NCBI RefSeq assembly: GCF_029227915.1
Contig: NC_079879.1
Span: 12,068,720-12,132,719, forward strand
Length of the DNA: 64,000 bases
Reading direction: 5' to 3'
From: Hydractinia symbiolongicarpus
Taxonomy: Eukaryota
Shown: one piece after another, positions 1 through 64,000 of the stretch
How the letters are laid out: each line of letters begins with the position of its first letter
How positions within the stretch are numbered: the stretch's first letter is position 1
Made by a program: the position numbers and the translations under genes
Notes under the pieces: generated by a model
Databases searched by the model: none
What the model was told of the DNA's origin: nothing
The model's input: only the letters and a program-made list of their open reading frames with translations

Positions 1-2234
1 ATCCCAGAGAAGGTTACAGCTTACAAGCTTAGATCATGCTGAGAAGATTTAAAGCCTTGTCAATACTGGGAAGCACTGCGTACCAATATCATTGCGTCGG
101 GACTGCACGGATATCGTTGATTCATGTTTCTCAGTCCAGACAAACACACGTTGCGGTTTTCCATCGGAAATCTTGGATTGGGCATTCCTGACACAAGGCA
201 GGTCTTAAAAAGTACGACTTTCCTAAGCATACCCGTGCTCCCAGAGAAGGTTACAGCTTACCTTGTTTCCGCGGATGGTAAAAGATTTCTGCGTTTTTAA
301 GCGTTGCACTGAATTTCTGCTTTAATGTTCAAAACTGGCAAAATATGGATAAAGTTTTAAACAATATGAGAACATTTTGAAATTTCAAATCGGGAAAGTT
401 AAGAACGTTCGCTAAAGTACTTTGGCATGCTAAGCGTACTTATGACAGTAATTCTTGCACATGCGCAGTACGAGCAAATGAATCAACACCATAAGCAATA
501 AAAACACGCGCATTTTGGCCTATGTACGCAATGTTGGACAGGTTACAGATAAAAAAACTCACATTTTTCTAGGTCTCTGAGTTTAAAGTATGTATCATCC
601 CCGCGGTATTCGTCAATTTCGATATTTTTCGATTCGGTTGGGGGACGGATAAATTTAGCTAAAAGAATAATTTTTTTTCTTCATGTGAGGTGTCGCACAC
701 AATCCCGAGGAATTACTCCATACGAACATTTGGAAGTAGACGCCCAAAATTTAGATCAGGCTGAGAAGATTTAAAGCCTTGTCAATACTGGGAAGCAACG
801 AGTATTTTTATGATCGCGTCGGAATCTCCCGGACATCGTAGATTCAGAATTCTCAGTCCAGACAAACACCCGTTGCAGTTTTCCATCGGAAAGCTTGGAT
901 TGCCCATTTCTCACCCAGGCCAGGTCTAAAGAAGTACGTCTTCCCTAAGCATACCCGTGTTTCCAGAGAAGGTTACAGCTTACAAGACTTACCTTTCTTC
1001 TGCCGAAGTCCAATGGATGGTAAAAGATTTTTTGCTTCTTTTAGCGTTGGACTGAATTTCTCCTCTAAAGTTCAGAACTGGCAAAATAGAAATAAAGTTC
1101 TAAACAATTTGAGAACATTTTAAAATTTCAAATCGGGAAAGTTAAGAACGTTTGCTGAAGTACTTTGGCATGCTAAGCGTTCTTATGGCAGTAATTCTTG
1201 CACATGCGCAGCACGAGCAAATGAATCAACACCATAAGCAATAAAAACACGCGCATTATGGCCTCTGTACGTAATGTTGAACAGTTAACAGATAGAAAAA
1301 CTCACACTATTTCTACGTCCTTGAGGTTAATGTATGTATCATCTCTACGGTATTCGTCAATTTCGAAATTTTTAGGTTCGATTGCGGGTCGGGAAAACTT
1401 AGCTGAAAGAATGAATTTTTTTCTGCATGTCTGTTGTCACACAGAATCCCGAGAACTACTCCATACGAACATTTGGAACTAGACGCCCAAAATTTAGATC
1501 ATGCTGAGAATATTTAAAGCTTTGTCAATACTGGGAAGCACTGAGTATCATTATGATCGCGTCAGGACCTGGCAGACATCGTAGACACAGTTTTCTCCGT
1601 CCAGACAAACACCCGTTGCAGTTTTCCATCGGAAAGTTTGGATTGCGCATTTCTCACAAAGGCCAGGTCTTAAGAAGTACGTCTTCCCTAAACATACCCG
1701 TGTTGCCAGAGAAGGTTACAGCTTAAAAAATTTACCTTGCTTCTGCAGCAGTCAAACGGATGGTAAAAGAATTTTGCTTCTTTTACCGTTGCACTTGATT
1801 TCTCCTTTAAATTTCAAAACTCGCAAAACACGAATAAAGTTTTAAACATTTTAAGAACATTTTGAAATTTCAAATCGGGAAAGTTAAGAACGTTTGCTGA
1901 ATTATTTTGACATGCTGAGCGTTTTTATGACAATAACTCTCGCACATGCGCAGCACGAACAAATGAATCAAGACCATAAGCAATAAAAACACGCGCATTA
2001 TGGCCTCTGTACGCAATGTTGGATAGGTTACAGATAAAAAAACTCACATTTTTCTTGGTCCCTGAGTTTAAGGTATGTATCATCTCCGCGGAATTCGTTA
2101 ATTTCGATATTTTTCGATTCGGTTGGCGGTCGGGAAAATTTAGCTAGAAGAATGAATTTTTTTGTCCATGTGAGGTGTCGCACACAATCCCGAGGAATTA
2201 CTCCATACGAACATTTGGAACTAGACGCCCAAAA

Positions 2235-5200
2235 TTTAGATCATGCTGAGAAGATTTAAGGCCTTGTCAATACTAGGAAGTACTAAGTATCATTATCATC
2301 GCGTCGGAACTGCACGGAGATCGTAGATTCAGGTTTCTCAGTCCAGATAAACACTCGTTGCAGTTTCCCATCGGAAAACTTAGATTGCGCCTTCCTCACA
2401 CAGGCCAGGTCTTAAAAAGTACGTCTTTCCGAAGCATACCCGTGTTTCCAGAGAAGGTTACCGCTTACAAGTTTTGATCAAGCTGAGAAGATTTACAGCT
2501 TTGTCAATACTGGGAAGCACTGCGTATCATTATCATTGCGTCGGGACTCCACGGACATCCTAGACTCAGGTTTCTGAGTCCAGACAATCACCCGTTGCAG
2601 TTTTCCATCGGAAGACTTGGATTGCGCATTTCTCACACAGGCCAGGTCTTAAAACGTTCGTCTTTCCTTAGCATACACGTCTTCCCAGAGAAGGTTACAG
2701 CTTACAAGACTTACCTTTCTTTTCCAGCAGTCCAATGGATGGTAAAAGATTTTTTGCTTCTCTTAGCGTTGCACTGAATTTCTCCTCTGAATTTCAGAAC
2801 TGGCAAAATAGGAATAAAGTTTTAAACAATTTAAGAAAATTTTAAAATTTCAAATCGGGAAAGTTAAGAACGTTTGCTGAAGTACTTTGGCATGATAAGC
2901 GTTCTTATGACAGTAATTCTCGCACATGCGCAGCACGAGCAAATGAATCAACACCATAAGCAATAAAAACACGCGCATTTTGGCCTATGTACGCAATGTT
3001 GGACAGGTTACAGATAAAAAAACTCACATTTTTCTAGGTCCCTGAGTTTAAAGTATGTATCATCCCCGCGGTATTCGTCAATTTCGATATTTTTCGATTC
3101 GGTTGGGGGACGGATAAATTTAGCTAAAAGAATAATTTTTTTTCTTCATGTGAGGTGTCGCACACAATCCCGAGGAATTACTCCATACGAACATTTGGAA
3201 GTAGACGCCCAAAATTTAGATCAGGCTGAGAAGATTTAAAGCCTTGTCAATACTTGGAAGCAACGAGTATTTTTATGATCGCGTCGGAATCTCCCGGACA
3301 TCGTAGATTCAGGATTCTCAGTCCAGACAAACACCCGTTGCAGTTTTCCATCGGAAAGCTTGGATTGCCCATTTCTCACCCAGGCCAGGTCTAAAGAAGT
3401 ACGTCTTCCCTAAGCATACCCGTGTTTCCAGAGAAGGTTACAGCTTACAAGACTTACCTTTCTTCTGCCGAAGTCCAATGGATGGTAAAAGATTTTTTGC
3501 TTCTTTTAGCGTTGGACTGAATTTCTCCTCTAAAGTTCAGAACTGGCAAAATAGAAATAAAGTTCTAAACAATTTGAGAACATTTTAAAATTTCAAATCG
3601 GGAAAGTTAACAACGTTTGCTGAATTATTTTGACATGCTGAGCGTTTTTATGACAATAATTCTCGTACATGCGCAGCACGAACAAATGAATCAACACCAT
3701 AAGCAATAAAAACACGCGCATTATGGCCTCTGTACGCAATGTTGGACAGGTTACAGATAAAAAAAATCACATTTTTCTTGGTCCCTCAGTTTAAGGTATG
3801 TATCATCTCCGCGGTATTCGTTAATTTCGATATTTTTCGATGCAGTTGGCGGTCGGGAAAATTTAGCTAGAAGAATGAATATTTTTGTCCATGTGAGGTG
3901 TCGCACACAATCACGAGGAATTACTCCATACGAACATTTGGAACTAGACGCCCAAAATTTAGATCATTCTGAGAAGATTTAAGGCCTTGTCAATACTGGG
4001 AAGCACTAAGTATCATTATCATCGCGTCGGAACTGCACGGAGATCGTAGATTCAGGTTTCTCAGTCCAGATAAACACTCGTTGCAGTTTCCCATCGGAAA
4101 ACTTAGATTGCGCCTTCCTCACACAGGCCAGGTCTTAAAAAGTACGTCTTTCCGAAGCATACCCGTGTTTCCAGAGAAGGTTACCGCTTACAAGTTTTGA
4201 TCAAGCTGAGAAGATTTACAGCTTTGTCAATACTGGGAAGCACTGCGTATCATTATCATTGCGTCGGGACTCCACGGACATCCCAGACTCAGGTTTCTCA
4301 GTCCAGAAAAACACCCGTTGCAGTTTTCCATCGGAAAGCTTGGATTGCACATTTCTCACACAGGCCTGGTCTTAAAAAGTATGTCTTCCCTAAGCATACC
4401 CGTGTTTCCAGAGAAGGTTACAGCTTACAAGATTTACCTTTCTTGTGCAGCAGTCCAACGGATGGTAAAATATTTCTGCTTCTTTTACCGTTCCACTGAT
4501 TTTCTCCTTTAATGTTCAAAACTGTGAAAATAGCAATAAAGTTTTAAACGATATGAGAACATTTTAAAACTTCTAATTAGGAAACTTAAGCACGTTTGCT
4601 GAACACCTTTGGCATGCTAAGAGTTCTTATGAAAGTAATTCTCGCACATGGGCGGCAGGAGCAAATGAATCAACACCATAAGCAATAAAAACACGCGCAT
4701 TATGTCCTCTGTACGCGTTGTTGAACAGGTTACACTTAAAAAATTCACACTATTTCTAGCTCCCTGAGTTTAAGGTATGTATCATCTCTGCTGTATTCGT
4801 CAATTTTGATATTTTCCAATTCGGTTGGGTGTCGGGAAGAGTTAGCTAAAAGAATGAACTTTTTTATCCATGTCTGGTGTCACACATAATCTCGAGGAAC
4901 TACTCCATACGAGCATTTCGAACTAGACGCCAAAAGTTAAGATCATCTTGAGAAGATCTAAGGCCTTGTCATTACTGGGAAGCATTGAGTATCATTATCA
5001 TCGCGTCGGAACTGCACGGAGATCGTAGACTCAGGTTTCTCAGTCCAGATAAACACTCGTTGCAGTTTCCCATCGGAAAACTTAGATTGCGCCTTCCTCA
5101 CACAGGCCAGGTCTTAAAAAGTACGTCTTTCCGAAGCATACCCGTGTTCCCAAGGAAAATTACAGCTTACAAAACTTACCTTCCTTCTGCAGCAGTCCCA

Positions 5201-5916
5201 CGGATGGTCAAAGATTTCTGCTTCTTTTAGCGTTGCACTGAATTTCTCCTCTAAAGTTCAGAACTGGCAAAATAGGAATAAAATTTTAAACAATTTGAGA
5301 ACATTTTAAAATTTTTTAATCGGGAAAGTTAAGATCGTTTGCTGAAGTACTTTGGCATGCTAAGCGTTCTTATGGCAGTAATTCTTGCACATGCGCAGTA
5401 CGAGCAAATGAATCAAGACCATAAGCAATAAAAACACGCGCGTTATGGCCTCTGTACGTAATGTTGAACAGTTAACAGATAAAAAAACTCACACTATTTC
5501 TACGTCCTTGATGTTAATGTATGGATCATCTCTACGGTATTCGTCAATTTCGAAATTTTTCGGTTCGGTTGCGGGTCGGGAAAACTTAGCTGAAAGAATG
5601 AATTTTTTTCTGCATGTCTGTTGTCGCACAGAATCCCGAGAACTACTCCATACGAACATTTGGAACTAGACGCCCAAAATTTGGATCATGCTGAGAATAT
5701 TTAAAGCTTTGTCAATACTGGGAAGCACTGAGTATCATTATGATCGCCTCAGGACCTGGCAGACATCGTAGACACAGTTTTCTCCGTCCAAACAAACACC
5801 CGTTGCAGTTTTCCATCGGAATGTTTGGATTGCGCATTTCTCACACTGGCCAGGTCTTAAGAAGTACGTCTTCCCTAAGCATACCCGTGTTCCCATAGAA
5901 GGTTACAGCTTACAAG
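2235..5916 (+). repeat. Higher-order repeat (HOR) copy A of the satellite, period 3682 bp, unit order short-long-long-short-long-long-short.
   Basis: ORF pairs are offset by exactly 3682 bp with identical translations: 2595/6277, 4197/7879, 4318/8000, 4985/8667. 5445/9127 differ by one residue. Confidence 0.8.
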
Positions 5917-8900
5917 CTTAGATCATGCTGAGAAGATTTAAAGCGTTGTCAATACTAGGAAGTACTAAGTATCATTATCATCGCGTCGGAACTGCACGGA
6001 GATCGTAGATTCAGGTTTCTCAGTCCAGATAAACACTCGTTGCAGTTTCCCATCGGAAAACTTAGATTGCGCCTTCCTCACACAGGCCAGGTCTTAAAAA
6101 GTACGTCTTTCCGAAGCATACCCGTGTTTCCAGAGAAGGTTACCGCTTACAAGTTTTGATCAAGCTGAGAAGATTTACAGCTTTGTCAATACTGGGAAGC
6201 ACTGCGTATCATTATCATTGCGTCGGGACTCCACGGACATCCTAGACTCAGGTTTCTGAGTCCAGACAATCACCCGTTGCAGTTTTCCATCGGAAGACTT
6301 GGATTGCGCATTTCTCACACAGGCCAGGTCTTAAAACGTTCGTCTTTCCTTAGCATACACGTCTTCCCAGAGAAGGTTACAGCTTACAAGACTTACCTTT
6401 CTTTTCCAGCAGTCCAATGGATGGTAAAAGATTTTTTGCTTCTCTTAGCGTTGCACTGAATTTCTCCTCTGAATTTCAGAACTGGCAAAATAGGAATAAA
6501 GTTTTAAACAATTTAAGAAAATTTTAAAATTTCAAATCGGGAAAGTTAAGAACGTTTGCTGAAGTACTTTGGCATGATAAGCGTTCTTATGACAGTAATT
6601 CTCGCACATGCGCAGCACGAGCAAATGAATCAACACCATAAGCAATAAAAACACGCGCATTTTGGCCTATGTACGCAATGTTGGACAGGTTACAGATAAA
6701 AAAACTCACATTTTTCTAGGTCCCTGAGTTTAAAGTATGTATCATCCCCGCGGTATTCGTCAATTTCGATATTTTTCGATTCGGTTGGGGGACGGATAAA
6801 TTTAGCTAAAAGAATAATTTTTTTTCTTCATGTGAGGTGTCGCACACAATCCCGAGGAATTACTCCATACGAACATTTGGAAGTAGACGCCCAAAATTTA
6901 GATCAGGCTGAGAAGATTTAAAGCCTTGTCAATACTTGGAAGCAACGAGTATTTTTATGATCGCGTCGGAATCTCCCGGACATCGTAGATTCAGGATTCT
7001 CAGTCCAGACAAACACCCGTTGCATTTTTCCATCGGAAAGCTTGGATTGCCCATTTCTCACCCAGGCCAGGTCTAAAGAAGTACGTCTTCCCTAAGCATA
7101 CCCGTGTTTCCAGAGAAGGTTACAGCTTACAAGACTTACCTTTCTTCTGCCGAAGTCCAATGGATGGTAAAAGATTTTTTGCTTCTTTTAGCGTTGGACT
7201 GAATTTCTCCTCTAAAGTTCAGAACTGGCAAAATAGAAATAAAGTTCTAAACAATTTGAGAACATTTTAAAATTTCAAATCGGGAAAGTTAACAACGTTT
7301 GCTGAATTATTTTGACATGCTGAGCGTTTTTATGACAATAATTCTCGCACATGCGCAGCACGAACAAATGAATCAACACCATAAGCAATAAAAACACGCG
7401 CATTATGGCCTCTGTACGCAATGTTGGACAGGTTACAGATAAAAAAAATCACATTTTTCTTGGTCCCTCAGTTTAAGGTATGTATCATCTCCGCGGTATT
7501 CGTTAATTTCGATATTTTTCGATGCAGTTGGCGGTCGGGAAAATTTAGCTAGAAGAATGAATATTTTTGTCCATGTGAGGTGTCGCACACAATCACGAGG
7601 AATTACTCCATACGAACATTTGGAACTAGACGCCCAAAATTTAGATCATTCTGAGAAGATTTAAGGCCTTGTCAATACTGGGAAGCACTAAGTATCATTA
7701 TCATCGCGTCGGAACTGCACGGAGATCGTAGATTCAGGTTTCTCAGTCCAGATAAACACTCGTTGCAGTTTCCCATCGGAAAACTTAGATTGCGCCTTCC
7801 TCACACAGGCCAGGTCTTAAAAAGTACGTCTTTCCGAAGCATACCCGTGTTTCCAGAGAAGGTTACCGCTTACAAGTTTTGATCAAGCTGAGAAGATTTA
7901 CAGCTTTGTCAATACTGGGAAGCACTGCGTATCATTATCATTGCGTCGGGACTCCACGGACATCCCAGACTCAGGTTTCTCAGTCCAGAAAAACACCCGT
8001 TGCAGTTTTCCATCGGAAAGCTTGGATTGCACATTTCTCACACAGGCCTGGTCTTAAAAAGTATGTCTTCCCTAAGCATACCCGTGTTTCCAGAGAAGGT
8101 TACAGCTTACAAGATTTACCTTTCTTGTGCAGCAGTCCAACGGATGGTAAAATATTTCTGCTTCTTTTACCGTTCCACTGATTTTCTCCTTTAATGTTCA
8201 AAACTGTGAAAATAGCAATAAAGTTTTAAACGATATGAGAACATTTTAAAACTTCTAATTAGGAAACTTAAGCACGTTTGCTGAACACCTTTGGCATGCT
8301 AAGAGTTCTTATGAAAGTAATTCTCGCACATGGGCGGCAGGAGCAAATGAATCAACACCATAAGCAATAAAAACACGCGCATTATGTCCTCTGTACGCAT
8401 TGTTGAACAGGTTACACTTAAAAAATTCACACTATTTCTAGCTCCCTGAGTTTAAGGTATGTATCATCTCTGCTGTATTCGTCAATTTTGATATTTTCCA
8501 ATTCGGTTGGGTGTCGGGAAGAGTTAGCTAAAAGAATGAACTTTTTTATCCATGTCTGGTGTCACACATAATCTCGAGGAACTACTCCATACGAGCATTT
8601 CGAACTAGACGCCAAAAGTTAAGATCATCTTGAGAAGATCTAAGGCCTTGTCATTACTGGGAAGCATTGAGTATCATTATCATCGCGTCGGAACTGCACG
8701 GAGATCGTAGACTCAGGTTTCTCAGTCCAGATAAACACTCGTTGCAGTTTCCCATCGGAAAACTTAGATTGCGCCTTCCTCACACAGGCCAGGTCTTAAA
8801 AAGTACGTCTTTCCGAAGCATACCCGTGTTCCCAAGGAAAATTACAGCTTACAAAACTTACCTTCCTTCTGCAGCAGTCCCACGGATGGTCAAAGATTTC

Positions 8901-9598
8901 TGCTTCTTTTAGCGTTGCACTGAATTTCTCCTCTAAAGTTCAGAACTGGCAAAATAGGAATAAAATTTTAAACAATTTGAGAACATTTTAAAATTTTTTA
9001 ATCGGGAAAGTTAAGATCGTTTGCTGAAGTACTTTGGCATGCTAAGCGTTCTTATGGCAGTAATTCTTGCACATGCGCAGTACGAGCAAATGAATCAAGA
9101 CCATAAGCAATAAAAACACGCGCGTTATGGCCTCTGTACGTAATGTTGAACAGTTAACAGATAGAAAAACTCACACTATTTCTACGTCCTTGATGTTAAT
9201 GTATGGATCATCTCTACGGTATTCGTCAATTTCGAAATTTTTCGGTTCGGTTGCGGGTCGGGAAAACTTAGCTGAAAGAATGAATTTTTTTCTGCATGTC
9301 TGTTGTCGCACAGAATCCCGAGAACTACTCCATACGAACATTTGGAACTAGACGCCCAAAATTTGGATCATGCTGAGAATATTTAAAGCTTTGTCAATAC
9401 TGGGAAGCACTGAGTATCATTATGATCGCCTCAGGACCTGGCAGACATCGTAGACACAGTTTTCTCCGTCCAAACAAACACCCGTTGCAGTTTTCCATCG
9501 GAATGTTTGGATTGCGCATTTCTCACACTGGCCAGGTCTTAAGAAGTACGTCTTCCCTAAGCATACCCGTGTTCCCATAGAAGGTTACAGCTTACAAG
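5917..9598 (+). repeat. HOR copy B, near-identical to copy A.
   Basis: Same as copy A. Identity decays after ~9640. Confidence 0.8.
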
Positions 9599-12500
9599 CT
9601 TAGATCATGCTGAGAAGATTTAAAGCGTTGTCAATACTGGGAAGCACTGCGTACCATTATCATTGCGTCGGGACTGCACGGACATCGTAGACTCAGGTTT
9701 CTCAGTCCAGACAAACACACGTTGCGGTTTTCCATCGGAAATCTTGGATTGGGCATTCCTCACACAGGCCAGGTCTTAAAAAGTACGTTTTTCCGAAGCA
9801 TACCCGTGTTCCCAAGGAAAGTTACAGCTTACAAAACTTACCTTCCTTCTGCAGCAGTCCCACGGATGGTCAAATATTTCTGCTTATTTTAGCGTTGCAC
9901 TGAATTTCTCCTTTAATGTTCAAAACTGGCAAAATAGGTAAAAAGTTTTAAACAGTTTAAGAACATTTTGAAATTTCAAATCGGGAAAGTTAAGAACGTT
10001 TGCTGAATTATTTTGACATGCTGAGCGTTTTTATGACAATAATTCTCGCACAAGCGCAGCACGAGCAAATAAATCAACACCATAAACAATAAAAACACGC
10101 GCATTATGACCTCTGTACGCAATGTTAAACAGGTTACTGATAAAAAACCTTACACTATTTTTAGATCCCTGAGTTTAAGGTATGTATCATCTCCGCGGTA
10201 TTCGTCAATTTCGATATTTTTCGATCCGGTTGGGGTCGGATCAATTTAGCTAAAAGAATGAATTTTTTTCTCCATGTGAGGTGTCGCACACAATCCCGAG
10301 GAATTACTTCATACGAACATTTGGAAGTAGACGCCCAAAATTTAGATCATGCTGAGAAGATTTAAGGCCTTGTCAATACTGGGAAGCACTGAGTATCATT
10401 ATCATCGCGTCGGAACTGCACGGAGATCGTAGACTCAGGTTTCTCAGTCCAGATAAACACTCGTTGCAGTTTCCCATCGGAAAGTTTGGATTGCGCATTT
10501 CTCACACAGGCCAGGTCTTAAGAAGTACGTCTTCCCTAAGCATACCCGTGTTCCCAGAGAAGGTTACAGCTTACAAGCTTAGATCATGCTGAGAAGATTT
10601 AAAGCCTTGTCAATACTGGGAAGCTCTGCATACCATTATCATTGCGTCAGGACTGCACGGACATCGTAGACTCAGGTTTCTCAGTCCAGACAAACACACG
10701 TTGCGATTTTTCATCGGAAATCTTGGATTAGGCATTCCTCACACAAGGCAGGTCTTAAAAAGTACGACTTTCCTAAGCATACAGGTGCTCCTAGAGAAGG
10801 TTACAGCTTACAAGATTTACCTTGTTTCCGCGAATAGTAAAAGATTTCTGCTTCTTTTAGCGGTGCACTGAATTGATCCTTTAATTTTCAAAACTGGCAA
10901 AATAGGAATAATCTTTTAAACAATATGAGAACATTTTGAAACTTCAAACAGGGAAAGTAAAGAACGTTTGCTGAAGTATTTTGGTATGCTAAGCGTTCTT
11001 ATGACATTAATTCTCGCACATGCGCAGCACGAGCAAGTGAATCAACACCATAAAAATATAAACACGCGCATTATGGCCTCTGTACGCAATGTTGGACAGT
11101 TTAGAGATAAAGAAACTCACATTTGTTCTAGGTACCTGAGCTTAAGCTATGTATCATCTCCGCGAAATTCCTCAATTTGATATTCTTGGATTCGGTTGGG
11201 GGTCGGGAAAATTTAGCTAAAAGAATGAAATTTTTTCTCCATGTGAAGTGTCGCACACAATCCCGAGGAACTACTCCATACGAACATTTGGAACTAGACG
11301 CCCAAAATTTAGATCATGCTGAGAAGATTTAAGGCCTTGTCAATACTGAGAAGCACTGAGTATCATTATGATCGCGTCAGGACGTGGCAGACATCGTAGA
11401 CACAGTTTTCTCCGTCCAGACAAACACCCGTTGCAGTTTTCCATCGGAAAGTTTGGATTGCGCATTTCTCACACAGGCCAGGTCTTAAGAAGTACGTCTT
11501 CCCTAAGCATACCCGTGTTCCCAGAGAAGGTTACAGCTTACAAGCTTAGATCATGCTGAGAAAATCTAAGGCCTTGCCAATACTGCGAACCACTGAGATT
11601 ATGATCGCGACGGGATCGCGCGGACATCGTAGACTCAGTTTTCTCAGTCCACACAAACACCTGTTGCAGTTTTCCATCGCAAAGCTAGGATTGCGCATTC
11701 TGCACACAGGCCAGGTCTTAAAAACTACGTCTTCCCTAAGCATACCCGTGTTCCCAGAGAAGGTTACAGCTTAAAAAATTTACCTTGCTTCTGCAGCAGT
11801 CAAACGGATGGTAAAAGATTTTTGCTTCTTTTACAGTTGCACTGAATTGATCCTTTAATTTTCAAAACTGGCAAAACACGAATAGAGTTTTAAACAGTTT
11901 GAGAAAATTTTGAAACTTCAAGTCGGGAAAGATAAGAACGTTTTCTGAAGTATTTTAGCATGCTAAGCGTTTTATGACAGTAATTTTTGCACATGCGCCG
12001 CACGAGCAAATGAATCAACACCATAAGCAATAGAAACACGCACTTAACGGGCTCTGTATGCAATGTTAAACAGGTTACTTATTAAAGACCTCACACTATT
12101 TCTAGGTCCCTGAGTTTAAGGTATGTATCATCTCTACGGTATTTGTCAATTTCGAAAGTTTTCCATTCGGTTGAGGGTCGGGAAAATTTAGCAAAATGAA
12201 TGCATTTTATTCGCCATGCCTGGTTTCGCACAGAATCCCGGGAACTACTCCATACAAACATTTGGTTGTAGACGTCCAAAATTTAGATCATGCTGAGAAA
12301 TACAATACTGCGAACCACTGAGATTATGATCGCGACGGGATCGCGCGGACATCGTAGACTCAGTTTTCTCAGTCCACACAAACACCTGTTGCAGTTTTCC
12401 ATCGCAAAGCTAGGATTGCGCATTCTGCACACAGGCCAGGTCTTAAAAACTACGTCTTCCCTAAACATACCCGTGTTCCTAGAGAAGGTTACAGCTTAAA

Positions 12501-13251
12501 AAATTTACCTTGCTTCTGCAGCAGTCAAACGGATGGTAAAAGATTTTTGCTTCTTTTACCGTTGCACTGAATTTCTCCTTTAATTTTCAAAACTGGCAAA
12601 ACACGAATAAAGTTTTAAACAATTTGAGAAAATTTTGAAATTTCAAGTCGGGAAAGATAAGAACGTTTGCTGAAGTATTTTAGCATGCTAAGCGTTCTTA
12701 TGACAGTAATTTTTGCACATGCGCCGCACGAGCAAATGAATCAACACCATAAGCAATAAAAACACGCACATAATGGGCTCTGTATGCAATGTTAAACAGG
12801 TTACTGATAAAAAAACTTACACTATTTCTAGGTCCCTGATTTTAAGGTATGTATCATCTCTGCTGTATTCGTCAATTTTGTTATTTTCCAATTCGGTTGG
12901 GTGTCGGGAAGAGTTAGCTAAAAGAATGAACTTTTTTATCCATGTCCGGTGGCACACAGAATCTCGAGGAACTACTTCATACGAGCATTTCGAAGTAGAC
13001 GCCAAAAGTTAAGATCATCTTGAGAAGATCTAAGGCCTTGTCAATACTGGGAAACACTGAGTATCATTATGATCGCGTCGATACCGCGCGGATATCGCAG
13101 ACTCAGGTTTCTTAGTCCAGACAAACACCCGTTGCAGTTTGCCATCGGAAAGTTTGGATTGCGCATTTCTCACACAGGGCAGGTCTTAAAAAGTACGACT
13201 TTCCTAAGCATACCCGTGTTCCCAGAGAAAGTTACAGCTTACAAGCTTAGA

Positions 13252-13769
13252 CCTTACAAAAGACTATCATTCCAGTTATCAGGACTTGTTGGTAAATTGT
13301 AACTGTGTGCAAATTCACGAACTGCATTTACGTATAATCTGCATAGAGATTTATAAAACATTAACAGACGAAAATCCGTCATTTATGCAGTCTTCTTACG
13401 CTATAAGACGTATCAGTTACAATTTGCGCAGCAAAAATAGTCTACTTTTACCATCCACAAGTTCAACACGCTTTGATACTAGATCTTTTTTGTTTCGAAG
13501 TTGTTTGTTATGGAACTCTTTGCCTGGGAGAGTGAAGAGTTCTCTCTCCATCAAGAGTTTTAAAAGGGAACTTATCTCTTAATCTTTCAGATCTCTGCAC
13601 ATGTAGGCTACATAAGTCGGCTATTCTCGTCTCTTATTTTTAATGTTTGGTACATCTTTGCGTTTTTTGTTTATTTTTTTTTTACTTTAGTTGGTGTAAA
13701 TTAGTATTTACTATTTACTATGCAATACCAACTTTAAGTAAATGAAATATTAAAAATAATAAAAAAACC
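13252..13769 (+). mobile_element. 5'-truncated LINE 3' fragment (CR1/L2-like ORF2 C-terminal tail plus A-rich 3' end) inserted between satellite units.
   Basis: Insertion interrupts the satellite between ...ACAAGCTTAG and ATGCTGAGAAG. ORF 13286-13582 ends ...RSFLFRSCLLWNSLPGRVKSSLSIKSFKRELIS, the RSF..LWNSLP..FK..L signature of CR1/L2-type ORF2 C-termini. It finishes in AAATGAAATATTAAAAATAATAAAAAAACC. Confidence 0.55.
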
Positions 13770-15243
13770 ATGCTGAGAAGATTTAAAGCCTTGTCAATAC
13801 TGGGAAGCACTGCGTACCATTATCATTGCGTCGGGACTGCACGGACATCGTAGACTCAGGTTTCTCAGTCCAGACAAACACACGTTGCGGTTTTCCATCG
13901 GAAATCTTGGATTGGGCATTCCTCACACAAGGCAGGTCTTAAAAAGTACGACTTTCCTAAGCATACCCGTGTTCCCAGAGAAGGTTACAACTTACAAGAT
14001 TTACCTTGCTTGTGCAGCAGTCCCACGGATGGTAAAAGACTTCTGCTTCTTTTAGCGTTGCACTGAATTTATCCTTTAATGTTCAAAACTGGCAGAATAG
14101 GAGAAAAGTTCTAAACAATATGAAAACATTTTGAAATTTCAAACCGGGAAAGTTAGGAAAGTTTGCTGAAGTGTTTTGGCATGTTGAGCGTTCTTATGAC
14201 AGCAATTCTCGCACATTCGCAGCACGAGAAAATGAATCAACACGATAAGCAATAAAAACACGCGCATTATGGCCTCTCTACGCAATTTTGAACAGGTTAC
14301 AGATAAAAAAAACTCACACTATTTCTAGCTCCCTGAGTTTCAGGTATGTACCATCTCAACGATATTCGTTAATTTCGTAATTTTTCGATTCGGTTGGGGG
14401 TCGGAAAAACTTAGCTAAAAGAATGAATTTTTTTCCCCATGTGAGATATCATACAGAATCCCGAGGAACTACTCCATACGAACATTTGGAACTACACACC
14501 AAAAGTTAAGAACATGTTGAGAAGGTCTAAGGCTTTGTCAATACTGGGAAGCACTGAGTATCATTATGATCCCGTCGGGACCGCGCGGACATCGTAGACT
14601 CAGGTTTCTCAGTCCAGAAAAACACCCGTTGCAGTTTTCCATCGGAAAATTTGGATTGCACATTTCTCACACAGGCCAGGTCTTAAAAAGGTACGTCGTT
14701 CCTAAGCATACCCGTGTGCACAAGGAAAGTTATAGCTTACAAGATTTACCTTGTTTCCGCAGATGGTAAAAGATTTCTGCTTCTTTTAGCGTTGCACTGA
14801 ATTTCTCCTTTAATTTTCAAAACTGGCAAAAGACGAAAAAAGTTTTATAAAATTTGAGAACATTTTAAAACTTCAAGTCGGGAAAGTTAAGAACGTTTGC
14901 TGAAGTATTTTAGCATGTTAACGGTTCTTATGACAGTAATTCTCGCACATGCGCTGCACGAGCAAATGAATCAACACCATAAGCAATAAAAACACGTGCA
15001 TTATGGCCTTTGTGCGCAATATTTTAAGAAGGTTGCAGATAAAAAACTCAAACTAATTTTAGGTCTCTGTGTAAAAGGTATGTATACTCTCTACGGTATT
15101 CGTCAAATTGGAAATTTTTCGATTCGGTTGGGGGTCGGGAAAATTTAGCTAAAAGAAAGAATGTTTTCTCGATGTGTGGTGTCACACAGGATCCCGAGGA
15201 ACTACTCCATACGAACATTTGGAAGTAGACGCCCAAAATTTGC

Positions 15244-16867
15244 TGGGCATATGTGAGAAATACTGAACACCTCGATGACACAAATATACTGGGTAAGCAC
15301 TCAGCAATTAAAGCTGAAATGACCAAGGTTACAAAATCGCTTCAGCGTAATGAGAGTAAAAGTAGGACTGTTCGGATTCTATCTACTTTGAGGAGACATC
15401 TCGGGTGAAAAAAAGATGATAATCAAACAAAGAATCCGTAAAGAGATAGCGAAGTTACTTCTTGCTGCTCGACAATGTTGACTATATGGAGATTTTTAGG
15501 CAACAAATCTGTTAATTTAATAATTCTCTCAATGGACTCTTGCCTGCACAGCTTGTTAGTATTTGCTTGTGATTGCACCTAAATTATCAGTAAGCGCGAA
15601 CTTAGTACGACGAAGATGACTGTACTTCACGGGCTTTACTCATAAGAACGCTCAACATGCCAAAATACTTCAGCGAACGTTCTTAACTTTCCGATTTGAA
15701 TTTTCAAAATGTTCTTAAATTTTTTTAACTTTCTCCTTATTTTCAAAGTTTTGAACTTTAAAGGAAAATTTCAGTGTAACGTTGAGAGAAGCAGTAACCT
15801 TCCCTGAAAGCAAGTGTATGCTTAGGGAAGACATACTTTTCAAGACCTGGACTGCAACGTTCGCGTGATGCAGGTTTTCCGATGAAAAAATGCAACTGGT
15901 GCTTGTCAGGACTGAGAAAACTGAGTGTACGATGTCCCCGCAGTCCCGCTGCGATCATAAGGATACTCAGTGCCTCCCAGTATTGACAAGGGCTTAAATC
16001 GTCTCAACATGATCTTAACTTTTGGCGTCTAGTTCCAAATGTTCGCATGGAGTGGTCCCTCAGGACTTTGTGTGTTACCACATATGGAGAATACCACTCC
16101 TTCTTTTAGCTAAAGTTTCCCTACCCCCAACCGATTCGAAAAATTTCCAAAATGACGAATACCGTACAGATGGTACGTACCTTAAACTCACGGACCTATA
16201 TGTAGATTTAGTTTTATATCTGTAAATGTTCAAAGTATTGCGTACAAAGGTCATAATGCGCGTGGTTTTATTGCTCATGGTGTTGATTCATTTGCTCGTG
16301 CTGCGCATGTGTGAGAAATAGTGAACACCTCGATGACACAGATAAACTGGGTAAGCGTTCAGCAATTAGAACTGGAATGACCGAGGTTACAAAATCGCTT
16401 CAGCGTAATGAAAGTAAAAGTAGGACTGTTCGGATTCTATCTACTTTGAGGAGACATCTCGGGTGAAAAAAAGATGATCATCAAACAAAGAATTCGTAAA
16501 GAGATACTGGAGTTACTTCTTCCTGCTCGACAATGTTGACTATACGGAGATTTTTAGGCAACAGATCTGTTAATTCAACAATTCTCTCAATGCACTCTTG
16601 CCTGCACAGCTTGTTAGTATTTGCTAGTGATTTCACCTAAATTATCAGCAACCGCGAACTTAGTACGACGTAGATGACTGTACTACACGGGTTTTAGTCA
16701 TAAGAACGCTCAACATGCCAAGATCCTTCAGCGAACGTCCTTAACTTTCCGATTTGAATTTTCAAAATGTTCTTAATTTTTTTTTAACTTTCTCCTTATT
16801 TTGCAAGTTTTGAACTTTAAAGGAGAATTTCAGTGCAACGCTAAGGAAGCTGTAATCTTCTCTGAGC
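15244..16867 (-). repeat. Satellite variant in reverse orientation. Two ~1060-bp units, each reverse-complement satellite plus a ~390-bp unrelated insert (15245-15640 and 16305-16700).
   Basis: Satellite orientation flips at 15243/15244 (GACGCCCAAAATT|TGCTGGGCATATGTGAG). The 390-bp insert sequence is duplicated 1060 bp apart. Confidence 0.7.
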
Positions 16868-16970
16868 GCTTGTTGAAGGGGTTGTTGAGACATCGAAACC
16901 TGTCGGAGCCTGGTAGAGAGATGTCAAGCTCTGATAGAATTTTGCGGATCTGGATGTAGACGTGGAAGCG

Positions 16971-17285
16971 TTAGACGGCACGAACTAGAGGCAAAGAGGC
17001 GGTCAGATGATGCATGGAAATGCCACAAGCGGATGTTGCGCAGTAGGTAGCGAAGTTAAGCTGAGTAGACCAGAGACTGAAAGGGTGACTCTGCCACTTC
17101 TTTACTGCTGTGCCTGAGTGGAATTCATAGTCGACAAAGATGTCTGGAAATTTCACCATGAACGAGGACCCCTGCGCGTCAATAACGATGTCCTGCACTA
17201 AGAGGTCATCTCCCTTGAGCCTCTCCAGATATCTCCCGTGATTGGGCGCGTACTTTGCCTTCGGGTTGTACGAGTAAATGCTCAT
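16971..17285 (-). CDS. Hypothetical protein (element ORF-6 homolog). Arm-1 copy has the intact N-terminus MSIYSYNPKAKYAPNHGRYLERLKGDDLLVQDIVIDAQGSS and is C-terminally truncated by the arm boundary.
   Basis: ~95% aa identity to 32170-32661 (+). Confidence 0.5.
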   Translation of the reverse strand: MSIYSYNPKAKYAPNHGRYLERLKGDDLLVQDIVIDAQGSSFMVKFPDIFVDYEFHSGTAVKKWQSHPFSLWSTQLNFATYCATSACGISMHHLTASLPLVRAV

Positions 17286-17631
17286 ATTTTATTTAAGAAA
17301 CAGGGTAGCTCTGAAGTCTATTAGCATTTGACCTACGTGGTTGAACCTATACGCAAACGGTGATTTTGCTATATACACTGCAGGGTCCACGCCAGGGTCG
17401 CTAAGGGTCTCGAAGTCCGCATCCAGGTCATGAACGGTCTCTACAGGATCGAGGATCTTGCAACCATAGTCAACAGTCAGCCAGGAGACAAGATCAAGCT
17501 GTTCGTTTTGAAAAATGGAATCTGTAGACTCCGCGTGGCAAAGGGATACAACGTCGTGATTCACGAACCACTGCAGGGGCTCATGGGGATAACCTTCGAC
17601 CGGAAGGTAAATTACTTTACCGAGGGCGACT

Positions 17632-18008
17632 ATGACAGATCGAGTAGAGCAGTACCTGCGGGGTGAGATTAAAGAGTGTGGCAAGCTCGTTAAAAAGTTC
17701 AAGATGAATGGCACGTGGGTGTGTTTTTGTGATCATGGGTTGTTGAGTATCAGAATTATCACCTCAGGTGTCGGAATGGGAGCGCTAGCCTCGGGGCTCG
17801 GTGCCCCACTATGCATAGCCGTGGCAGGTATAACCATTGCTGTGGGAATTGGGCGAGCGGGTCTGGGAAGAGACTGGGTGCAAAATCCAAGAAACACGAG
17901 GGGATAAGATTACTGGCAGAGACTAAGCTCAACTCAGTCATCGACCTGATCAGCAGGGCTGTGAAGAACGGTATTATCAACGACTACGAGTTCAGCCTGA
18001 TCATGTAG
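17632..18008 (+). CDS. Small membrane protein with a glycine-zipper helix (GVGMGALASGLGAPLCIAVAGITIAVGIGRAGL). The arm-1 copy is frameshifted near 17880.
   Basis: ORFs 17632-17907 and 17811-18008 together match 31187-31384 (-). TM/Gly-zipper composition. Confidence 0.4.
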
Positions 18009-18205
18009 GAAACGCAAAAATACATGATGCTGAAGGAGTATATCAGACAACGTGTGAAGCGGATCGTTAGACACAATCAATGAACGAGAACGTCTGCAGC
18101 TTGTTATAAAGGGTCTGTCTGCAGCTTGTTATGAAGGGTCAATCTGCCTGCATTTTCATAGATCTCTCGAGCCTAGTGTGTTAAACAACACACTGGATCA
18201 GCTGC

Positions 18206-18508
18206 CTACTCGATATCGAGTACTTCTCCAGTGTCTTGATCGATGATAAGGCAGCCATCATATACGACACGTCGCTGCGTTTCAGCGAGCTCTGTCGAGT
18301 ATTGCTCAAGATTATTCGGCCACGCAATTTTGGTACAGGGTTCACAATAGGGACCGTCTCTCTGTGCTGAGGCATCATTGTGCTTGGCCTTGCAGATCGC
18401 CTCGAGAAGAGGGGCCTTATTCATCGTTGAGTAACGAGGAATCTTCAGTTCCCTCTCTTCTTTTTCTGGTTCGTCAACCTTCATGTTTGTTTCTATGGTT
18501 GAAGACAA
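18206..18508 (-). CDS. Hypothetical 100-aa protein (element ORF-3 homolog).
   Basis: Conserved inverted copy at 30677-30976 (+), ~85% aa identity. Confidence 0.5.
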   Translation of the reverse strand: MSSTIETNMKVDEPEKEERELKIPRYSTMNKAPLLEAICKAKHNDASAQRDGPYCEPCTKIAWPNNLEQYSTELAETQRRVVYDGCLIIDQDTGEVLDIE

Positions 18509-18671
18509 CCATAGAGAGCCTTGACAAGCCCTTACAATACATTGAAGCTGTCGATCGTATCGTCATCAGAGTTTCTAAAGTAACAAGCGATGTATCTTTC
18601 AACCTCTTTGTATTTACACTCTTCCAGGTAGGTCTGCAGGTAGTAGTTTGAACCTTGCCTGTAGATGCTCG

Positions 18672-19253
18672 CTAGTTTGATGATGGCCTTACACTCACAA
18701 CTTTCCTTTTGTATCTTTTTCTTATGGAAGTTGGTTCCGACTTAACCATCCCACTGTTTGTTAAGTGATACCCTTCCAAGTATCCCACCTTGATCAGGAT
18801 TTTCTCGTATTGATTTAGCCACTCAGGATAGCTGGCCAGATCGAATGACATAGTTAGCAGCTCCTCCTTAATCCTAGCCTTTTCAGCCTTCCTCTGCTGA
18901 TAGGCAGAGAGTAGTTCAGGCTCATCCTCAGAAACCCTGAGGCACATGTCTCGCGTCTTGAACCAGTCCGGCACGTACTCCAACATGCGGGGATACTTTT
19001 CAACAGCCTTGCTACACATGTCTTGAGTCTTGAATTGATCCGGCACGTGCCTGAGCATCCTAGGATACTCCTCAACAGCCTCGCTGCATATGTCTCGTGT
19101 CTTTAACCTGTCGGGGATATACTTGAATAGGTAGGGATTCCTTCTAACAAACTTGTTGCACATGTCTTGCGTCTTAAATTGATCTGGCACATACCTGATC
19201 AGTGGGAGATCCTGTTTAACCAAATTTTTCCACCTTTCTTGCCTCCAGCTCAT
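18672..19253 (-). CDS. Repeat protein with ~23-aa tandem repeats (YVPDQFKTQDMCNKxVxxNPxLFK). Resembles DUF4116-type repeats. The arm-1 copy is fused to the next ORF by a deletion.
   Basis: Four tandem repeats in the translation. Homolog 29428-29883 (+). Confidence 0.5.
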   Translation of the reverse strand: MSWRQERWKNLVKQDLPLIRYVPDQFKTQDMCNKFVRRNPYLFKYIPDRLKTRDICSEAVEEYPRMLRHVPDQFKTQDMCSKAVEKYPRMLEYVPDWFKTRDMCLRVSEDEPELLSAYQQRKAEKARIKEELLTMSFDLASYPEWLNQYEKILIKVGYLEGYHLTNSGMVKSEPTSIRKRYKRKVVSVRPSSN

Positions 19254-19304
19254 CTCTATCGTAGAGACTTCCTCAACGAGGTGGTCAGACCTTTCAGAAG
19301 GGAC

Positions 19305-19559
19305 TTTCCCCTACTCAATTACACTTTTGCAATGTCAGCATATTTTCTTGTGAGGGCTACATGATTTGTGATATTGATGACGTCATTAGTTTTGGTGAAT
19401 GCGCGTGCACGTGAGCGGGGGGTGATGTGGTGTGTTGATGACGTCACAGTTTTTTGAGGGGGTGTTGAGGGAGCGTTTTTGATGTGGGGTTTGACCGGGT
19501 GAGATTGTCGAAGGAGGGCTAAAGTAATTATGATGACTCCCTAGTACTACTACTACTAC
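19305..19559 (+). repeat. Terminal repeat T1 of the pPolB element. Inner end CCCTACTCAA, two TGATGACGTCA palindromes, outer end GACTCCCTAG(TAC)5.
   Basis: Same ~250-bp sequence occurs inverted at 29122-29345 and direct at 35080-35360. Abuts satellite at ...TACTACTAC|GGTATTCGTCA. Confidence 0.8.
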
Positions 19560-20885
19560 GGTATTCGTCATTTTGGAAATTTTTGTGATTCGGTTGGGGG
19601 TCAGAAAAACTTAGGAAACAGAAATAATTTTTTCGTAAATCTGTAGTGTCAAACGGAACCCGAAGTAACTACGCCATGAGAATATTTCATACCAGATGTC
19701 CATAAATTTAGATCATGTTGAGAACATTAAAGGCCTTTTCAATACTAAGAAGCACAATGCTCTCATTGTGATGGTGTCGGGAAGGCCTGGACATTGTAGA
19801 CTCAGTTTCCTCAGTGCAAACAAACACCTGTTGCAGTTTCCCATCGGAAATTGTGCGTTGTCCATTTGTTAGACAGGGCAGATGTTAAAAAGTACTTTTT
19901 TCCTAAGCATACCCGTGTTCTCAGAGCAGATTTCAGCTTACAATTTTTAACTTGCTTCTGCAGCAGTGCTAAGGATGGTCAAAGATTTCTGCTTCTTTTA
20001 GCGTTGCACTGAATTTCTCCTTTAAAGTTCAAAACCTGCACAATAGGGAGAAGGTTAAAAACAATTTAAGAACATTTTAAAATTTCAAATGGTGTAAGTT
20101 AAGAACGTTTGCTGCAGTATCTTGGCATGTTAAGCGTTGTTGTGACAGTAATTCTCGCAAATGCACATTAGAAGCAAATGAATCAAAACCAAAAGCAATA
20201 ACAACATGCGCAGAATGGACTCTGTACGCAATGTGGAACATGTTACAGATAAAAAAAAATTCAAACTAAGTTTAAGGTATGTATTATCACTACGTTAAAC
20301 TTTATTTTTGAATTTTTTAGATTCGGTAGGGAGTGGGAGAATTTAGTAAAAAGAAATAATTTTTTTGTGAATCTGCGGCTTCGCACGGAATTCGGAGGAA
20401 CTGCTCCATGAGAACATTTGTCACCCAATGCCCATAAATTTAGATCATGTTGAGAACATTAAAGGCCTTTTCAATACTAAGAAGCACAATGCTCTCATTG
20501 TGATCGTGTCGGGAAGGCCTGGACATTGTAGACTCAGTTTCCTCAATCCAGAAAAACGCCCGTTGCAGTTTTCCATTGGAAAGCTTGCATTTAGCATTTG
20601 TTAAACAGGCCAAGTCTTAAAAAGCACGACTTTTCTAAGCATACCCGTGTTCTCAGAACTATCTTGGCATCTTAAGCGTTCTTATGACATTAATTCTTGC
20701 ACATGCGAAGTAGAAGCAAATGAATCAAAACCGTAAGCAATAAAAACACACGTATTATAGTCTCTGTACGCAATGTTTAACATGTTACAGATAAAAAGAT
20801 TCAAACTAGCTCCAGGTCCCTGAGTTTAAGGTATGTTTAATTTAGCAAAAAGAAAGACTTTTTTTGTGAATCTGTGGTGTCACAC
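19560..20885 (+). repeat. Degenerate satellite-derived segment (~75-80% to array consensus) separating T1 from the next element end.
   Basis: Recognisable satellite head/tail blocks (ATGTTGAGAACATTAAAGGCCTTTTCAATACTAAGAAGCAC...). Confidence 0.7.
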
Positions 20886-21100
20886 GGAGTAATAGTAGGG
20901 GTTCATGATGTGTACAGTGACACTTTTCAACGGCCCAACTTCCACTTAAAAATCCCTCCTCAGCTACCCCTCTAAGAGACTATGACGTCACAGATGAATC
21001 ATACCTCAAATGAGTAAAACACTAACCTTTTTCACTCATGCATGTCATCATGCTCAACTTTAGTAGAAAGGGGGAATTCCCTACTCAAATTTTGAATGCT
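20886..21100 (+). repeat. Variant terminal repeat T' (GGAGTAATAGTAGGGG ... CTATGACGTCACAG ... GGGGGAATTCCCTACTCAAATTTTG) immediately upstream of the pPolB start.
   Basis: Abuts satellite at ...GGTGTCACAC|GGAGTAATAG. Shares the CCCTACTCAA inner motif and one TGACGTCA with T. Mirrored at 28755-28968. Confidence 0.6.
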
Positions 21101-21135
21101 AGGTTCGAGTTTGGAATGTACTTATAGCAAAGAGA

Positions 21136-22925
21136 AATGAGTTAGTTCAAGAATGCGATCTGCCAACATTACAGCACTGCATCAGCGCCGGTAGCAGGAC
21201 CTCGCGACCTACTTGCCGCTCGATTAAAGGACGTGCGAGATGCTGTTACTCTTATTATAATACGGTAAAAGAACAAATTTTGAGAGGGACAACGCCTCAG
21301 GATTATGTCAAACAGGAAGCACAGCAAGACTACTACGATACGGAGGAAAAACGAGAAGAATATCAGTGGATTGAAGACCTCAAACACATGTTCCCTAGAG
21401 AGAAGAAGCAGGCCACGGACCTAGAAGGAATCCAAGACATTCAGCATATTTTTGACGATAAGGATATAAAATTGTTATAAGATGGAAATAGAGTTAAAAT
21501 TTAGAGAATCAACAAGAATCTGAACCAACAACTAACGGATGCGATCATGCGAAAAATTGCACCATACGTAGACATGCGAGTAAATGTTGTTTACAGCTTC
21601 AGCTGTGATATTCACAAAGGTGGAGGTGGTGTATCTCCGTATCACAAAAGTAAGACCTCCAGGTCGGTATCAAGCATCGCAGAAATCGAAGTATTCATAG
21701 AAGAATGTGAAATGACGCTTTTTAAGGATAGTGAGTTTTGGAGTAAAGTATATTTACCGCCAGTCAGAAACCGAGACCCCAAGAGCATATTAAGGAAAAA
21801 TCGTCTTCGATCATGTGCAGATCAAGTTTATAAGCAAGCGTGAGACTTTTTTGGGATGCGGCCCTGTTTTAAATTGCCTGCGAAGAAAGAGATGCATCTA
21901 CAACTTACATAAGGAAGATGAAAGAACTGCAAAATTGGTGAGTTTGTCGATGTCTTGCCATAAACTATCGTGTAGAGAGAAAGCAGCGCGAGAAGCATAT
22001 CACACAAAAAGCCCTCAAACTAGCTCGCAAGTACTATGAGAACCCTAACCTGAAGCGTAAAGACGTACGTTCTACGAAGGTTGTAGATTTCCAGGATATA
22101 GCGAAGCTTTTCAGTATCAACATTAGACACAATCAACCTTGGTATGCTGGATGGACACTGCTTCTACATCAAGGATTTAGACGTACTGGCGCAACAGAAA
22201 TGGGAATGTGGGGTATGCATATAATATAATAAGGGAACAGGGATACAACCTCATCACAGCCTGAGAATGTGACGATCTTCCCAAAACCAAGAAGTACACC
22301 GGTAAGTGTCGCCATTCACGATAGACTTAATGGAGATCCAACGTTCATCGAGCACGTGGACCGAAAATTTTGGTTAAACAGTTAGTGGGGCAGTTGGAAA
22401 GGAGGCATACCCTCATCGTGGAAGAAGTCAAGAGAATGTACCCAAAGCCTGACGATTGCAACATGCTTTCCAAAAAGATCTAGGATGCGTGGAACGAGTG
22501 GGTAAACTAGGTTGCTGTAATTGGTTTTAACAATGGCAAGTATGACATCAATATGATCAAGTGGTACTTTGTGGAGAAAATTAGCTATAGCGATAAGATC
22601 AAATTGGCGAAGAAAGACAACGAATGCATGTTCCTCAAAACCTTGACGTTTAAATTTCTCGATATCAAGATTTCCTCGCTCCTGGTATGAGCTATGACAG
22701 ATGGTCTCTGGAATGTAAACTAAAAAAAAGCTCGTGTTTCCGTACGAGTGCTTAACAAACTACGACAAGTTGAGCCAAGTCGGACCTGTCGCGCACAAAA
22801 ACTTCTACAGTAGTTTTAGTGGGAAAAACACGCTATCTCCTGAAGAGTACGAAACATTCCACGCAGAGTCTTACAACCAGCTTCATGTCACCATTCTCAT
22901 GACGGTGCCAGGCAAACAACTGCTT
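21136..22925 (+). pseudogene. pPolB 5' half, arm-1 copy: N-terminal region plus exonuclease domain. Nonsense at codon 3 (ATG AGT TAG), several frameshifts.
   Basis: ORFs 21280-21480, 21547-21843, 21815-22039, 22734-22964 match the arm-2 ORFs. Exo II-like NNGKYDINMIKWYF near 22530-22575. Confidence 0.6.
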
Positions 22926-25789
22926 TTTCTACCTCCTCAGATCCTTGTGCAATGCAGTATATGACTGAATGAGTAGCTACAAATTGTGTTTACGATGTCT
23001 TCCCGAAATAGACAATTCAAGTAGTGAATGTCGACGCTTATCGAGGTTTTCGTCGGCTGTGGCATCGTCGACTATGAAGGGGCTTTCTTCGCCTGCTAGC
23101 AATGAGGACAGGTTTTAAATCTATTGAAAATGTTGGTCCTTGGGGTCTATCAGGAACACGTAGTCGTCGCGCCAGAGCGAGGCCCTTTCGAGATAGGTAC
23201 CGTTCCACCACAAGGTAGAACATAAAAATATGATATTGTGATAGTGGTGTCTGTATTAATTTTCTAGGAGGTTCATAACACGTTGTGTTTTACCACAAGA
23301 CGTCGGGCCTGTGAAAATTGCTGTGCACGGTTCCATCACAATGTCCAACATTTTTTTCTAATAATTCGACCACTTCTTGTCGTGAATTTTGGGGTATATT
23401 GCTGCACATGAAGAACATATTAACACACCACCGTCAGGACCTAGGATTTTTTTCAGGTTAGGCAAAATTTGACAGATTTTTTGGCAAATTAATATCAAGG
23501 CTTGTGGTGTTGTACAAGGTGAAGCGGCCGTTTTGTGTTTTTATTATAAAAGGAGCTAAAATCGTTCCAAAAGTGAGGTTTTTAGTTATTAAAAATTCTT
23601 CCTAGATTAGAAACGAAAGTGTCTTTATAGCCCAATAAATAAAAGTAACCTCCGTAGTTTAACACTGTTATCCTCGCTAAAACATGCGGATGGAAAACTC
23701 CGTTTGGTAAATTAGACTCGAAACAGGGTTAGCGTTGCCATAGTTCCTTTGAATGACATACCACACTGGTATCATCTAAGCATCTTTTTTACGTTTTATG
23801 CATTTAATACGAGTACAAGTAATCGCCAAGTTACAAATTTGGGGAGTTACTTTATTTCAAAATATGCAATAAGTCTAATAGCTAATAATACAACAAAAAA
23901 TTACATTACAAGACAATTTTAGGAATAGATAGTCAACAGCAATGCAACGTAGAATTATTGTTTGGAAAATTACAGCCTGTGTTAACAACCTGCAAATGCA
24001 AAAACAAAAGCATGTGTAAGATAGCAACGTATAATAAACGACTACAAAAAGTATATAGTAGTTACCCCTTTATGAAGTTAATATTTTTTAATATTAAGGT
24101 TACTGGTGTAGTTTCGCACCAATTTCTATTAAGCATTAATTTTATTGTTAAAAAATTTCCACAAAAGTTGAGTACTTTATTAAGCCAGAAAAGAGTTGGA
24201 ATCAAGAAAAATAACATCAAAACATTTAACATGTCTGCATATTATTTACCCTCACATGCCCCTGTCAACTATGTTTAAAAGTACTTCGAAATTTTTAAAA
24301 AAGTTTTAGTAACTAGGTCAATTTTGAAGATTCTCATATAAAAAGCAACATATATATATATATACAAATTCTACTCATATGCATAAGTTAACATGACATT
24401 TTCATTGGTTTGTAGCAGAACGTTCTTTAACATGCAATTCTTGTTTCGATCTGTATCATTTTACGTGAAAATCATTTCTATCAGTACAAGTTATTTTGAT
24501 ATCATACCCATCCATTTGATATATAAATATATATCCATTGTTTACAGTTTTCCAATATTATAAGGATTCATAATGAATCTCCTGTGTTCTTTAATTGATG
24601 GTGGTTTTAATTGTCAGAAGAATATTCAAAATGGCTGACATCAATATATCTTATCCTAAAACAAAATTATACATGTTGTATTACTCAACAAAAAAGAAGG
24701 AATATTACACAACAAGCTTGGACTATTCTTAGATTGGGTATTGTTTCATTCTTTTGTTTTTAACAATTATATCAGAATTGAAAGCAGCATGGGAAAGTTA
24801 AGGATTTTTAAAATGGGCAGTGGGATGTAGTATATATAATCTACTGTTTAAAAGTTCCAATTCCAAGTCACAATCCTCAGGGACACTCACAATCGAAACG
24901 CAAATTTGACGTTGGGACAAGGTGGAATCCTTTGCCTTTAGGCATATGTCATGCTGTAAACATTGATTTCTTAGAGAAGAAGGTATTTTGAACTTGTCGT
25001 CTACCTGCTTAACACGAGCACATATCCGAGTGCGTATGATTTCAGAGACTGACAACATTCAAATATTACCTATCTGTAGATTCCCAGGGAAAAGATATCT
25101 ACAGACTTATTTACATTTTTGCGTTTATGAAAGAGCTGTGCCATAGTTATTTTACAAGAATTATTTTTTTTCCACAGACACAAAGATACACAGTTGCATA
25201 AACGACTACACGAAGCCTGTGACCTTAAGACAATAAACAAAAAAACTAAAAAAATTCCAACCAATACACATGCAACTTAGTAATACTCTATGCCAAACAA
25301 TACATACACCTCCAAACATTTTTTGACTGCCATGACAGTGTTTACACAAATTGCCTCGGTTATCTCGTTTAGCATTGGGCTTTAATAAACAAACAATCGA
25401 TGTCAAGTTAAAAATTTTTGTTTTGATAAAAAAGAGATTTAAATCACACGTTTTATAAGAACATCTGGTGTTTCACCACGTTTAAGACTAGTTCTTGAAA
25501 CAAAAGTGTCTTAAATCCAGTAGCAGTAAAAACTAAAATATATGAAGTATAACTTACTTTAAAGCAATGAATTTATTGTCTCTTGCAGAGGCAGGGTGAA
25601 GGTTTGGTTTGGGACAACAACATGGCACACGTGATAAAAAAACTTTCCATTTCCAATCCTTTCAGTATCTGAAAGGGTTTCCAAATTCAAAACGTCTTCA
25701 TTAAAGTTATACAATTGCTTTGAAATTCTAGCCATTTGAACTTGACCTAGCTAAGCCATGTTGAAAAAGAAGCATCCACTTGTCGTCCG

Positions 25790-26194
25790 TAACCATACCC
25801 GTGGTAGTTTTAGGCGTATAAACTTAAAAACCCACGAACGTTTTAGGCGCTTTAACTTAAAAACCCACGGACGTTTTAGGCGTTTTTCCTTCCCATTTCA
25901 GAACTTCATTCATTGAAATTTGAAAACCCACGGACGTTTTAGGCGAATCGACATTTTTCCTAAGATTGCCCCGGGTTTGCTTTTTTTTAATAAAATATCA
26001 ATCATGAAAAAATCGATAAAACGCGGCATCGTCATGAAGTCGAAATCGGCGGATGCCTAAACCAATTTACAAAAATAATGCATTTTTTTATAGATTATTT
26101 TATCTAAATCTATAAAAAAAAATCTAGGCCACAAATTTATTTAGGCTGAGGCAATTGCCTAGGCCGCCTAACACTAGATCCGCCCCTGTCTACC
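25790..26194. mobile_element. Probable terminus of a DNA-transposon-like element with TTAGGC/CCTAGG-type subterminal motifs and tip CAGGGGCGGAT (rc). Same family as 47445-48040. Its insertion coincides with truncation of the arm-2 pPolB copy.
   Basis: rc(26160-26190)=GACAGGGGCGGATCTAGTGTTAGGCGGCCTAGGCAATTGCC versus 47995-48030 GCCTAATTAGGTCCAGGGGCGGATACAGG. Confidence 0.4.
25795..25975. repeat. ~4 tandem copies of a ~33-bp unit (AACTTAAAAACCCACGGACGTTTTAGGCG).
   Basis: Direct reading. Confidence 0.7.
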
Positions 26195-28717
26195 GGGACG
26201 AGTAGGCTCTCAACTCGTGGTACCTACAAAATACGATCGCGGGGCCACCGACCATCCCCGTTTGGAACAACTCGTAGGCCTCATTCTTTATACATCTTTT
26301 ACATGTTTTCTGCACTTCTTTGCATTCCTTGCATTTGCTGTTGTAGCAGTCTTTTTTACACTTGTGCTTGCATGGTTCTCCTGGAGCGTATAGCTGCAAC
26401 TTTGGATTCAGTCGTAGAGACTTGTTCAGGACGTGGCGCATCGACACACTTGGAATGCTTACTGCGTCCTTCAAAATGTCTATTTATTCATCGTAATACT
26501 ACTGCCTCGTCTTGTCTGCGGCTTCAATGAATGGCTCCACGTCGACTAGATTTTACACGCGACCAATCCATCATGGTGACGCAGCCTCGCTTGTAAGACT
26601 CTGCGCGGAATGTTTCGTACTCTTCAGGAGATAGCGTGTTTTTCCCACTAAGACTACTGTAGAAGTTTTCGTGCGCGACAGGTCCAACTTGGCTCAACTT
26701 GTCGTAGTTTGTTAAGCACTCGTACGGAAACACGAGCTTTTTGAGTTTACATTCCAGAGACTTGCATCATCTGTCATAGCTCATAACAGGAGCGAGAAAA
26801 TTCTTGATATCGAGAAATTTAAACCTCAAGGTTATCGCTATAGTCTTTCGCAATTTTCTCCACAAAGTACCACTTGATCATATTGATGTCATACTTGCCA
26901 TTGTTAAAAACAATTACAGCAACCTAGTTTACCCACTCGTTCCACGCATCCTAGATCTTTTTGGAAAGCATGTTGCAATCGTCAGGCTTTGGGTACATTC
27001 TCTTCACTTCTTCCACGATGAGGGTATGCCTCCTTTCCAACTGCTCCACGAATTGTTTAACCAAAATTTTCGGTCCTCGTGCTCGATGAACGTTGGATCT
27101 CCATTAAGTCTATCGTGAATGGCGACACTTACCGGTGTACTTCTTGGTTTTGGGAAGATTGTCACATTCTCAGGCTGTGATGAAGTTGTATCCCTGTTCC
27201 CTTATTATATTTTCCTTCTTCAACAGGGCAATCCATGCCAGTACCACCCGTAGTACTCGTAAACGGTCTTCGTGATAGGCTCATAACCGTCAACTTTCCA
27301 CACCTTTCCTTTGTCAACACGTATAACACGTTCACCACAATGACCACATAAAGCATGTTGAATATGTCTCCAAGTCTTCTTGGACATGTATTTAATCCAT
27401 TGAGATGCAGCGTAGCTGAAGTTTTCACCGTAAAAGACCTCCTCCGACTTGCTCGGCACACTTTCTCCCTTTTGCAAATGATTGTTGTCTTGACCCCTTC
27501 GCATTCATTTTTCTTATGCCGCGATAGGTGGTCAGCTTTTTTAAAAACTTGAATGCATACCCCACATTCCCATTTCTGTTGCGCCAGTACGTCTAAATCC
27601 TTGATGTAGAAGCAATGTCCACCCAGCATACCAAGGTTGATTGTGTCTAAACCTTTTTTGTATTGATTCTGGCCGTAGATGAGTCTCCATGGTACCTTTT
27701 CAGAGTTTTTCTTGGGCTCAAAGACTCTGATGTTGATACTGAAAAGCTTCGCTATATCCTAGAAATCTATAACCTTCGTAGAACGTACGTCTTTACGCTT
27801 CAGTTTAGGGTTCTCATAGTACTTGCGAGCTAGTTTGAGGGATTTTTGTGTGTATGCTTCTCGCGCTGCTTTCTCTCTACACGATAGTTTATGGCAAGAC
27901 ATCGCCAAACTCACCAATTTTGCAGTTCTTTCATTTTCCTTATGTAAGCTGTAGATGCATCTCTTTCTTAGCAGGCAATGTAGAAGAGGGTCGCATCCCA
28001 AAAGAGGCTTACGCTTGCTTATAAACTGCACATGATCGAAGACGATTTTTCCTTAATATGCTCTTGGGTTCTCGGTGGTTCTAACTGGCGGTAAATATAC
28101 TTTACTCCAAAACTCACCATCCTGAAGACGCATCATTTCACATTCTTCTAAGAGTACTTCGATTTCTGCGATGCTTGATACCGACCTGGAATTCTTACTT
28201 TTGTGATACGGAGTTACACCACCTCCACCTTTGTGAATATCACAGCTGAAGCTGTAAATAACATTTACTCGCATGTCTATGTATGGTGCAATTTTTCGCA
28301 TGATCGCATCCGTTAGTTGTTGGTTCAGATTCTTGTTGATTTTCTAAGTTCTAACTCTATTTCCATCTTATAACAATTTTATATCCTTATCGTCAAAAAT
28401 ATGCTGAATGTCTTGGATTCCTTCTAGGGCCGTGGCCTGCTTCTTCTATCTAGGGAACATGTGTTTGAGGTCTTCAATCCACTGATATTCGTCTTGTATG
28501 TCCTCCGTATCGTAGTAGTCTTGCTGTGCTTCCTGTTCGACATAATCCTGAAGCGTTGTCCCTCTTAAAATTTGTTCTTTTACCGTATTATAATAAAGAG
28601 TAACAGCATCTCGCACGTCCTTTAATCGAGCGGCAAGAGGGTCGCGAGTTCCTGCTACCGGCGCTGATGCAGTGCTATTACAGCATTGCATCAGATCGCA
28701 TTCTTGAACCAACTCAT
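26195..28717 (-). pseudogene. pPolB 5' half, arm-2 copy: N-terminus, exonuclease region, C2HC-like zinc finger, up to the pre-motif-A segment EAYELFQTGMVGGPAIVFCRYHE. Frameshifted.
   Basis: ORFs 28446-28712, 28053-28301, 27759-28031, 27162-27629, 26524-26733, 26190-26474. Last 80-100 bp overlap-homologous to 34770-34870. Confidence 0.6.
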
Positions 28718-28754
28718 TTCTCTTTACTATAAGTACATCCCAAACTCGAACCCA

Positions 28755-28968
28755 GCAGTCAAAATTTGAGTAGGGAATTCCCCCTTTCTACTAAAGTTGA
28801 GCATGATGACATGCATGAGTGAAAAAGGTTAGTGTATTACTCATTCGAGGTATGATTCATCTGTGACGTCATAGTCTCTTAGAGAGGTAGCTGGGTAAGG
28901 ATTCTGAAGTGGGAGTTGGGCCGTTGAATAGTGTCACTGTACACATCATGAACCCCTACTATTACTCC
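28755..28968 (-). repeat. Variant terminal repeat T' (arm-2 copy).
   Basis: Mirror of 20886-21100. TTGAGTAGGG at 28766-28775, TGACGTCA at ~28868. Confidence 0.6.
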
Positions 28969-29121
28969 GTGTGACACCACAGATTCACATAAAAGTATTT
29001 CTTTTTGCGAAATTTGCCCGACTCCCAACCGAATCAAAAAATTTTGAAAATGACGATTACCGTAGAAGTGATACATACTTTAAACTCAGAGACCTAGAAT
29101 TAGTTTGAATTTTTTTAACTG

Positions 29122-29345
29122 TAGTAGTAGTAGCACTAGGGAGTCAACATAATTACCTTAGCGCTCCTTCGACAATTTCACCCGGTCAAACCCCACATCA
29201 AAAACGCTCCCTCAACACCCCCTCAAAAATCTGTGACGTCATCAACACACCACATCACCCCCCCCGCTCACGCGCACGCGCATTCACCAAAACTAATGAC
29301 GTCATCGATATGCTGACATTGCAAAAGTGTAATTGAGTAGGGGAA
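29122..29345 (-). repeat. Terminal inverted repeat T2.
   Basis: Reverse complement of T1 (~90% identity). (TAG)4 tip at 29122. TTGAGTAGGG at 29333-29342. Confidence 0.8.
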
Positions 29346-29427
29346 AGTCCCTTCTAAAAGGTCTGACCACATCGTTGAGGAAGTGCCTACGATAGAGATG
29401 AGATAGAGGCAAGAAAGGTGGAAAAAT

Positions 29428-29883
29428 TTGGTTAAAAAGGATCTCCCACTGATCAGGTATGTGCCAGATCAATTCAAGACGCAAGACATGTGCAACAAGG
29501 TTGTTAGAAGGAATCCCTACCTATTCAAGTATGTCCCCGACACGTTAAAGACACGAGACATATGCAGCGAGACTGTTGAGGAGTATCTTAGGATGCTCAG
29601 GCACGTGCCAGATCAATTCAAGACTCAAGACATGTGTAACAGGGCTGTTGAAAAGTATCCCCGCATGTTGAAGTACGTGCCGGACTGGTTCAAGACGCGA
29701 GACATGTGCCTCAGGGTTTCTGAGGATGAGCCTGAACTACTCTCTGCCTATCACCAGAGGAAGGCTGAAAAGGCTAGGATTAAGGAGGAGCTGCTTCCGA
29801 TGGCCTGGCATCCTGACAGGGTCGTGGACTGCTGCTTCTCAGAAGATGAAAAGGCAGACCTTGAACTCTTGTGGAGTAAATAA
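29428..29883 (+). CDS. Repeat protein (YVPDQFKTQDMC ~23-aa repeats, DUF4116-like). Ancestral ATG start at ~29398 carries a nonsense at codon 3 in this copy.
   Basis: Homolog of 18672-19253 (-). Tandem intragenic repeats. Confidence 0.5.
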   Translation: MVKKDLPLIRYVPDQFKTQDMCNKVVRRNPYLFKYVPDTLKTRDICSETVEEYLRMLRHVPDQFKTQDMCNRAVEKYPRMLKYVPDWFKTRDMCLRVSEDEPELLSAYHQRKAEKARIKEELLPMAWHPDRVVDCCFSEDEKADLELLWSK

Positions 29884-30332
29884 ACGATGAAGGAACACTG
29901 CGATGAATGTGAACGCGTGCTCGACGGGTACGACAGGTGCGATTGTGGACGGAGGTTCTTGAGAAGACCTAGGCTGCTCTGCCGGTCCTGCTACTAGGAG
30001 TGCATCACGTACAATGGTGGTAGCTGCTATTGCGCAACGACATAGAAGAGCCTGGTTGAGGTTTTGTCTCCACAATAAAGAGGATGTTGATGAAATTTGG
30101 AGACAAAACTGTTAAGTAACTGTTACACCAACTCATAACCGCTAAACATCAAAGAGGTGAACATTGAAAACCTTATATTGAGCAACCGTATTGCAGCCAA
30201 CAAGGCGAAGGATCAACGCTTTGTCATAGGGTATCAGGACCAAGACGCACCATAGCACCACTACTGCTCAAAAGCCCTGAAAAGATCCACTCGAAGGGTG
30301 TCTCGTGCTTCAGCGAAGGCTCCGCGCTAACT

Positions 30333-30653
30333 ATGTCATTCGATCTGGCCAGCTATCCTGAGCGGCTAAATCAATACGAGAAAATCCTAATCAAGGTGGA
30401 ATACTTGGAAGGGTATCACTTAACCAACGGCGGTGTGAAAAAAGTCAGAACCAACTTCCATAAGAAAAAGATACAACAGAAAAGTTGTGAGTGTAAGGCC
30501 ATCATCAAACTAGCGAGCATCTACAGGCAAGGTTCAAACTACTACCTGCAGACCTACCTGGAAGAGTGTAAATACAAAGAGGTTGAAAGATACAGCGCTT
30601 GTTACTTTAGTAACTCTGATGACGATACGATCGACAGCTTCAATGTATTGTAA
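30333..30653 (+). CDS. Hypothetical 106-aa protein.
   Basis: Conserved with the C-terminal part of arm-1 ORF 18672-19253 (MSFDLASYPE...). Confidence 0.4.
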   Translation: MSFDLASYPERLNQYEKILIKVEYLEGYHLTNGGVKKVRTNFHKKKIQQKSCECKAIIKLASIYRQGSNYYLQTYLEECKYKEVERYSACYFSNSDDDTIDSFNVL

Positions 30654-30676
30654 GGGCTTTTCAAGGCTTTCTATGG

Positions 30677-30976
30677 TTGTCTTCAACCATAGAAACAAAC
30701 ATGAAGGTTGACGAACCGAGAAAAGAAGAGAGAGAACTGAAGATTCCTCGTTACTCAACGATGAATAAGGCCCTTCTTCTCGAGGCGATCCACAAGGCCT
30801 GGCACAAGGATGCCTCAGCACAGACAGACGGTCCCTATTGTGAACCCTGTACCAAAATTGCGTGGCAGAAAAATCTTGAGCAATACTCGAGAGAGCTCGC
30901 TGAAAAGCAGCGACGTGTCGTATATGATGGTTGCCTTATCATCGATCAAGACACTGGAGAAGTACTCGATATCTAG
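30677..30976 (+). CDS. Hypothetical 99-aa protein.
   Basis: Conserved with 18206-18508 (-). Confidence 0.5.
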   Translation: MSSTIETNMKVDEPRKEERELKIPRYSTMNKALLLEAIHKAWHKDASAQTDGPYCEPCTKIAWQKNLEQYSRELAEKQRRVVYDGCLIIDQDTGEVLDI

Positions 30977-31649
30977 TAGGCAGGTGATCTAGTGTGTTGT
31001 TCAACACACTAGGCTCGAGAGATCTATGAAAAGGCAGGCAGATTGAAGTTTTTTCAGTAGTTCATCTTTGGCCTACTCTCGACCCTCCGCAACAAGCTGC
31101 AGACGTTCTCGTTCATTGATCAAGTACACGACCCGCTTGACACGTTGTCTGATATACTCCTTTAGCATCATGTATTTTTGCTTTTCCTACATGATCAGGC
31201 TGAACTCGAAATCGCTGATGACACCGTTCTGCACAGCCCTGCTGATCAGGTCGATGACTGAGTTGAGCTTAGTCTCTGCCAGTAGTCTTATCCCCTCGTG
31301 TTTCTTGGATTTTGCACCCAGTATCTTCCCAGCGTTCCGCAGACCCGCTCGCCCAATTCCCACGGCAATGGTTATACCTGCCACGGCTATGTACAGTGGG
31401 GCACCGAACCCTGAGGCTAGCGCTCCTATTCCGACACCTCAGGTGATAATGCTGATACTCAACAACCCATGATCACAAAAACGCACCCACGTGCTTTTTA
31501 GCGAGCTTGCCACGCTCTTTAATCTCACCCCGCATGTACTGCTCTACTTTCTCGATTTTCTTGAGTTTGTAGACCTGTGAACTGTCCTTCTACGTGTATT
31601 CCGCAGGTGCACTTGGTAAATTAGCGTAAAGCTTCATAACATCAGTCAT

Positions 31650-32048
31650 TTATTGTATCAGTAGGTGCATCGTAATTCCCATGAACGAAACGTTCTTATC
31701 ATGGTGATACTCGTCTGTCAACATAAATTCAAGGCGATCCGTCGAGCCCTTCAGGTGAAGGTAAACAGGGTTGTCAAATCTCCACGTCAACATATCTCTC
31801 CAAGCGCTTAACTCTTTTACTGGAAACAGGGCCAGCATCTTAGATTTCCTACCATCCAGTAGGCATCTTTCCTCATCGAGCTGTGGCCAAACGAGTCTCA
31901 GTCGCTGGTCCACGTCAGTCTTGTACCAGCTGTCATAGTCGCCCTCGGTAAAGTGATTTGCCTTCCGGTCGAAGGTTATCCCCATGAGCTCCTGCAGTGG
32001 TTTGTGAATCATGATGATGTATCCCTGCCGTATATATAGCAAAATCAC
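31650..32048 (-). CDS. Hypothetical 132-aa protein.
   Basis: Partially conserved at 17430-17666 (+). The antisense ORF 17289-17714 is intact only in arm 1, so strand assignment is uncertain. Confidence 0.35.
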   Translation of the reverse strand: MILLYIRQGYIIMIHKPLQELMGITFDRKANHFTEGDYDSWYKTDVDQRLRLVWPQLDEERCLLDGRKSKMLALFPVKELSAWRDMLTWRFDNPVYLHLKGSTDRLEFMLTDEYHHDKNVSFMGITMHLLIQ

Positions 32049-32169
32049 CGTTTGCGTATAGGTTCAACCACGTAGGTCAAATGGACTTCAGAGCTATCCT
32101 GTTTCTTAAAGAAAAGATGAGCATTTACTCGTACAACCCGAAGGCAAAGTACGCACCCAATCACGCGAG

Positions 32170-32661
32170 ATGCAGGACATCGTTATTGACGCGCAGGGGT
32201 CCTCGTTCATGGTGAAATTTCCAGACATCTCTGTCGACTATGAATTCCACTCAGGCACAGCAGTGAAGGAGTGGCAGAGTCACCCTTTCAGTCTCTGGTC
32301 TACTCAGCTTAACTTCGCTACCTACTGCGCAACATTCGCTTGTGGCATTTCCATGCATCATCTGACCGCCTCTTTGCGTCTAGTTCGTGCCGTCTACCGC
32401 TTCCACGTCTACATCCAGATCCGCAAAATTCTATCAGAGCTTGACATCTCTCTACCAGGCTCCGACAGATTTCGACGTCTCAACAACCCCTTCAACAAGC
32501 AGAAGTTCAGGCAACTAGCTCGTAAATTTGGGGTAAGCGACAGCGAGCAGGAGTGGAGGAACGAGGCCCTCTTCAGTAGCTGGCAACTTCATCACACGGA
32601 CTATCCTGGTTCAGGTCCTACCTATCTTGACGAGGACTCGTGGAGTGGCTGGATCATTTAA
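32170..32661 (+). CDS. Hypothetical protein. N-terminus frameshifted in this copy; true start ~32117 MSIYSYNPKAKYAP.
   Basis: Homolog of 16971-17285 (-). Confidence 0.45.
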   Translation: MQDIVIDAQGSSFMVKFPDISVDYEFHSGTAVKEWQSHPFSLWSTQLNFATYCATFACGISMHHLTASLRLVRAVYRFHVYIQIRKILSELDISLPGSDRFRRLNNPFNKQKFRQLARKFGVSDSEQEWRNEALFSSWQLHHTDYPGSGPTYLDEDSWSGWII

Positions 32662-32709
32662 AAATCTCAGGGTCTCACTCATACTGGCATAGAGAGCCTG
32701 TCGCAAAGC

Positions 32710-33249
32710 GTGAGTCAGGCGAACGCGAGATCTGGCATCCTCGGCAACCAAGGCAGTGCAATTGATGCTCAACGCCTGTACCTGACGAACTTTGAGGAGA
32801 TGATAATTAGACATAGCGATACAAGCAAAGAGATCGGCGAGTTCCAAAACGTGCTGAAGTATGCACGGTCCAAGGTCGATTTCTTGGTTGCTCATGGTGT
32901 CTATATGATTCCCAGTGATATGAGCCTTCACATCGGAAATGTTGTGAATTTCATGAACAAAGTTCTCATCAGCAATCAGTATTTCTCTATCAGTGTTAAC
33001 CCGCAGATTAACCCTAGCACATGTAGTAGCACACGCAGTAGCGAGTCGACTAAACATCAAGCACCAATGCAAGAAAAGGGGGTAGCCGACGAGGGTGGAG
33101 TGCGATTGCCGCACCCCCTTCGTAAAGCCCAAAAGCATGATTATCACCTTGCCCGTCAGGACGGGCAAGGTGATGCAGCTCAGCCTGATGACAGCAAAGC
33201 AGCCTTGATGACAGCAGGAGTAGGGCTAATCCTCGCCTCATTTGCCTGA
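32710..33249 (+). CDS. Hypothetical 179-aa protein with a C-terminal hydrophobic helix. Overlaps an antisense 185-aa ORF (32611-33168), and only one of the two is likely real.
   Basis: ORF length and composition only. Confidence 0.3.
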   Translation: MSQANARSGILGNQGSAIDAQRLYLTNFEEMIIRHSDTSKEIGEFQNVLKYARSKVDFLVAHGVYMIPSDMSLHIGNVVNFMNKVLISNQYFSISVNPQINPSTCSSTRSSESTKHQAPMQEKGVADEGGVRLPHPLRKAQKHDYHLARQDGQGDAAQPDDSKAALMTAGVGLILASFA

Positions 33250-33304
33250 AGGGACCTGCGACTTAGTCTAGTGTGTTTTGTCAACATACTAGAGTCTTCG
33301 CGCT

Positions 33305-33541
33305 TCACGATCTACGAGTCTTTCCTCTCCCCCCGACGTACGTCACAACAACAGCAACGACAGCAGCTACCGCGATGTACAAGTGGTTCGCCGCGTATTC
33401 GACCGCTTCTGCCGGTGTGTCGACTTCGTCGTATATCTCTGCAATGTCTCGAACCATGTTTATTAGACGTCGGTAGCGAAAGAAGAAGAGCATGATCAAG
33501 ACGTATGGCAGTAACACGGGGATTAATATGAGTATCTCCAT
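33305..33541 (-). CDS. Small 78-aa protein with an N-terminal TM helix (MEILILIPVLLPYVLIMLFFF).
   Basis: ORF plus hydrophobic N-terminus. Confidence 0.3.
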   Translation of the reverse strand: MEILILIPVLLPYVLIMLFFFRYRRLINMVRDIAEIYDEVDTPAEAVEYAANHLYIAVAAVVAVVVTYVGGRGKTRRS

Positions 33542-33575
33542 TTATTGGAGCCCTCTGCGTAAAGGTATAGCCGCA

Positions 33576-35035
33576 CTACACCTTTTTCGCAGTGTCTAAA
33601 CTCCCTTTTAACGTGCTCATGTACCTAGACCACGTCACAGCATTCTGCATCCTTGACATCCCCTTGCACGAAAATTTTGTGCCCTCTTTTCCTTCGACGA
33701 AATAGCACTTGGCTGTCAGGTCAATCATCCGAGACCCGATGAATTCCGCTTTGAATAACCCTCCCGTTCGACTCGAGTACTTATCGGTGACAAGCCAGTT
33801 TTTCACGTCCTCGTCGTACTTGTCGAACAGTTCAGGGCGAACGACAACTTGCAACTCTTCTTCAGAGATGGCAAAATAGGCACTGTCTGTATCCATGTAG
33901 CAATACTCAAAGTTTCAACGGTCTACGTACTTGTCCAGGAAGTCGTAGTAGAATTCAAGCATGCACAACTTCGCCAGCTGATAGACGGCTATACCACATT
34001 GGTAAGCTCTATCGATGCTGACCCATGCCTACCTTTTCTGATCTGTACGCATCTCCTGTCTCTTCAAGGTCCTCGAGGTATGCGTTTCGCAGGGCTGCAT
34101 CGACCTCCTTTTCGTCTCTGGTAAACGTAATGTTCGCGTGCCTTGCCAGATCTTCGATCATCTTGCCATAGAACGAGTTCCCCTTCAACTTGGCTGTATC
34201 TCCCGCAATACGCTTGTCAGGGTCTTTATCCGCTTGTCGTCGTGCATCCGTAATCTCTGTTGGGAACCATGTAAATGGTTTGCCTCGGGTGTATTTGATT
34301 AACTGGTGAAAGGCAGTCACTCTCAATCCATGTTCAATGTACCATTTCAGTACGGGCGTATACAACAAGATCCTCTCTGCTTTCATCAACCCTAGTAGCT
34401 TACGCGTACCTGGAACACGCTTGAGCCCTGTAGTTGTCAAGTACTCTTGCATGTGCTCGGGGATTTGATCGTGGGGTATCTCCTTGACCACAAATAGCGG
34501 AGCCATCTCGCTGAATTTGTCATACAGTTCCGGAGGTACCTCGATATCGACTTGCGCAAAGCCGAAGAGCGATCCAATTTGAACACCTCGCGTCAGTATA
34601 TCGAGATTGTGCGCCGATGTCGGTGTAGACACCTTGAAAAGCTTTTCCTTCCCACACGGAAAGTCTTCCAGCATGGTACTTGGGTAGAGCATGTTTGCGT
34701 CGTACCCTAGAATGGTTTTGCATTTGTTTTGCTCCTTGTAGATGTGAGATCTGATACCCGTCACGTTGCTCTCGTGGTACCTACAGAAAACAATCGCGGG
34801 GCCACCGACCATCCCCGTCTGCAAGAGCTCGTAGGTCTCATTCTTCGTGCACTCTGTGCATGATCGTGAAGTGTTGTTGTTGTTTTGCTGAAATTTGTTC
34901 CTTCGCCTTGTTGTAATAAAAAGTAACAGTATCCCACACACTCTTCAATCGATTAGTAAGTGGGTCTCGAGTTGCTGCAACTGGCGCTGATACGGTGTCG
35001 TACATTTTGCTTATTGCGTTCTTGAACCAACTCAT
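33576..35035 (-). pseudogene. pPolB of copy E-a. The N-terminal ~55 aa are joined by a frameshift to the polymerase domain. Motif A is GYDANMLYPS, motif B is KLKGNSFYGKM, motif C is YMDTDS, and the KxY motif is LTAKCYF. A frameshift lies near 34012-34040 and an in-frame TGA at ~33915.
   Basis: ORFs 34838-35035, 34009-34941, 33576-33896. Hand translation of 33897-34014 shows the open frame DRAYQCGIAVYQLAKLCMLEFYYDFLDKYVDR followed by TGA, then NFEYCYMDTDS. Confidence 0.75.
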
Positions 35036-35079
35036 CCTGTTTATTATAAGTACGGTTCAACCTCAATCAAAAAAGGTCT

Positions 35080-35360
35080 TGATTTGAGTAGGGGAATACC
35101 CTCTACTCAACTTGGGTATGGTGACTCAGCGGTCGATGCCGTCGTTTCTGTTGATGTCAGCATATTTTCGTGTGAGGGTTACATGACTTGTGATATCGAT
35201 GACGTCATTAGTTTTGGTGGATGCGCATGCGCAGGGGGGGTTGATGACGTCACAGGTTTTTTGGGGGGTGTTTGAGGGAGCGCTTTTGATGTGGGATTTG
35301 ACCGGGTGAAAGTGTCGAAGGAGCGCCAAAGTACTTATGTTGACTCCCTAGTACTACTGT
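35080..35360 (+). repeat. Terminal inverted repeat T3.
   Basis: ~85-90% identical to T1. TTGAGTAGGG at 35084-35093. Two TGATGACGTCA sites. Ends CTAGTACTAC then satellite in minus orientation. Confidence 0.8.
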
Positions 35361-36280
35361 TGTTATAATACATACTGTAAACTCCGTGACCTAGAATTAG
35401 TTTCAGTTTTTTTTATCTGTAACATGTTCAACATTGCCTGCACCTGTTCTTATCGCTTATGGTTTTGAATCATTTGGCTATACTGTACATGTGCGAGAAT
35501 TATTGTCATAAGAACGCTTAACATGCCAAGATACTTCAGGAAACGTTCTAAACTTTCCCGATTTGAAATTTCAAAATGTTCTCAAATTGTTTAAAACTTT
35601 CTTCCTATTTTGCAAATTTTGCATGCACAATGAATGATTTCCGATGGAAATCTGCAACGGGTGCTTGTCTGGACTGAGAAAACGGAGCCTACGATGTCCA
35701 CGTAGTCCCGACACGATCATAATGATAATCAGTGCTTCCTAGTATTGAGAAGGCCTTAAATGTTCTCAACATGATCTAAATTTTTGGACACCTAATGTCA
35801 AATGTTCTCATGGTTTAGTTACTCCAGATTCCATGTCACACCACAGATTCACAAAGAAATAATGTTTTTCTGCTAATTTTTTCCGAATACTGTAGAGATA
35901 ATACATACCTTAAACGCAGGTACCTAGGATTAGTTTGAGTTTTTTTATCTGTAACCCGTTCAACATCGCGTACAGAGTCCATACTGCGCGTGTTTTTGTT
36001 GCTTATGGTTTCGATTAATCTGTTCCCACTGTGAATGTGGGAATATTAACGAACACCTGCAAGCGCGCATTTACTACGATGTACTACACAGCTTTTGCTC
36101 ATTAGAATGCTCAACATGCCAGGATACTTCATCAAATTTTCTTAATTTTCCGATTTGAAATTTCAAAATGTTCTTAAAGTGTTTTTAAGTTTCTCATTAT
36201 TTTGCGGCTTTTGAATTTTAAGCTGTAACCTTCTCTTAGAACACGGGTATGCTTAGAAAAGACGTTCTTTTTAGGACCTG
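35361..36280 (-). repeat. Satellite units in reverse orientation flanking E-a.
   Basis: rc matches the satellite tail/head (…CAGATAAAAAAAACTGAAACTAATTCTAGGTCACGGAGTTTACAGTATGTATTA). Confidence 0.75.
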
Positions 36281-36540
36281 GTATATAAGGCGTACTTGTG
36301 CTTAATGCAACTCTACCATGGGCGCTTGTTGGGGAGTGGAAGATTACTTGGAAAAGACGATTATTGAGATGAGGAACTATCTATTAAAACGTAAACAGCG
36401 GAAGAGACTAAGCATTGACAATGTATCAAATGTTTAGAACAAGACAATATAGCGAAATTAGGTTTACGAAAACAGTGATAAAAAACTATATCGAAATATA
36501 AACACAGATATGTCAGTTGCGTAAAGGATACATATATACA

Positions 36541-37269
36541 TCAAATTTCTTTAATAAGTTTTCCATCACGTGCCTTAAGTCTGTCAATATTGCATTCGAC
36601 AACCGATTTTGTTTGCTCATGAAGTTCTCTATCCTGCAACAGCCTCGATTTGGTGTTAGATATACTTTCGCAGAGTGACGTAATTAAATGTTTACATTCT
36701 CGACCATAGACAAGAAAAAAATATACTTTTTTAGACATTACAAACAAGAACTTCGATTGGTCTATATTGTTCACATCGGAATCTGATTGACCGGTGTTTA
36801 ACTTTACTATATGCCTTCGGTATCTTTTTAAAAATGAATACAAATCTGAAAGTGCTCGTTCTACAAAGTTATCAAACGATCGAAGGATAAGGATTAAATC
36901 TTCAAAGCACATGGAGACCGGGTCAATAGTCGCTCCATCAGTTGCTTTCACATTTTCAATGAAACGAAATAAACAGGTTTCCACATCGCTGTAAACCTTG
37001 TTTTCACATAACACTTTTGATAATTGACACAACACTTCTACAACTTCATCAGGAGAATCATAGAAATCTCCGTTAAAAAGTCGCATTAAGTATGTATATG
37101 CCAACAAAACCTCCAGAACACAATACTTAAGGTTGTCGTCTGGCTTTTTATTTTGGAGAATGTCTTTTACTTGAGGTAGTTCTTTGAGTAATTTTGGCAG
37201 GCCTGATTTCTTTTCAATGTTTTTGTTAACTTCTTGTACTTTGGGACTATATAAAAGGTAAAATAACAT
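36541..37269 (-). CDS. ZNHIT2: ZNHIT2-like gene, 3' exon (approximate bounds; the upstream splice acceptor was not located).
   Basis: KLLKELPQVKDILQ...EVLLAYTYLMRLFNGDFYDSPDEVVEVL resembles the human ZNHIT2 segment PNVLFAYAHTLALYHGGDDALLSDF. Confidence 0.45.
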   Translation of the reverse strand: MLFYLLYSPKVQEVNKNIEKKSGLPKLLKELPQVKDILQNKKPDDNLKYCVLEVLLAYTYLMRLFNGDFYDSPDEVVEVLCQLSKVLCENKVYSDVETCLFRFIENVKATDGATIDPVSMCFEDLILILRSFDNFVERALSDLYSFLKRYRRHIVKLNTGQSDSDVNNIDQSKFLFVMSKKVYFFLVYGRECKHLITSLCESISNTKSRLLQDRELHEQTKSVVECNIDRLKARDGKLIKEI

Positions 37270-37924
37270 TTAACACTATCGTGAGTAACAACGATGACAT
37301 TAGCACACTATTTTACTGGAACTTTAACACTGGCAATTATAAGCGTTATGTACCAGCCGATATACGTCTTTTTGTTATAAGGAACACGATTTAAACAAAC
37401 ACCAGACTCAGATTGCCTAAATTTTGAGAAACGTTTAAGAAACAGAGTCAAAAAAGTAAAGATATTCCAGCATTAAACTTTTAACAACAAGTAAACACCA
37501 CAAAATATTTCCCTTAATGAACTTAGAAAAGTTTTTTAAGGACACATTTCAGGGCTAAAAAATAAAAATACAACTCAAATTTCATGTTTTTATAAAAAAG
37601 ACGTGTAACAAACTTCGCCCTTCGCTACTAACTGCTAAAATTTTGTTCCACAAACAGACAGACATACGGCTGCCCTGTTAATATATACAAGTGTTAACCC
37701 GTGAAAAAATCCGTCGTTCTCCATCCTTAAAATTTCACAGGAATTAGTCTGTCAAAACAAAGTGTATAAAATATATCGCATTTGCTTTTTTTTTGTCTCC
37801 TTAGCAAGGCTTCCAATAGACGGACTACGGGGATTACGAACATATATTTGCAAGTATCTGAAAGTTAAAATATTTTTTAAAAATACGAACGACAAAAAGC
37901 ATTTTGATGTACGTATGACATAAT

Positions 37925-38455
37925 GGATCAAGCTTACCTTATTCCATGAAATTAACGAGTCATGAAATTAACGAGGTTTTTCAAAATTCGCGTTAAAATA
38001 ATGACCGCTAATTAAATGCAGAGTTAATTTAAAGACTATTTCTTTGGTAAATTTTTTATAACATGTTAAAGCCTAAAAAACAAAAAATACAACTTTTTTT
38101 TACAATTTTTTTACTATTTCATCCTCATCGGACGAGAGCTCAACGGTGCTCTGTGTTTTCCGCGATCTTTCTTGAAATAAGCTTTTGTATAATCATCATA
38201 CTCTAATCCTAGTGGAAGATTAACTGAAAGCACAAACAACGAAAACTTTTATTTCGATTTCCAAACCGCCTTTTAACAGTGAAGACGGCTTTACTACCCT
38301 GGATTCGACTGTTGCCGTAATTTTGGCTTCGTGTGATATCGCATATTCTAAAATTCGCGTTAATTAAATGCATTTTTCAAAATAATTTCATTGAACCGCG
38401 TTAATTTCATGACCGTTAATTTAATTCGCATTAATTTCTTGACTCGTTAATTTGT
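37925..38455. mobile_element. MITE-like element (~530 bp) with ~60-bp imperfect TIRs rich in ATGAAATTAACG motifs, inside a ZNHIT2-like intron or exon edge.
   Basis: 37933-37990 versus rc(38390-38455). Confidence 0.4.
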
Positions 38456-38768
38456 TTTTGTACTCACTCAGTAGACAAAGAATAGAAAAGAAATTAATGC
38501 ACCTCTTTCCTGTCCACCATGGTTTCCAAATCTTTATGAAATCCAGATTTCCACTTTGAACCCGCCTTTGAAAGTTTTCTTTCTCCTTGTTTGTCAATCT
38601 CTCCCATATTGCGTCTACATCATCTAATGAGATATTTGACAATCTTTCACATATGCCAGCTGTTTCAACTGTTTTTTCATCATTGGTTTGATTTAACCTC
38701 GACAACATTTCCATTAGTTTTCGCTTTTCTGCATCACCACCTTTCATCTGTTTCAATTCTGTCATCAC
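38421..38768 (-). CDS. ZNHIT2: ZNHIT2-like gene, middle exon. Acceptor TTGTAG|GTGATGACAGAA at 38768. 3' end approximate; a donor is probably near 38500.
   Basis: AIWERLTNKEKENFQRRVQSGNLDFIKIWKPWW matches human ZNHIT2 LWERLAPGEKAAFERLLSRGEAGRLLPPWRPWW. Confidence 0.55.
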   Translation of the reverse strand: MMTELKQMKGGDAEKRKLMEMLSRLNQTNDEKTVETAGICERLSNISLDDVDAIWERLTNKEKENFQRRVQSGNLDFIKIWKPWWTGKRCINFFSILCLLSEYKNKLTSQEINAN

Positions 38769-38811
38769 CTACAACGACACATCAGAGACGTAGACTTTAA
38801 ATATATGGAGT

Positions 38812-40572
38812 TATATGTGGGACAATATTCGTGTATGGTTTTCGTCGCGTCGTAATGCTTTTCGTCGTGTCGTATCTTTCTTCGTGGCGTGGTTTTCTTA
38901 GACTTGTAATAGTTTTCGTTGTGTCGTATCTTTCTTCGTCGTGTGGTTTTCTTCGCAGCGTAATGGTTTTTGTCGTGTCGTATTACTCATGTTGGTGTGA
39001 TCTCATGTTTCGTCGTGTCGTATGTCACTTCGTGGGGTATTTCACTTTGAGGCGAAATAGTTATGCTTTTTTTACACGGAATTACTAATTTCGTGAAGCT
39101 TTTACACAATATATTTCACTTTCTTTCTATTGGCTTTGGTCTTTTTACTGGGTAAAGCTAGCTATTATTTTTGTCATTTTCTTTTAATAAACGAAACATT
39201 CTTCGCTATAGATTTAGCTAGCTAGCTATACATTTTAAGCATGCTACACTGTATAATCTATTATCTATTTTGTAGTTTAAATGGATTCTGATGAAAATAT
39301 CAAAAATCAAATAAACTAACTACATAAACATAAATTATTACATAAAACTCTTACACAACACATAATATTTCTTTATAATTACAAATGTAAAACTAACTTA
39401 AAAAAATTTTTAGCACTAGACTAAAGGTTTTGTTTATTTTACTGCACTTTATTCATGTGACTTGGATTTCTTGTAAGCGCTACACGAATTTAGTAATTTC
39501 GTGTTAAAAAAGAATGAAAATTTTCGCTACGAAGTAAAATACGCCACGAAGTGAAATACACCGCGACGAACATAAACATTTAAATAAACAAAAGCACTCC
39601 CTCGTTAAAGGAATAAGCAACACTTTCTATATGTATAGCGGAGAGGTTGCCAAGGCAAAGGCATTAAGCACGGCACTTTCTATACTGTATATATAAGGAC
39701 GCGACCATGCGAAAAGTTACATTTTTCGGTTTGTGGCAAACCATCTTCGTAACGACTATTTATATCTTGCCAGTCTTGTTGAGTGATCGATCCATTACGT
39801 ATTCTAAGAAGTCGCTGCAAAAGAGCTAACTGATCTGGGCCTTGACGCATTGTTTCTGTAAGAACAATAACATCTTGAAACGAGCGATAGATTGCATAGC
39901 CAGCAAAGTTGATTGTCGAATCATCGTGTTTTGGTGGCTGATGTAGATCCAAAGCACGAATTGGTCCAAGCTGACCAAGGTCACCAAAGAAATTGACAGC
40001 TGGTACACCACCATAATAATTATCAAAGTCTCCCGTAGCCACAACCTCTCCGCAACACTTTCTATATGTATAGCGGAGAGGTTGCCAAGGCAAAGGCATT
40101 AAGCACGGCACTTTCTATACTGTATATATAAGGATGCCGATTCCCTGCCTGCCTTAGGCCGTGCCCTTTCCTTGCCGTGCTTAATGCCTTTGCCTTGGCA
40201 ACCTCTCCGCAACACTTTCTATATGTATTAACGTACAAGAGACGTTCTTGAGTAATTGGCTCGACAAGTGCCCAATTCCTTTCTTTTTCGCATCTTTTTC
40301 TGCACTTTATTCATGTGACTTGGATTTCTTGTAAGCGCTACACGAATTTAGTAATTTCGTGTTAAAAAAGAATGAAAATTTTCGCTACGAAGTAAAATAC
40401 GCCACGAAGTGAAATACACCGCGACGAACACAAATACGACTCGACGAAACGTTAAACCACCCCACAAAGAAAGATGCGACGGGACAACAACCACACCACG
40501 AAGAAAGATACGACACGACGAAAAGCATTTACGACGCGACGAAAACCATACACGAATATTGTCCAATATAAA
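38812..40572. mobile_element. DNA-transposon-like element with ~270-bp TIRs made of subterminal CGTCG(T)GTCGTA-type repeats. The interior carries a Pif1-helicase fragment and a third subterminal-repeat copy (39420-39560).
   Basis: 38815-39080 is the reverse complement of 40290-40572 (GGGACAATATTCGTGTATGGTTTTCGTCGCGTCGTAA...). Confidence 0.6.
39680..40111 (-). pseudogene. Pif1-family helicase fragment (motifs GDLGQLGPI and VIVLTETMRQ), flanked by ~95-bp direct repeats and an inverted copy that can form hairpins.
   Basis: GDxxQLxP and LTxxMRQ are Pif1/Helitron helicase signatures. Repeats at 39606-39700, 40046-40140, and inverted at 40150-40240. Confidence 0.5.
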
Positions 40573-41250
40573 ACTCCATATAAATATACGTAGTGTAAAT
40601 AAATTATCCTAGTAAAATATAAATGCACCATTCCTTCTTCAGAACACCAAAAACATAAAACTTAGTTGATCTTTTTTGACTGGCAAAAGTACAAAGGTAA
40701 TAATGAATTATACTTTGAGACACTGTATTGCACATTTTAGGCTCCTAAGTTAATTGAGCCTAAAATGTGGCACTGTTTGAACTGTCAAATGTTTAAGATC
40801 GACAAATCTGTCGTCTTCTGATCGTAACGGTTAATAACTCTAATTCTAATTTAGCAGTTTATGAATCAGAAATTGTTAACCTAAGCAATCTTTGCGATCA
40901 ATCTAATGACGTAAAAAAAAATTCAACTGAAAACATCTGAAGCAGATTTGATTTGTTCAATAATTTTTTACAGCACTATTACGTAGTTAAATTTTTAGAT
41001 ATGTACAAGCAAATATATTTCTCTACCCAGCAGATTTACGTTTGCGAACTGCGCCACAACTAGGCAATTCACAAAAGCTTATTACTAAAATTTCACTTTT
41101 TGTGCGTTAGTTAAAGCAATTATTACAAATATTTCTTTAATACAACATACTTTTTGGCCTAGTGTATGTTCAACATAATATACATGTTTTTTATTATTTA
41201 CGGCATCACGAAAGAAATTTAGCATTACCTATCGTCTTCACAAAACTCAC

Positions 41251-41394
41251 CTGCTGTTTATAAAAATGCTCTGAACAATCTTGATGGGATTTACTTTGAT
41301 AACATACCACTGAACAGTAACGTACCAAACATTGAGGACAACTGTATTTTGATGTTCCTTGGCAAAAGAAACACTTTACATCTGTTTCTGCCAT
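41251..41394 (-). CDS. ZNHIT2: ZNHIT2-like gene, exon 1 (start codon plus HIT-type zinc finger). Donor CAG|GTGAGT at 41251/41250.
   Basis: MAETDVKCFFCQGTSKYSCPQCLVRYCSVVCYQSKSHQDCSEHFYKQQ compared with human ZNHIT2 CPRCNAPYCSLRCYRTHGTCAENFYRDQV. Confidence 0.6.
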
Positions 41395-42630
41395 ATTTTT
41401 AATAACTAAATTATATGAAATATAATAGCAGAAGAAATTACATTTTTAAGAGAGAAAAAAAAGCATTTAATGCAATTAATTTGAAGAAAAGCAAATACGC
41501 CAGGTAATCAGAGTTCAGGAACCCAAAAAGAATTTAAAAAATAGAGCAATGTTCTACCAGAATATTTAGAATTTTCAAAAAAATATTAAAATTTACGAAA
41601 ATTTTCTTTACTTTCATTATATTCCTTTTACAAAACAGCTTATATCACCTTTTGTACGAACTCAAGAACTTAATACAGTAGCTCATTGGATTAGAAAATT
41701 GTTTTTTATTGCTAAAAAAACATCATAAATTTCTTCAACATAGAAAAAAAATGTAAGGAAAATTAGTGAATTAATTTTTAAGAAGATTTAAAACAATACA
41801 TTAAGGAAAAAGGAAAAGCAGACAAAGCCCTGATAGCGTATTTGTTTTATTTAAACTATAGAAGGTCCTCGTGATTTTTTTTTTATTCACACATAACACC
41901 AGTAACAACAACAGAAATTTAAATTTAATACTTAGAAATATACAATAAATATTCAGTAAAAATAATAAAAAAAGTAATTTGATAAGATACTAGATATGAT
42001 TCGATGTTTAAAATAAAACCAGGACTCAAAACATGAGGTTGATTTTTTAATAAATCTAGACTCCCTATAGCTAAACTATTCACCACAAATTTTTCTCTTT
42101 TTCACTATTCTTCTAGATCTTTTTGTTAAAAATGTCTGTATAAAGAATCATATAAATTGCAATAATTTTCACAATGAGAAAGAAGGGACAAAATAAATTA
42201 TTCTACCAACATAAACTGCAACTAATTGAATACTTACAATTTTCAAGGCTTAGTCTAATTGCAAATTAAAAACATAAATATACAAATATGCAATGAGATA
42301 TATAAAAGATAATATAGGCCACACAGTTTTCAACCATAGAAACAAAATGATTCTTCTTTTTCGTCCTTCACTTCATATGCTAACGTTTAAAGAAGGGTAA
42401 TATGAATGCAAGGTTTAGATAAAAAGGCGTTTTGATGTCCTGCCATAAACGTCTTTTTTAATTTTAGAAACATCCAGGGTTATGTTTCATATAAAAAACA
42501 GAGCTTGTGCTTGCAAGTTTGTTTTATAACAGTTAAATATCTGTGTTCTAGCTGTACTGTATAAGAATAAAAACAATGATATATAATTTATAAATAGTAA
42601 AAATTTGAATGAATTTTATTATTGTTAACC

Positions 42631-43857
42631 TTACTCACGTTTGCACAATTCATTATCAATAGCATCACGAATACATAACAATACTCTTAAACGTTTTTTT
42701 GCATCCATTTTGTTAATATCAACAAACAATGGTGTTAGTTGACCATCACCAAGCAAAACAACAGAATGATTCTTATCAATTGCTTGTCTTACTGTTTCCA
42801 GTGTCTCGTCTTTTTCGCTTTTTTGAACATTTTCATTTTCTTTATTTTCAGGACACTTTAAAAAAGTCTTCTCACCAGAAGATTTTGCAACATCCTCAAC
42901 TGTAAACACTTCCCTGTTAACTGTTTCCTTGTTTTGAACTACATTCTTTTTCGAAGGTGTTGAATTGTTTATTATTGTGGTAGTGTAATTCACTTTGTTA
43001 GATTTCAGAGTAACACCAGCTTCTCCAGCACCTTGAAATACGTCATTGTGTTGTTGCAAGAAGAGCTTATCAATGGGTGGACCAAAATTAAAGCAACTTT
43101 GCAAAGTACCCTGATTTATTGGTATAAAAAATTTGGCGAGCAAACTTTTTAAACAAGCAACTAAGAAACCGTCTAATCCTTCCAGAATCAAAATATTCCA
43201 GACCTCTTTCTCTGTCATCATTACATTCATTGTGTTGTCTTTTAAAAATCGAACGTACGTTCCTCTATCTTGCACCACAAGTTCTAATGAGTGGCTATTT
43301 CGAAGGATAAAGGACAAATTCATTTTGTGTTTGTTTGTGCTATATTTAGTTATGAATGTATCATAAGAGACTTCAGTAATATTTTGAGAATGGAAAGAAT
43401 TTCGCAACATTTTAAGTTTGTTAATATCTTTCTCAAATAGCTGAATTAGTTGAAAAACCTCATTTGAGGATTCTGTACACCTTGCCTCGATACTTCTTGA
43501 CCTTAACTGAACTTTAAGATCGCTTCCCAGAACTACCAATGAAAATTTGTCCTGATGATCAGCTAAGAAACGTTGTGTAATCATATCTTTCTTACCCCAG
43601 CCAGAATAAGACACATTCAAGAAGGAAACACTTAATGGAATTTTAACACGATCTAAAAGTTCAATCAAGTCATTAGCTAGTGATTGTGGTTGGCTAATCA
43701 TGTTTTCTGTTAAAGACAACCTTGTTAAACTAAGATTTTGCACTGTCTCTTTTAAAACATTCTTTTGCATCCGTTGTTCAAGTGATCTTCTATAGCTAAT
43801 AGCATCCTCACCAGTATTAAATGCGTTTCTTAGAGATTCCGCCATTCTTACATGCAA
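42631..43857 (-). CDS. Intronless 408-aa ORF, unknown function.
   Basis: Longest uninterrupted ORF in the window. No family recognised from the sequence alone. Confidence 0.4.
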   Translation of the reverse strand: MHVRMAESLRNAFNTGEDAISYRRSLEQRMQKNVLKETVQNLSLTRLSLTENMISQPQSLANDLIELLDRVKIPLSVSFLNVSYSGWGKKDMITQRFLADHQDKFSLVVLGSDLKVQLRSRSIEARCTESSNEVFQLIQLFEKDINKLKMLRNSFHSQNITEVSYDTFITKYSTNKHKMNLSFILRNSHSLELVVQDRGTYVRFLKDNTMNVMMTEKEVWNILILEGLDGFLVACLKSLLAKFFIPINQGTLQSCFNFGPPIDKLFLQQHNDVFQGAGEAGVTLKSNKVNYTTTIINNSTPSKKNVVQNKETVNREVFTVEDVAKSSGEKTFLKCPENKENENVQKSEKDETLETVRQAIDKNHSVVLLGDGQLTPLFVDINKMDAKKRLRVLLCIRDAIDNELCKRE

Positions 43858-44328
43858 TACCTATGACAAAAATAAAGCAAAAATTTGTATTGTGTGTGAA
43901 AAATACTTGAAGTTTGGGACAGCATTTAATTGATTGACCCTTCAAAGATCATTTTAGTAACACATATGTCAAAAATATTGGAAAGGACAGCTCACGCCTT
44001 AAGTCTTGAATTGTATGTCTTGAAAAGCGCTGTTGGAGTGCAAAAATATATTACGAGGTACCACAAAATGTATACTACACTATATCTAGACTGGGTTAGT
44101 TCTTAATTTTCTTCCCATCAACTCTGTTTGTATTACCTCCAGTACTCGGTCTACCTCTGGGCTTTGCCCCAGGAACTAAGGAAACTTTCTTCCCAATTCT
44201 CCTCCTCATTTCTTTCTAAGTGCCCCATTCGGAAAGAAAGAAGGAGGATGATTGACCAACTAATTCCAACTTCTTATATGGATAAAATCTTCGATGCTAT
44301 AAATACCTATACCTGCTACAAATAGTGG

Positions 44329-44640
44329 CGCCGTAGATTATGTGGCGCCGTAGATTAGTGGTTATAGCTCTCGTACTCTGTCCGGGAGACCGGGGTTCGA
44401 TTCCTCTTGACGTCGATTCAACATGGACGAGTGAATGTTACCATAGCCCCGGGTTAACCCAAGCCATGTGAGGGAAATTGGGAAGATGGCACACTGTGTG
44501 GGCCGTTGGATGTTTCCAGGAGTTGTCTAGTAGAGCGCGGGCTCTAATTGGGTCTGCGTAGCTCAAAATGAGCATTAAATACTCTAGGACTCTCCATCTA
44601 CGCCATGGCCCCTCCTGGAAATAATAGACAGGGTATATCC
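44329..44640 (+). mobile_element. tRNA-derived SINE copy 1 (A-box TAGTGGTTA, B-box GGTTCGATTCC, shared core domain).
   Basis: The tRNA-like head does not fold into a clean cloverleaf. Core GTCTAGTAGAGCG...CGTAGCTCAAAATGAGCATTAAATACTCTAGGAC...CCTGGAAATAATAG is shared with 49925-50236. Confidence 0.5.
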
Positions 44641-47444
44641 CTCGATATTTGTGAGGCTAGCCATGTAAAATATGCACATCTATCTCTACCTAGCTTGCTT
44701 CTTGGCTCATCTGAACCCTTGCTATTTCTCAAACTGGTGTTACACATCCATGTAATTCTCAAATCATTCCTTCAAAATGGTCAAGATCTTCCTGCTTTAT
44801 TGCTAATGTCTCACTTCTATACAATATAGACCTTTTTACACAAGACTCTGCTAGTTAACAAAGGAAGTAATTCTCTAAACTTTTTCCGAGAAAAACCTAT
44901 GCTGAAAATAACACTTCTTTCCTCACCCCCTTCAATATCTGTAACAAGCCAATGTTGTACATCCATGAAGCTGGAAATACTTCGTTGTCTATAATCTCGC
45001 CTTTGCAACACTTGCATACAAACTGCTTGTCAGCTCTTAACCTTACTCCAATACCACTGCACTTTAATGCACCAAATGCTTACTAGTCTGACAAAAAAAT
45101 GAGTTACTGAATGCAAACTCCACAAGCCCACTTTTCAAATATTATGTCACACTTGACTTTAATGGCTACTAATCATGACTTATACATTGCTGCATTTTTT
45201 CTCAACACTTTCTCTCCTATTTCTCACTTCTAATACATACAGGTACTGAAAATAAGAAAATATTATATTGTTAAGAAAAATAAGAAATATAATATTGAAG
45301 AAGAACTACTTTGTTCATCACTAACATACTGCCAAGCAGTGAGCGGGATTCAATCTGCTGTCCCCAGAACTGGGAGCCACAGACGAAGCCATTACACTAC
45401 GTGATAAATATTATGATACTATGATCAATATTCACTCATGAGAAATATATTATGGTTAAAGGGAAACTAAGGTCAAAAAACATTTTCGTTGAAAAGTATA
45501 TCTGAAGGTAGCATGACATCTATGGAAATTGTGAGGGAAAAATTGGGTCATAAAATTGTTAATTTATGCTGGTTTTAGTCCATCAAAGCTGCTAAATTTT
45601 TTTGGATAAACCGGATTTATGGTTATCGTGAAACTACAAATCTATGACGTATGAGACGCGAGTCTGAATTTCTATTTTTGCCGAAGTACAGTAGTGATGT
45701 CTACTAGTGAAGAGAGCAGTTGCTGCGATAGTGAAAATGAAATATATATTTCTGACACAGATAGAAGTATTTTTAAGGGATGTTATGATAAGGAACTAGA
45801 ATACACTGAAAGTCAGCTACTTGAAGAAAAAATTCAAGATATTCCATGTATTACGTTGCAAGTTTCCGACATCGTGGATACTACCAGAAAAACTTAAAAG
45901 AAATAAAATCTTTTCAAAACAAGTAAGGTTGAACTGCCAAATAATCCTTTTCAAAACAAATATAAAATATTACTTTACATGCGAGCAATTGTAAACATGT
46001 GTCTGTCTTCTTCGTAACACTTTATTTACAGCATGTGAGTCAAACTTTGTTGTGTTGCAAATGTCTGACATGGTTTATATTCACATAATGCTCAAGTATA
46101 AAGTAAAAATACTAAAGGATGATCTTCCATTCATTAATTCCACTTTGTTGAGGTTTCAATCGTTGAAATATATATATATATATCTTTCATTTTCACTTCT
46201 CAGACGAATTAGAATAATTTTTCTGTTTTGAATACATATTTAAATTTCAAGTATAATATAGAGAAACCAGTAATCTCATGACAATTTCTCGCTCCTGGAA
46301 ATAGTTCAGAAAAAGGAAAAGTTTCGAATGTGAGAAAAGTGAATCGTAATCTTAATAACTCACATGTTTGCGTTCTTCCAGCGTTTTCTTTTTAAAGAAT
46401 GATTGCGATTTAATATGGAAGTTCCATCCATGTTGATTGTATCATAGGTTTTATATGTTTAACTCTCCCAGTGGTTTCTGAACAACCACAAGTCAAGCAG
46501 GTAGGCATTTTAAGTTACATTATTATAAAAATAGATTTATTACTAAAATGAAAATAATTTTCTTTGTGCTCTATGTTTTCAGAACGTATAAAAAGAAGTA
46601 GTTTCACTTAACGTGTAACGTATGTCACGACTCTCCATTGCAGAGTTTTATTAGTTTCTCTAATGGATGTGTGCATGACAATGCTCTTTGGCTCTAAATT
46701 CTTACAATAAAGTTTTTTTTGGAAAAAAAATGTTGAGTCCTATTTTTGTCATGGGGAATAGAACGTTTTTAAGATGAAAATTTTTTTACCTTAGTTTAAC
46801 ACATAACCAAACTAATAAACAGCATGTTATTTTTTTCCTTGTTCTCAAACGCAAACTAGAAAATATGCTTTTAATGCCAGATCTCCTTTTGATGATTTTT
46901 AGAATTTCAGAACGCGATTGCTAAACGCACAGGATAAATAAAGGTTGAATAACGAAACACTGTTGTATTGTCAACTAAACTATATAGCCCAAAAATTTTT
47001 TTTTACTTTGATTTAGATTTCCTAATAAGACTGCACCAAAAAATGTTGAAAAAACACTAACATTTTTTCTAAAAATAATTTTTCTTTCTTTTCATTATTT
47101 AAAATGGGAGGTGAATAACTTGCTGTACATATTTTTTTTTCAGATCAGGGCAAGCAAATTTGTTCCCAGGGCCAAGACAGTATAGCGCAACTCGACATTG
47201 TTTGTAGACCATTTTTCGCCGCCCTGTAAACTGTTAGTAGCCACAGATGTGCCCTAAAGGAATTAATTTTTAGCGAAATTAATTTTCGCGAGTTTTTGTC
47301 AATTTTGCATCAATTAGTTCTTCTTAAAAAATATATCTCACTAAATTTTTTTCCAGTCTTTTTCCTACTTACCGACTTGGGTTTTTATTACCAAATGTGA
47401 GATGGCCGGAGGACGCGAACACAACATATTTTTGATGACACTCA

Positions 47445-48040
47445 ATATCAGTCAGGGTAAACAGTTAATTAGGCGACGGTAGGCTAATTAGGGCATACCA
47501 CCTATTTAGGCAACTCATTGTAGACTAGTTAGGCCATATGTAACCTAGTTAAGACATTACAATATTTAATTCACACATTCCTAAAAAAAATCGCAAAAAA
47601 TCTTTGTTCAGAATGTCCGATATGTTCGCGCAACTAAGAATTATGTTAAAATGAAATATATAACCTAATTAGGTTAAGTGTCGCCTATTTAGGTGACATT
47701 TTTGTCCGCCACATTTATTTTTTCCCTGTGGCGTGAATGGCTGAAATCCATTATTTAAAACAACAAATAGTGCCACACGAGGTTCGGGCCATAAGTTACC
47801 AATGTGCGATGCAAATAAGATGATAATTGGTCAAAATTATCTGCAAAGTGGACAGATTTGATTCACATAAAAATTGTAGTGCCAAACGCAATGATTTCGA
47901 CGTATTTACAACAGAAAGTTTTCCTTTGCCTAGTTAGACTACAAGTAGCCTAATTAGGTAGCCTAATTAAACTACATCATGTTGCCTAACTAAACGACTT
48001 GCCTAATTAGGTCCAGGGGCGGATACAGGTTTAAAAAGTC
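47445..48040. mobile_element. Non-autonomous element whose two ends carry clusters of the palindromic motif CCTAATTAGG and variants (CTATTTAGG, CTAGTTAGG). Right tip ...GGTCCAGGGGCGGATACAGG.
   Basis: More than 10 motif copies in 47460-47560, 47640-47700 and 47930-48030. Confidence 0.4.
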
Positions 48041-48798
48041 CTTAGTCAAAATTTTTCGTGAAGTCAAAAAATTTTTGTCGCAAATGCCCGAATTATCATT
48101 TTTTAATGTATACTTACCAGACACCTATTTCATAAGAATAAATTGAAAGAAAAAACAACATAAATCTAGCTACTTTTTCAAAGCAGCTGGTATTCCAAAA
48201 TAATGTTTTTTGAGAACTTGAAGGGTTACATTAATAACCCATAAAAATCTTCTTTCTTCTTTCTTGCACATCACGTAATGTAGAAAACCATGGACAAATT
48301 GAATCTAACATGAAATGGGTCAAATTGAGCAAATTGTCAAAACCGGCCAATGGAATAATGAATGAATCTATCAAATCTGACATCTAAACATCAGTATACC
48401 GGGTTGACATGATAACAAAGAATTATATAAAAACAAATTTAAAAAATGAATGTGCAAGAACTATTTCAGTAAAATATATAAAAAAACAAAGGATATGGCA
48501 TATAAAAAACAAGGCTCAAAAAGTAAATTTATAAACTGAAAGGACTCTTGCTAAAAAGCAGCATTAACATATAAATCAGGGGTTGTGCTCAAAGCATTTT
48601 AATAAATGTATGTTATAAAATAGGAGTTAGGACTTCAGAAAATCCAAAGTTGAGAAACTTTTAGGGTGAACCTAAGATGTTAAGTGTATAATTACCAACT
48701 TAAAAGTAAGACTTAGCAAAAGATGAGTAAGTAAAAGTAAGTATGGGTAAGTAAGGATAAAGTAAATTGTTTAAATATGTATTAAGTTTTAAGTGAAT

Positions 48799-49507
48799 TT
48801 AAATTAACTGTAATCTTCTAGGATCTCGGGCAAAAATATTAAGTACATCATCTACCTTTGGAATAACTTCTTGATGAATGTACATTAAGGAAAGACCATT
48901 AAGACGATTTTCTGTCATGGTACTACGGCAATAATCTTTTAATCGTCTTAATGATGAAAAACTTCTTTCACATTCACATGAAGTAATAGGGATAGTAGCA
49001 AGAATGCGAATAGCAACATTTATATTAGTAAATTGAGACAGGTTTATTGACTTTAAAGTTTGAGCAATGGTTTCAGGTCTTGTACCCTGATAATCCAAAG
49101 CAAACTTTTCCCACAGCTCTAACTCAGACTCTAGAGCAAGAGGATTTGACATTTTAGATTTGTAAAAATCTACAAACCTTTTGAATTTGCTCTTCCAATC
49201 TTTGTTGGAGTAAACCATTGAAACTACTTTGGCTGGTACAATGCACAATCCATTATACACTACAAAGTTTTCAAAATCAAACAAGTGTTTCCGAGTTGCT
49301 TTGAACAAACTTTGTAGAAGAGGCCAAAGGAGCTAACCTATATTTTAATACACTTCCATTCTCCAGCAGCTGCGGAAAATTTATTGTAGGTAATTTTGAC
49401 AAATCACCAATGCGGGAGTTAAAAATTTCTCTCATTACATCGACATTTCTACTTAAAAAAGCACTAGTCACCTTGTCAGACATGGTTTTTAAAGCCATGT
49501 TTAACAA
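48799..49507 (-). pseudogene. hAT-superfamily transposase remnant, C-terminal dimerisation region only.
   Basis: CERSFSSLRRLKDYCRSTMTENRLNGLSLMYIHQEV is the classic hAT C-terminal signature. The N-terminal ~350 aa are missing. Confidence 0.6.
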
Positions 49508-49924
49508 AAAAGAACCTTTTTCACAGGGGTAATCGTATCCAGCGGACTGCTAAGTCACTAGACTGGTAATTCGAGTTATATCGTTAACAGCGGCTACCTT
49601 TTTTTTCACTCAAAAATCGTGCCGCACAGACTATATATGTCACTAGTCTATGTTACAGGTTTGCTCAACTCTGTAGATTTGTATGACTTTTACCGCCGTA
49701 AGAAACACTACCGCTTAACGGACCACAGACTATATTCGTCAAAACAATCACGCACCATGCAAATTAAAACAGATACAACGCACAGACATGGCTCTGCGGC
49801 AAAAGAACTTTACACACTACTATGCCCCTCTCGATTGACATCGTCCGTTATACAGGTAGACAATTTACCTTCCTCACTTGACGTCTTTGACGTGGTATGC
49901 ATCCGCCCCTGAGGTCATTCCGCC

Positions 49925-50236
49925 TAATTAGGTGTTTTGTGGTAGAGCGTTCGCTTTCAGTGCGGGAGGTCTTGGGTTCAAACCCTGGCCGAGTCATGCC
50001 AGAGACTATAAAAGTGTGTACCTATCCTTTCTGCTTAGCGTTCAGCATGAGAATAGGATTGATATCTTAGGCGGTTGTCTAGTTGAGCGATTGCTGTGCT
50101 TTCACGACTTTCGTAGCTCAAATGGGAGCTTTAAATGCGCTAGGACCCCCTTCGCAGGACCCTCGTTGATAGCAGTACCAATAGGAACTGAAGAGGCTAT
50201 CCTGGGTAAATAATAGTAATAATAATAATAATAAAA
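49925..50236 (+). mobile_element. tRNA-derived SINE copy 2 (A-box TGGTAGAGCG, B-box GGTTCAAACCC) with a (TAA)n tail.
   Basis: Pol III boxes. Shared core with copy 1. Tail AATAATAGTAATAATAATAATAATAAAA. Confidence 0.6.
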
Positions 50237-51275
50237 TACCCTGCCTGAATATATTTCATCCCACAATAGGTCTTTTTTCAAAAAATAAGGGCTGTCCCTT
50301 TAGCAAATCAGCAGAACTACACTGCCCCAGGCGTTTGTCAAATATTTTGCGAACTAACAGGAGTAGTACATCAAATTAGTGATGTTTGCCTTGTTGTTAG
50401 CAGTTTCCCCAACTTCAAGTAAGTAGCTAGCTATCTAGCTGAATAAGATTTATTGATATTTACTACTTAGCTATAAGTTTTTGCCAACTTAAAGGTATGA
50501 CACGGAGCATTAACAGCTTTTATAAACAAACTAATAAGTAGCTACCTGCTCACCACACAAGCCAAACGTCCGAAGATTTCACACGATCCCTTGCATACTT
50601 TCGATATCAAACATTTGGTTAATCGTAACGTGGTCAGAAAGCGGCTTCGGATAATTTGGTACATAGTACTTTATTGAGAATTTTATATATCTAATTTGCT
50701 GACCAACATATGGTAAAAAAATCATAGTTTCTGATAACAAAATTATAAAATTACTGATTCAGTATAAAGAAATACAGTACTGACGTTTAAGATTAGCTAC
50801 GGAATAAAACAAAGCAGTAAAAAGGTTTCTCTAACATCTCTTTTCTTTACAAAACAAAGAGCAGCGTAATACCCGAAAAAAATAATACAGGTTTGACCGG
50901 TTTAAAACCTGTTTATATTTTGTGATTTAAGTGGGGGGAGATAAAAAAGCAATAAAAAATTCAAAAAATCATAGTATGCACTTGATAAAAAAGCAAATAC
51001 TGTAATTTAATCAAAACTTATTTAGATATTTAAATGTTCTGCTTGAGTTTAATAACCATTTTTTATAATAATTTTTTTTTCGGAAAAGGTTTCAAAATTA
51101 TATCACCCGTCTTCATGTTGATATGATTCGAGGAGTAAATTTTTTTTTATTATACCGAGCAGTTGCTGTTTTTTCACGAAAACATAGGGTGTTATTTCGA
51201 GAAGCCAAAGTGCCTTCCAAAGTAAAAAAGACTTTTTTGCGCTTATTTGCGCCAAACTATTTTGCAAAAACTAAA

Positions 51276-51321
51276 ATGGTTGTTGCTGAAGAAAAGCGTT
51301 TTCTTTCAGGAGTCGTGGAAG
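51276..51321 (+). CDS. OGA: O-GlcNAcase (OGA/MGEA5) exon 1: MVVAEEKRFLSGVVEG, donor GTGTGT.
   Basis: Matches human OGA RRFLCGVVEGFYGRPW across the exon 1/2 junction. Confidence 0.6.
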
Positions 51322-51408
51322 GTGTGTAGAAGTTTTATAGCTAGCAATGTTTTAAAGTTTCAGATGAAACAAAAAACGGAAATGAAAGACTTGTGTTTTT
51401 AATTTTAG

Positions 51409-51460
51409 GGTTTTATGGAAGACCTTGGACATGTACTCAAAGAAGGGAGTTATTTTCTCG
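51409..51460 (+). CDS. OGA: OGA exon 2 (FYGRPWTCTQRRELFS). Acceptor TTTTAG, donor GTTAGT.
   Basis: Human FYGRPWVMEQRKELFRR. Confidence 0.7.
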
Positions 51461-53397
51461 GTTAGTGTATTTTGTATTCTTTATTGCATACAAAAGTAGC
51501 TTGGGATAAAAGATGGCTTCTTGCTTATGGTTTAGTTATAAAAGTTTACAAAACTTGGCAGATTTTTGGGGCACACTTTCTTGTAGGTTGTCCATACTCA
51601 TAATGCTTCGCTTTTTGTGCAGACATCGGAGGCGGTTAAGGAATAGCTTTTAACCGGAAATTTTTTTGGCCTATTTAAGGTAGTTAAGCTTGTCTGTTAG
51701 ACGCTAGGAAGTTTAAGCTTGTCTGTTATGGCATGCCTAAAATCTGGTTATATTTTAACACAAGGGTGCGGACTTGCCGAAAACGCTGTATATATGAGGG
51801 TGGCTGCAGGTTTTTTTTTTTAGGGTTTTCATCAGTAGCCACCCGGAAAAGCCTGAAAAGCGCCCAAAATGCAATGCGGGCAATCTCATTGTTCTCAAAT
51901 TTTGTCGAGAAGTAGGAAAGGTGCTATTTTGTAGTCATGCTTCTATTTAGTTTATTATTTCTGGGATTTTATTACAGCTATTTATCGAATAAATGATAGA
52001 AAAAACAGTCTTTCGCTACCACTACTCAACATTAAAAAAATAAGTTATACACTAGTCGATAGCCCAAGGAAAATCTCCGGTTTCGCCCGTCCTTTTTATA
52101 CCGCATTGCGTGCTTCTCGCTATTGCGCAGCTAAGCTACCATTTTGCGTGACAAACGGACGGACAGACGTATACGGGCATTATAATATTAAAAGAATAAG
52201 TTATGCATGAAAAAAATCTTTAAAAAAGTTTTTTTTAAACGCAGGAAGTCACCCAACAGCCCCCATGAATTTTGTGGCATTTCCGGCAAGTCAGCACCCT
52301 CATATTTCAACAGCTATTTTTCATGTGTAACTTACCAAGTTGTTACAAGTAATATCTGGTGTCATTTGAACCCTCAAAACAGGGCTGGCTAGTCAGTTAG
52401 GGATTAAAAACTTAGAAATTTGTAAAAAATTTGGCCATCAATGCAAGCCAATAAACAGCAATTTTAAATGATAACTTGTTTCAATGGAGCATTTGTGCAC
52501 TATTTTACATTATTTCTAAGGACTTTCGGTATGCAAGCTAGTATTTTATGCAAAGCAATAATTGTTGATAATGGCTGTTTGTTTTTTAATGTTTTAATGG
52601 TCTGTTTTAACGTTCATTAAGAGAGATCTGGTGTGATAAAACTTTTTTCACAACGCAAAGTATATATTTTGTTCCTGATTAAAACTCATGAATGCTGTAT
52701 TTTCAGTTTGTCTAGTGAATAAGCTCAAAACTAGTCTTTAGGGGACAAAATGCTAAGAAACTTTTGTGATAAGGAATAAAATGCAAGATGTTAACATGAT
52801 TCTCCAAAAATAGATTATTTTCCTTAAAAAATTTTTATTGTGCCACAATTTAACAGAAAATTTGACATATCCACTTACTTAGGTAAAAATGCAGGACCAT
52901 ATAAGATGGTTGTTATCAAATCCATTCAGATTTTTTTGGAAGCATAAGTTATTCTTGAAAATGGGTGTTGACGCCCGAAACGTGTTAAAACAAATGTTGT
53001 TTTTTGGAAGCACTTAACAAAAAAAATCTACAAAAACATTTTATTTGTGGTGTTGGTCTGCCCAATCGGGAAGCGCACTTGCCATAAAAGGGCAATGTGC
53101 ATACTTGAGTATTTCATGAAAAATATTAATTTCGCGTTCTTTCTCCAGCCCACCAATCCAAGCCAGAAATGTTATTGTATGGCAACAGCAAAACACAAAA
53201 GCATTCATAATAGCTATAACTTTTTATGCTTTTACTGGTTTCTTATTTATATTTTATGTGATAATTTAGTCTTGTGTGAATCTGTAAAAATAAACACACA
53301 GAATGATTCATGTAGGCAGGGGAAGATGCTTAGAAACTTCTCCTATCTGAACCTGGATATGCTTATACATGTTATGCTTATATAAAAATATTTTTAG

Positions 53398-53495
53398 GAT
53401 GAGGAAGTCTTCCATGAACACTTATATTTATGCACCTAAAGATGATACAAAGCATAGAGCTTTATGGAGACAGCTTTACACAAAAGAGGAGGAGA
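53398..53495 (+). CDS. OGA: OGA exon 3 (RMRKSSMNTYIYAPKDDTKHRALWRQLYTKEEE).
   Basis: Human [33 protein letters not shown]. Sites TTTTTAG / GTGAGT. Confidence 0.75.
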
Positions 53496-53571
53496 GTGAG
53501 TATATTTTTTGAATATACACATATAACGCTATATAAACTTAATATTTATATATACACATTGAAAATTGTAG

Positions 53572-53702
53572 ATAAACTCAAAGTCCTCATTGATGCTGCT
53601 GATAGTGAAGATGTCACATTTGTATATGCAATTTCTCCTGGGTTAGACATTTCTTTTGCAAGTGCAGCTGATACATCTGCATTAAAACGAAAAATGAAAC
53701 AG
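53572..53702 (+). CDS. OGA: OGA exon 4 ([43 protein letters not shown]).
   Basis: Human [39 protein letters not shown]. Sites TTGTAG / GTTTGT. Confidence 0.8.
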
Positions 53703-53805
53703 GTTTGTTGTTTACTTTATGTTTTGATAAAATTTTATGCTTAGAAATTTAATAAAAAACCTTTTTGTTCCTAATTTGTTCAGAATTTGGTAATGATTTT
53801 TATAG

Positions 53806-53974
53806 GTCAGTAAGCTTGGCTGTCGAGCCTTTGCTTTACTCTTTGATGATATTAACCCAACATTAAAGCCTTCAGATGCAGCAGTTTACAAATCGTCAGC
53901 TCAAGCTCAAGCAACTTTAACAAATGAATTATTTACTTATTTGAAGAAACCAAGATTCCTCTTTTGTCCTACTG
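53806..53974 (+). CDS. OGA: OGA exon 5 ([20 protein letters not shown]...KPRFLFCPT).
   Basis: Human [20 protein letters not shown]...ETFLFCPT. Sites TTTATAG / GTAAGC. Confidence 0.8.
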
Positions 53975-54034
53975 GTAAGCTTAGTTTCAATATCATATTT
54001 TGTAATATTCTTTTAAGTTTAAAAACTGTTGTTG

Positions 54035-54063
<29 letters not shown>
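54035..54063 (+). repeat. Poly(T) tract of 29 nt in OGA intron 5.
   Basis: Direct reading. Confidence 0.9.
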
Positions 54064-54068
<5 letters not shown>

Positions 54069-56361
54069 TAATTTTCAGCCAAGATGTTGGGTAAGTTTTT
54101 TTATTAATCTAGTCTGTATGAAGTAAGCTAGTTAAGACTATTAATTTATTGAAGTTGTAGTATTGTTCCATCTCAGTTTGTTGAGCTTTCGTATTGTTTT
54201 CAGCTTTCTGTAAAGGAAGTGACCCTTTAATCTGGATTTCTGCCTTAATTTGCTTAAGTTGGATGTTAGGAAATGCTGACATGAGTTACTTTTTTCATAT
54301 GAAATTACATAATGCTTGAGCTGTAAATGTATGCTTTAAATGGAGAAGAAAATAAAGATGAAGATACTATGAAGATAACCAAGATTGTTTTCATGCAGCA
54401 CTGTATTCGTGTTGATTGTCTTGGATGACTTGTTGTCATCGTAGGGCTACTTGTGTTCATACTGTGTGATCTATTATAGCATCTCAACAACTGCACGAAG
54501 CATGCAGTGCATCAAGAACATGGATATCAAAAGATTGAAATTAAAAGGTTCTTTGTTTTTCCAAAACAACCCCCTAAAAAAACCCCGAAAGTAGATAGGT
54601 TTTATATATAACGTAATTCTTTATGTAAATTAGAATATTTATATTTAATTTATTTAACTTCATTGACTTGGTTAACATTTATTGTTGTCCAACTTCTTTG
54701 GAGTTTTTAGTTGGTGTATTGTGTGTGCTTGTTTTTGTCTCTGTCTGTGTGTTTTCTATGTCAATAGCAGCAGCTTTTAAAATCCTCTATTCTTGTTTAT
54801 CAATAAGAACACAAGTATTACAAAGTTGGGATCATTTCTATTAGCAACTAAAACCTTATTTAAATCTGATAACATATGAACTCCACAATATGCTGGTCTG
54901 AAGTTCCAGAAATGGAGTGTCATATGTTGCACTTCAATGCTTGCAATTATATTTTATTAAAAAATTGAATGGACTCTGGTTTATATGGAATGCTTTCTCT
55001 TTGGCTAAATAGTTGCAAGCATTGTAGACAATTATTTTGCATCCAAACACTCACACAATATGTTTGATTACTGCAAATGACCATACAAGTACATCCTTTT
55101 TAATTTTGGCATTAATTGTGTTGAAATGGGCAAGATATTAATATTCAAATCTGAAACTTTAAAACTACAAGAGGGATGAAATTAGATAAAACAAAAAACT
55201 CCATTTCCATGTAGCTTGGTAGTGTGGGTGTTGGACTGGTCATTAATGGTATTTATAAAATAATTTCTAAGAACATATGAATGTGAGTGATTGGCTATTC
55301 TTGAACATGTAATCAGTACTATGTTAAAATGTGAAGTAAATTTTAAAAAAGTAACACATTCATATGTAGCTATTCACATCTCATTGGTTTTATAGTAACT
55401 TTTTAAAACATAGTACCAACGAATTAGTTCTTTTTGCATTCTCAATGCAACAATAGCTAATTTATATGTTTGAGATTAGATTATACAAACTTTTAGCAAG
55501 AAGGTTTTTGCCAGTTGACCAAAAGCCAAAATAAAATATGCTTAGTAAATATTTATACCTAATAAAGCTCTATACGATGTTCTTTCTTTTTAACATCTTA
55601 CTGGCAAATACTTGCATAAAGTTTCATTATGATTTTCTTTTGTCCTTTGAATCTTAACCAGGATCATTCTTGCAGACAAAAAAGTTCTGTAACACATGCA
55701 GTTGTTTTGGATGTATCGTCATGTGAGAATGATTCTAAAACTCCCCCATAACACTGCTACTAAGTGGCAGTGTTACAAACATTTTCAGACTAGAATAAAA
55801 GATTTGGTAAAAAATGTGGCATAAATTACTTGCCACATTTTTTATTGAAAATCTTTTACTATATGTGCCATGGGACTAATAAAAACATCAATAACAATCA
55901 ATTTAACTTTTGACAGTAAAGGTTACATGGCACATTGTTTTGTCTGTAATGGCTACTGAGAAACTATGAAAACATTTGCATTATTTTTACTAAATTTAAG
56001 AAAAAGTGGCATGCATTTGTTTTTTATGTATCTCAGTGGTCTTGATTCATTTACTAAGCTGCTTTTTGTTTTATCATCATACATGCACTGTGAAACTAAG
56101 GCTGGTTAAGAGGTATCATAACTGTATTGAGTTGTGTTTAAGTTTCAAAAATATCAAAAAAATCTGCATTGTTTTATAACCCTTTTTTATTAGTCAGCCT
56201 TGCACTCACTATGCTATAAGCAAGATGATAAAACAAGAGGTTTTAGTTGCATCTAAATTCATTCTAAATTCGCACTTAATAATATAAACATTGGAGTGGA
56301 GGATTTTAACATTGTTTACCCTGTTTTGACTGCAGATCTCAATAGAAAATTTGTATTTTAG

Positions 56362-56460
56362 AATACTGTAAAACAAGAGCCATTCCAAATGTTCGAACAT
56401 CTGAGTACCTTTCAACTCTTGGCAAAGATTTATTTCAGAAAATTGATATCTTGTGGACAG
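56362..56460 (+). CDS. OGA: OGA exon 6 (EYCKTRAIPNVRTSEYLSTLGKDLFQKIDILWTG).
   Basis: Human [34 protein letters not shown]. Confidence 0.75.
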
Positions 56461-57074
56461 GTTTGTGTACTTTTTTTTCTTTTTTTCTTTGCATTTGTGA
56501 AAAATAGCTTAAGGGGGTGATGCGTGCCTAATGTGATACAATATAAAATGATGTTTTTGGGAACTGCTTCTGCAAGTTAAAATAGAGAAGCAACCAAATA
56601 ACTCTTTTAAAATTATGAATCATTTCATTTATTGCTTCTTTTCCTTATCTTTATTGATTAAGGTTGAAAATTGTGTAACATTTTGAAAGAATCTAAATAT
56701 GTCTGTTTGTCAGAAAAATGTCGTTAGTTATTGTAGAAGTTATATTTTCCTTTGTTACAATAAATAAATTTTGCGAACCGTTTCTTATTGAAATCTAGCG
56801 AAAAATAAACGAAGTGTTCGAAGCTTTGAAAAATGATAATGAAGAAAGAGTTTAATTTTTTATTTGTGATAAAATCAAGTTATGTTAGCATCCTTTTTGC
56901 CTGTTTTAACTGGAGTTTTTTAGCAATGTTTCAGACTTAGAAAGCATTTTTTCTGGAGCTTTTTCCTCTCCTTTTTTTAAACTTGTAGCAGCAGTTTTTC
57001 AACAGTTTAACCTGTCTTGTTATACATTCTTTTAAGGAAAACCAGTACTTTATTATAATATGACCTGTTACTAG

Positions 57075-57662
57075 GGGACAAAGTCATTCCTGAAATTATC
57101 ACTAAAGAGTCGATTCAAGAACTGGGAGAAGTTTTGCAGAGAAAACCAGTTATATGGGACAATATACATGCCAATGATTATGATCAAAGAAGAGTCTTTT
57201 TGGGAGCTTATTGTGGTCGACCAATTGAACTTTATCCTTATCTAAATGGTATCCTCACTAATCCCAATTGTGAGTTTGAAGCTAACTATGTAGCTATCCA
57301 CACTTTAGGGACTTGGTATCGAATTGCATCCAGTGCTTATAATCAACTAGATGAAACCTTTGATGTTCATATGGAGGATTTGTCAGATGATGGTAGTTCT
57401 CCAATTACAGATGATGATTGTGACATGCCTGTTGATCTTCTACCACCATTAACAGCAGCCGATGTTACTTCTGTTGTTTCAGAATATAACCCAAAGAGTG
57501 CACTGAAACTTGCTATTAATGATTGGTTAGATGAATTTAATACAAATAAAAGGGCACCACTGAGGTCGTATTCTAAACGAAATTTAAAAACAACAGTAAT
57601 TAATGGTCAAACTGTTCTGTCGGCTGTACCTTACGATCTTGACATTACCAACACGACTGAAG
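57075..57662 (+). CDS. OGA: OGA exon 7 (…[60 protein letters not shown]… then the acidic linker).
   Basis: Near-identical to the human GH84 catalytic-domain stretch [59 protein letters not shown]. Confidence 0.85.
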
Positions 57663-57981
57663 GTATAAAATACAGTTCTAAATGTTATATTTTTGATGGC
57701 CCATTTTTTTGCTTTTTGTTTCCAGTTTGATAACTTGATAACAGTTCAATTAAATTTGCTTCTACTGCTAGAACGAAAAGTAAGTCTAACAAAATAATTA
57801 CCAGTTAAGGTACAGTATTTTATTGCTCTAAAACTTTTTCACCAATTAGGTGTTCAATTTTTGCAAAAAAAAAAACGTTCCTGCTTATCTTTTGGCATGG
57901 CCTTCTGTCTTTAGTTAGTTGTTGCAATTAAACATGGTCGTATAACTACGTTCTAATGTCCTTCTTCTTTAATACTTGTAG

Positions 57982-58598
57982 ATACCATTGCAACAATGAT
58001 GGAAGATAAAACCAAACAAATGTGTTTAACAGATGAAGACCTTATGCTGTTAACTGAACTGTTTTGTTTACCATACGGACATGGTGATAAAGGGAACAAA
58101 CTTTTGCATGAGTTTAAGTGGCTTCTTTCAAACGTCAGTGACATATACGAACAACCACCTAGCAAGGAGAAAGTGTCACGTTGGTTTGACCGTTTGTTGC
58201 GTTGTGACGAACATTGTTCTGATGTTTATAAGCTGTTCGAACACTTCTGTAAAATACCAAATGAAGCCATTCTGTATGACTTGTATCCATATATTTGGGA
58301 CTTAAAAGAGGTTGTGCTAACATTGGACACCTTCGTTCATTGGTTAAGTGATTCAATGACTACAAAATTGCCCATCGACACCGTCAGTGTAAATCAAATG
58401 CCATTAAATATGTCCTTACCACCAATGACAGTTATGAACGACTTTATTGAACCATGGCATATTAATTATTTCGGTGGATTAACTGTGGCTTTACATAGAC
58501 TTCTTCCATTTAGTGGTGGTTTTATGTTTCTTGATCATGCTCCAGACATTCCTTCCAATAATCTTGTCAAAATTCGGACCTTTTCGCAGTCTGACAAA
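57982..58598 (+). CDS. OGA: OGA exon 8 (stalk/helical region: DEDLMLLTELFCLPYGHGDKGNKLLHEFKWL...ILYDLYPYIWDLKEVV...).
   Basis: Human [31 protein letters not shown]...ILYDMYSYVWDIKSIM. Sites TTGTAG / GTAAGA. Confidence 0.8.
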
Positions 58599-58768
58599 GT
58601 AAGACTTGACCTTTTGACTATTAACATTTTCACTTTTTTGCTTTAACATTAGCCGATAAAAATTGGGTATTTTGATGTAATAAGCTGATATATATCCTTT
58701 ATTTCCTTTCTTTGGTATATTTAACTAAAAGATTATAGCTTAAATAACCAAATTTGTTTTCGTTATAG

Positions 58769-59284
58769 GATGCGTTATATAAATTCTGTGCTACGGAAAA
58801 CAAAGCAGAAGATTTTATGATAGATGACGATAAAATCGATATGTGCGGAGATCAGGATATAGGTCGTTACGCCACACTGTGCCCGAGAACCTTGTTTTTA
58901 ATTGAGGATAACAAAGGTATTTGTGGTTACGTAGCAACTGTGCCCAATAACAAACATTTCGTAGAAGAAGTCTATACAAAATGGCTTCCTACAATGAAAG
59001 AGAAATATGCTGACAAAGACGTATTGTCTAGTGTGGCATTCGCTGATGTTGAAAGTTGGAGCTTACCTACTTCATCACATTTAGTGTTCAAATTAAATCC
59101 AAGGGTGCATGACGAGTGTGTCATGAGAAGGATTTTAAGTTCTGCGCTTTCAGTACTTAAAGCGTCCGGATCCACTACTATATATCACCATCTTGAAAAC
59201 GAATTTGAGTTTGATTTTTACACAAAGCTTGGATTCTTTCCTGTCAGTGACGTACAGGAAAAGCTTTTATGGAGGGCGTTATAG
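58769..59284 (+). CDS. OGA: OGA exon 9 (C-terminal pseudo-acetyltransferase domain; stop TAG at 59282-59284).
   Basis: DALYKFCATENK...GICGYVATVPN...FEFDFYTKLGFFPV matches human ASVYKICREMYDD...GICGYALGTVD...ILEFYSKLGCFEI. Confidence 0.8.
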   Translation, partial: DALYKFCATENKAEDFMIDDDKIDMCGDQDIGRYATLCPRTLFLIEDNKGICGYVATVPNNKHFVEEVYTKWLPTMKEKYADKDVLSSVAFADVESWSLPTSSHLVFKLNPRVHDECVMRRILSSALSVLKASGSTTIYHHLENEFEFDFYTKLGFFPVSDVQEKLLWRAL

Positions 59285-60131
59285 TGGGAGTTAGAGTTTC
59301 TCCAGAAAGTGATTTGGGCATCCATTGTGCTTAGTCCCCAACGCGGAGCGTTACGTTTGTAAAGAATATTCTTGTATTTTTCGTTTGTTGTGTTCTACAA
59401 CTTTCCCGCTAATAATTTTGTTTCAGTTAAATTTTCAAATCTGTGTACAGTGAAAAGTCTTTGGAATACCTATGTAAGAATACACAGAAAACACTTGTCT
59501 TGATTTATATTTTTTTACATATGTTAGTCTCTAAGGCAATATATGTTGTGTACATAATACATACATTTGTAGTATAAGAAATTTGTTTTATAAAATTAAG
59601 TTTAAATATATGTGTACAGATACAATTTTAATTTGTTATTAAGCATGCCTTTTTACACGGAAAATCGTGTAATCGATCGATTGACAAGTGACGAGTTCAC
59701 TTGTCAATCGCCGTCCCAGGGTCAGGGAAGATACAAGATGCCCTAGGGAAGAGGTTGAGCCGATAGATCTGGAACAGTGTTTCCTTCGACACTGAACAAG
59801 AAACTATAATGCATTTTGGGTTTCTTATTCGAAGGTCTGTCGCATTACGAGCACCAACAAGACTAGCGCAATGTTTTGAACTATAAAACGTCATATTACT
59901 GTGGAAAGTTTATCATTTCTTGAACATGATAGTTTAGTAGGCGACGTTTCGGGAGATCCTCCCATCATCGGGCAAAGTAAAATGATGTTGAGCATGTATT
60001 TATGTAATTGCAGAGGATCGAAATTCATAAAAATTAACCAATCAGAAACGAGCTGATAATTACAGTTCATTTTTCGAACCTAGGGCCGGTAACCAAATCC
60101 CAGGAAGTCGATACGATATGCTGTTTATGTG

Positions 60132-60428
60132 TTAGTTATGTTCTACACTGTTGATCGTTTCTTTAATCTTCGTGGCCGTTGTTCTAAATTCTCTGTCAAT
60201 GATTTTCTTCTCATCCCAATTAAACTGATAACTTCTGCTCCAGCTGTGGTCCGCAATTTCGTTTTTATTCACATCTCCGTTTCTCACTGCGCGCATATGT
60301 TCTTGTACTCGTTGCTTAAACTTTCTTTTTGTTTCGCCTATATACACTGCATCACAATCTTTACACGGGATTTCGTAAACAACATTGCTTTGTTCTTCCA
60401 GGTTTATTTTGTCTTTTGGTGTAGACAA
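60132..60428 (-). pseudogene. GIY-YIG endonuclease domain of the PLE.
   Basis: GIY-YIG signature YEIPC...YIGET.R....R..EH. Confidence 0.65.
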
Positions 60429-60446
60429 AGTGCTTCTTAGGGTGTC

Positions 60447-61267
60447 TTAAGAGTTAAGAATGCATTTGATCTTGTGTTGCCTTAAAACTCGAAGGATCTT
60501 GCTGGTACCTGGTACGAAGGGTAGGAATGCTGATGCGATAAATTCTTCTGATGTTTCCTTCTTGTCTCCGTTGCATCTTCTCTTCATTTTATTATCTACT
60601 TGCGTGATGACTTTATGACTGTATCCATTTGCGATTAATGCATTTCTTACACGTCGAATTTCTTCTTTCATATCCTGTTTGTCACTGACTACGCTGTTGG
60701 CACGATTCAGTAATGAAGATATGACACTTTCTTTGCAAGATTTCTGATGGTTTGATTCGAAGTTAAGGTATTGGTCAGTGTGTGTTGGTTTACGATAAAC
60801 TGAAACTGAGATGGAACCATTCTTGTGTTTGACCAAAGTGTCCAGGAAAGCGATACTTCCATCGTGTTCAAGCTCAACAGTGAATTTGATTTGTCGGTGT
60901 AAGCCGTTGATGTGTTCATGGAACTCTTCTAGATGAGATCTTTTGATTATGGCGAATACGTCGTCAACAAATCTTTTCCAAACCTTTGGACGTCTGTCTG
61001 ATGTGACTAATGCTGTTGTCTCGTGTGCTTGCATGTATATTTTTGCGACTACTGATAATGCAGGACCTCCCGTGTCAACACCGTCTGTCTGAGTGTAGAA
61101 GTTCTTGTTTTGGTTAGAACAAGTTCGACCAAACGCAGAAAATCCGGTACTGGAATCTTCGTCTTTTCACCAAATGCAGCATCGTTTTCAATAGGGTCTT
61201 TAATGATGTTTAAAGTGCCTTTTATGGGAACATTTGTGTAGAGTGATGTGACATCAAATGATATCAT
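60447..61267 (-). pseudogene. Reverse transcriptase domain of the PLE (two ORF fragments).
   Basis: RT motifs as above. Confidence 0.65.
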
Positions 61268-63820
61268 GCATTCGTCCTCTGCTATCTTTATTTGTCTGAT
61301 GTATTCTGAAAATTCTTTTGAGTTTTTGCTGTGGTCGCTTGCTGTAAATTTGTTGAGGATAAAAGCAACAAATTTGATAAGTTGTATAACGGTGTTCCAG
61401 TGCAGGAGACTATTGGTCGAATTGGATTTCCCTGTTTATAAATTTTTGGTAGTGCGTAAAATCGCAGTGGTGGTCCGTCACAAGGTTTCAGTCAGTAATA
61501 CTGCCTATCATCGATGTATTCTTTTCTCTTTAACTTCATTAAGATATACCTCACTTCTCGTTGGATGACTTCTGTAGGATCTTTCTTGAGAAATTTGTAA
61601 GGCCTGTTTGTTGTTGATGTGTTCGTTGCACTTGTCGATGTAGTCAGGTGTATTCATGAAAACCGTTGTTCTCCCCTTGTCTGCCGGTAGGATTATGATA
61701 TCTTTGTCCTTCTTTAGGTTCTTCAATGACAGTCTTTCAGATTTCTTGCAAATTGTTCTTTGGTGTTTTGCTTTTCTGTAGCGTCAGGCTTACTTTAGCT
61801 CTTACTGTGTCTGTCTCTTCTTCTGGTAGATATCTAATTGCCTCTTCCACTTTCGCAACTATTTCTTTCTTTGGAATTGAAGCTGGTGTCATACACAAAT
61901 TCATTCATTTTGATAGAAGGTTTGTTTCTTCTGTCGTGAGTTGTCTGTTGGAGAGATTGACAATCCATTTGCTCTTTTCTATACCCGTTCATGTATCATC
62001 ATTGAATCTGTCATTGATTTTTTTGAACTTTTTAAGGTGTCTGTCTTTAACCGATCTCATTTCTTTTTCATACATGCTACCGTGAATATTCTTAACCTGT
62101 TTATATTGGTCGATGGAAAGTCATGATTTGATTGTGTTGTCAAGATCAAGTATTTGGCGATGTAGGGTGTTATGTGTTACGTGATTTAGGTGGATTCTTT
62201 CTTGCGACAACTGGCGACTTGCGCGCTGTAAGATTTTCTTACTTCTTTCAGTCTTTCCTCTGCAGGTAAGTCGAAGATCTTTCGGTGTAATTTCGTTGTG
62301 AAGACAACGTAGAGAAAACGTCATATTCCAGTTAAAACCTAGTCTTTTTTATTTTAACGCGCTTTTTTTTAAAAAACGAAGTTTTTACGGAACAGGGAAT
62401 ATAGGTATTTAGAAATATATTCTTGTGTTTATGTGTTATTTTTCTGATTTTTAAGTTCAAATACAAATACGTAGTTGAAAAAAAAAATTCTCATTTTCGA
62501 GGTTACTTCCCCTTCAATAGTTCCAGATGATTGATTTTTTTCTTTTTTTTTAAATGCGGAAAACAAACGCATTTGACCATCATCTCCAAAAATGATGGCC
62601 ACAATGAAAAAAATATAATTGGACAATTGCCCTGCTGCATACAATTCTTCTCTGGGAGCAACCTACCGTGGCGGGTAGTTCTCCAAGGCCTTTTTCCGAA
62701 CTACAGTGTCTATAAGTGAAAGTGTGCATAAAACGCAAACTTGCAAAATAGGCGCACCTTTTTTCTCCAAAACTCACGCGTCTCAGCGTTTACTTTCTCG
62801 GTAGACGCTGGGAACAAACACATATTTCTTAAAAGGTTCTGAAACGGCACACTGGATATATAAACACTAAAAAAATGTTTAAATTTCACGGAAAATTCCT
62901 TCGGCACGCACCCAACGTTGTTAATTCATTGGTAAGGTCCAAGATACGTTTCAAATTGTTTAACAGTACAAGTTCTAGTCATAACAGCTTGACTTAACCC
63001 ATCTTACATCTTATAATGATGAAAAACAAATCGTTTTATTACATTATCACGTCAACACATATTTCAACCTAATGATCCAAACTCATGCACAGGACATCTT
63101 GTTTACGTGCTCCAAGGATCATTATCGTAACGCCGGTCTGATGCCAGAAAAGGAATACAATGCCCTGGGGAAGAAGGTTGCCTCGTGATCATTAATTTCG
63201 CCATTTCAGTCCTCCTGCGTCTTTTGGTTCTACTTTTTACGCAATTATGGTGCCAAATTTTTTTAACTCGTTATACCTGAATTAGCTTTTTTTTTTTAAT
63301 TGTTAGTTGTCTGAATAAAATTTAAAGTACGCTGTTCTCTGCTGCGTAGCCAGCTTGAAGTGGTGACAAACTCAAAGAAAGCCCGTCTCCATGCGGCGTA
63401 ATAAAGATCTCTGGGGACGATATTTAACAAAAGCTGTTTCGCAGGAACGTTCATTACGGTAGCAACAAAGCGGATAACGTATTAGTTTCGCCGTGGGTAC
63501 GACGACTCCTCCGAGAGATCGACAATTTTGTCATAGTTAGCCAAAATTTACGGAGATGTATTCAAATTAGGCAGAAACGTGTCGCATAACAAAAGAGATA
63601 ATAACGCGTGTTTTTATTTACGAAATTAAAAACTGACTTTACAACATTGCGTTTTATGGTAGTAAGTGCGACCAATATTGTATTTCGATAAGCAAGAAAT
63701 CGTGGTAGCGAACGAGGCAGTTCTCTTGTGTTTTTAAGATTGACGCAGTGTATATTCGTACGCACTTTTGCCCATTTTTGCGTACGTATATGTTCATCCG
63801 CTATTCGTACGTAAAGTGAT

Positions 63821-63850
63821 TTAGGGTTAGGGTTAGGGTTAGGGTTAGGA
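63821..63850 (+). repeat. Interstitial telomere-like repeat (TTAGGG)4 plus TTAGGA.
   Basis: Direct reading. It is only 30 bp and lies inside unique sequence. Confidence 0.8.
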
Positions 63851-64000
63851 TTCTATTAATACGCACTTTATGTCATATTAAAGGGAAAACATTAGTTACA
63901 AGAGTCCATTGGTAGGTCGTATTTTTTTTTATCATGTCGTACTTGCACTGGAGAAATGCTGAACATAGAGCATACTGAAAAAATACCGAACAAAGCAACA

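Follow-up and report, generated by a model that had tools for sequence, protein, structure and literature searches.

Layout and gene content of the inverted repeat

We analysed a window of 64,000 nt from Hydractinia symbiolongicarpus (GCF_029227915.1, NC_079879.1: 12,068,720-12,132,719, forward strand), in which a satellite array is followed by the two arms of an inverted repeat and the spacer that they enclose (Table 1). The arms contain the first ~780 codons of a protein-primed family-B polymerase (pPolB), a DUF4116 repeat protein and three or four accessory genes, and every arm gene is disrupted or truncated.

Table 1. Position and state of the features in the window.
Feature	Position	Strand	Details
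Satellite array	1-16859		743/980-bp units on a 237-bp sub-repeat; flanks arm 1; orientation flips near 15241-15640
Arm 1	16868-22876		6009 bp; reverse-complement blocks collinear with 26591-32500
ORF-X counterpart, arm 1	16872-17283	-	cut off by satellite
220-aa-like counterpart, arm 1	17646-18114	+	same TAG as arm 2, at 18008
178-aa-like counterpart, arm 1	18535-18849	-	
DUF4116 repeat-protein gene, arm 1	18675-19310	-	ORF open; fused to next gene by 533-bp deletion; Pfam DUF4116 1.1e-26
Satellite-like block, arm 1 only	19559-20836	+	1.28 kb, upstream of pPolB; ~155-bp remnant in arm 2 (28969-29123)
pPolB pseudogene, arm 1	21137-22898	+	codons 1-780; 17 stops/frameshifts and two large deletions; protein-guided alignment, tblastn
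Spacer	22877-26590		3714 bp; three different pieces; unique within the window apart from arm edges
A32/FtsK-type packaging ATPase pseudogene fragment	22875-23351	-	residues 1-159; abuts inner end of arm 1
Spacer core	23352-26213		AT-rich (33% GC), host-like composition, unique
Arm-2 pPolB continuation inside spacer	26214-26590	-	codons ~780-869; no arm-1 counterpart
pPolB pseudogene, arm 2	26346-28715	-	codons 1-855; 22 stops/frameshifts; protein-guided alignment, tblastn
Arm 2	26591-32500		5910 bp; underlying element copy runs on beyond both arm ends
DUF4116 repeat-protein pseudogene, arm 2	29373-29883	+	stop at 29406; Pfam DUF4116 1.8e-15
178-aa-like accessory gene relic, arm 2	30162-30650	+	homology to L002 2-538 and L007 20443-21060
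220-aa-like gene relic, arm 2	31037-31629	-	TAG common to both arms, at 31187
ORF-X pseudogene (~380 aa), arm 2	32119-33234	+	first ~140 codons only within arm 2; homologs P0155-P0161
Third pPolB relic, more divergent	33585-35125	-	codons 1-45 joined to C-terminal ~450 codons; just outside arm 2
Satellite-like sequence	35365-36281	-	upstream of third pPolB relic; borders host-like DNA
Arm 1/arm 2 block pairs, first four	16868-17385/32500-32023, 17542-17638/32026-31930, 17643-18858/31548-30326, 18856-19562/29795-29118		reverse complement
Arm 1/arm 2 block pairs, last three	20839-22127/29014-27726, 22123-22220/27650-27553, 22223-22876/27211-26591		reverse complement

Comparison of the window with itself resolved five to seven collinear reverse-complement blocks between the arms, each 89-98% identical with gaps counted. 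As this collinearity extends over 6 kb, a chance match is excluded and the inverted repeat is real. A preliminary description of the same DNA had reported an inverted duplication, which is borne out by the self-comparison; its arms stand, with their ends refined from 16868-22925 and 26575-32505 to those in Table 1, but the spacer is longer than the 3.3 kb that it gave. Over 4320 aligned bases the arms are 94.8% identical (224 mismatches, 5.2%; Jukes-Cantor 5.4%), in line with the earlier estimate of ~93-95%; these divergence figures leave out 17385-17642 versus 31549-32022, where local rearrangement made the MAFFT alignment unreliable. Divergence is uneven, ranging from 2 to 7% by block; patchy gene conversion or effects of the alignment may account for this.

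The arms also differ by 33 indel events, the largest of 1.28 kb, 533, 381 and 339 bp, with another of 80 bp. The second of these corresponds to a block that had been described as specific to arm 2: it is present there, including a 37-aa Cys-rich ORF (29884-29994), and its size is 533 bp (29796-30328) rather than 450 bp. The 1.28-kb satellite-like block of arm 1 and the 381-, 339- and 80-bp indels had been overlooked.

Using the N-terminal part of the 855-aa pPolB of L001 as reference for protein-guided alignment, we found all pPolB copies within the window to be pseudogenes. Both defects previously placed at the start of the gene are there: the nonsense codon of arm 1 at codon 3 (21145), and the frameshift of arm 2, together with an inserted stop, at codons 8-14. 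The third, divergent copy beside arm 2, on which the earlier account was silent, contains a match to Pfam DNA_pol_B_2 above the cut-off (34009-34941, 1.4e-06). Its DNA is 71-89% identical to that of the arms, against 95% arm-to-arm; judged from their sequence, the arms are each other's closest relatives. An alternative genetic code was rejected as a source of the in-frame stops: all three stop codons would need reassigning, the stops come together with frameshifts and deletions, and a 310-codon ORF without such codons is preserved in the third copy.

Among the other arm genes, the repeat-protein start is intact in arm 1 (ORF 18672-19253) and interrupted in arm 2 by a Trp-to-stop change, as had been reported. 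The same holds for ORF-X (previously ORF-6), whose N-terminus is in frame in arm 1 and whose frameshift in arm 2 is a 34-bp deletion at 32172. The arm-1 copy of ORF-X carries its own stop at 16971, which is new here. ORF-X had no match in Pfam or PHROGs, and an AlphaFold model based on seven homologs reached a mean pLDDT of 36, too low to identify the protein. In L002 and L004, the ORF-X homolog adjoins capsid-like and ATPase genes.

Homology of these genes identifies the arms as decayed pieces of a Maverick/Polinton-type (adintovirus-like) element. Complete relatives encode an rve integrase and an A32-type packaging ATPase, have a capsid-like gene as well, and are bounded by terminal inverted repeats of ~1 kb; the repeats of L008 are ~960 bp long (7296-8257 and 21327-22287, 97-99% identical), and those of L007 at least 55 bp. 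The window retains pPolB (Pfam DNA_pol_B_2, and alignment of the arms to the pPolB of relatives) and, in the spacer rather than the arms, the ATPase fragment, which is 55% identical to residues 1-159 of the L004 ATPase (tblastn, E=1e-55), itself a match to Pfam Pox_A32 (2e-09). Searches of the window by tblastn gave no match to the rve integrase with the proteins of L001, L007 and L008, all three of which have the gene (Pfam rve), and none to a double jelly-roll major capsid or penton protein with the capsid-like proteins of relatives, which are borderline for Pfam Capsid_N (23.9 bits, cut-off 24, and 17.2 bits). An adenain-like cysteine protease was found neither in the window nor, by Pfam, on the proteins scanned from L001, L002, L004 and L008. 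No terminal inverted repeats were found around the arms, and no element termini are definable in the window. A right/left terminal-repeat junction between the DUF4116 gene and pPolB found no support: no inverted repeat was detected in that interval, which contains a direct repeat and short TGACGTCA palindromes. The Maverick/Polinton nature of the locus had not been recognised before.

The closest proteins (76-78% identical) come from sponge-associated assemblies. Further copies from the source genome were sought in metagenome contigs with two exact 30-mers, one of them across a shared stop, and in viral contigs with pPolB; neither search gave a match, and these collections apparently do not include the source genome. 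In the spacer core, we found no repeats, transposon termini or protein homology. All three pPolB starts are preceded, in the same relative orientation, by satellite-like sequence, and the 17-kb satellite appears to be an expansion of element-derived repeats. Compared with the terminal repeats of L001 and L007, the satellite-like sequence of the window showed similarity over no more than ~30-60 nt, at the pPolB start.

Shared and private lesions

At least ten lesions (seven stop codons and three frameshifts) and a ~40-codon deletion are common to both arms at the same aligned nucleotides and codons. Six of the stops, the three frameshifts and the deletion lie in pPolB, and the seventh stop is the TAG of the 220-aa-like gene. 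A 94-nt stretch of arm 1, 22430-22523, contains two TAG codons among these lesions. As at least ten disabling lesions occupy identical nucleotides, the alignment indicates that the element was dead before it was copied and that the progenitor was already a relic. The preliminary description had stated that each arm keeps intact the genes that are broken in the other, which implies an intact ancestor and complementary damage; this does not agree with a pPolB that is broken identically in both.

The shared lesions also bear on whether the element's own replication or structure made the palindrome, either as a tail-to-tail replicative dimer or as the very long terminal inverted repeats of a giant element. 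Protein-primed linear elements do have terminal inverted repeats, and the ~1-kb repeats of the relatives reach the pPolB start codon. However, the copied unit already had at least ten disabling lesions, and since nine of these lie in the polymerase, it could not have replicated itself. Moreover, the outer arm ends cut ORF-X mid-gene, and the relatives are ~15 kb long with a single pPolB each. We consider this origin effectively refuted.

In addition to the shared lesions, each arm has about 8-9 private ones. Arm-to-arm mismatches at codon positions 1:2:3 number 42:30:24 (rates of 5.6%, 4.0% and 3.2%), and non-coding columns differ at 5.7%. As third positions show no excess, we conclude that both copies have decayed neutrally and that selection on the arms has been absent since copying, in agreement with the earlier view of duplicated pseudogenes diverging without constraint. 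The locus shows no sign of function and has the character of ordinary genomic debris.

The locus, with 6-kb arms that are 95% identical, a loop of 3.7 kb and similarity to the essential pPolB, has a geometry that would suit a co-opted hairpin-RNA locus, in which read-through transcription gives a ~6-kb dsRNA, and from it endo-siRNA- or piRNA-like small RNAs that silence active Mavericks of the family. We regard such a role as improbable. The arms diverge at the neutral rate with no signal of conservation; the large indels break the potential duplex; and an Rfam scan of 15-37 kb of the window matched no known RNA family.

Origin of the duplication

The arms end inside genes, at codon ~140-148 of ORF-X and codon ~775-780 of pPolB, and beyond these points the arm-2 copy contains a further ~250 ORF-X codons and ~90 pPolB codons. 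Because the arms end within genes and the arm-2 copy runs past both ends, the copied unit appears to be an arbitrary chromosomal segment and not a transposon unit. It is these boundaries alone that would argue against a family of identical dead copies. The earlier analysis had recognised neither the gene-cutting ends of the arms nor the overrun of the arm-2 copy nor the lesions common to both arms.

The boundaries likewise weigh on the suggestion that a single defective, non-autonomous Maverick derivative was mobilised in trans and inserted twice, close together and in opposite orientation. Amplification from a dead master copy would also produce shared lesions, the family occurs repetitively in related genomes, with as many as 703 members per cluster, and a third copy lies adjacent. 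Against this, the arms stop within ORF-X and pPolB instead of at element termini, lack bounding terminal inverted repeats and are overrun at both ends by the arm-2 copy, and at 71-89% identity the sole other copy in the window is much more distant. Two such insertions are therefore unlikely.

An assembly artefact, in which a fold-back or chimeric contig united two divergent haplotypes or paralogous repeat copies, is also unlikely, although marginally less so. The satellite in which the locus is embedded spans 17 kb and changes orientation, misjoins readily occur in regions of this kind, and the junctions at 22876/22877 and 26590/26591 are not confirmable from the window sequence. The preliminary description had already argued from the non-identity of the arms that they are no artefact, and our measurements strengthen its case: 5.2% substitutions, 33 indels with several of hundreds of base pairs, and non-homologous flanks (the ATPase fragment versus the pPolB continuation, and the satellite versus the rest of ORF-X) make a simple collapsed or mirrored assembly error unlikely. 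In addition, allelic haplotypes would be expected to remain collinear beyond the arms.

We therefore favor, with a probability of roughly three in four, an inverted segmental duplication made by the host genome, within a region rich in satellite, from an already dead relic, followed by neutral drift of functionless copies. A Maverick/Polinton-type element would have integrated in the animal genome, died and gained at least ten disabling mutations. A chromosomal segment of this relic of at least 6 kb, running from mid-ORF-X through the DUF4116 gene to pPolB codon ~780, would then have been copied in inverted orientation ~3.7 kb away, by host processes such as fold-back or template-switch repair and not by transposition. 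Afterwards, both copies would have drifted to the present 5.2% substitutions, acquiring their private lesions, large deletions and changes in repeat length. We infer both the mechanism of duplication and the order of the later deletions.

Comparison with known systems and significance

Degraded endogenous adintovirus and Maverick relics are common in animal genomes (PMC8502044). The window resembles the Maverick/Polinton and "adintovirus" relics described by Starrett et al. 2021 (PMC8502044) in its protein-primed family-B polymerase and A32-type ATPase fragment. As in published degraded adintovirus relics, the pseudogenes are full of stops and frameshifts, and their homologs sit in ~15-kb elements with rve and capsid-like genes. 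Unlike complete Mavericks, the relic is partial and rearranged, without a recognisable integrase, capsid gene, protease or termini; unlike described adintovirus relics, it has a DUF4116 repeat protein and several unannotated genes.

In form, the locus is like inverted segmental duplications and large palindromes, with kilobase mirror arms around a unique spacer in a repeat-rich region and boundaries unrelated to genes or transposons; what was duplicated bears no relation to the boundaries of mobile elements and comes from one locus that was already mutated. Large inverted duplications in eukaryotes include fold-back or template-switch products and the palindromes of sex chromosomes, the latter carrying live genes at >99.9% identity maintained by arm-to-arm gene conversion. 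The arms described here differ from sex-chromosome palindromes in being 95% identical, with 33 indels, dead genes only and no homogenisation. Inverted transposon duplications that silence their own family are known from Mu killer of maize and animal hairpin-RNA loci. Like Mu killer, the present locus duplicates a portion of a transposon in inverted orientation, including part of an essential enzyme gene; unlike Mu killer, its arms show purely neutral decay. If it were nevertheless a hairpin-RNA locus, it would do in an animal what Mu killer does in maize, with a virus-like DNA element as its target.

As one more degraded Maverick/adintovirus relic in a local inverted duplication, the locus is of little general importance. 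Its modest value is as a dated case of a dead virus-like element that was probably copied by host repair rather than transposition. A further point of interest is that it indicates a Maverick lineage with ties to sponge-associated sequences, whose several unannotated genes comprise ORF-X, the 178-, 220- and 224-aa-like genes and a DUF4116 repeat protein.

Geometry and gene content of the arms

Reverse-complement blocks recovered by a repeat search and self-BLAST of the window are collinear from the outermost pair (16868-17385/32500-32023) to the innermost (22223-22876/27211-26591), so the inverted repeat claimed in the preliminary description is real. Over BLAST-supported blocks, arms 1 and 2 differ at 224 of 4320 aligned bases (p = 5.2%; Jukes-Cantor distance 5.4%; 2.0% to 7.4% per block), and global alignment of arm 1 with the reverse complement of arm 2 contains 33 indel events. 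That the arms are an assembly chimera is unlikely, given their 5% difference, the kilobase-scale indels between them and flanks that are not collinear.

Both arms contain pseudogenes of a protein-primed family-B polymerase (pPolB), a DUF4116 repeat protein and the unannotated genes that we label 178-like, 220-like, 224-like and ORF-X. By content, they are a partial relic of the Maverick/Polinton (adintovirus-like) family, covering codons 1-780 (arm 1) and 1-855 (arm 2) of related polymerases. The Pfam DNA_pol_B_2 match is a third pPolB copy just outside arm 2 (33585-35125), a relic in which codons 1-45 are fused to the C-terminal ~450 codons and which is 71-89% identical to the arms. This copy keeps a 310-codon open frame (34009-34941), and its protein is 76-78% identical to sponge-associated sequences.

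pPolB and an A32 ATPase are the Maverick features found in the window; no integrase or capsid gene is found there and no termini could be defined, although relatives have all three. Contigs holding homologs of the arm genes are recognisable Maverick/Polinton (adintovirus-like) elements: L007 and L001 carry pPolB, rve, Bro-N and A32, and in L002, L004 and L005 ORF-X adjoins capsid-like and ATPase genes. Contig L008 provides a useful reference for the Maverick lineage of the arms, as a complete, apparently intact ~15-kb element (7296-22287) with 960-bp terminal inverted repeats (7296-8257 and 21327-22287, 97-99% identical), pPolB starting at the inner edge of the terminal repeat, and genes for a Pox_A32 ATPase, a Capsid_N-like protein and an rve integrase. 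Each L008 repeat also holds a 131-aa ORF and 18-bp tandem repeats. Among polymerase homologs the nearest, at 76% identity, is from GCA_020423245, an assembly of the sponge Halichondria panicea obtained from metagenome data (PMC8994243); animals widely harbour degraded endogenous relics of the adintovirus/Maverick class (PMC8502044). In the same sponge assembly, an entire 4.7-kb contig (L006, 64-4715) is a tandem repeat of an internal pPolB fragment with a ~790-bp period, annotated as genes of 549, 261, 261, 378 and 97 aa; it represents either a satellite derived from the polymerase or an artefact of nanopore assembly.

Within the 339-bp block missing from arm 1, arm 2 encodes a conserved pPolB N-terminal motif, 'VDGY...TVYEYxGCxWHGC' (27220-27504). 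This region has no Pfam match; it resembles an endonuclease-like domain shared among these animal pPolB proteins. The DUF4116-pPolB intergenic region contains repeated CRE-like TGACGTCA palindromes, also found upstream of the third pPolB copy, and each divergent gene start is closely preceded by a direct repeat with GGGACTTTCC and GGGGAATTCCC (NF-kB-site-like motifs). These motifs may be what is left of promoters of the element.

Coordinates of features in the window and lesions of the two arms
Feature	Arm 1	Arm 2	Elsewhere	Length
Arm	16868-22876	26591-32500		6009 bp; 5910 bp
Spacer			22877-26590	3714 bp
Satellite-like block, arm 1 only	19559-20836			1.28 kb
Block restricted to arm 2		29796-30328		533 bp
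Block restricted to arm 2		31549-31929		~381 bp
Block restricted to arm 2		27213-27551		339 bp
Block restricted to arm 2				80 bp
Shared pPolB stop, codon 104 (TAA)	21480	28368
Shared pPolB stop, codon 112 (TAG)	21504	28344
Shared pPolB stop, codon 212 (TAA)	21793	28053
Shared pPolB stop, codon 527 (TGA)	22264	27170
Shared pPolB stop, codon 638 (TAG)	22483	26951
Shared pPolB stop, codon 647 (TAG)	22510	26924
Shared 220-like stop (TAG)	18008	31187
Private pPolB stops	codon 3	inserted after codons 8 and 74; codons 312, 714
Private pPolB frameshifts	codons 39, 201, 703, 721	codons 14, 281, 414; codon 691 (with deletion)
Private deletions	80 bp; 339 bp
Private ORF-X lesions	stop at 16971	34-bp deletion
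Private DUF4116 lesions	533-bp deletion, fusion to neighbouring gene	stop at 29406
TGACGTCA/GGGACTTTCC/GGGGAATTCCC motif sites	19298-19318, 21068-21088, 19362-19446	28859-29309	35198-35260
Satellite, 743/980-bp units			1-16859	16.9 kb
Satellite-unit homology	19559-20836	28969-29123	1-16859, 35365-36281
hAT dimerisation domain (hAT transposase C-terminal domain)			48799-49308
O-GlcNAcase-type NAGidase exon			57134-57730
O-GlcNAcase-like exons, span			57134-59284

Host setting and satellite

The hAT domain, the NAGidase exon, the 16.9-kb satellite and a background GC content of ~33% identify the window as animal nuclear DNA; the arms have 43-45% GC. Reading of the sequence also suggests a reverse-transcriptase-like ORF (60447-61034) and a helicase-like ORF (39680-40111), and a 408-aa ORF (42631-43857) has no match in Pfam.

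Each of the three pPolB starts is immediately preceded by sequence homologous to the 743/980-bp satellite unit, in constant orientation relative to the gene; at the third copy this sequence adjoins host-like DNA. Relatives have tandem repeats within their terminal inverted repeats, beside pPolB. Expansion of the terminal-repeat region of the element may thus have produced the 17-kb satellite; no sequence similarity was found between the satellite and the terminal repeats of relatives. The array runs on the + strand to ~15241 and on the - strand at 15640-16844, beside arm 1, and the minus-strand piece is itself inverted with respect to the satellite-like block inside arm 1 (16697-16859/19982-20146, 86% identical), an indication that the region has been rearranged further.

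Shared and private lesions

Lesions were called by comparing related proteins with each arm using a frameshift-aware dynamic program and were then projected through the arm-to-arm alignment. Seven stops are common to both arms, at the identical codon and aligned nucleotide, as are three frameshifts (pPolB codons 261, 576 and 596); a ~40-codon deletion accompanies the codon-576 frameshift. The relic that was duplicated had therefore already been thoroughly inactivated. As its polymerase was already dead, a replicative dimer or giant terminal repeat is refuted as the source of the palindrome. To the shared lesions each arm has added ~8-9 private ones, and arm-to-arm and protein-guided alignments upheld all four examples in the preliminary description. 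That shared and private lesions are similar in number suggests that the relic had been dead before duplication for roughly as long as has elapsed since.

Mismatches at codon positions 1, 2 and 3 number 42, 30 and 24 (750 sites each; chi-square p = 0.065), counted only in columns where the homolog-defined reading frame is concordant in both arms, and are thus fewest at third positions; non-coding columns diverge by 5.7%. This codon-position pattern shows no sign of purifying selection between the arms, and together these values bear out the neutral evolution proposed earlier. The transition/transversion ratio is ~1.4, and 41 of the 224 changes lie in CpG context. At 2.7% per lineage, typical animal neutral rates, which are not host-specific, would put the age of the duplication between a few million and a few tens of millions of years. 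A role for the arms in hairpin-RNA silencing, which their geometry allows, is very improbable given this neutral drift.

Boundaries and origin of the arms

At its outer end (16868), arm 1 stops within ORF-X, at about codon 140-148, and borders the satellite; in the arm-2 copy, ORF-X continues to 33234. At its inner end (22876), arm 1 breaks off within pPolB, at about codon 775-780, and adjoins an ATPase fragment in inverted orientation (residues 1-159; 22875-23351). Arm-2 pPolB continues to codon ~869 at 26214 and is followed by 2.9 kb of unique, AT-rich sequence resembling host DNA. What was copied does not correspond to a transposon unit. In complete relatives pPolB occupies one element end, and in L007 the homologs of ORF-X, 220-like and 178-like genes sit at the opposite end; each arm thus joins a 'right-end' module to the 'left-end' polymerase gene, so either the gene order has been rearranged or two tandem relics are involved.

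A host-mediated inverted segmental duplication is the simplest origin, since the arms have ends that fall within genes, old lesions in common and no closer relative than each other. The host would have copied the relic in inverted orientation, with deletions and repeat-length changes following. Independent insertions of a trans-mobilised defective copy would also account for the shared lesions but leave the mid-gene boundaries unexplained, and we regard them as quite unlikely; scans of metagenome and viral contigs for further copies returned no sequence from the same species. The palindrome behaves as inverted segmental duplications of junk DNA generally do and is not of the homogenised functional type; it is a genuine and well-explained finding, and an ordinary one.

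What the first reader, a model, noticed from the sequence alone, without database searches (positions are those of the whole stretch)
19305..19559. Terminal repeats with paired CRE/ATF palindromes, trinucleotide tips and a TTGAGTAGGG motif next to the first gene
T1, T2 (29122-29345) and T3 (35080-35360) share a fixed layout. The inner end has CCCTACTCAA (= TTGAGTAGGG on the gene side) 40-100 bp upstream of the first ORF. Two copies of the 11-bp palindrome TGATGACGTCA lie ~60 bp apart, separated by a G-rich/GC block (GCGCGTGCACGTGAGCGGGGGG). The outer end is GACTCCCTAG followed by (TAC)2-5. TGACGT(CA) clusters are classic ATF/CREB sites and also occur in adenoviral ITR-proximal promoters. The TTGAGTAGGG motif recurs at the variant ends T' (21079-21088, 28766-28775). 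It may be a promoter/initiator element or part of a protein-primed replication origin.
Basis: partly seen in the sequence, partly recalled or inferred. Interest (0 to 1): 0.6.

Follow-up and report, generated by a model that had tools for sequence, protein, structure and literature searches.

The report
Maverick/Polinton virus-like transposon end repeats
These are the terminal inverted repeats of decayed Maverick/Polinton virus-like transposons in an animal genome; they carry the family's known triplet-repeat tips and a conserved cluster of host-type transcription-factor sites upstream of the end genes, so it is a well-behaved member of a known kind and not a new system.

Summary
T1, T2 and T3 share one layout, and every motif is confined to element ends: TGACGTCA occurs 8 times (0.8 expected), TTGAGTAGGG 5 times, and the tip consensus AGTAGTANTAGGG 5 times (0.11 expected).

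The elements are degraded Maverick/Polinton (adintovirus-like) copies inserted in a 743-bp satellite. They carry a protein-primed polB and an A32 ATPase fragment. Relatives with 76-78% polB identity carry rve integrase.

The "(TAC)n" tip is the published Maverick end motif 5'-(AGT)n//(ACT)n-3' read in another frame. The literature ascribes it to jumping-back in protein-primed replication. GACTCCCTAG is part of a ~30-nt tip core (AGTAGTANTAGGGAGTSAA..AAGTAC) conserved in relatives.

CRE, AP-1 and MARE (bZIP-type) sites are strongly enriched in the tip-to-ATG regions of 11 ends. TTGAGTAGGG is one half of a ~27-bp imperfect palindrome with an NF-kB-like core. Its centre lies 52-66 bp upstream of the first ATG in five ends, which fits a promoter-proximal element better than an origin element.

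Corrections: T1/T2 and the two T' ends are copies from one large inverted duplication; the 11-mer is not a palindrome and occurs exactly 4 times, not 6. Function is inferred, not tested.

Verdict: new member of a known kind; modest interest.

The parts
19543..19557 (-). T1 tip. Candidate 5-bp target duplication ACGGT at 19558-19562.
   Evidence: Satellite homology begins at about 19555.
19519..19551 (-). Conserved ~30-nt tip core AGTAGTACTAGGGAGTCATCATAATTAC, which includes GACTCCCTAG (19535-19544). Putative origin and integrase-recognition core.
   Evidence: Alignment A2 of 10 ends.
19378..19385 (.). T1 inner CRE/ATF palindrome TGACGTCA, 132 bp upstream of the first ATG.
19439..19446 (.). T1 outer CRE/ATF palindrome TGACGTCA.
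19401..19423 (.). GC/G-rich block between the CREs. It contains the E-box CACGTG here. The homologous block reads TGCGCATGCGCA (NRF1-like palindrome) in T3.
19292..19318 (.). T1 inner imperfect palindrome TTTCAGAAGGGACTTTCCCCTACTCAA. Its core GGGACTTTCC (19300-19309) matches the NF-kB consensus, and its centre lies 51.5 bp upstream of the ATG.
18672..19253 (-). First gene at the T1 end: an accessory ORF with DUF4116 repeats, starting MSWRQE.
   Evidence: Pfam PF13475, E = 1e-26.
29123..29351 (+). T2, the left end of element B and a duplicate of T1. Tip AGTAGTAGTAGCACTAGGGAGTC; CREs at 29234-29241 and 29297-29304; TTGAGTAGGG at 29333-29342; kB-like core at 29342-29351.
35084..35358 (-). T3, the right (polB-side) end of element B. 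Tip AGTAGTACTAGGGAGTC ends at 35358. CREs at 35200-35207 and 35245-35252; NRF1-like TGCGCATGCGCA at 35222-35233; palindrome TTGAGTAGGGGAATACCCTCTACTCAA at 35084-35110.
33585..35035 (-). Element B polB remnant. It starts MSWFK at 35035 and has an internal deletion of about 2.3 kb relative to element C. The leader TTATAATAAACAGGATG lies immediately upstream.
   Evidence: Pfam DNA_pol_B_2; 76-79% amino-acid identity to the polB of L002/L003.
28715..28966 (-). T' right end of element C. Tip AGTAATAGTAGGGG at 28966; one CRE at 28864-28871; palindrome with GGGAATTCCC core at 28766-28795; leader TTATAGTAAAGAGAAATG; polB ATG at 28717.
20888..21139 (+). T' left end, the inverted duplicate of the right T' end. 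CRE at 20983-20990, CCCTACTCAA at 21079-21088, ATG at 21137.
26214..28717 (-). Element C polB N-terminal ~855-aa region. It is a pseudogene with stops and a frameshift.
   Evidence: tblastn with L003 polB.
22875..23348 (-). Fragment of a Pox_A32/FtsK-type packaging ATPase inside element C.
   Evidence: 56-65% identity to the ATPases of L002/L003, which hit PF04665.

Best explanation
T1, T2, T3 and the T' ends are the terminal inverted repeats of old, internally deleted Maverick/Polinton (adintovirus-like) elements. The elements are integrated in a 743-bp satellite of an animal genome. I read each ~250-325-bp terminal region as two functional parts.

(a) The tip. It consists of 5'-(AGT)n followed by a conserved ~30-nt core (AGTAGTANTAGGGAGTSAA..AAGTAC). 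The inferred role is as the origin for protein-primed replication: the polymerase would prime on an internal triplet and jump back, so a reiterated triplet is required and its copy number can drift, here (AGT)2 to (AGT)4. The tip is presumably also the end that the rve integrase recognises.

(b) An inward-facing promoter/enhancer for the terminal gene, which is polB at one end and an accessory DUF4116 gene at the other. It appears to be built from host transcription-factor sites. These are one or two CRE/ATF palindromes, an NRF1-like or E-box GC block, and a ~27-bp palindrome with an NF-kB-like core about 60 bp upstream of the ATG. On the polB side a conserved leader ATAATAAAGAGA(A/G)ATG follows.

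Shown here: the element family, the exact ends, the motif layout, motif enrichment and cross-lineage conservation. Inferred, not tested: jump-back replication, transcription-factor binding, promoter activity and integrase recognition.
For: Family:
- polB matches Pfam DNA_pol_B_2.
- Of 483 polB homologues, the closest that I looked up lie in loci that also carry rve integrase and/or the Pox_A32 ATPase.
- The window also holds an A32 ATPase fragment.

Ends:
- Satellite homology begins at the tips.
- AGTAGTANTAGGG occurs only at the five ends.
- The tip core is conserved across window T, T', L003, L135 and L136, although the rest of their TIRs hardly aligns.
- The intact relative L136 has 99-100% identical TIRs, the same tip at both ends and a 5-bp target duplication, GAAAT.
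- The literature reports Maverick end motifs (AGT)2//(ACT)2 and expects them to allow jumping-back (PMC8097293).
- L003 and L138 read ACTACTA where the other ends read AGTAGTA. Both triplets changed together, as expected if one templates the other.

Promoter part:
- TGACGTCA occurs 8 times in 3.8 kb of independent terminal regions and 4 times in 214 kb outside them. CRE-like sites are found in 8 of 11 regions, and MARE half-sites occur 25 times against 1 expected.
- The CRE plus GCGCATGCGC module, with shared flanks AAAAAA(C/G)CTGTGACGTCA, is kept between window T3 and L136.
- The innermost bZIP site lies 93-201 bp from the ATG, whereas the tip-to-site distance varies from 95 to 443 bp.
- The kB-like core centre lies 51.5-65.5 bp upstream of the ATG in T1/T2, T3, T', L137 and L139.
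- L137 keeps the palindrome with the same G-to-A change in both halves.
Against: - No transcript, binding or replication data could be consulted.
- The window copies are pseudogenes with stops and frameshifts. Their motifs are therefore relics, not necessarily active.
- No integrase gene is present in the window copies.
- L005 and L006 (55% polB identity) have the (AGT)n tip but no CRE, AP-1 or kB sites. The transcription-factor module is clade-specific, not family-wide.
- Several terminal regions are distantly homologous, notably L003, L135 and L138. The Poisson enrichment values therefore overstate independence.
- The target duplication of the window elements is ambiguous (candidates ACCGT and ACTGT). 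Element B also has an unexplained ~61-bp flanking duplication.
- A TATA-like leader 5-15 nt before the ATG is too close to be a classical TATA box for that ATG, so the transcription start is unknown.
Confidence: 0.72

Rival explanations
1. The CRE, GC-block and palindrome sites act mainly as auxiliary replication-origin elements. Host factors bound next to the core origin would recruit or stabilise the initiation complex, as NFI and Oct-1 do in the adenovirus ITR. In this reading the sites are not primarily promoters.
For: The sites lie inside the inverted repeat proper, so both ends carry them. From my own memory, not tested here: the adenovirus 5 ITR carries two TGACGT motifs flanking a G-rich, Sp1-type block distal to the core origin.
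Against: The distance from tip to CRE varies from 95 to 443 bp, while the distance to the ATG is much tighter. The palindrome keeps its position relative to the ATG, not the tip. L005 and L006 keep the tip but lack the sites. The two roles are not mutually exclusive.
Confidence: 0.12
2. The repeated motifs are binding sites for element-encoded proteins, not host transcription factors. This applies especially to the TTGAGTAGGG..CCCTACTCAA palindrome, which resembles the tip's AGTAGGG. Candidates are the integrase, the terminal protein/polymerase or a Bro-N DNA-binding protein, acting for example in autoregulation or end synapsis.
For: The palindrome half GAGTAGGG resembles the tip sequence (T)AGTAGGG(AG), and L003 has a second GAGTAGGG 14 nt inside the tip. 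The palindrome extends beyond a 10-bp kB site. Relatives encode Bro-N proteins.
Against: L137 and L139 keep the palindrome (TGAGTAAGGG...) although their tips lack TAGGG (AGTAGTATATAAC; AGTAGTAATATAGAG), so tip and palindrome do not co-vary. TGACGTCA, TGCTGAGTCAGCA, GCGCATGCGC and GGGACTTTCC are exact textbook sites for host bZIP, Maf, NRF1 and Rel factors. That match is from established knowledge of the consensus sequences, not a test.
Confidence: 0.12
3. The layout has no function. It is simply inherited sequence in dead copies, with the apparent motifs arising by chance or from CpG-rich composition. In this reading (TAC)n is a host microsatellite or a junction artefact.
For: The copies are pseudogenes. 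T1/T2 and the two T' ends are duplicates of one another.
Against: The motifs recur in T' and in L004, L136, L137 and L139, whose surrounding sequence does not align with T. Enrichment is far above background. The CpG-containing CRE cores are intact in all six T copies although the repeats are only 85-91% identical. The (AGT)n tip is present in relatives from other samples and in the literature.
Confidence: 0.04

Closest known systems
Vertebrate Mavericks/Polintons (Kapitonov & Jurka 2006; Barreat & Katzourakis 2021, PMC8097293)
   Same: Protein-primed polB at one end. TIRs of a few hundred bp. Triplet end motif 5'-(AGT)n//(ACT)n-3'. Short (5-6 bp) target duplication, seen here in relative L136. 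Relatives carry rve integrase and the A32 ATPase.
   Different: The window copies are short deletion derivatives (about 6-8 kb) without integrase or capsid genes. Up to four AGT repeats instead of two. Non-vertebrate host. The closest polB hit I could trace to an organism is from a Halichondria panicea (sponge) assembly; the named polB N-terminal hits are from Hydractinia symbiolongicarpus. The conserved 30-nt tip core and the CRE/NRF1/kB-like module were not described in the papers I could search.
Adintoviruses (Starrett et al. 2021, PMC8502044)
   Same: Animal-associated polB plus rve plus adenovirus-like virion genes, bounded by ITRs and found both integrated and apparently free-ended.
   Different: No free-ended form was found for this clade. 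Scans of IMG/VR with the tip core and with polB found nothing related. Virion genes are absent from the window copies.
Adenovirus inverted terminal repeat and its E1A/E4-proximal regions
   Same: Works alike in outline: a reiterated triplet at the 5' end (CATCATCAAT) used for jumping-back, a conserved core origin next to it, then host-factor sites including TGACGT (ATF) motifs and G-rich blocks, with inward-facing promoters at both genome ends. This comes from established knowledge and from PMC8097293; it was not tested here.
   Different: Different repeat unit and core sequence. No NFI or Oct-1 sites were looked for or found. The element integrates through an integrase. No sequence homology between the repeats was shown.
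phi29/PRD1-type protein-primed phage ends
   Same: Terminal reiteration allows sliding-back after internal priming.
   Different: Reiteration of 1-4 single bases instead of a triplet. Prokaryotic hosts. No transcription-factor site module.

Membership tests
Maverick/Polinton (Polintoviricetes-like, adintovirus-like) elements | [quoted passage not shown] | tested here: met
   Pfam PF03175 DNA_pol_B_2, E = 1.4e-6 and above the curated cut-off. 76-79% identity to the polB of L002/L003. The N-terminal ~855-aa region is present in element C. All window copies are pseudogenes.
Maverick/Polinton (Polintoviricetes-like, adintovirus-like) elements | Retrovirus-like (rve) integrase gene | tested here: not met
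   tblastn with the L003 rve protein found nothing in the window. rve is present in relatives L003, L006, L137, L138 and L139. I read the window copies as internally deleted, non-autonomous derivatives.
Maverick/Polinton (Polintoviricetes-like, adintovirus-like) elements | FtsK/A32-type packaging ATPase plus capsid and protease genes | tested here: inconclusive
   An ATPase fragment lies at 22875-23348 (56-65% identity). The other L002/L003 gene products, whose functions were not identified, gave only two weak, partial matches in the window. Capsid and protease genes were not specifically identified or searched for.
Maverick/Polinton (Polintoviricetes-like, adintovirus-like) elements | Terminal inverted repeats of tens to hundreds of bp | tested here: met
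   T2 and T3 of element B are 85-91% identical over about 220 bp. L136 TIRs are 99-100% identical.
Maverick/Polinton (Polintoviricetes-like, adintovirus-like) elements | Reiterated end motif, 5'-(AGT)2//(ACT)2-3' or (AG)3//(CT)3 | tested here: met
   Tips are (AGT)2-4 in T1, T2 and T3 and AGTAAT in T'. Relatives have (AGT)2-3. The motif is as published in PMC8097293.
Maverick/Polinton (Polintoviricetes-like, adintovirus-like) elements | 5-6-bp target site duplication | tested here: inconclusive
   The intact relative L136 has a clear 5-bp GAAAT duplication. In the window, element B can be read with ACTGT on both sides and T1 with ACCGT. Triplet ambiguity at the junction and a ~61-bp flanking duplication prevent a firm call.
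Adenovirus-type ITR (considered as an analogue, not as a family assignment) | Covalently attached terminal protein and jumping-back initiation on a reiterated triplet | not testable with these tools
   Only the reiteration itself is visible. The concerted AGT-to-ACT change in L003 and L138 is indirect support.
Adenovirus-type ITR (considered as an analogue, not as a family assignment) | Host-factor sites (ATF, Sp1, NFI, Oct-1) adjacent to the core origin | tested here: inconclusive
   CRE/ATF-type and GC-rich sites are present and enriched. Binding was not testable, and NFI and Oct-1 sites were not examined.

The most novel reading that the evidence does not exclude
A clade of Mavericks, likely from sponge and cnidarian hosts, has kept a terminal promoter module built from host sites. 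The module comprises bZIP sites (CRE in some lineages, AP-1/MARE in others), an NRF1-type palindrome, and a ~27-bp palindrome with an NF-kB-like core fixed about 60 bp upstream of the first ATG at both ends. Under this reading, expression of the endogenous virus is wired to host stress or immune signalling, in the way NF-kB sites work in the HIV LTR. In addition, the concerted AGT-to-ACT switch at the tips of two relatives would be natural-variation evidence that the terminal triplet is templated by the internal one (jump-back).
Probability: 0.3. Interest if true: 0.5.

Novelty: new member of a known kind. Interest (0 to 1): 0.3.

Why it matters
The terminal repeats of Mavericks/Polintons are usually mapped only in order to delimit the elements. 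In the papers I could search, the only internal feature described was the 6-bp end motif. This window and nine related ends together give three things.

- A ~30-nt conserved tip core that could serve as a search model for ends.
- A natural example of both tip triplets changing together.
- A recurrent set of host-type transcription-factor sites placed relative to the first gene.

If the sites are functional, they would indicate which host signals switch these endogenous viruses on. That question is open for animal Mavericks, whose virions and induction conditions are still unknown. For annotating this window the result is ordinary: dead Maverick copies in satellite DNA.

Tried and rejected
1. 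I scanned IMG/VR and JGI metagenome contigs for the paired 11-mer TGATGACGTCA-N30-60-TGATGACGTCA. This gave 4 and more than 120 loci. None shows nucleotide similarity to the window's ends or encodes a relative of the Maverick proteins.

2. I scanned IMG/VR for the full palindrome TTGAGTAGGG-N5-9-CCCTACTCAA. The four hits are short isolated hairpins in large viral contigs, with no surrounding similarity to the elements here. I read them as chance or terminator-like hairpins.

3. I scanned IMG/VR for the tip core AGTAGTANTAGGGAGTSAA. The one hit lies within a 114-kb viral contig and has no element-like context. A polB-based search of IMG/VR found nothing. No free linear viral genome of this clade was found.

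4. L001 and L002 lack ends. L001 is a tandem array of polB fragments and L002 is cut off 264 bp upstream of the gene.

5. No tip could be located in L004, although three AAATGACGTC motifs (two of them full TGACGTCA sites) lie upstream of its polB.

6. Host identification failed. Exact look-up of ten window ORFs found none in the collection. The closest homologues of the O-GlcNAcase exon carry no organism names. No gene record was found for the Hydractinia protein P0128.

7. I considered that the inner palindrome and the tip share one binding protein. I rejected this as the main reading because tip and palindrome do not co-vary in L137 and L139.

8. I considered T1 and T2 as independent support. 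This was rejected because they are arms of one inverted duplication.

9. Kapitonov & Jurka 2006 could not be read. Its content is cited only through PMC8097293.

Full report
**What is there.** Every motif it listed is present and is confined to element ends.
- TGACGTCA occurs 8 times in 64 kb, against 0.81 expected. There are two each in T1, T2 and T3 and one in each T' end.
- TTGAGTAGGG occurs exactly 5 times, all at inner ends.
- GACTCCCTAG occurs 3 times.
- A tip consensus derived later, AGTAGTANTAGGG, matches only the five ends, against 0.11 expected.

Four corrections are needed.
- The 11-mer TGATGACGTCA is not a palindrome; only the 8-bp core is. It occurs exactly 4 times, not 6.
- The CRE spacing is 61 and 63 bp in T1 and T2 but 45 bp in T3.
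- T1/T2 and the two T' ends are copies of each other. Windows 16868-22894 and 26573-32500 are the arms of one large inverted duplication at 91-98% identity. The window therefore holds three independent ends.
- TTGAGTAGGG is one half of an imperfect palindrome, TTGAGTAGGG-N7-CCCTACTCAA. It is best preserved in T3 (35084-35110), and one or the other half has decayed in T1/T2 and T'.

**Context.** Positions 1-15240 are a satellite array with a ~743-bp period. All element ends abut satellite sequence, and homology to the satellite starts exactly at the tips. The rest of the window carries animal-type genes and transposon debris, including a GH84 O-GlcNAcase exon and a hAT dimerisation domain. The host species could not be identified.

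**What the elements are.**
- The ORF next to T3 is a protein-primed family B polymerase (Pfam DNA_pol_B_2).
- It has 483 homologues, nearly all from ENA assemblies, many on contigs of hundreds of kb to several Mb that I take to be eukaryotic. The best hit comes from a Halichondria panicea (sponge) assembly.
- The N-terminal part of polB, which survives only in element C, also matches Hydractinia symbiolongicarpus proteins.
- Loci encoding the closest relatives also carry an rve integrase, a Pox_A32 packaging ATPase, and Bro-N and other accessory genes. That is the Maverick/Polinton (adintovirus-like) gene set.
- The window keeps only pieces. Element B (29123-35358) has the polB C-terminal part and a DUF4116 accessory gene. 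Element C (20888-28966) has the polB N-terminal part and an ATPase fragment. No integrase is present.
- These are old, internally deleted, non-autonomous copies.

**The tip.**
- Read in another frame, "(TAC)n" is 5'-(AGT)n on the strand that runs inward. This is the end motif already published for vertebrate Mavericks, 5'-(AGT)2//(ACT)2-3'. The authors, following Kapitonov and Jurka, expect it to allow the jumping-back step of protein-primed replication, as in adenoviruses and tectiviruses (PMC8097293).
- I recovered ends of nine related elements. L005, L006, L135, L136, L137 and L139 begin with (AGT)2-3.
- L136 is an intact 8.1-kb element with 99-100% identical repeats, the same tip at both ends and a 5-bp target duplication, GAAAT.
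- GACTCCCTAG belongs to a ~30-nt core, AGTAGTANTAGGGAGTSAA..AAGTAC. The core is conserved between window T, T', L003, L135 and L136, although the rest of these repeats barely aligns.
- L003 and L138 read ACTACTA where the others read AGTAGTA. Both triplets changed together, which is what one expects if one triplet templates the other.
- T1/T2 carry two more AGT units than T3. This fits slippage at a reiterated end.
- All of this is sequence evidence. Jump-back itself was not testable.

**The transcription-factor-like sites.** In 11 independent tip-to-ATG regions (3.8 kb in total), counts inside against the remaining 214 kb of the same sequences are as follows.

| Site | Inside (3.8 kb) | Outside (214 kb) |
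|---|---|---|
| TGACGTCA | 8 | 4 |
| CRE-like sites | 10, in 8 of 11 regions | 13 |
| MARE half-sites | 25 | 57 |
| NF-kB consensus | 7 | 9 |

- Lineages differ in which bZIP site they use. Window T, T', L004, L136, L137 and L139 have CREs. L003, L135 and L138 have AP-1/MARE palindromes such as TGCTGAGTCAGCA plus TGACGTAA or TGACGCAA. L005 and L006 have none.
- The GC block between the two CREs reads TGCGCATGCGCA (an NRF1-type palindrome) in T3. The same CRE plus GCGCATGCGC module, with similar flanks, occurs in L136. T1 and T2 have diverged from it at a few positions, one change creating an E-box in T1.
- The innermost bZIP site lies 93-201 bp from the first ATG, while its distance from the tip ranges from 95 to 443 bp.

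**The inner palindrome.**
- Its core matches or nearly matches the NF-kB consensus: GGGACTTTCC in T1/T2, GGGAATTCCC in T', GGGGAATACCC in T3, and GGGAAATTCC in L137 and L139.
- Its centre lies 51.5-65.5 bp upstream of the first ATG in all five independent ends.
- L137 keeps a near-perfect palindrome, TGAGTAAAGGGAAATTCCCTTACTCA, with the same G-to-A difference from the window motif in both halves. That fits a symmetric binding site.
- A fixed distance to the gene and a variable distance to the tip favour a promoter-proximal role over an origin role.
- On the polB side a conserved leader, ATAATAAAGAGA(A/G)ATG, follows. It is too close to the ATG to be a classical TATA box for that start, so the transcription start remains unknown.

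**Most likely mechanism.** The terminal ~30 nt would act as replication origin and integrase substrate. The next ~200-300 bp would act as an inward promoter/enhancer that borrows host factors, duplicated at both ends because it lies in the inverted repeat. In outline this is how adenovirus genome ends are organised. That comparison rests on established knowledge and on PMC8097293, not on a test here.

**Rivals.**
- The sites might mainly help replication. The distance data argue against this as the main role, but the two roles are not exclusive.
- The sites might be bound by element proteins such as integrase or Bro-N. Against this, tip and palindrome do not co-vary.
- The layout might be functionless inherited sequence. 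Recurrence of the motifs in non-alignable ends argues against this.

**Comparison and novelty.** The elements meet the polB, TIR and end-motif criteria for Mavericks/Polintons. The window copies fail the integrase criterion, but close relatives carry rve, so I treat them as deleted members of the family and not as something else. The triplet tip is already known. The conserved tip core, the concerted AGT-to-ACT variant and the CRE/NRF1/kB-like promoter module were not described in the papers I could search. They are details within a known kind of element. Interest is modest.

**Unresolved.** Element B is flanked by a ~61-66-bp direct duplication of the satellite, about 75-80% identical. Each copy begins ACYGT and ends CTGT. 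The T1 copy lacks it and reads ACCGT|AGTAGT. A long target duplication from non-concerted end integration, recombination between two insertions, or a later microhomology deletion in the T1 copy are all possible.

Noticed in passing
window 16868-22894 and 26573-32500: One large inverted duplication: arms of about 6 kb at 91-98% identity, with a 3.7-kb AT-rich spacer. It includes part of element A/B, some satellite and half of element C. It explains why T1/T2 and the two T' ends come in mirror pairs, and why element C appears to have 2-kb 'TIRs' that contain coding sequence.
   Followed up: partly
window 1-15240; also 19560-20839, 28967-29122 and 35359-36270: Tandem satellite with a ~743-bp period and a 237-bp sub-period. 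All Maverick copies in the window are inserted in it.
   Followed up: partly
window 29057-29122 and 35354-35422: Element B is flanked by a ~61-66-bp direct duplication of satellite sequence (about 75-80% identical). Each copy begins ACYGT and ends CTGT. The duplicate end T1 lacks it and has the junction ACCGT|AGTAGT at 19558-19562. This could be a long target duplication from non-concerted integration, recombination between two insertions, or a later microhomology deletion.
   Followed up: partly
L136 9722-17823: An apparently young, intact 8.1-kb relative with 99-100% identical TIRs and a 5-bp target duplication, GAAAT. Both terminal genes begin with the same ATGAGTTGGTTCAGAAA (MSWFRN), so the inverted-repeat similarity resumes at the start codons. 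In the window, polB starts MSWFKN and the DUF4116 gene starts MSWRQE.
   Followed up: partly
L003 2482-2500 and L138 4527-4545: The tips read ACTACTA(G/A)TAGGG where all other relatives read AGTAGTANTAGGG. The same G-to-C change is present in both triplets.
   Followed up: partly
window 35019-35035 and 28715-28733; L003, L135-L139 just upstream of the polB ATG: A conserved leader, (T)ATAATAAAGAGA(A/G)ATG, lies immediately before the polB start codon across lineages whose upstream sequence is otherwise diverged. Its role is unknown. It is too close to the ATG to be a standard TATA box.
   Followed up: no
window 18672-19253 (-) and 29428-29883 (+): The terminal gene at the non-polB end encodes DUF4116 repeats (VPDQFKTQDMC...), an accessory gene. 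Its C-terminal tail resembles that of an ankyrin-repeat protein in L003.
   Followed up: no
window 34845-34891 compared with 26288-28568: Element B's polB lacks about 2.3 kb of N-terminal coding sequence that is present in element C. That region includes a C2H2-like motif and a YEYYGWYWHG motif.
   Followed up: no
L001 1-4717: This contig from the Halichondria panicea assembly is a tandem array of ~790-bp polB-fragment repeats, not an element. A piece of Maverick polB has become a satellite-like repeat.
   Followed up: no
L135 8728-9713 and 12361-12763: The L135 element is embedded in a short-unit satellite (ACTGTCCCACTGTCCCATAAGC...) that appears in inverted orientation on both sides of the polB fragment. 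This is another case of this clade sitting in satellite DNA.
   Followed up: no

What the first reader, a model, noticed from the sequence alone, without database searches (positions are those of the whole stretch)
33576..35035. Copy E-a carries an exonuclease-less pPolB that is additionally interrupted
The N-terminal ~55 aa (MSWFKNAISKMYDTVSAPVAATRDPL...YYNKAKEQI) are joined with a frame change directly to ...CTECTKNETYELLQTGMVGG, just before motif A. Comparison with the arm copies shows ~2.3 kb of exonuclease-domain sequence is deleted. Between motif B and motif C there is a frameshift near 34012-34040. The +1 frame stays open (DRAYQCGIAVYQLAKLCMLEFYYDFLDKYVDR) and then hits TGA seven codons before YMDTDS. 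So E-a is a non-autonomous deletion derivative, like internally deleted DNA transposons, that would depend on a polymerase supplied in trans.
Basis: seen in the sequence. Interest (0 to 1): 0.55.

Follow-up and report, generated by a model that had tools for sequence, protein, structure and literature searches.

The report
Broken polymerase gene in decayed Maverick
This is a dead copy of a virus-like "Maverick/Polinton" mobile element sitting in satellite DNA of an animal (probably hydrozoan) genome; its DNA polymerase gene has lost about 2.3 kb and carries further disabling mutations, which is ordinary decay, and nothing shows that the shortened form ever spread.

Summary
On the minus strand, the first ~55 codons of a protein-primed family B polymerase (35035-34871) are joined, with a frame change, to the palm region (from 34863). 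Motifs A, B and C are present. The gene then has a net 2-nt frameshift (34056-34020) and a TGA (33917-33915) where three relatives have Arg CGT. About 2.24 kb is missing versus the palindrome-arm copies and about 2.45 kb versus related loci. The junction (34870-34859, TTCACGATCATG) aligns to both parental sites, which suggests a microhomology-mediated deletion.

The last ~40 codons of the polymerase are also gone. The deleted stretch includes a ~500-aa N-terminal region as well as the exonuclease. E-a is really a 6.2-kb unit (29132-35355) with ~270-bp terminal inverted repeats, inserted in a 743-nt satellite.

Relatives carry an rve integrase, an A32 ATPase and a capsid-like gene, so the family is Maverick/Polinton.

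The claim of a trans-dependent non-autonomous derivative is unproven. No second copy shares the junction. The source genome is absent from every searchable collection. The polymerase is inverted relative to its neighbours compared with relatives, and every gene is broken. In-situ decay is the most likely explanation. Interest is low.

The parts
35084..35355 (-). Right terminal inverted repeat of E-a. The outer end reads ...GTTGACTCCCTAGTACT at 35355. It contains two TGACGTCA palindromes (35200-35207, 35245-35252) and GCGCATGCGC (35223-35232). A hairpin-like inverted repeat TTGAGTAG...CTACTCAA lies at the inner edge (35084-35110).
   Evidence: Alignment of the three copies of the terminus. Five-way alignment with the arm polymerase copies. 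BLASTN 35193-35358 vs 29311-29129 gives 82.6% identity in inverted orientation.
35356..35364 (.). ACTGTTGTT, a candidate target-site duplication. It corresponds to the satellite 9-mer ACCGTAGAG. The satellite resumes at 35365.
   Evidence: Satellite units compared at the same phase. The other end carries CTACTACGGT / CTACTACAGT.
34871..35035 (-). Retained 5' end of the polymerase gene (about 55 codons: MSWFKNAISK...YYNKAKEQI...).
   Evidence: Homologous to the first 45-55 residues of the full-length polymerases of L001 and L002 and of the arm copies.
34859..34870 (-). Deletion junction TTCACGATCATG. These 12 nt align with both the upstream parental site (arm copy TTCAGGATTATG) and the downstream parental site (L001 TTCAAGCATCATG; L002 and L003 TTCAGAATTCATG).
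   Evidence: Pairwise alignments and printed sequences.
34033..34863 (-). Polymerase palm region in a second frame: SCTECTKNE..., motif A DANMLYP (34704-34678), motif B KLKGNSFYG (34191-34162).
   Evidence: Pfam PF03175, E = 1.4e-6. 75-81% amino-acid identity to relatives.
34020..34056 (-). Frameshift: a net 2-nt deficit relative to L001, L002 and L003.
   Evidence: DNA alignments. Frame change between tblastn segments.
33583..34019 (-). Polymerase palm/thumb region in a third frame. It contains the premature TGA (33917-33915, in place of Arg CGT) and motif C YMDTDS (33899-33882). Homology ends at 33583, about 40 codons short of the normal C-terminus.
33305..33541 (-). 78-aa hydrophobic ORF just downstream of the truncated polymerase. 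It weakly resembles a small ORF that lies 2.3 kb downstream of the polymerase in L001.
   Evidence: tblastx 33505-33374 vs L001 9413-9544, a weak match.
30252..33250 (+). Decayed accessory-gene block, colinear with Maverick contigs L003 and L006. The conserved ~400-aa 'Y' protein gene (32102-33250) is split by a frameshift. In E-a the block is on the opposite strand to the polymerase; in L003 and L005 it is on the same strand.
   Evidence: tblastx. Y family search: 62 hits, best 73% identity. Gene maps of relatives.
29428..29883 (+). DUF4116-repeat ORF next to the left terminus. A more complete 193-aa copy lies in the left palindrome arm at 18672-19253.
   Evidence: Pfam PF13475, E = 1.8e-15 and 1.1e-26.
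29132..29400 (+). Left terminal inverted repeat of E-a. The outer end reads AGCACTAGGGAGTCAAC... from 29132. It is preceded by (ACT)n and a TSD-like stretch (29118-29131) and by a 58-nt satellite duplication (29060-29117) that the left-arm copy lacks.
26214..28960 (-). Right-arm copy ('E-b'). It has its own diverged terminus, then a polymerase start at 28717 followed by the N-terminal region and exonuclease. It is truncated at 26214 and has at least 4 frame changes. This is the reference that shows what E-a lacks.
20880..23357 (+). Left-arm copy of E-b. The polymerase 5' part (21137-22876) is joined at 22876 to a fragment of an A32-type packaging ATPase gene (22875-23357).

Best explanation
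E-a is a fossil of a Maverick/Polinton-type element. These are virus-like mobile elements that encode a protein-primed family B polymerase, a retroviral-type integrase and capsid genes.

Its history, with each step marked as shown or inferred:
1. The element integrated once into a 743-nt satellite. Shown: both terminal repeats are present and the satellite phases adjoin. Inferred: a target-site duplication of about 6-9 bp.
2. It then decayed in place (inferred).
3. The polymerase gene lost about 2.24-2.45 kb, covering the N-terminal region and the whole 3'-5' exonuclease. Shown: the deletion. Inferred: it occurred between two short imperfect direct repeats (TTCAnGAT[CT]ATG), as in microhomology-mediated end joining or replication slippage.
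4. Later lesions, all shown: a 2-nt frameshift, an Arg-to-TGA change, and loss of the last ~40 codons.
5. Integrase, packaging ATPase and capsid genes are absent, and the remaining accessory genes are frameshifted (shown).
6. The polymerase segment is inverted relative to those accessory genes compared with relatives (shown).

The element makes no polymerase and has no demonstrable activity. Nothing here shows that it was ever copied in its shortened form.
For: - Lesions are mapped to the base.
- Family assignment rests on several results: Pfam PF03175 above its cut-off; motifs A, B and C; and hundreds of homologues. Related contigs carry rve integrase and Pox_A32, and L005 is an intact-looking relative with A32, a capsid-like protein, rve, VLTF3, Bro-N and a 1345-aa polymerase.
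- Termini are shared by three copies and end at the same base next to satellite. The flank phases are 595 and 596-601 of the 743-nt unit, and the 9-mer is present on both sides.
- The two terminal repeats are only 82.6% identical, which points to an old insertion.
- The same locus shows other in-place rearrangements: a 16-kb palindrome with an asymmetric centre, an arm polymerase joined to an A32 fragment in one arm only, and a 58-nt satellite duplication in one arm only.
- No other palm-domain copy or junction copy exists in the window.
Against: - Retention of both termini and of a duplication-like 9-mer is exactly what a mobilisable deletion derivative would also show.
- The surviving polymerase coding sequence is less damaged than the divergence of the terminal repeats predicts. 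It has one stop in 424 codons, and simulation gives P(<=1 stop) of about 0.05 at 9% neutral change, rising to 0.25 at 5%.
- It breaks only 6 of 129 family-invariant residues, no more than live-looking divergent relatives do.
- The order of events (deletion before or after integration) cannot be read from a single copy.
Confidence: 0.72

Rival explanations
1. The deletion arose before integration. E-a belongs to a non-autonomous lineage that keeps the terminal repeats and is replicated and integrated by polymerase and integrase supplied in trans by full-length elements.
For: - Both ~270-bp terminal repeats are kept and end cleanly against satellite.
- The satellite flanks are contiguous and carry a duplicated 9-mer, so E-a (or its precursor) integrated as one unit.
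- The coding sequence is only mildly decayed.
- Full-length relatives with intact enzymes exist in related genomes.
Against: - There is no second copy of the junction in the window, in the scanned collections or among the 120 best protein hits.
- The element is not colinear with relatives; the polymerase is inverted relative to the accessory block.
- The neighbouring copies show that large deletions and rearrangements happen in place at this locus.
- The duplicate of E-a's left half in the other palindrome arm is part of a segmental inverted duplication that includes satellite and a second element. It is not a transposition.
Confidence: 0.17
2. E-a is a defective genome built from two polymerase-proximal ends in opposite orientation. 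One end lacks the polymerase entirely and the other has the exonuclease-less polymerase. It would have arisen by template switching or illegitimate recombination during protein-primed replication and then been integrated as a unit.
For: - In L003, the closest relative, the block geneB-X-Y lies directly downstream of the polymerase on the same strand.
- In E-a the same block reads inward from the left terminus, while the truncated polymerase reads inward from the right terminus.
- The flanks suggest a single integration.
Against: - Gene order differs among the relatives themselves (L003, L005 and L006), so the canonical order for this lineage is unknown.
- An in-place inversion plus deletions explains the same structure.
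- Only a single copy is available.
Confidence: 0.07
3. The structure is not biological. It is a mis-assembly or collapse in a repeat-rich region that has joined pieces of different copies.
For: The region is satellite-rich and contains a 16-kb palindrome. Such regions are prone to assembly errors.
Against: - The junction lies inside unique coding sequence and has microhomology to both parental sites.
- The N-terminal piece is only 72.5% identical to the arm copies, so it was not borrowed from them.
- The frameshift and the stop are point lesions, not joins.
Confidence: 0.03
4. A shortened, exonuclease-less polymerase is still expressed and used, either as a domesticated gene or through splicing or recoding.
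For: A 310-aa ORF with motifs A and B survives, and conserved residues are mostly kept.
Against: - Motif C is in another frame and lies behind a TGA that replaces a conserved Arg codon.
- No intron could remove both lesions without also removing the conserved segment SIDRAYQCGIAVYQLAKL...KYVDR.
- The C-terminal ~40 residues are missing.
- There is no ATG-initiated frame joining the N-terminus to the palm region.
Confidence: 0.01

Closest known systems
Maverick/Polinton elements (polintoviruses; Kapitonov & Jurka 2006 and Pritham et al. 2007, from my own knowledge; features summarised in PMC4028283, PMC5499653 and PMC3014272)
   Same: - A protein-primed family B polymerase lies close to one terminus, and the element has terminal inverted repeats of a few hundred bp.
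- There is a short target-site-duplication-like repeat.
- Close relatives of the polymerase and of the Y gene sit beside rve integrase, A32 ATPase and a capsid-like gene.
- GC content (44-48%) is higher than in the neighbouring AT-rich host DNA at 36-58 kb (30-37%).
   Different: E-a is 6.2 kb rather than 15-25 kb. It lacks integrase, ATPase, protease and capsid genes. Its polymerase is missing about 64% of its length and is inverted relative to the accessory block. Every gene is broken.
Internally deleted non-autonomous DNA transposons (for example Ds from Ac, and deleted P and hobo elements; gap-repair origin described in PMC3014272)
   Same: The termini are kept and the enzyme gene has an internal deletion with microhomology at the junction.
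   Different: Those families are defined by many copies that share a junction and are demonstrably mobilised. Here there is one copy and an extra inversion. Polinton replication is thought to be self-synthesising rather than cut-and-paste, so gap repair is not the obvious source. PMC3014272 found no non-autonomous Polintons in the lizard genome.
Protein-primed family B polymerases of phi29, adenovirus and linear plasmids (Pfam PF03175)
   Same: Motifs A (DxxxLYP), B (KxxxNSxYG) and C (YxDTDS) are present. Relatives have an N-terminal exonuclease with Exo I-III (DFEA, FNSGKYD, YNLADV).
   Different: The family here has an extra ~500-aa N-terminal region with a C2H2-like finger and a CxWHGC motif. 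No solved structure is detectable by sequence. The E-a copy lacks the exonuclease entirely.
Defective genomes of linear protein-primed replicons that carry rearranged or duplicated ends (adenovirus defective particles, deletion derivatives of linear plasmids; from my own knowledge)
   Same: Both termini are kept, the internal genes are lost, and the parts near the ends are in inverted orientation.
   Different: E-a is not a symmetric duplication. The resemblance is a lead only and was not tested.

Membership tests
Maverick/Polinton | [quoted passage not shown] | tested here: met
   Present only as a remnant. Pfam PF03175 scores 27.9 bits against a cut-off of 25.8. Motifs A, B and C are found. 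The best homologue has E = 5e-225.
Maverick/Polinton | Encodes a retroviral-type (rve) integrase | tested here: not met
   tblastx of the whole window against L001-L004 found no integrase match. For L005 and L006 only 16.8-35.4 kb, which includes all of E-a, was compared, and again no integrase match appeared. The relatives L002 and L005 do have one.
Maverick/Polinton | A32/FtsK-type packaging ATPase and jelly-roll capsid genes | tested here: not met
   None lies inside 29132-35355. An A32 fragment lies at 22875-23357 beside the left-arm copy. Relatives have A32 and a weak Capsid_N protein. Divergent capsid genes could escape these searches.
Maverick/Polinton | Terminal inverted repeats of roughly 100-1000 bp | tested here: met
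   About 270 bp, 82.6% identical over the BLAST core, ending at the same base in three copies.
Maverick/Polinton | Target-site duplication of 5-6 bp | tested here: inconclusive
   A satellite 9-mer (ACCGTAGAG) appears on both sides in diverged form, and the flank phases are adjacent (595 | 596-601). The exact length is blurred by (ACT)n and by a 58-nt secondary duplication in the right arm.
Maverick/Polinton | Size of about 15-40 kb | tested here: not met
   29132-35355 is 6.2 kb.
Family B polymerase, protein-primed group | 3'-5' exonuclease motifs Exo I-III | tested here: not met
   Absent from E-a. Present in the arm copies and in relatives (DFEA, FNSGKYD, YNLADV).
Family B polymerase, protein-primed group | TPR1/TPR2 insertions seen in structures | tested here: inconclusive
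   The AlphaFold model of relative P0112 had a mean pLDDT of 43 and was unusable. Sequence searches of the PDB found nothing significant.
Non-autonomous deletion derivative of a DNA transposon | Both termini kept and the enzyme gene disabled | tested here: met
Non-autonomous deletion derivative of a DNA transposon | Colinear with the autonomous parent apart from the deletion | tested here: not met
   The Y block is on the same strand as the polymerase in L003 and L005 but on the opposite strand in E-a. Caveat: no parent from the same genome is available, and gene order varies among relatives.
Non-autonomous deletion derivative of a DNA transposon | Several dispersed copies share the same deletion junction | not testable with these tools
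   None in the window. The 25-mer has no hit in metagenome or viral contigs. The source genome is not in the protein database: best identities are 78% for the polymerase, 73% for Y and 74% for a host O-GlcNAcase exon.

The most novel reading that the evidence does not exclude
E-a is one member of a still unrecognised class of short, trans-mobilised Maverick derivatives. These would be assembled from two polymerase-proximal ends during protein-primed replication, then integrated by a helper's integrase. That would give direct sequence evidence for how Mavericks replicate and generate defective genomes.
Probability: 0.07. Interest if true: 0.55.

Novelty: new member of a known kind. Interest (0 to 1): 0.17.

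Why it matters
It matters little by itself. Internally deleted, frameshifted copies are the normal fate of mobile elements, and a dead polymerase gene inside satellite DNA is expected.

- Its main use is for annotation. It shows that the polymerase-like ORFs here are relics of a hydrozoan-type Maverick lineage and not host genes.
- It gives base-level landmarks (termini, junction) that can be used to screen the full genome.
- If the same junction turned up at other loci, it would document a non-autonomous Maverick family. Few of these are described, and it would bear on whether Mavericks can be mobilised in trans.

Tried and rejected
- **Exact-protein look-ups.** The 310-aa ORF and the Hydractinia proteins P0006 and P0009 are not on record.
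- **Apparent full coverage by short proteins.** Several 545-750-aa hits covered 99-100% of my N-terminus-plus-palm query, which hinted at a conserved exonuclease-less architecture. Reading the sequences showed this was a local-alignment artefact. They are ORF fragments starting inside the exonuclease, and none of the 120 hits has the MSWF.../SAPVA N-terminus.
- **Solved structures.** Sequence searches with one sequence and with an 18-sequence profile found nothing significant.
- **Structure prediction.** The model of P0112 had pLDDT 43, so no fold search was run.
- **Invariant residues.** I counted broken family-invariant residues as a measure of decay. E-a breaks 6 of 129, the same range as divergent relatives, so the measure is uninformative.
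- **Stop-codon simulation.** The result is only marginal: P = 0.05-0.25 depending on the assumed age.
- **Intron hypothesis.** A 15-nt GT...AG stretch at the frameshift would not change the frame, so a mini-intron was rejected (reading).
- **TIR hairpin motif.** No match in the related loci.
- **A 50-nt target duplication.** I first read the flanks this way. The left-arm copy shows that the extra 58 nt is a secondary duplication in the right arm.
- **Source species.** A search with a host O-GlcNAcase exon gave a best identity of 74%, so the species remains unidentified.
- **Literature.** No paper in the library mentions both Hydractinia and Polinton.

Full report
**Setting**

The window falls into four parts.
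- 1 to about 15.2 kb is a satellite with a 743-nt unit. Fragments of it recur at 15.2-16.9, 19.55-20.84 and 35.37-36.22 kb.
- A large palindrome follows: 16868-22876 pairs with 32500-26591 at 89-98% identity.
- The region under study comes next.
- AT-rich DNA follows, containing a hAT transposase fragment and an exon of an O-GlcNAcase gene.

GC content is 44-48% across 26-36 kb and 30-37% in the host-like DNA at 36-58 kb.

**Checking the observation**

Six-frame translation of the minus strand of 33560-35060, with peptide coordinates, shows the following.
- Frame 1 encodes MSWFKNAISKMYDTVSAPVAATRDPLTNRLKSVWDTVTFYYNKAKEQI from 35035. It runs out of homology to a stop at 34838.
- Frame 2 encodes SCTECTKNETYELLQTGMVGG from 34863. 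It contains motif A (YDANMLYPS, 34704-34678) and motif B (KLKGNSFYGK, 34191-34162) and stops at 34011-34009.
- Frame 3 encodes SIDRAYQCGIAVYQLAKLCMLEFYYDFLDKYVDR, then TGA (33917-33915), then NFEYC, then YMDTDS (33899-33882). It stops at 33578-33576.

The middle ORF passes the Pfam gathering threshold for DNA_pol_B_2 (PF03175: 27.9 bits against 25.8). A reconstructed query finds 590 homologues, the best with E = 5e-225. The feature is real.

**The deletion**

- Within the window, the N-terminal piece matches the palindrome-arm copies at 28717-28541 and at 21137 onward, with 72.5% nucleotide identity.
- The stretch just after the junction (34845-34771) matches 26288-26214 at 89%.
- Between these anchors E-a has 45 nt and the right arm has about 2.24 kb.
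- In two related contigs (L001 and L002) the same anchors are about 2.45 kb apart.
- The translated L002 gene shows what is lost: about 500 residues of N-terminal region (a C2H2-like finger and a YEYNGCKWHGC motif), then Exo I (DFEA), Exo II (FNSGKYD) and Exo III (YNLADV).
- So E-a keeps about 55 + 428 of roughly 1,300 codons.
- The 12 nt at the junction, TTCACGATCATG (34870-34859), align with the upstream parental site in the arm copy (TTCAGGATTATG). They also align with the downstream parental site in L001 (TTCAAGCATCATG) and in L002 and L003 (TTCAGAATTCATG).
- I infer a deletion between short imperfect direct repeats. This step is an inference.

**The other lesions**

DNA alignment with L001, L002 and L003 shows three further defects.
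- E-a has a net deficit of 2 nt between 34056 and 34020.
- The TGA stands where all three relatives have CGT (Arg).
- Homology ends at 33583, where the relatives continue for about 40 more codons (...NTGFRVH...YEQNKLGLSA.YDKR...GIHTRPL).

TGA is therefore a mutation, not a sense codon. A mini-intron cannot rescue the frame. The only GT...AG candidate at the frameshift is 15 nt long, and any intron removing both lesions would also remove a conserved coding segment.

**Is the exonuclease encoded elsewhere?**

Searches with relatives find exonuclease-coding sequence only in the two arm copies (21137-22898 and 28717-26214). The right-arm copy is on the same strand as E-a's polymerase, 4.9 kb downstream. 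It is not a spliced exon, for these reasons:
- it has its own start codon and its own diverged terminus;
- it is separated from E-a by satellite and by E-a's other terminal repeat;
- it changes frame at least four times.

**What the element is**

The closest proteins are predicted proteins of the hydrozoan Hydractinia symbiolongicarpus and ORFs on unnamed ENA contigs, at no more than 78% identity. The related contigs have these genes:
- L002 has the polymerase followed by an rve integrase, Bro-N and a Pox_A32 ATPase.
- L001 and L003 have A32.
- L005 was found through a second E-a gene and looks intact. It has A32, a 425-aa protein with a weak NCLDV-capsid match, rve, VLTF3, Bro-N and a 1345-aa polymerase of the same broad family (25% identity, E = 3e-36).

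This is the Maverick/Polinton gene set.

**True limits of E-a**

A ~270-bp segment next to the polymerase start (35084-35355) recurs in inverted orientation at 29132-29400, and again in the left arm at 19280-19555. All three copies end at the same base against satellite. E-a is therefore a 6.2-kb unit, 29132-35355, bounded by terminal inverted repeats that are 82.6% identical.

The flanks support a single integration.
- The right flank resumes the satellite at phase 595.
- The left end, as preserved in the left-arm copy, resumes at phase 596-601.
- A diverged copy of the satellite 9-mer ACCGTAGAG is present on both sides.
- Together these fit one integration with a short target duplication.
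- The right arm has a secondary 58-nt satellite duplication at 29060-29117.

**Content of E-a**

- From the left end, on the plus strand: a DUF4116-repeat ORF, then a block colinear with L003 and L006. The block includes a frameshifted gene for a conserved ~400-aa protein that I call Y (62 database relatives, no Pfam domain).
- Then, on the minus strand: a small hydrophobic ORF and the broken polymerase.
- No integrase, ATPase or capsid gene is present.
- In L003 (the closest relative, with 76% polymerase identity) and in L005, Y is on the same strand as the polymerase. In E-a it is on the opposite strand.
- E-a is therefore not simply a parent minus one segment. The caveat is that gene order differs among L003, L005 and L006 themselves, and no parent from the same genome is available.

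**Interpretation**

The sequence shows that E-a cannot make a polymerase and keeps both ends. It does not show that the shortened form was ever copied.
- The only duplicate of any part of E-a is the left arm. That duplicate belongs to a segmental inverted duplication that also contains satellite and a second element, so it is not a transposition.
- The same locus shows other in-place rearrangements. The left-arm polymerase is joined at 22876 to an A32 fragment, whereas the right arm continues to 26214.
- The junction 25-mer has no match in the metagenome or viral collections.
- The source genome is not in the protein database. Even a host O-GlcNAcase exon finds at most 74% identity. The decisive copy-number test could not be run.

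Two observations lean slightly the other way.
- The coding sequence has only one stop in 424 codons. Simulation gives P(<=1) of about 0.05 if it had decayed by 9%, as half the terminal-repeat divergence would suggest, and 0.25 at 5%.
- It breaks only 6 of 129 invariant residues.

These are weak, because terminal repeats need not have been identical at insertion.

**Verdict**

- In-place decay of a single old Maverick insertion: about 0.72.
- A propagated non-autonomous derivative: about 0.17.
- A replication-generated two-end chimera: about 0.07.
- Assembly error or a still-functional gene: the remainder.

The finding is a correct and careful reading of an ordinary pseudogene. It is a new, decayed member of a known kind of element, and interest is low.

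Noticed in passing
window 1-15240; fragments at 15241-16865, 19552-20839 and 35365-36220: A satellite with a 743-nt unit (with 237-nt sub-spacing in some units) fills the first quarter of the window. It is the insertion target of both Maverick copies, whose termini lie within about 170 nt of each other in one unit.
   Followed up: partly
window 16868-22876 and 26591-32500: A 16-kb palindrome with arms 89-98% identical and an asymmetric 3.7-kb AT-rich centre. Each arm holds the left 3.4 kb of E-a, a piece of satellite and the 5' part of a second Maverick copy (E-b). It looks like a segmental inverted duplication.
   Followed up: partly
window 22875-23357: In the left arm only, the E-b polymerase is cut inside its exonuclease region and joined to a fragment of an A32-type packaging ATPase gene. 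This is equivalent to a deletion of about 8.6 kb relative to L002. The right arm instead continues the polymerase to 26214.
   Followed up: partly
window 29060-29117: A 58-nt duplication of satellite sequence sits next to E-a's left end. It is bounded by CTAC[AG]GT repeats and is absent from the left-arm copy of the same end (19555).
   Followed up: yes
window 35084-35110, 35200-35207, 35223-35232, 35245-35252: The terminal repeat carries two TGACGTCA palindromes (like cAMP-response elements), a GCGCATGCGC palindrome and a hairpin-like TTGAGTAG...CTACTCAA about 50-75 nt upstream of the polymerase ATG. The hairpin is conserved in the diverged E-b copies. These may be promoter or origin signals.
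   Followed up: no
L004 (NCBI GCA_020423245.1, JAIOUH010000323.1) 1-4717: This contig is a head-to-tail array of a polymerase fragment about 789 nt long, equivalent to E-a 34854-34063 and read through as long ORFs. The unit boundary (microhomology GGAA) lies only about 10 nt from E-a's deletion junction. This may be coincidence or a fragile site.
   Followed up: partly
window 32102-33250 (and 16872-17300); proteins P0121-P0182: A conserved protein family of about 400 aa with no Pfam domain. It is found next to capsid-like and A32 genes in Maverick contigs L003, L005 and L006. Its function is unknown.
   Followed up: partly
window 29428-29883 and 18672-19253: A DUF4116-repeat protein gene sits just inside the left terminal repeat. 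The left-arm copy is a 193-aa ORF, longer than E-a's own 151-aa copy.
   Followed up: no
L001 333-2277 and 10834-12091: A related contig has inverted repeats of 1.3-1.9 kb (76-93% identical) that carry a Bro-N gene. They bracket the polymerase and small ORFs, while A32 and a Fic-domain gene lie outside. Structures in this family are variable.
   Followed up: no
window 48799-49308; 57134-57350: A hAT transposase C-terminal dimerisation fragment (Pfam E = 7.6e-9) and an exon of an O-GlcNAcase (GH84) host gene. The closest database relative of the exon is only 74% identical, so the source species is not in the protein collection.
   Followed up: partly
window 33579-34863: The surviving polymerase coding sequence is less decayed than the 17% divergence between the two terminal repeats would predict. 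It has 1 stop in 424 codons, and simulation gives P of about 0.05 at 9% change.
   Followed up: partly
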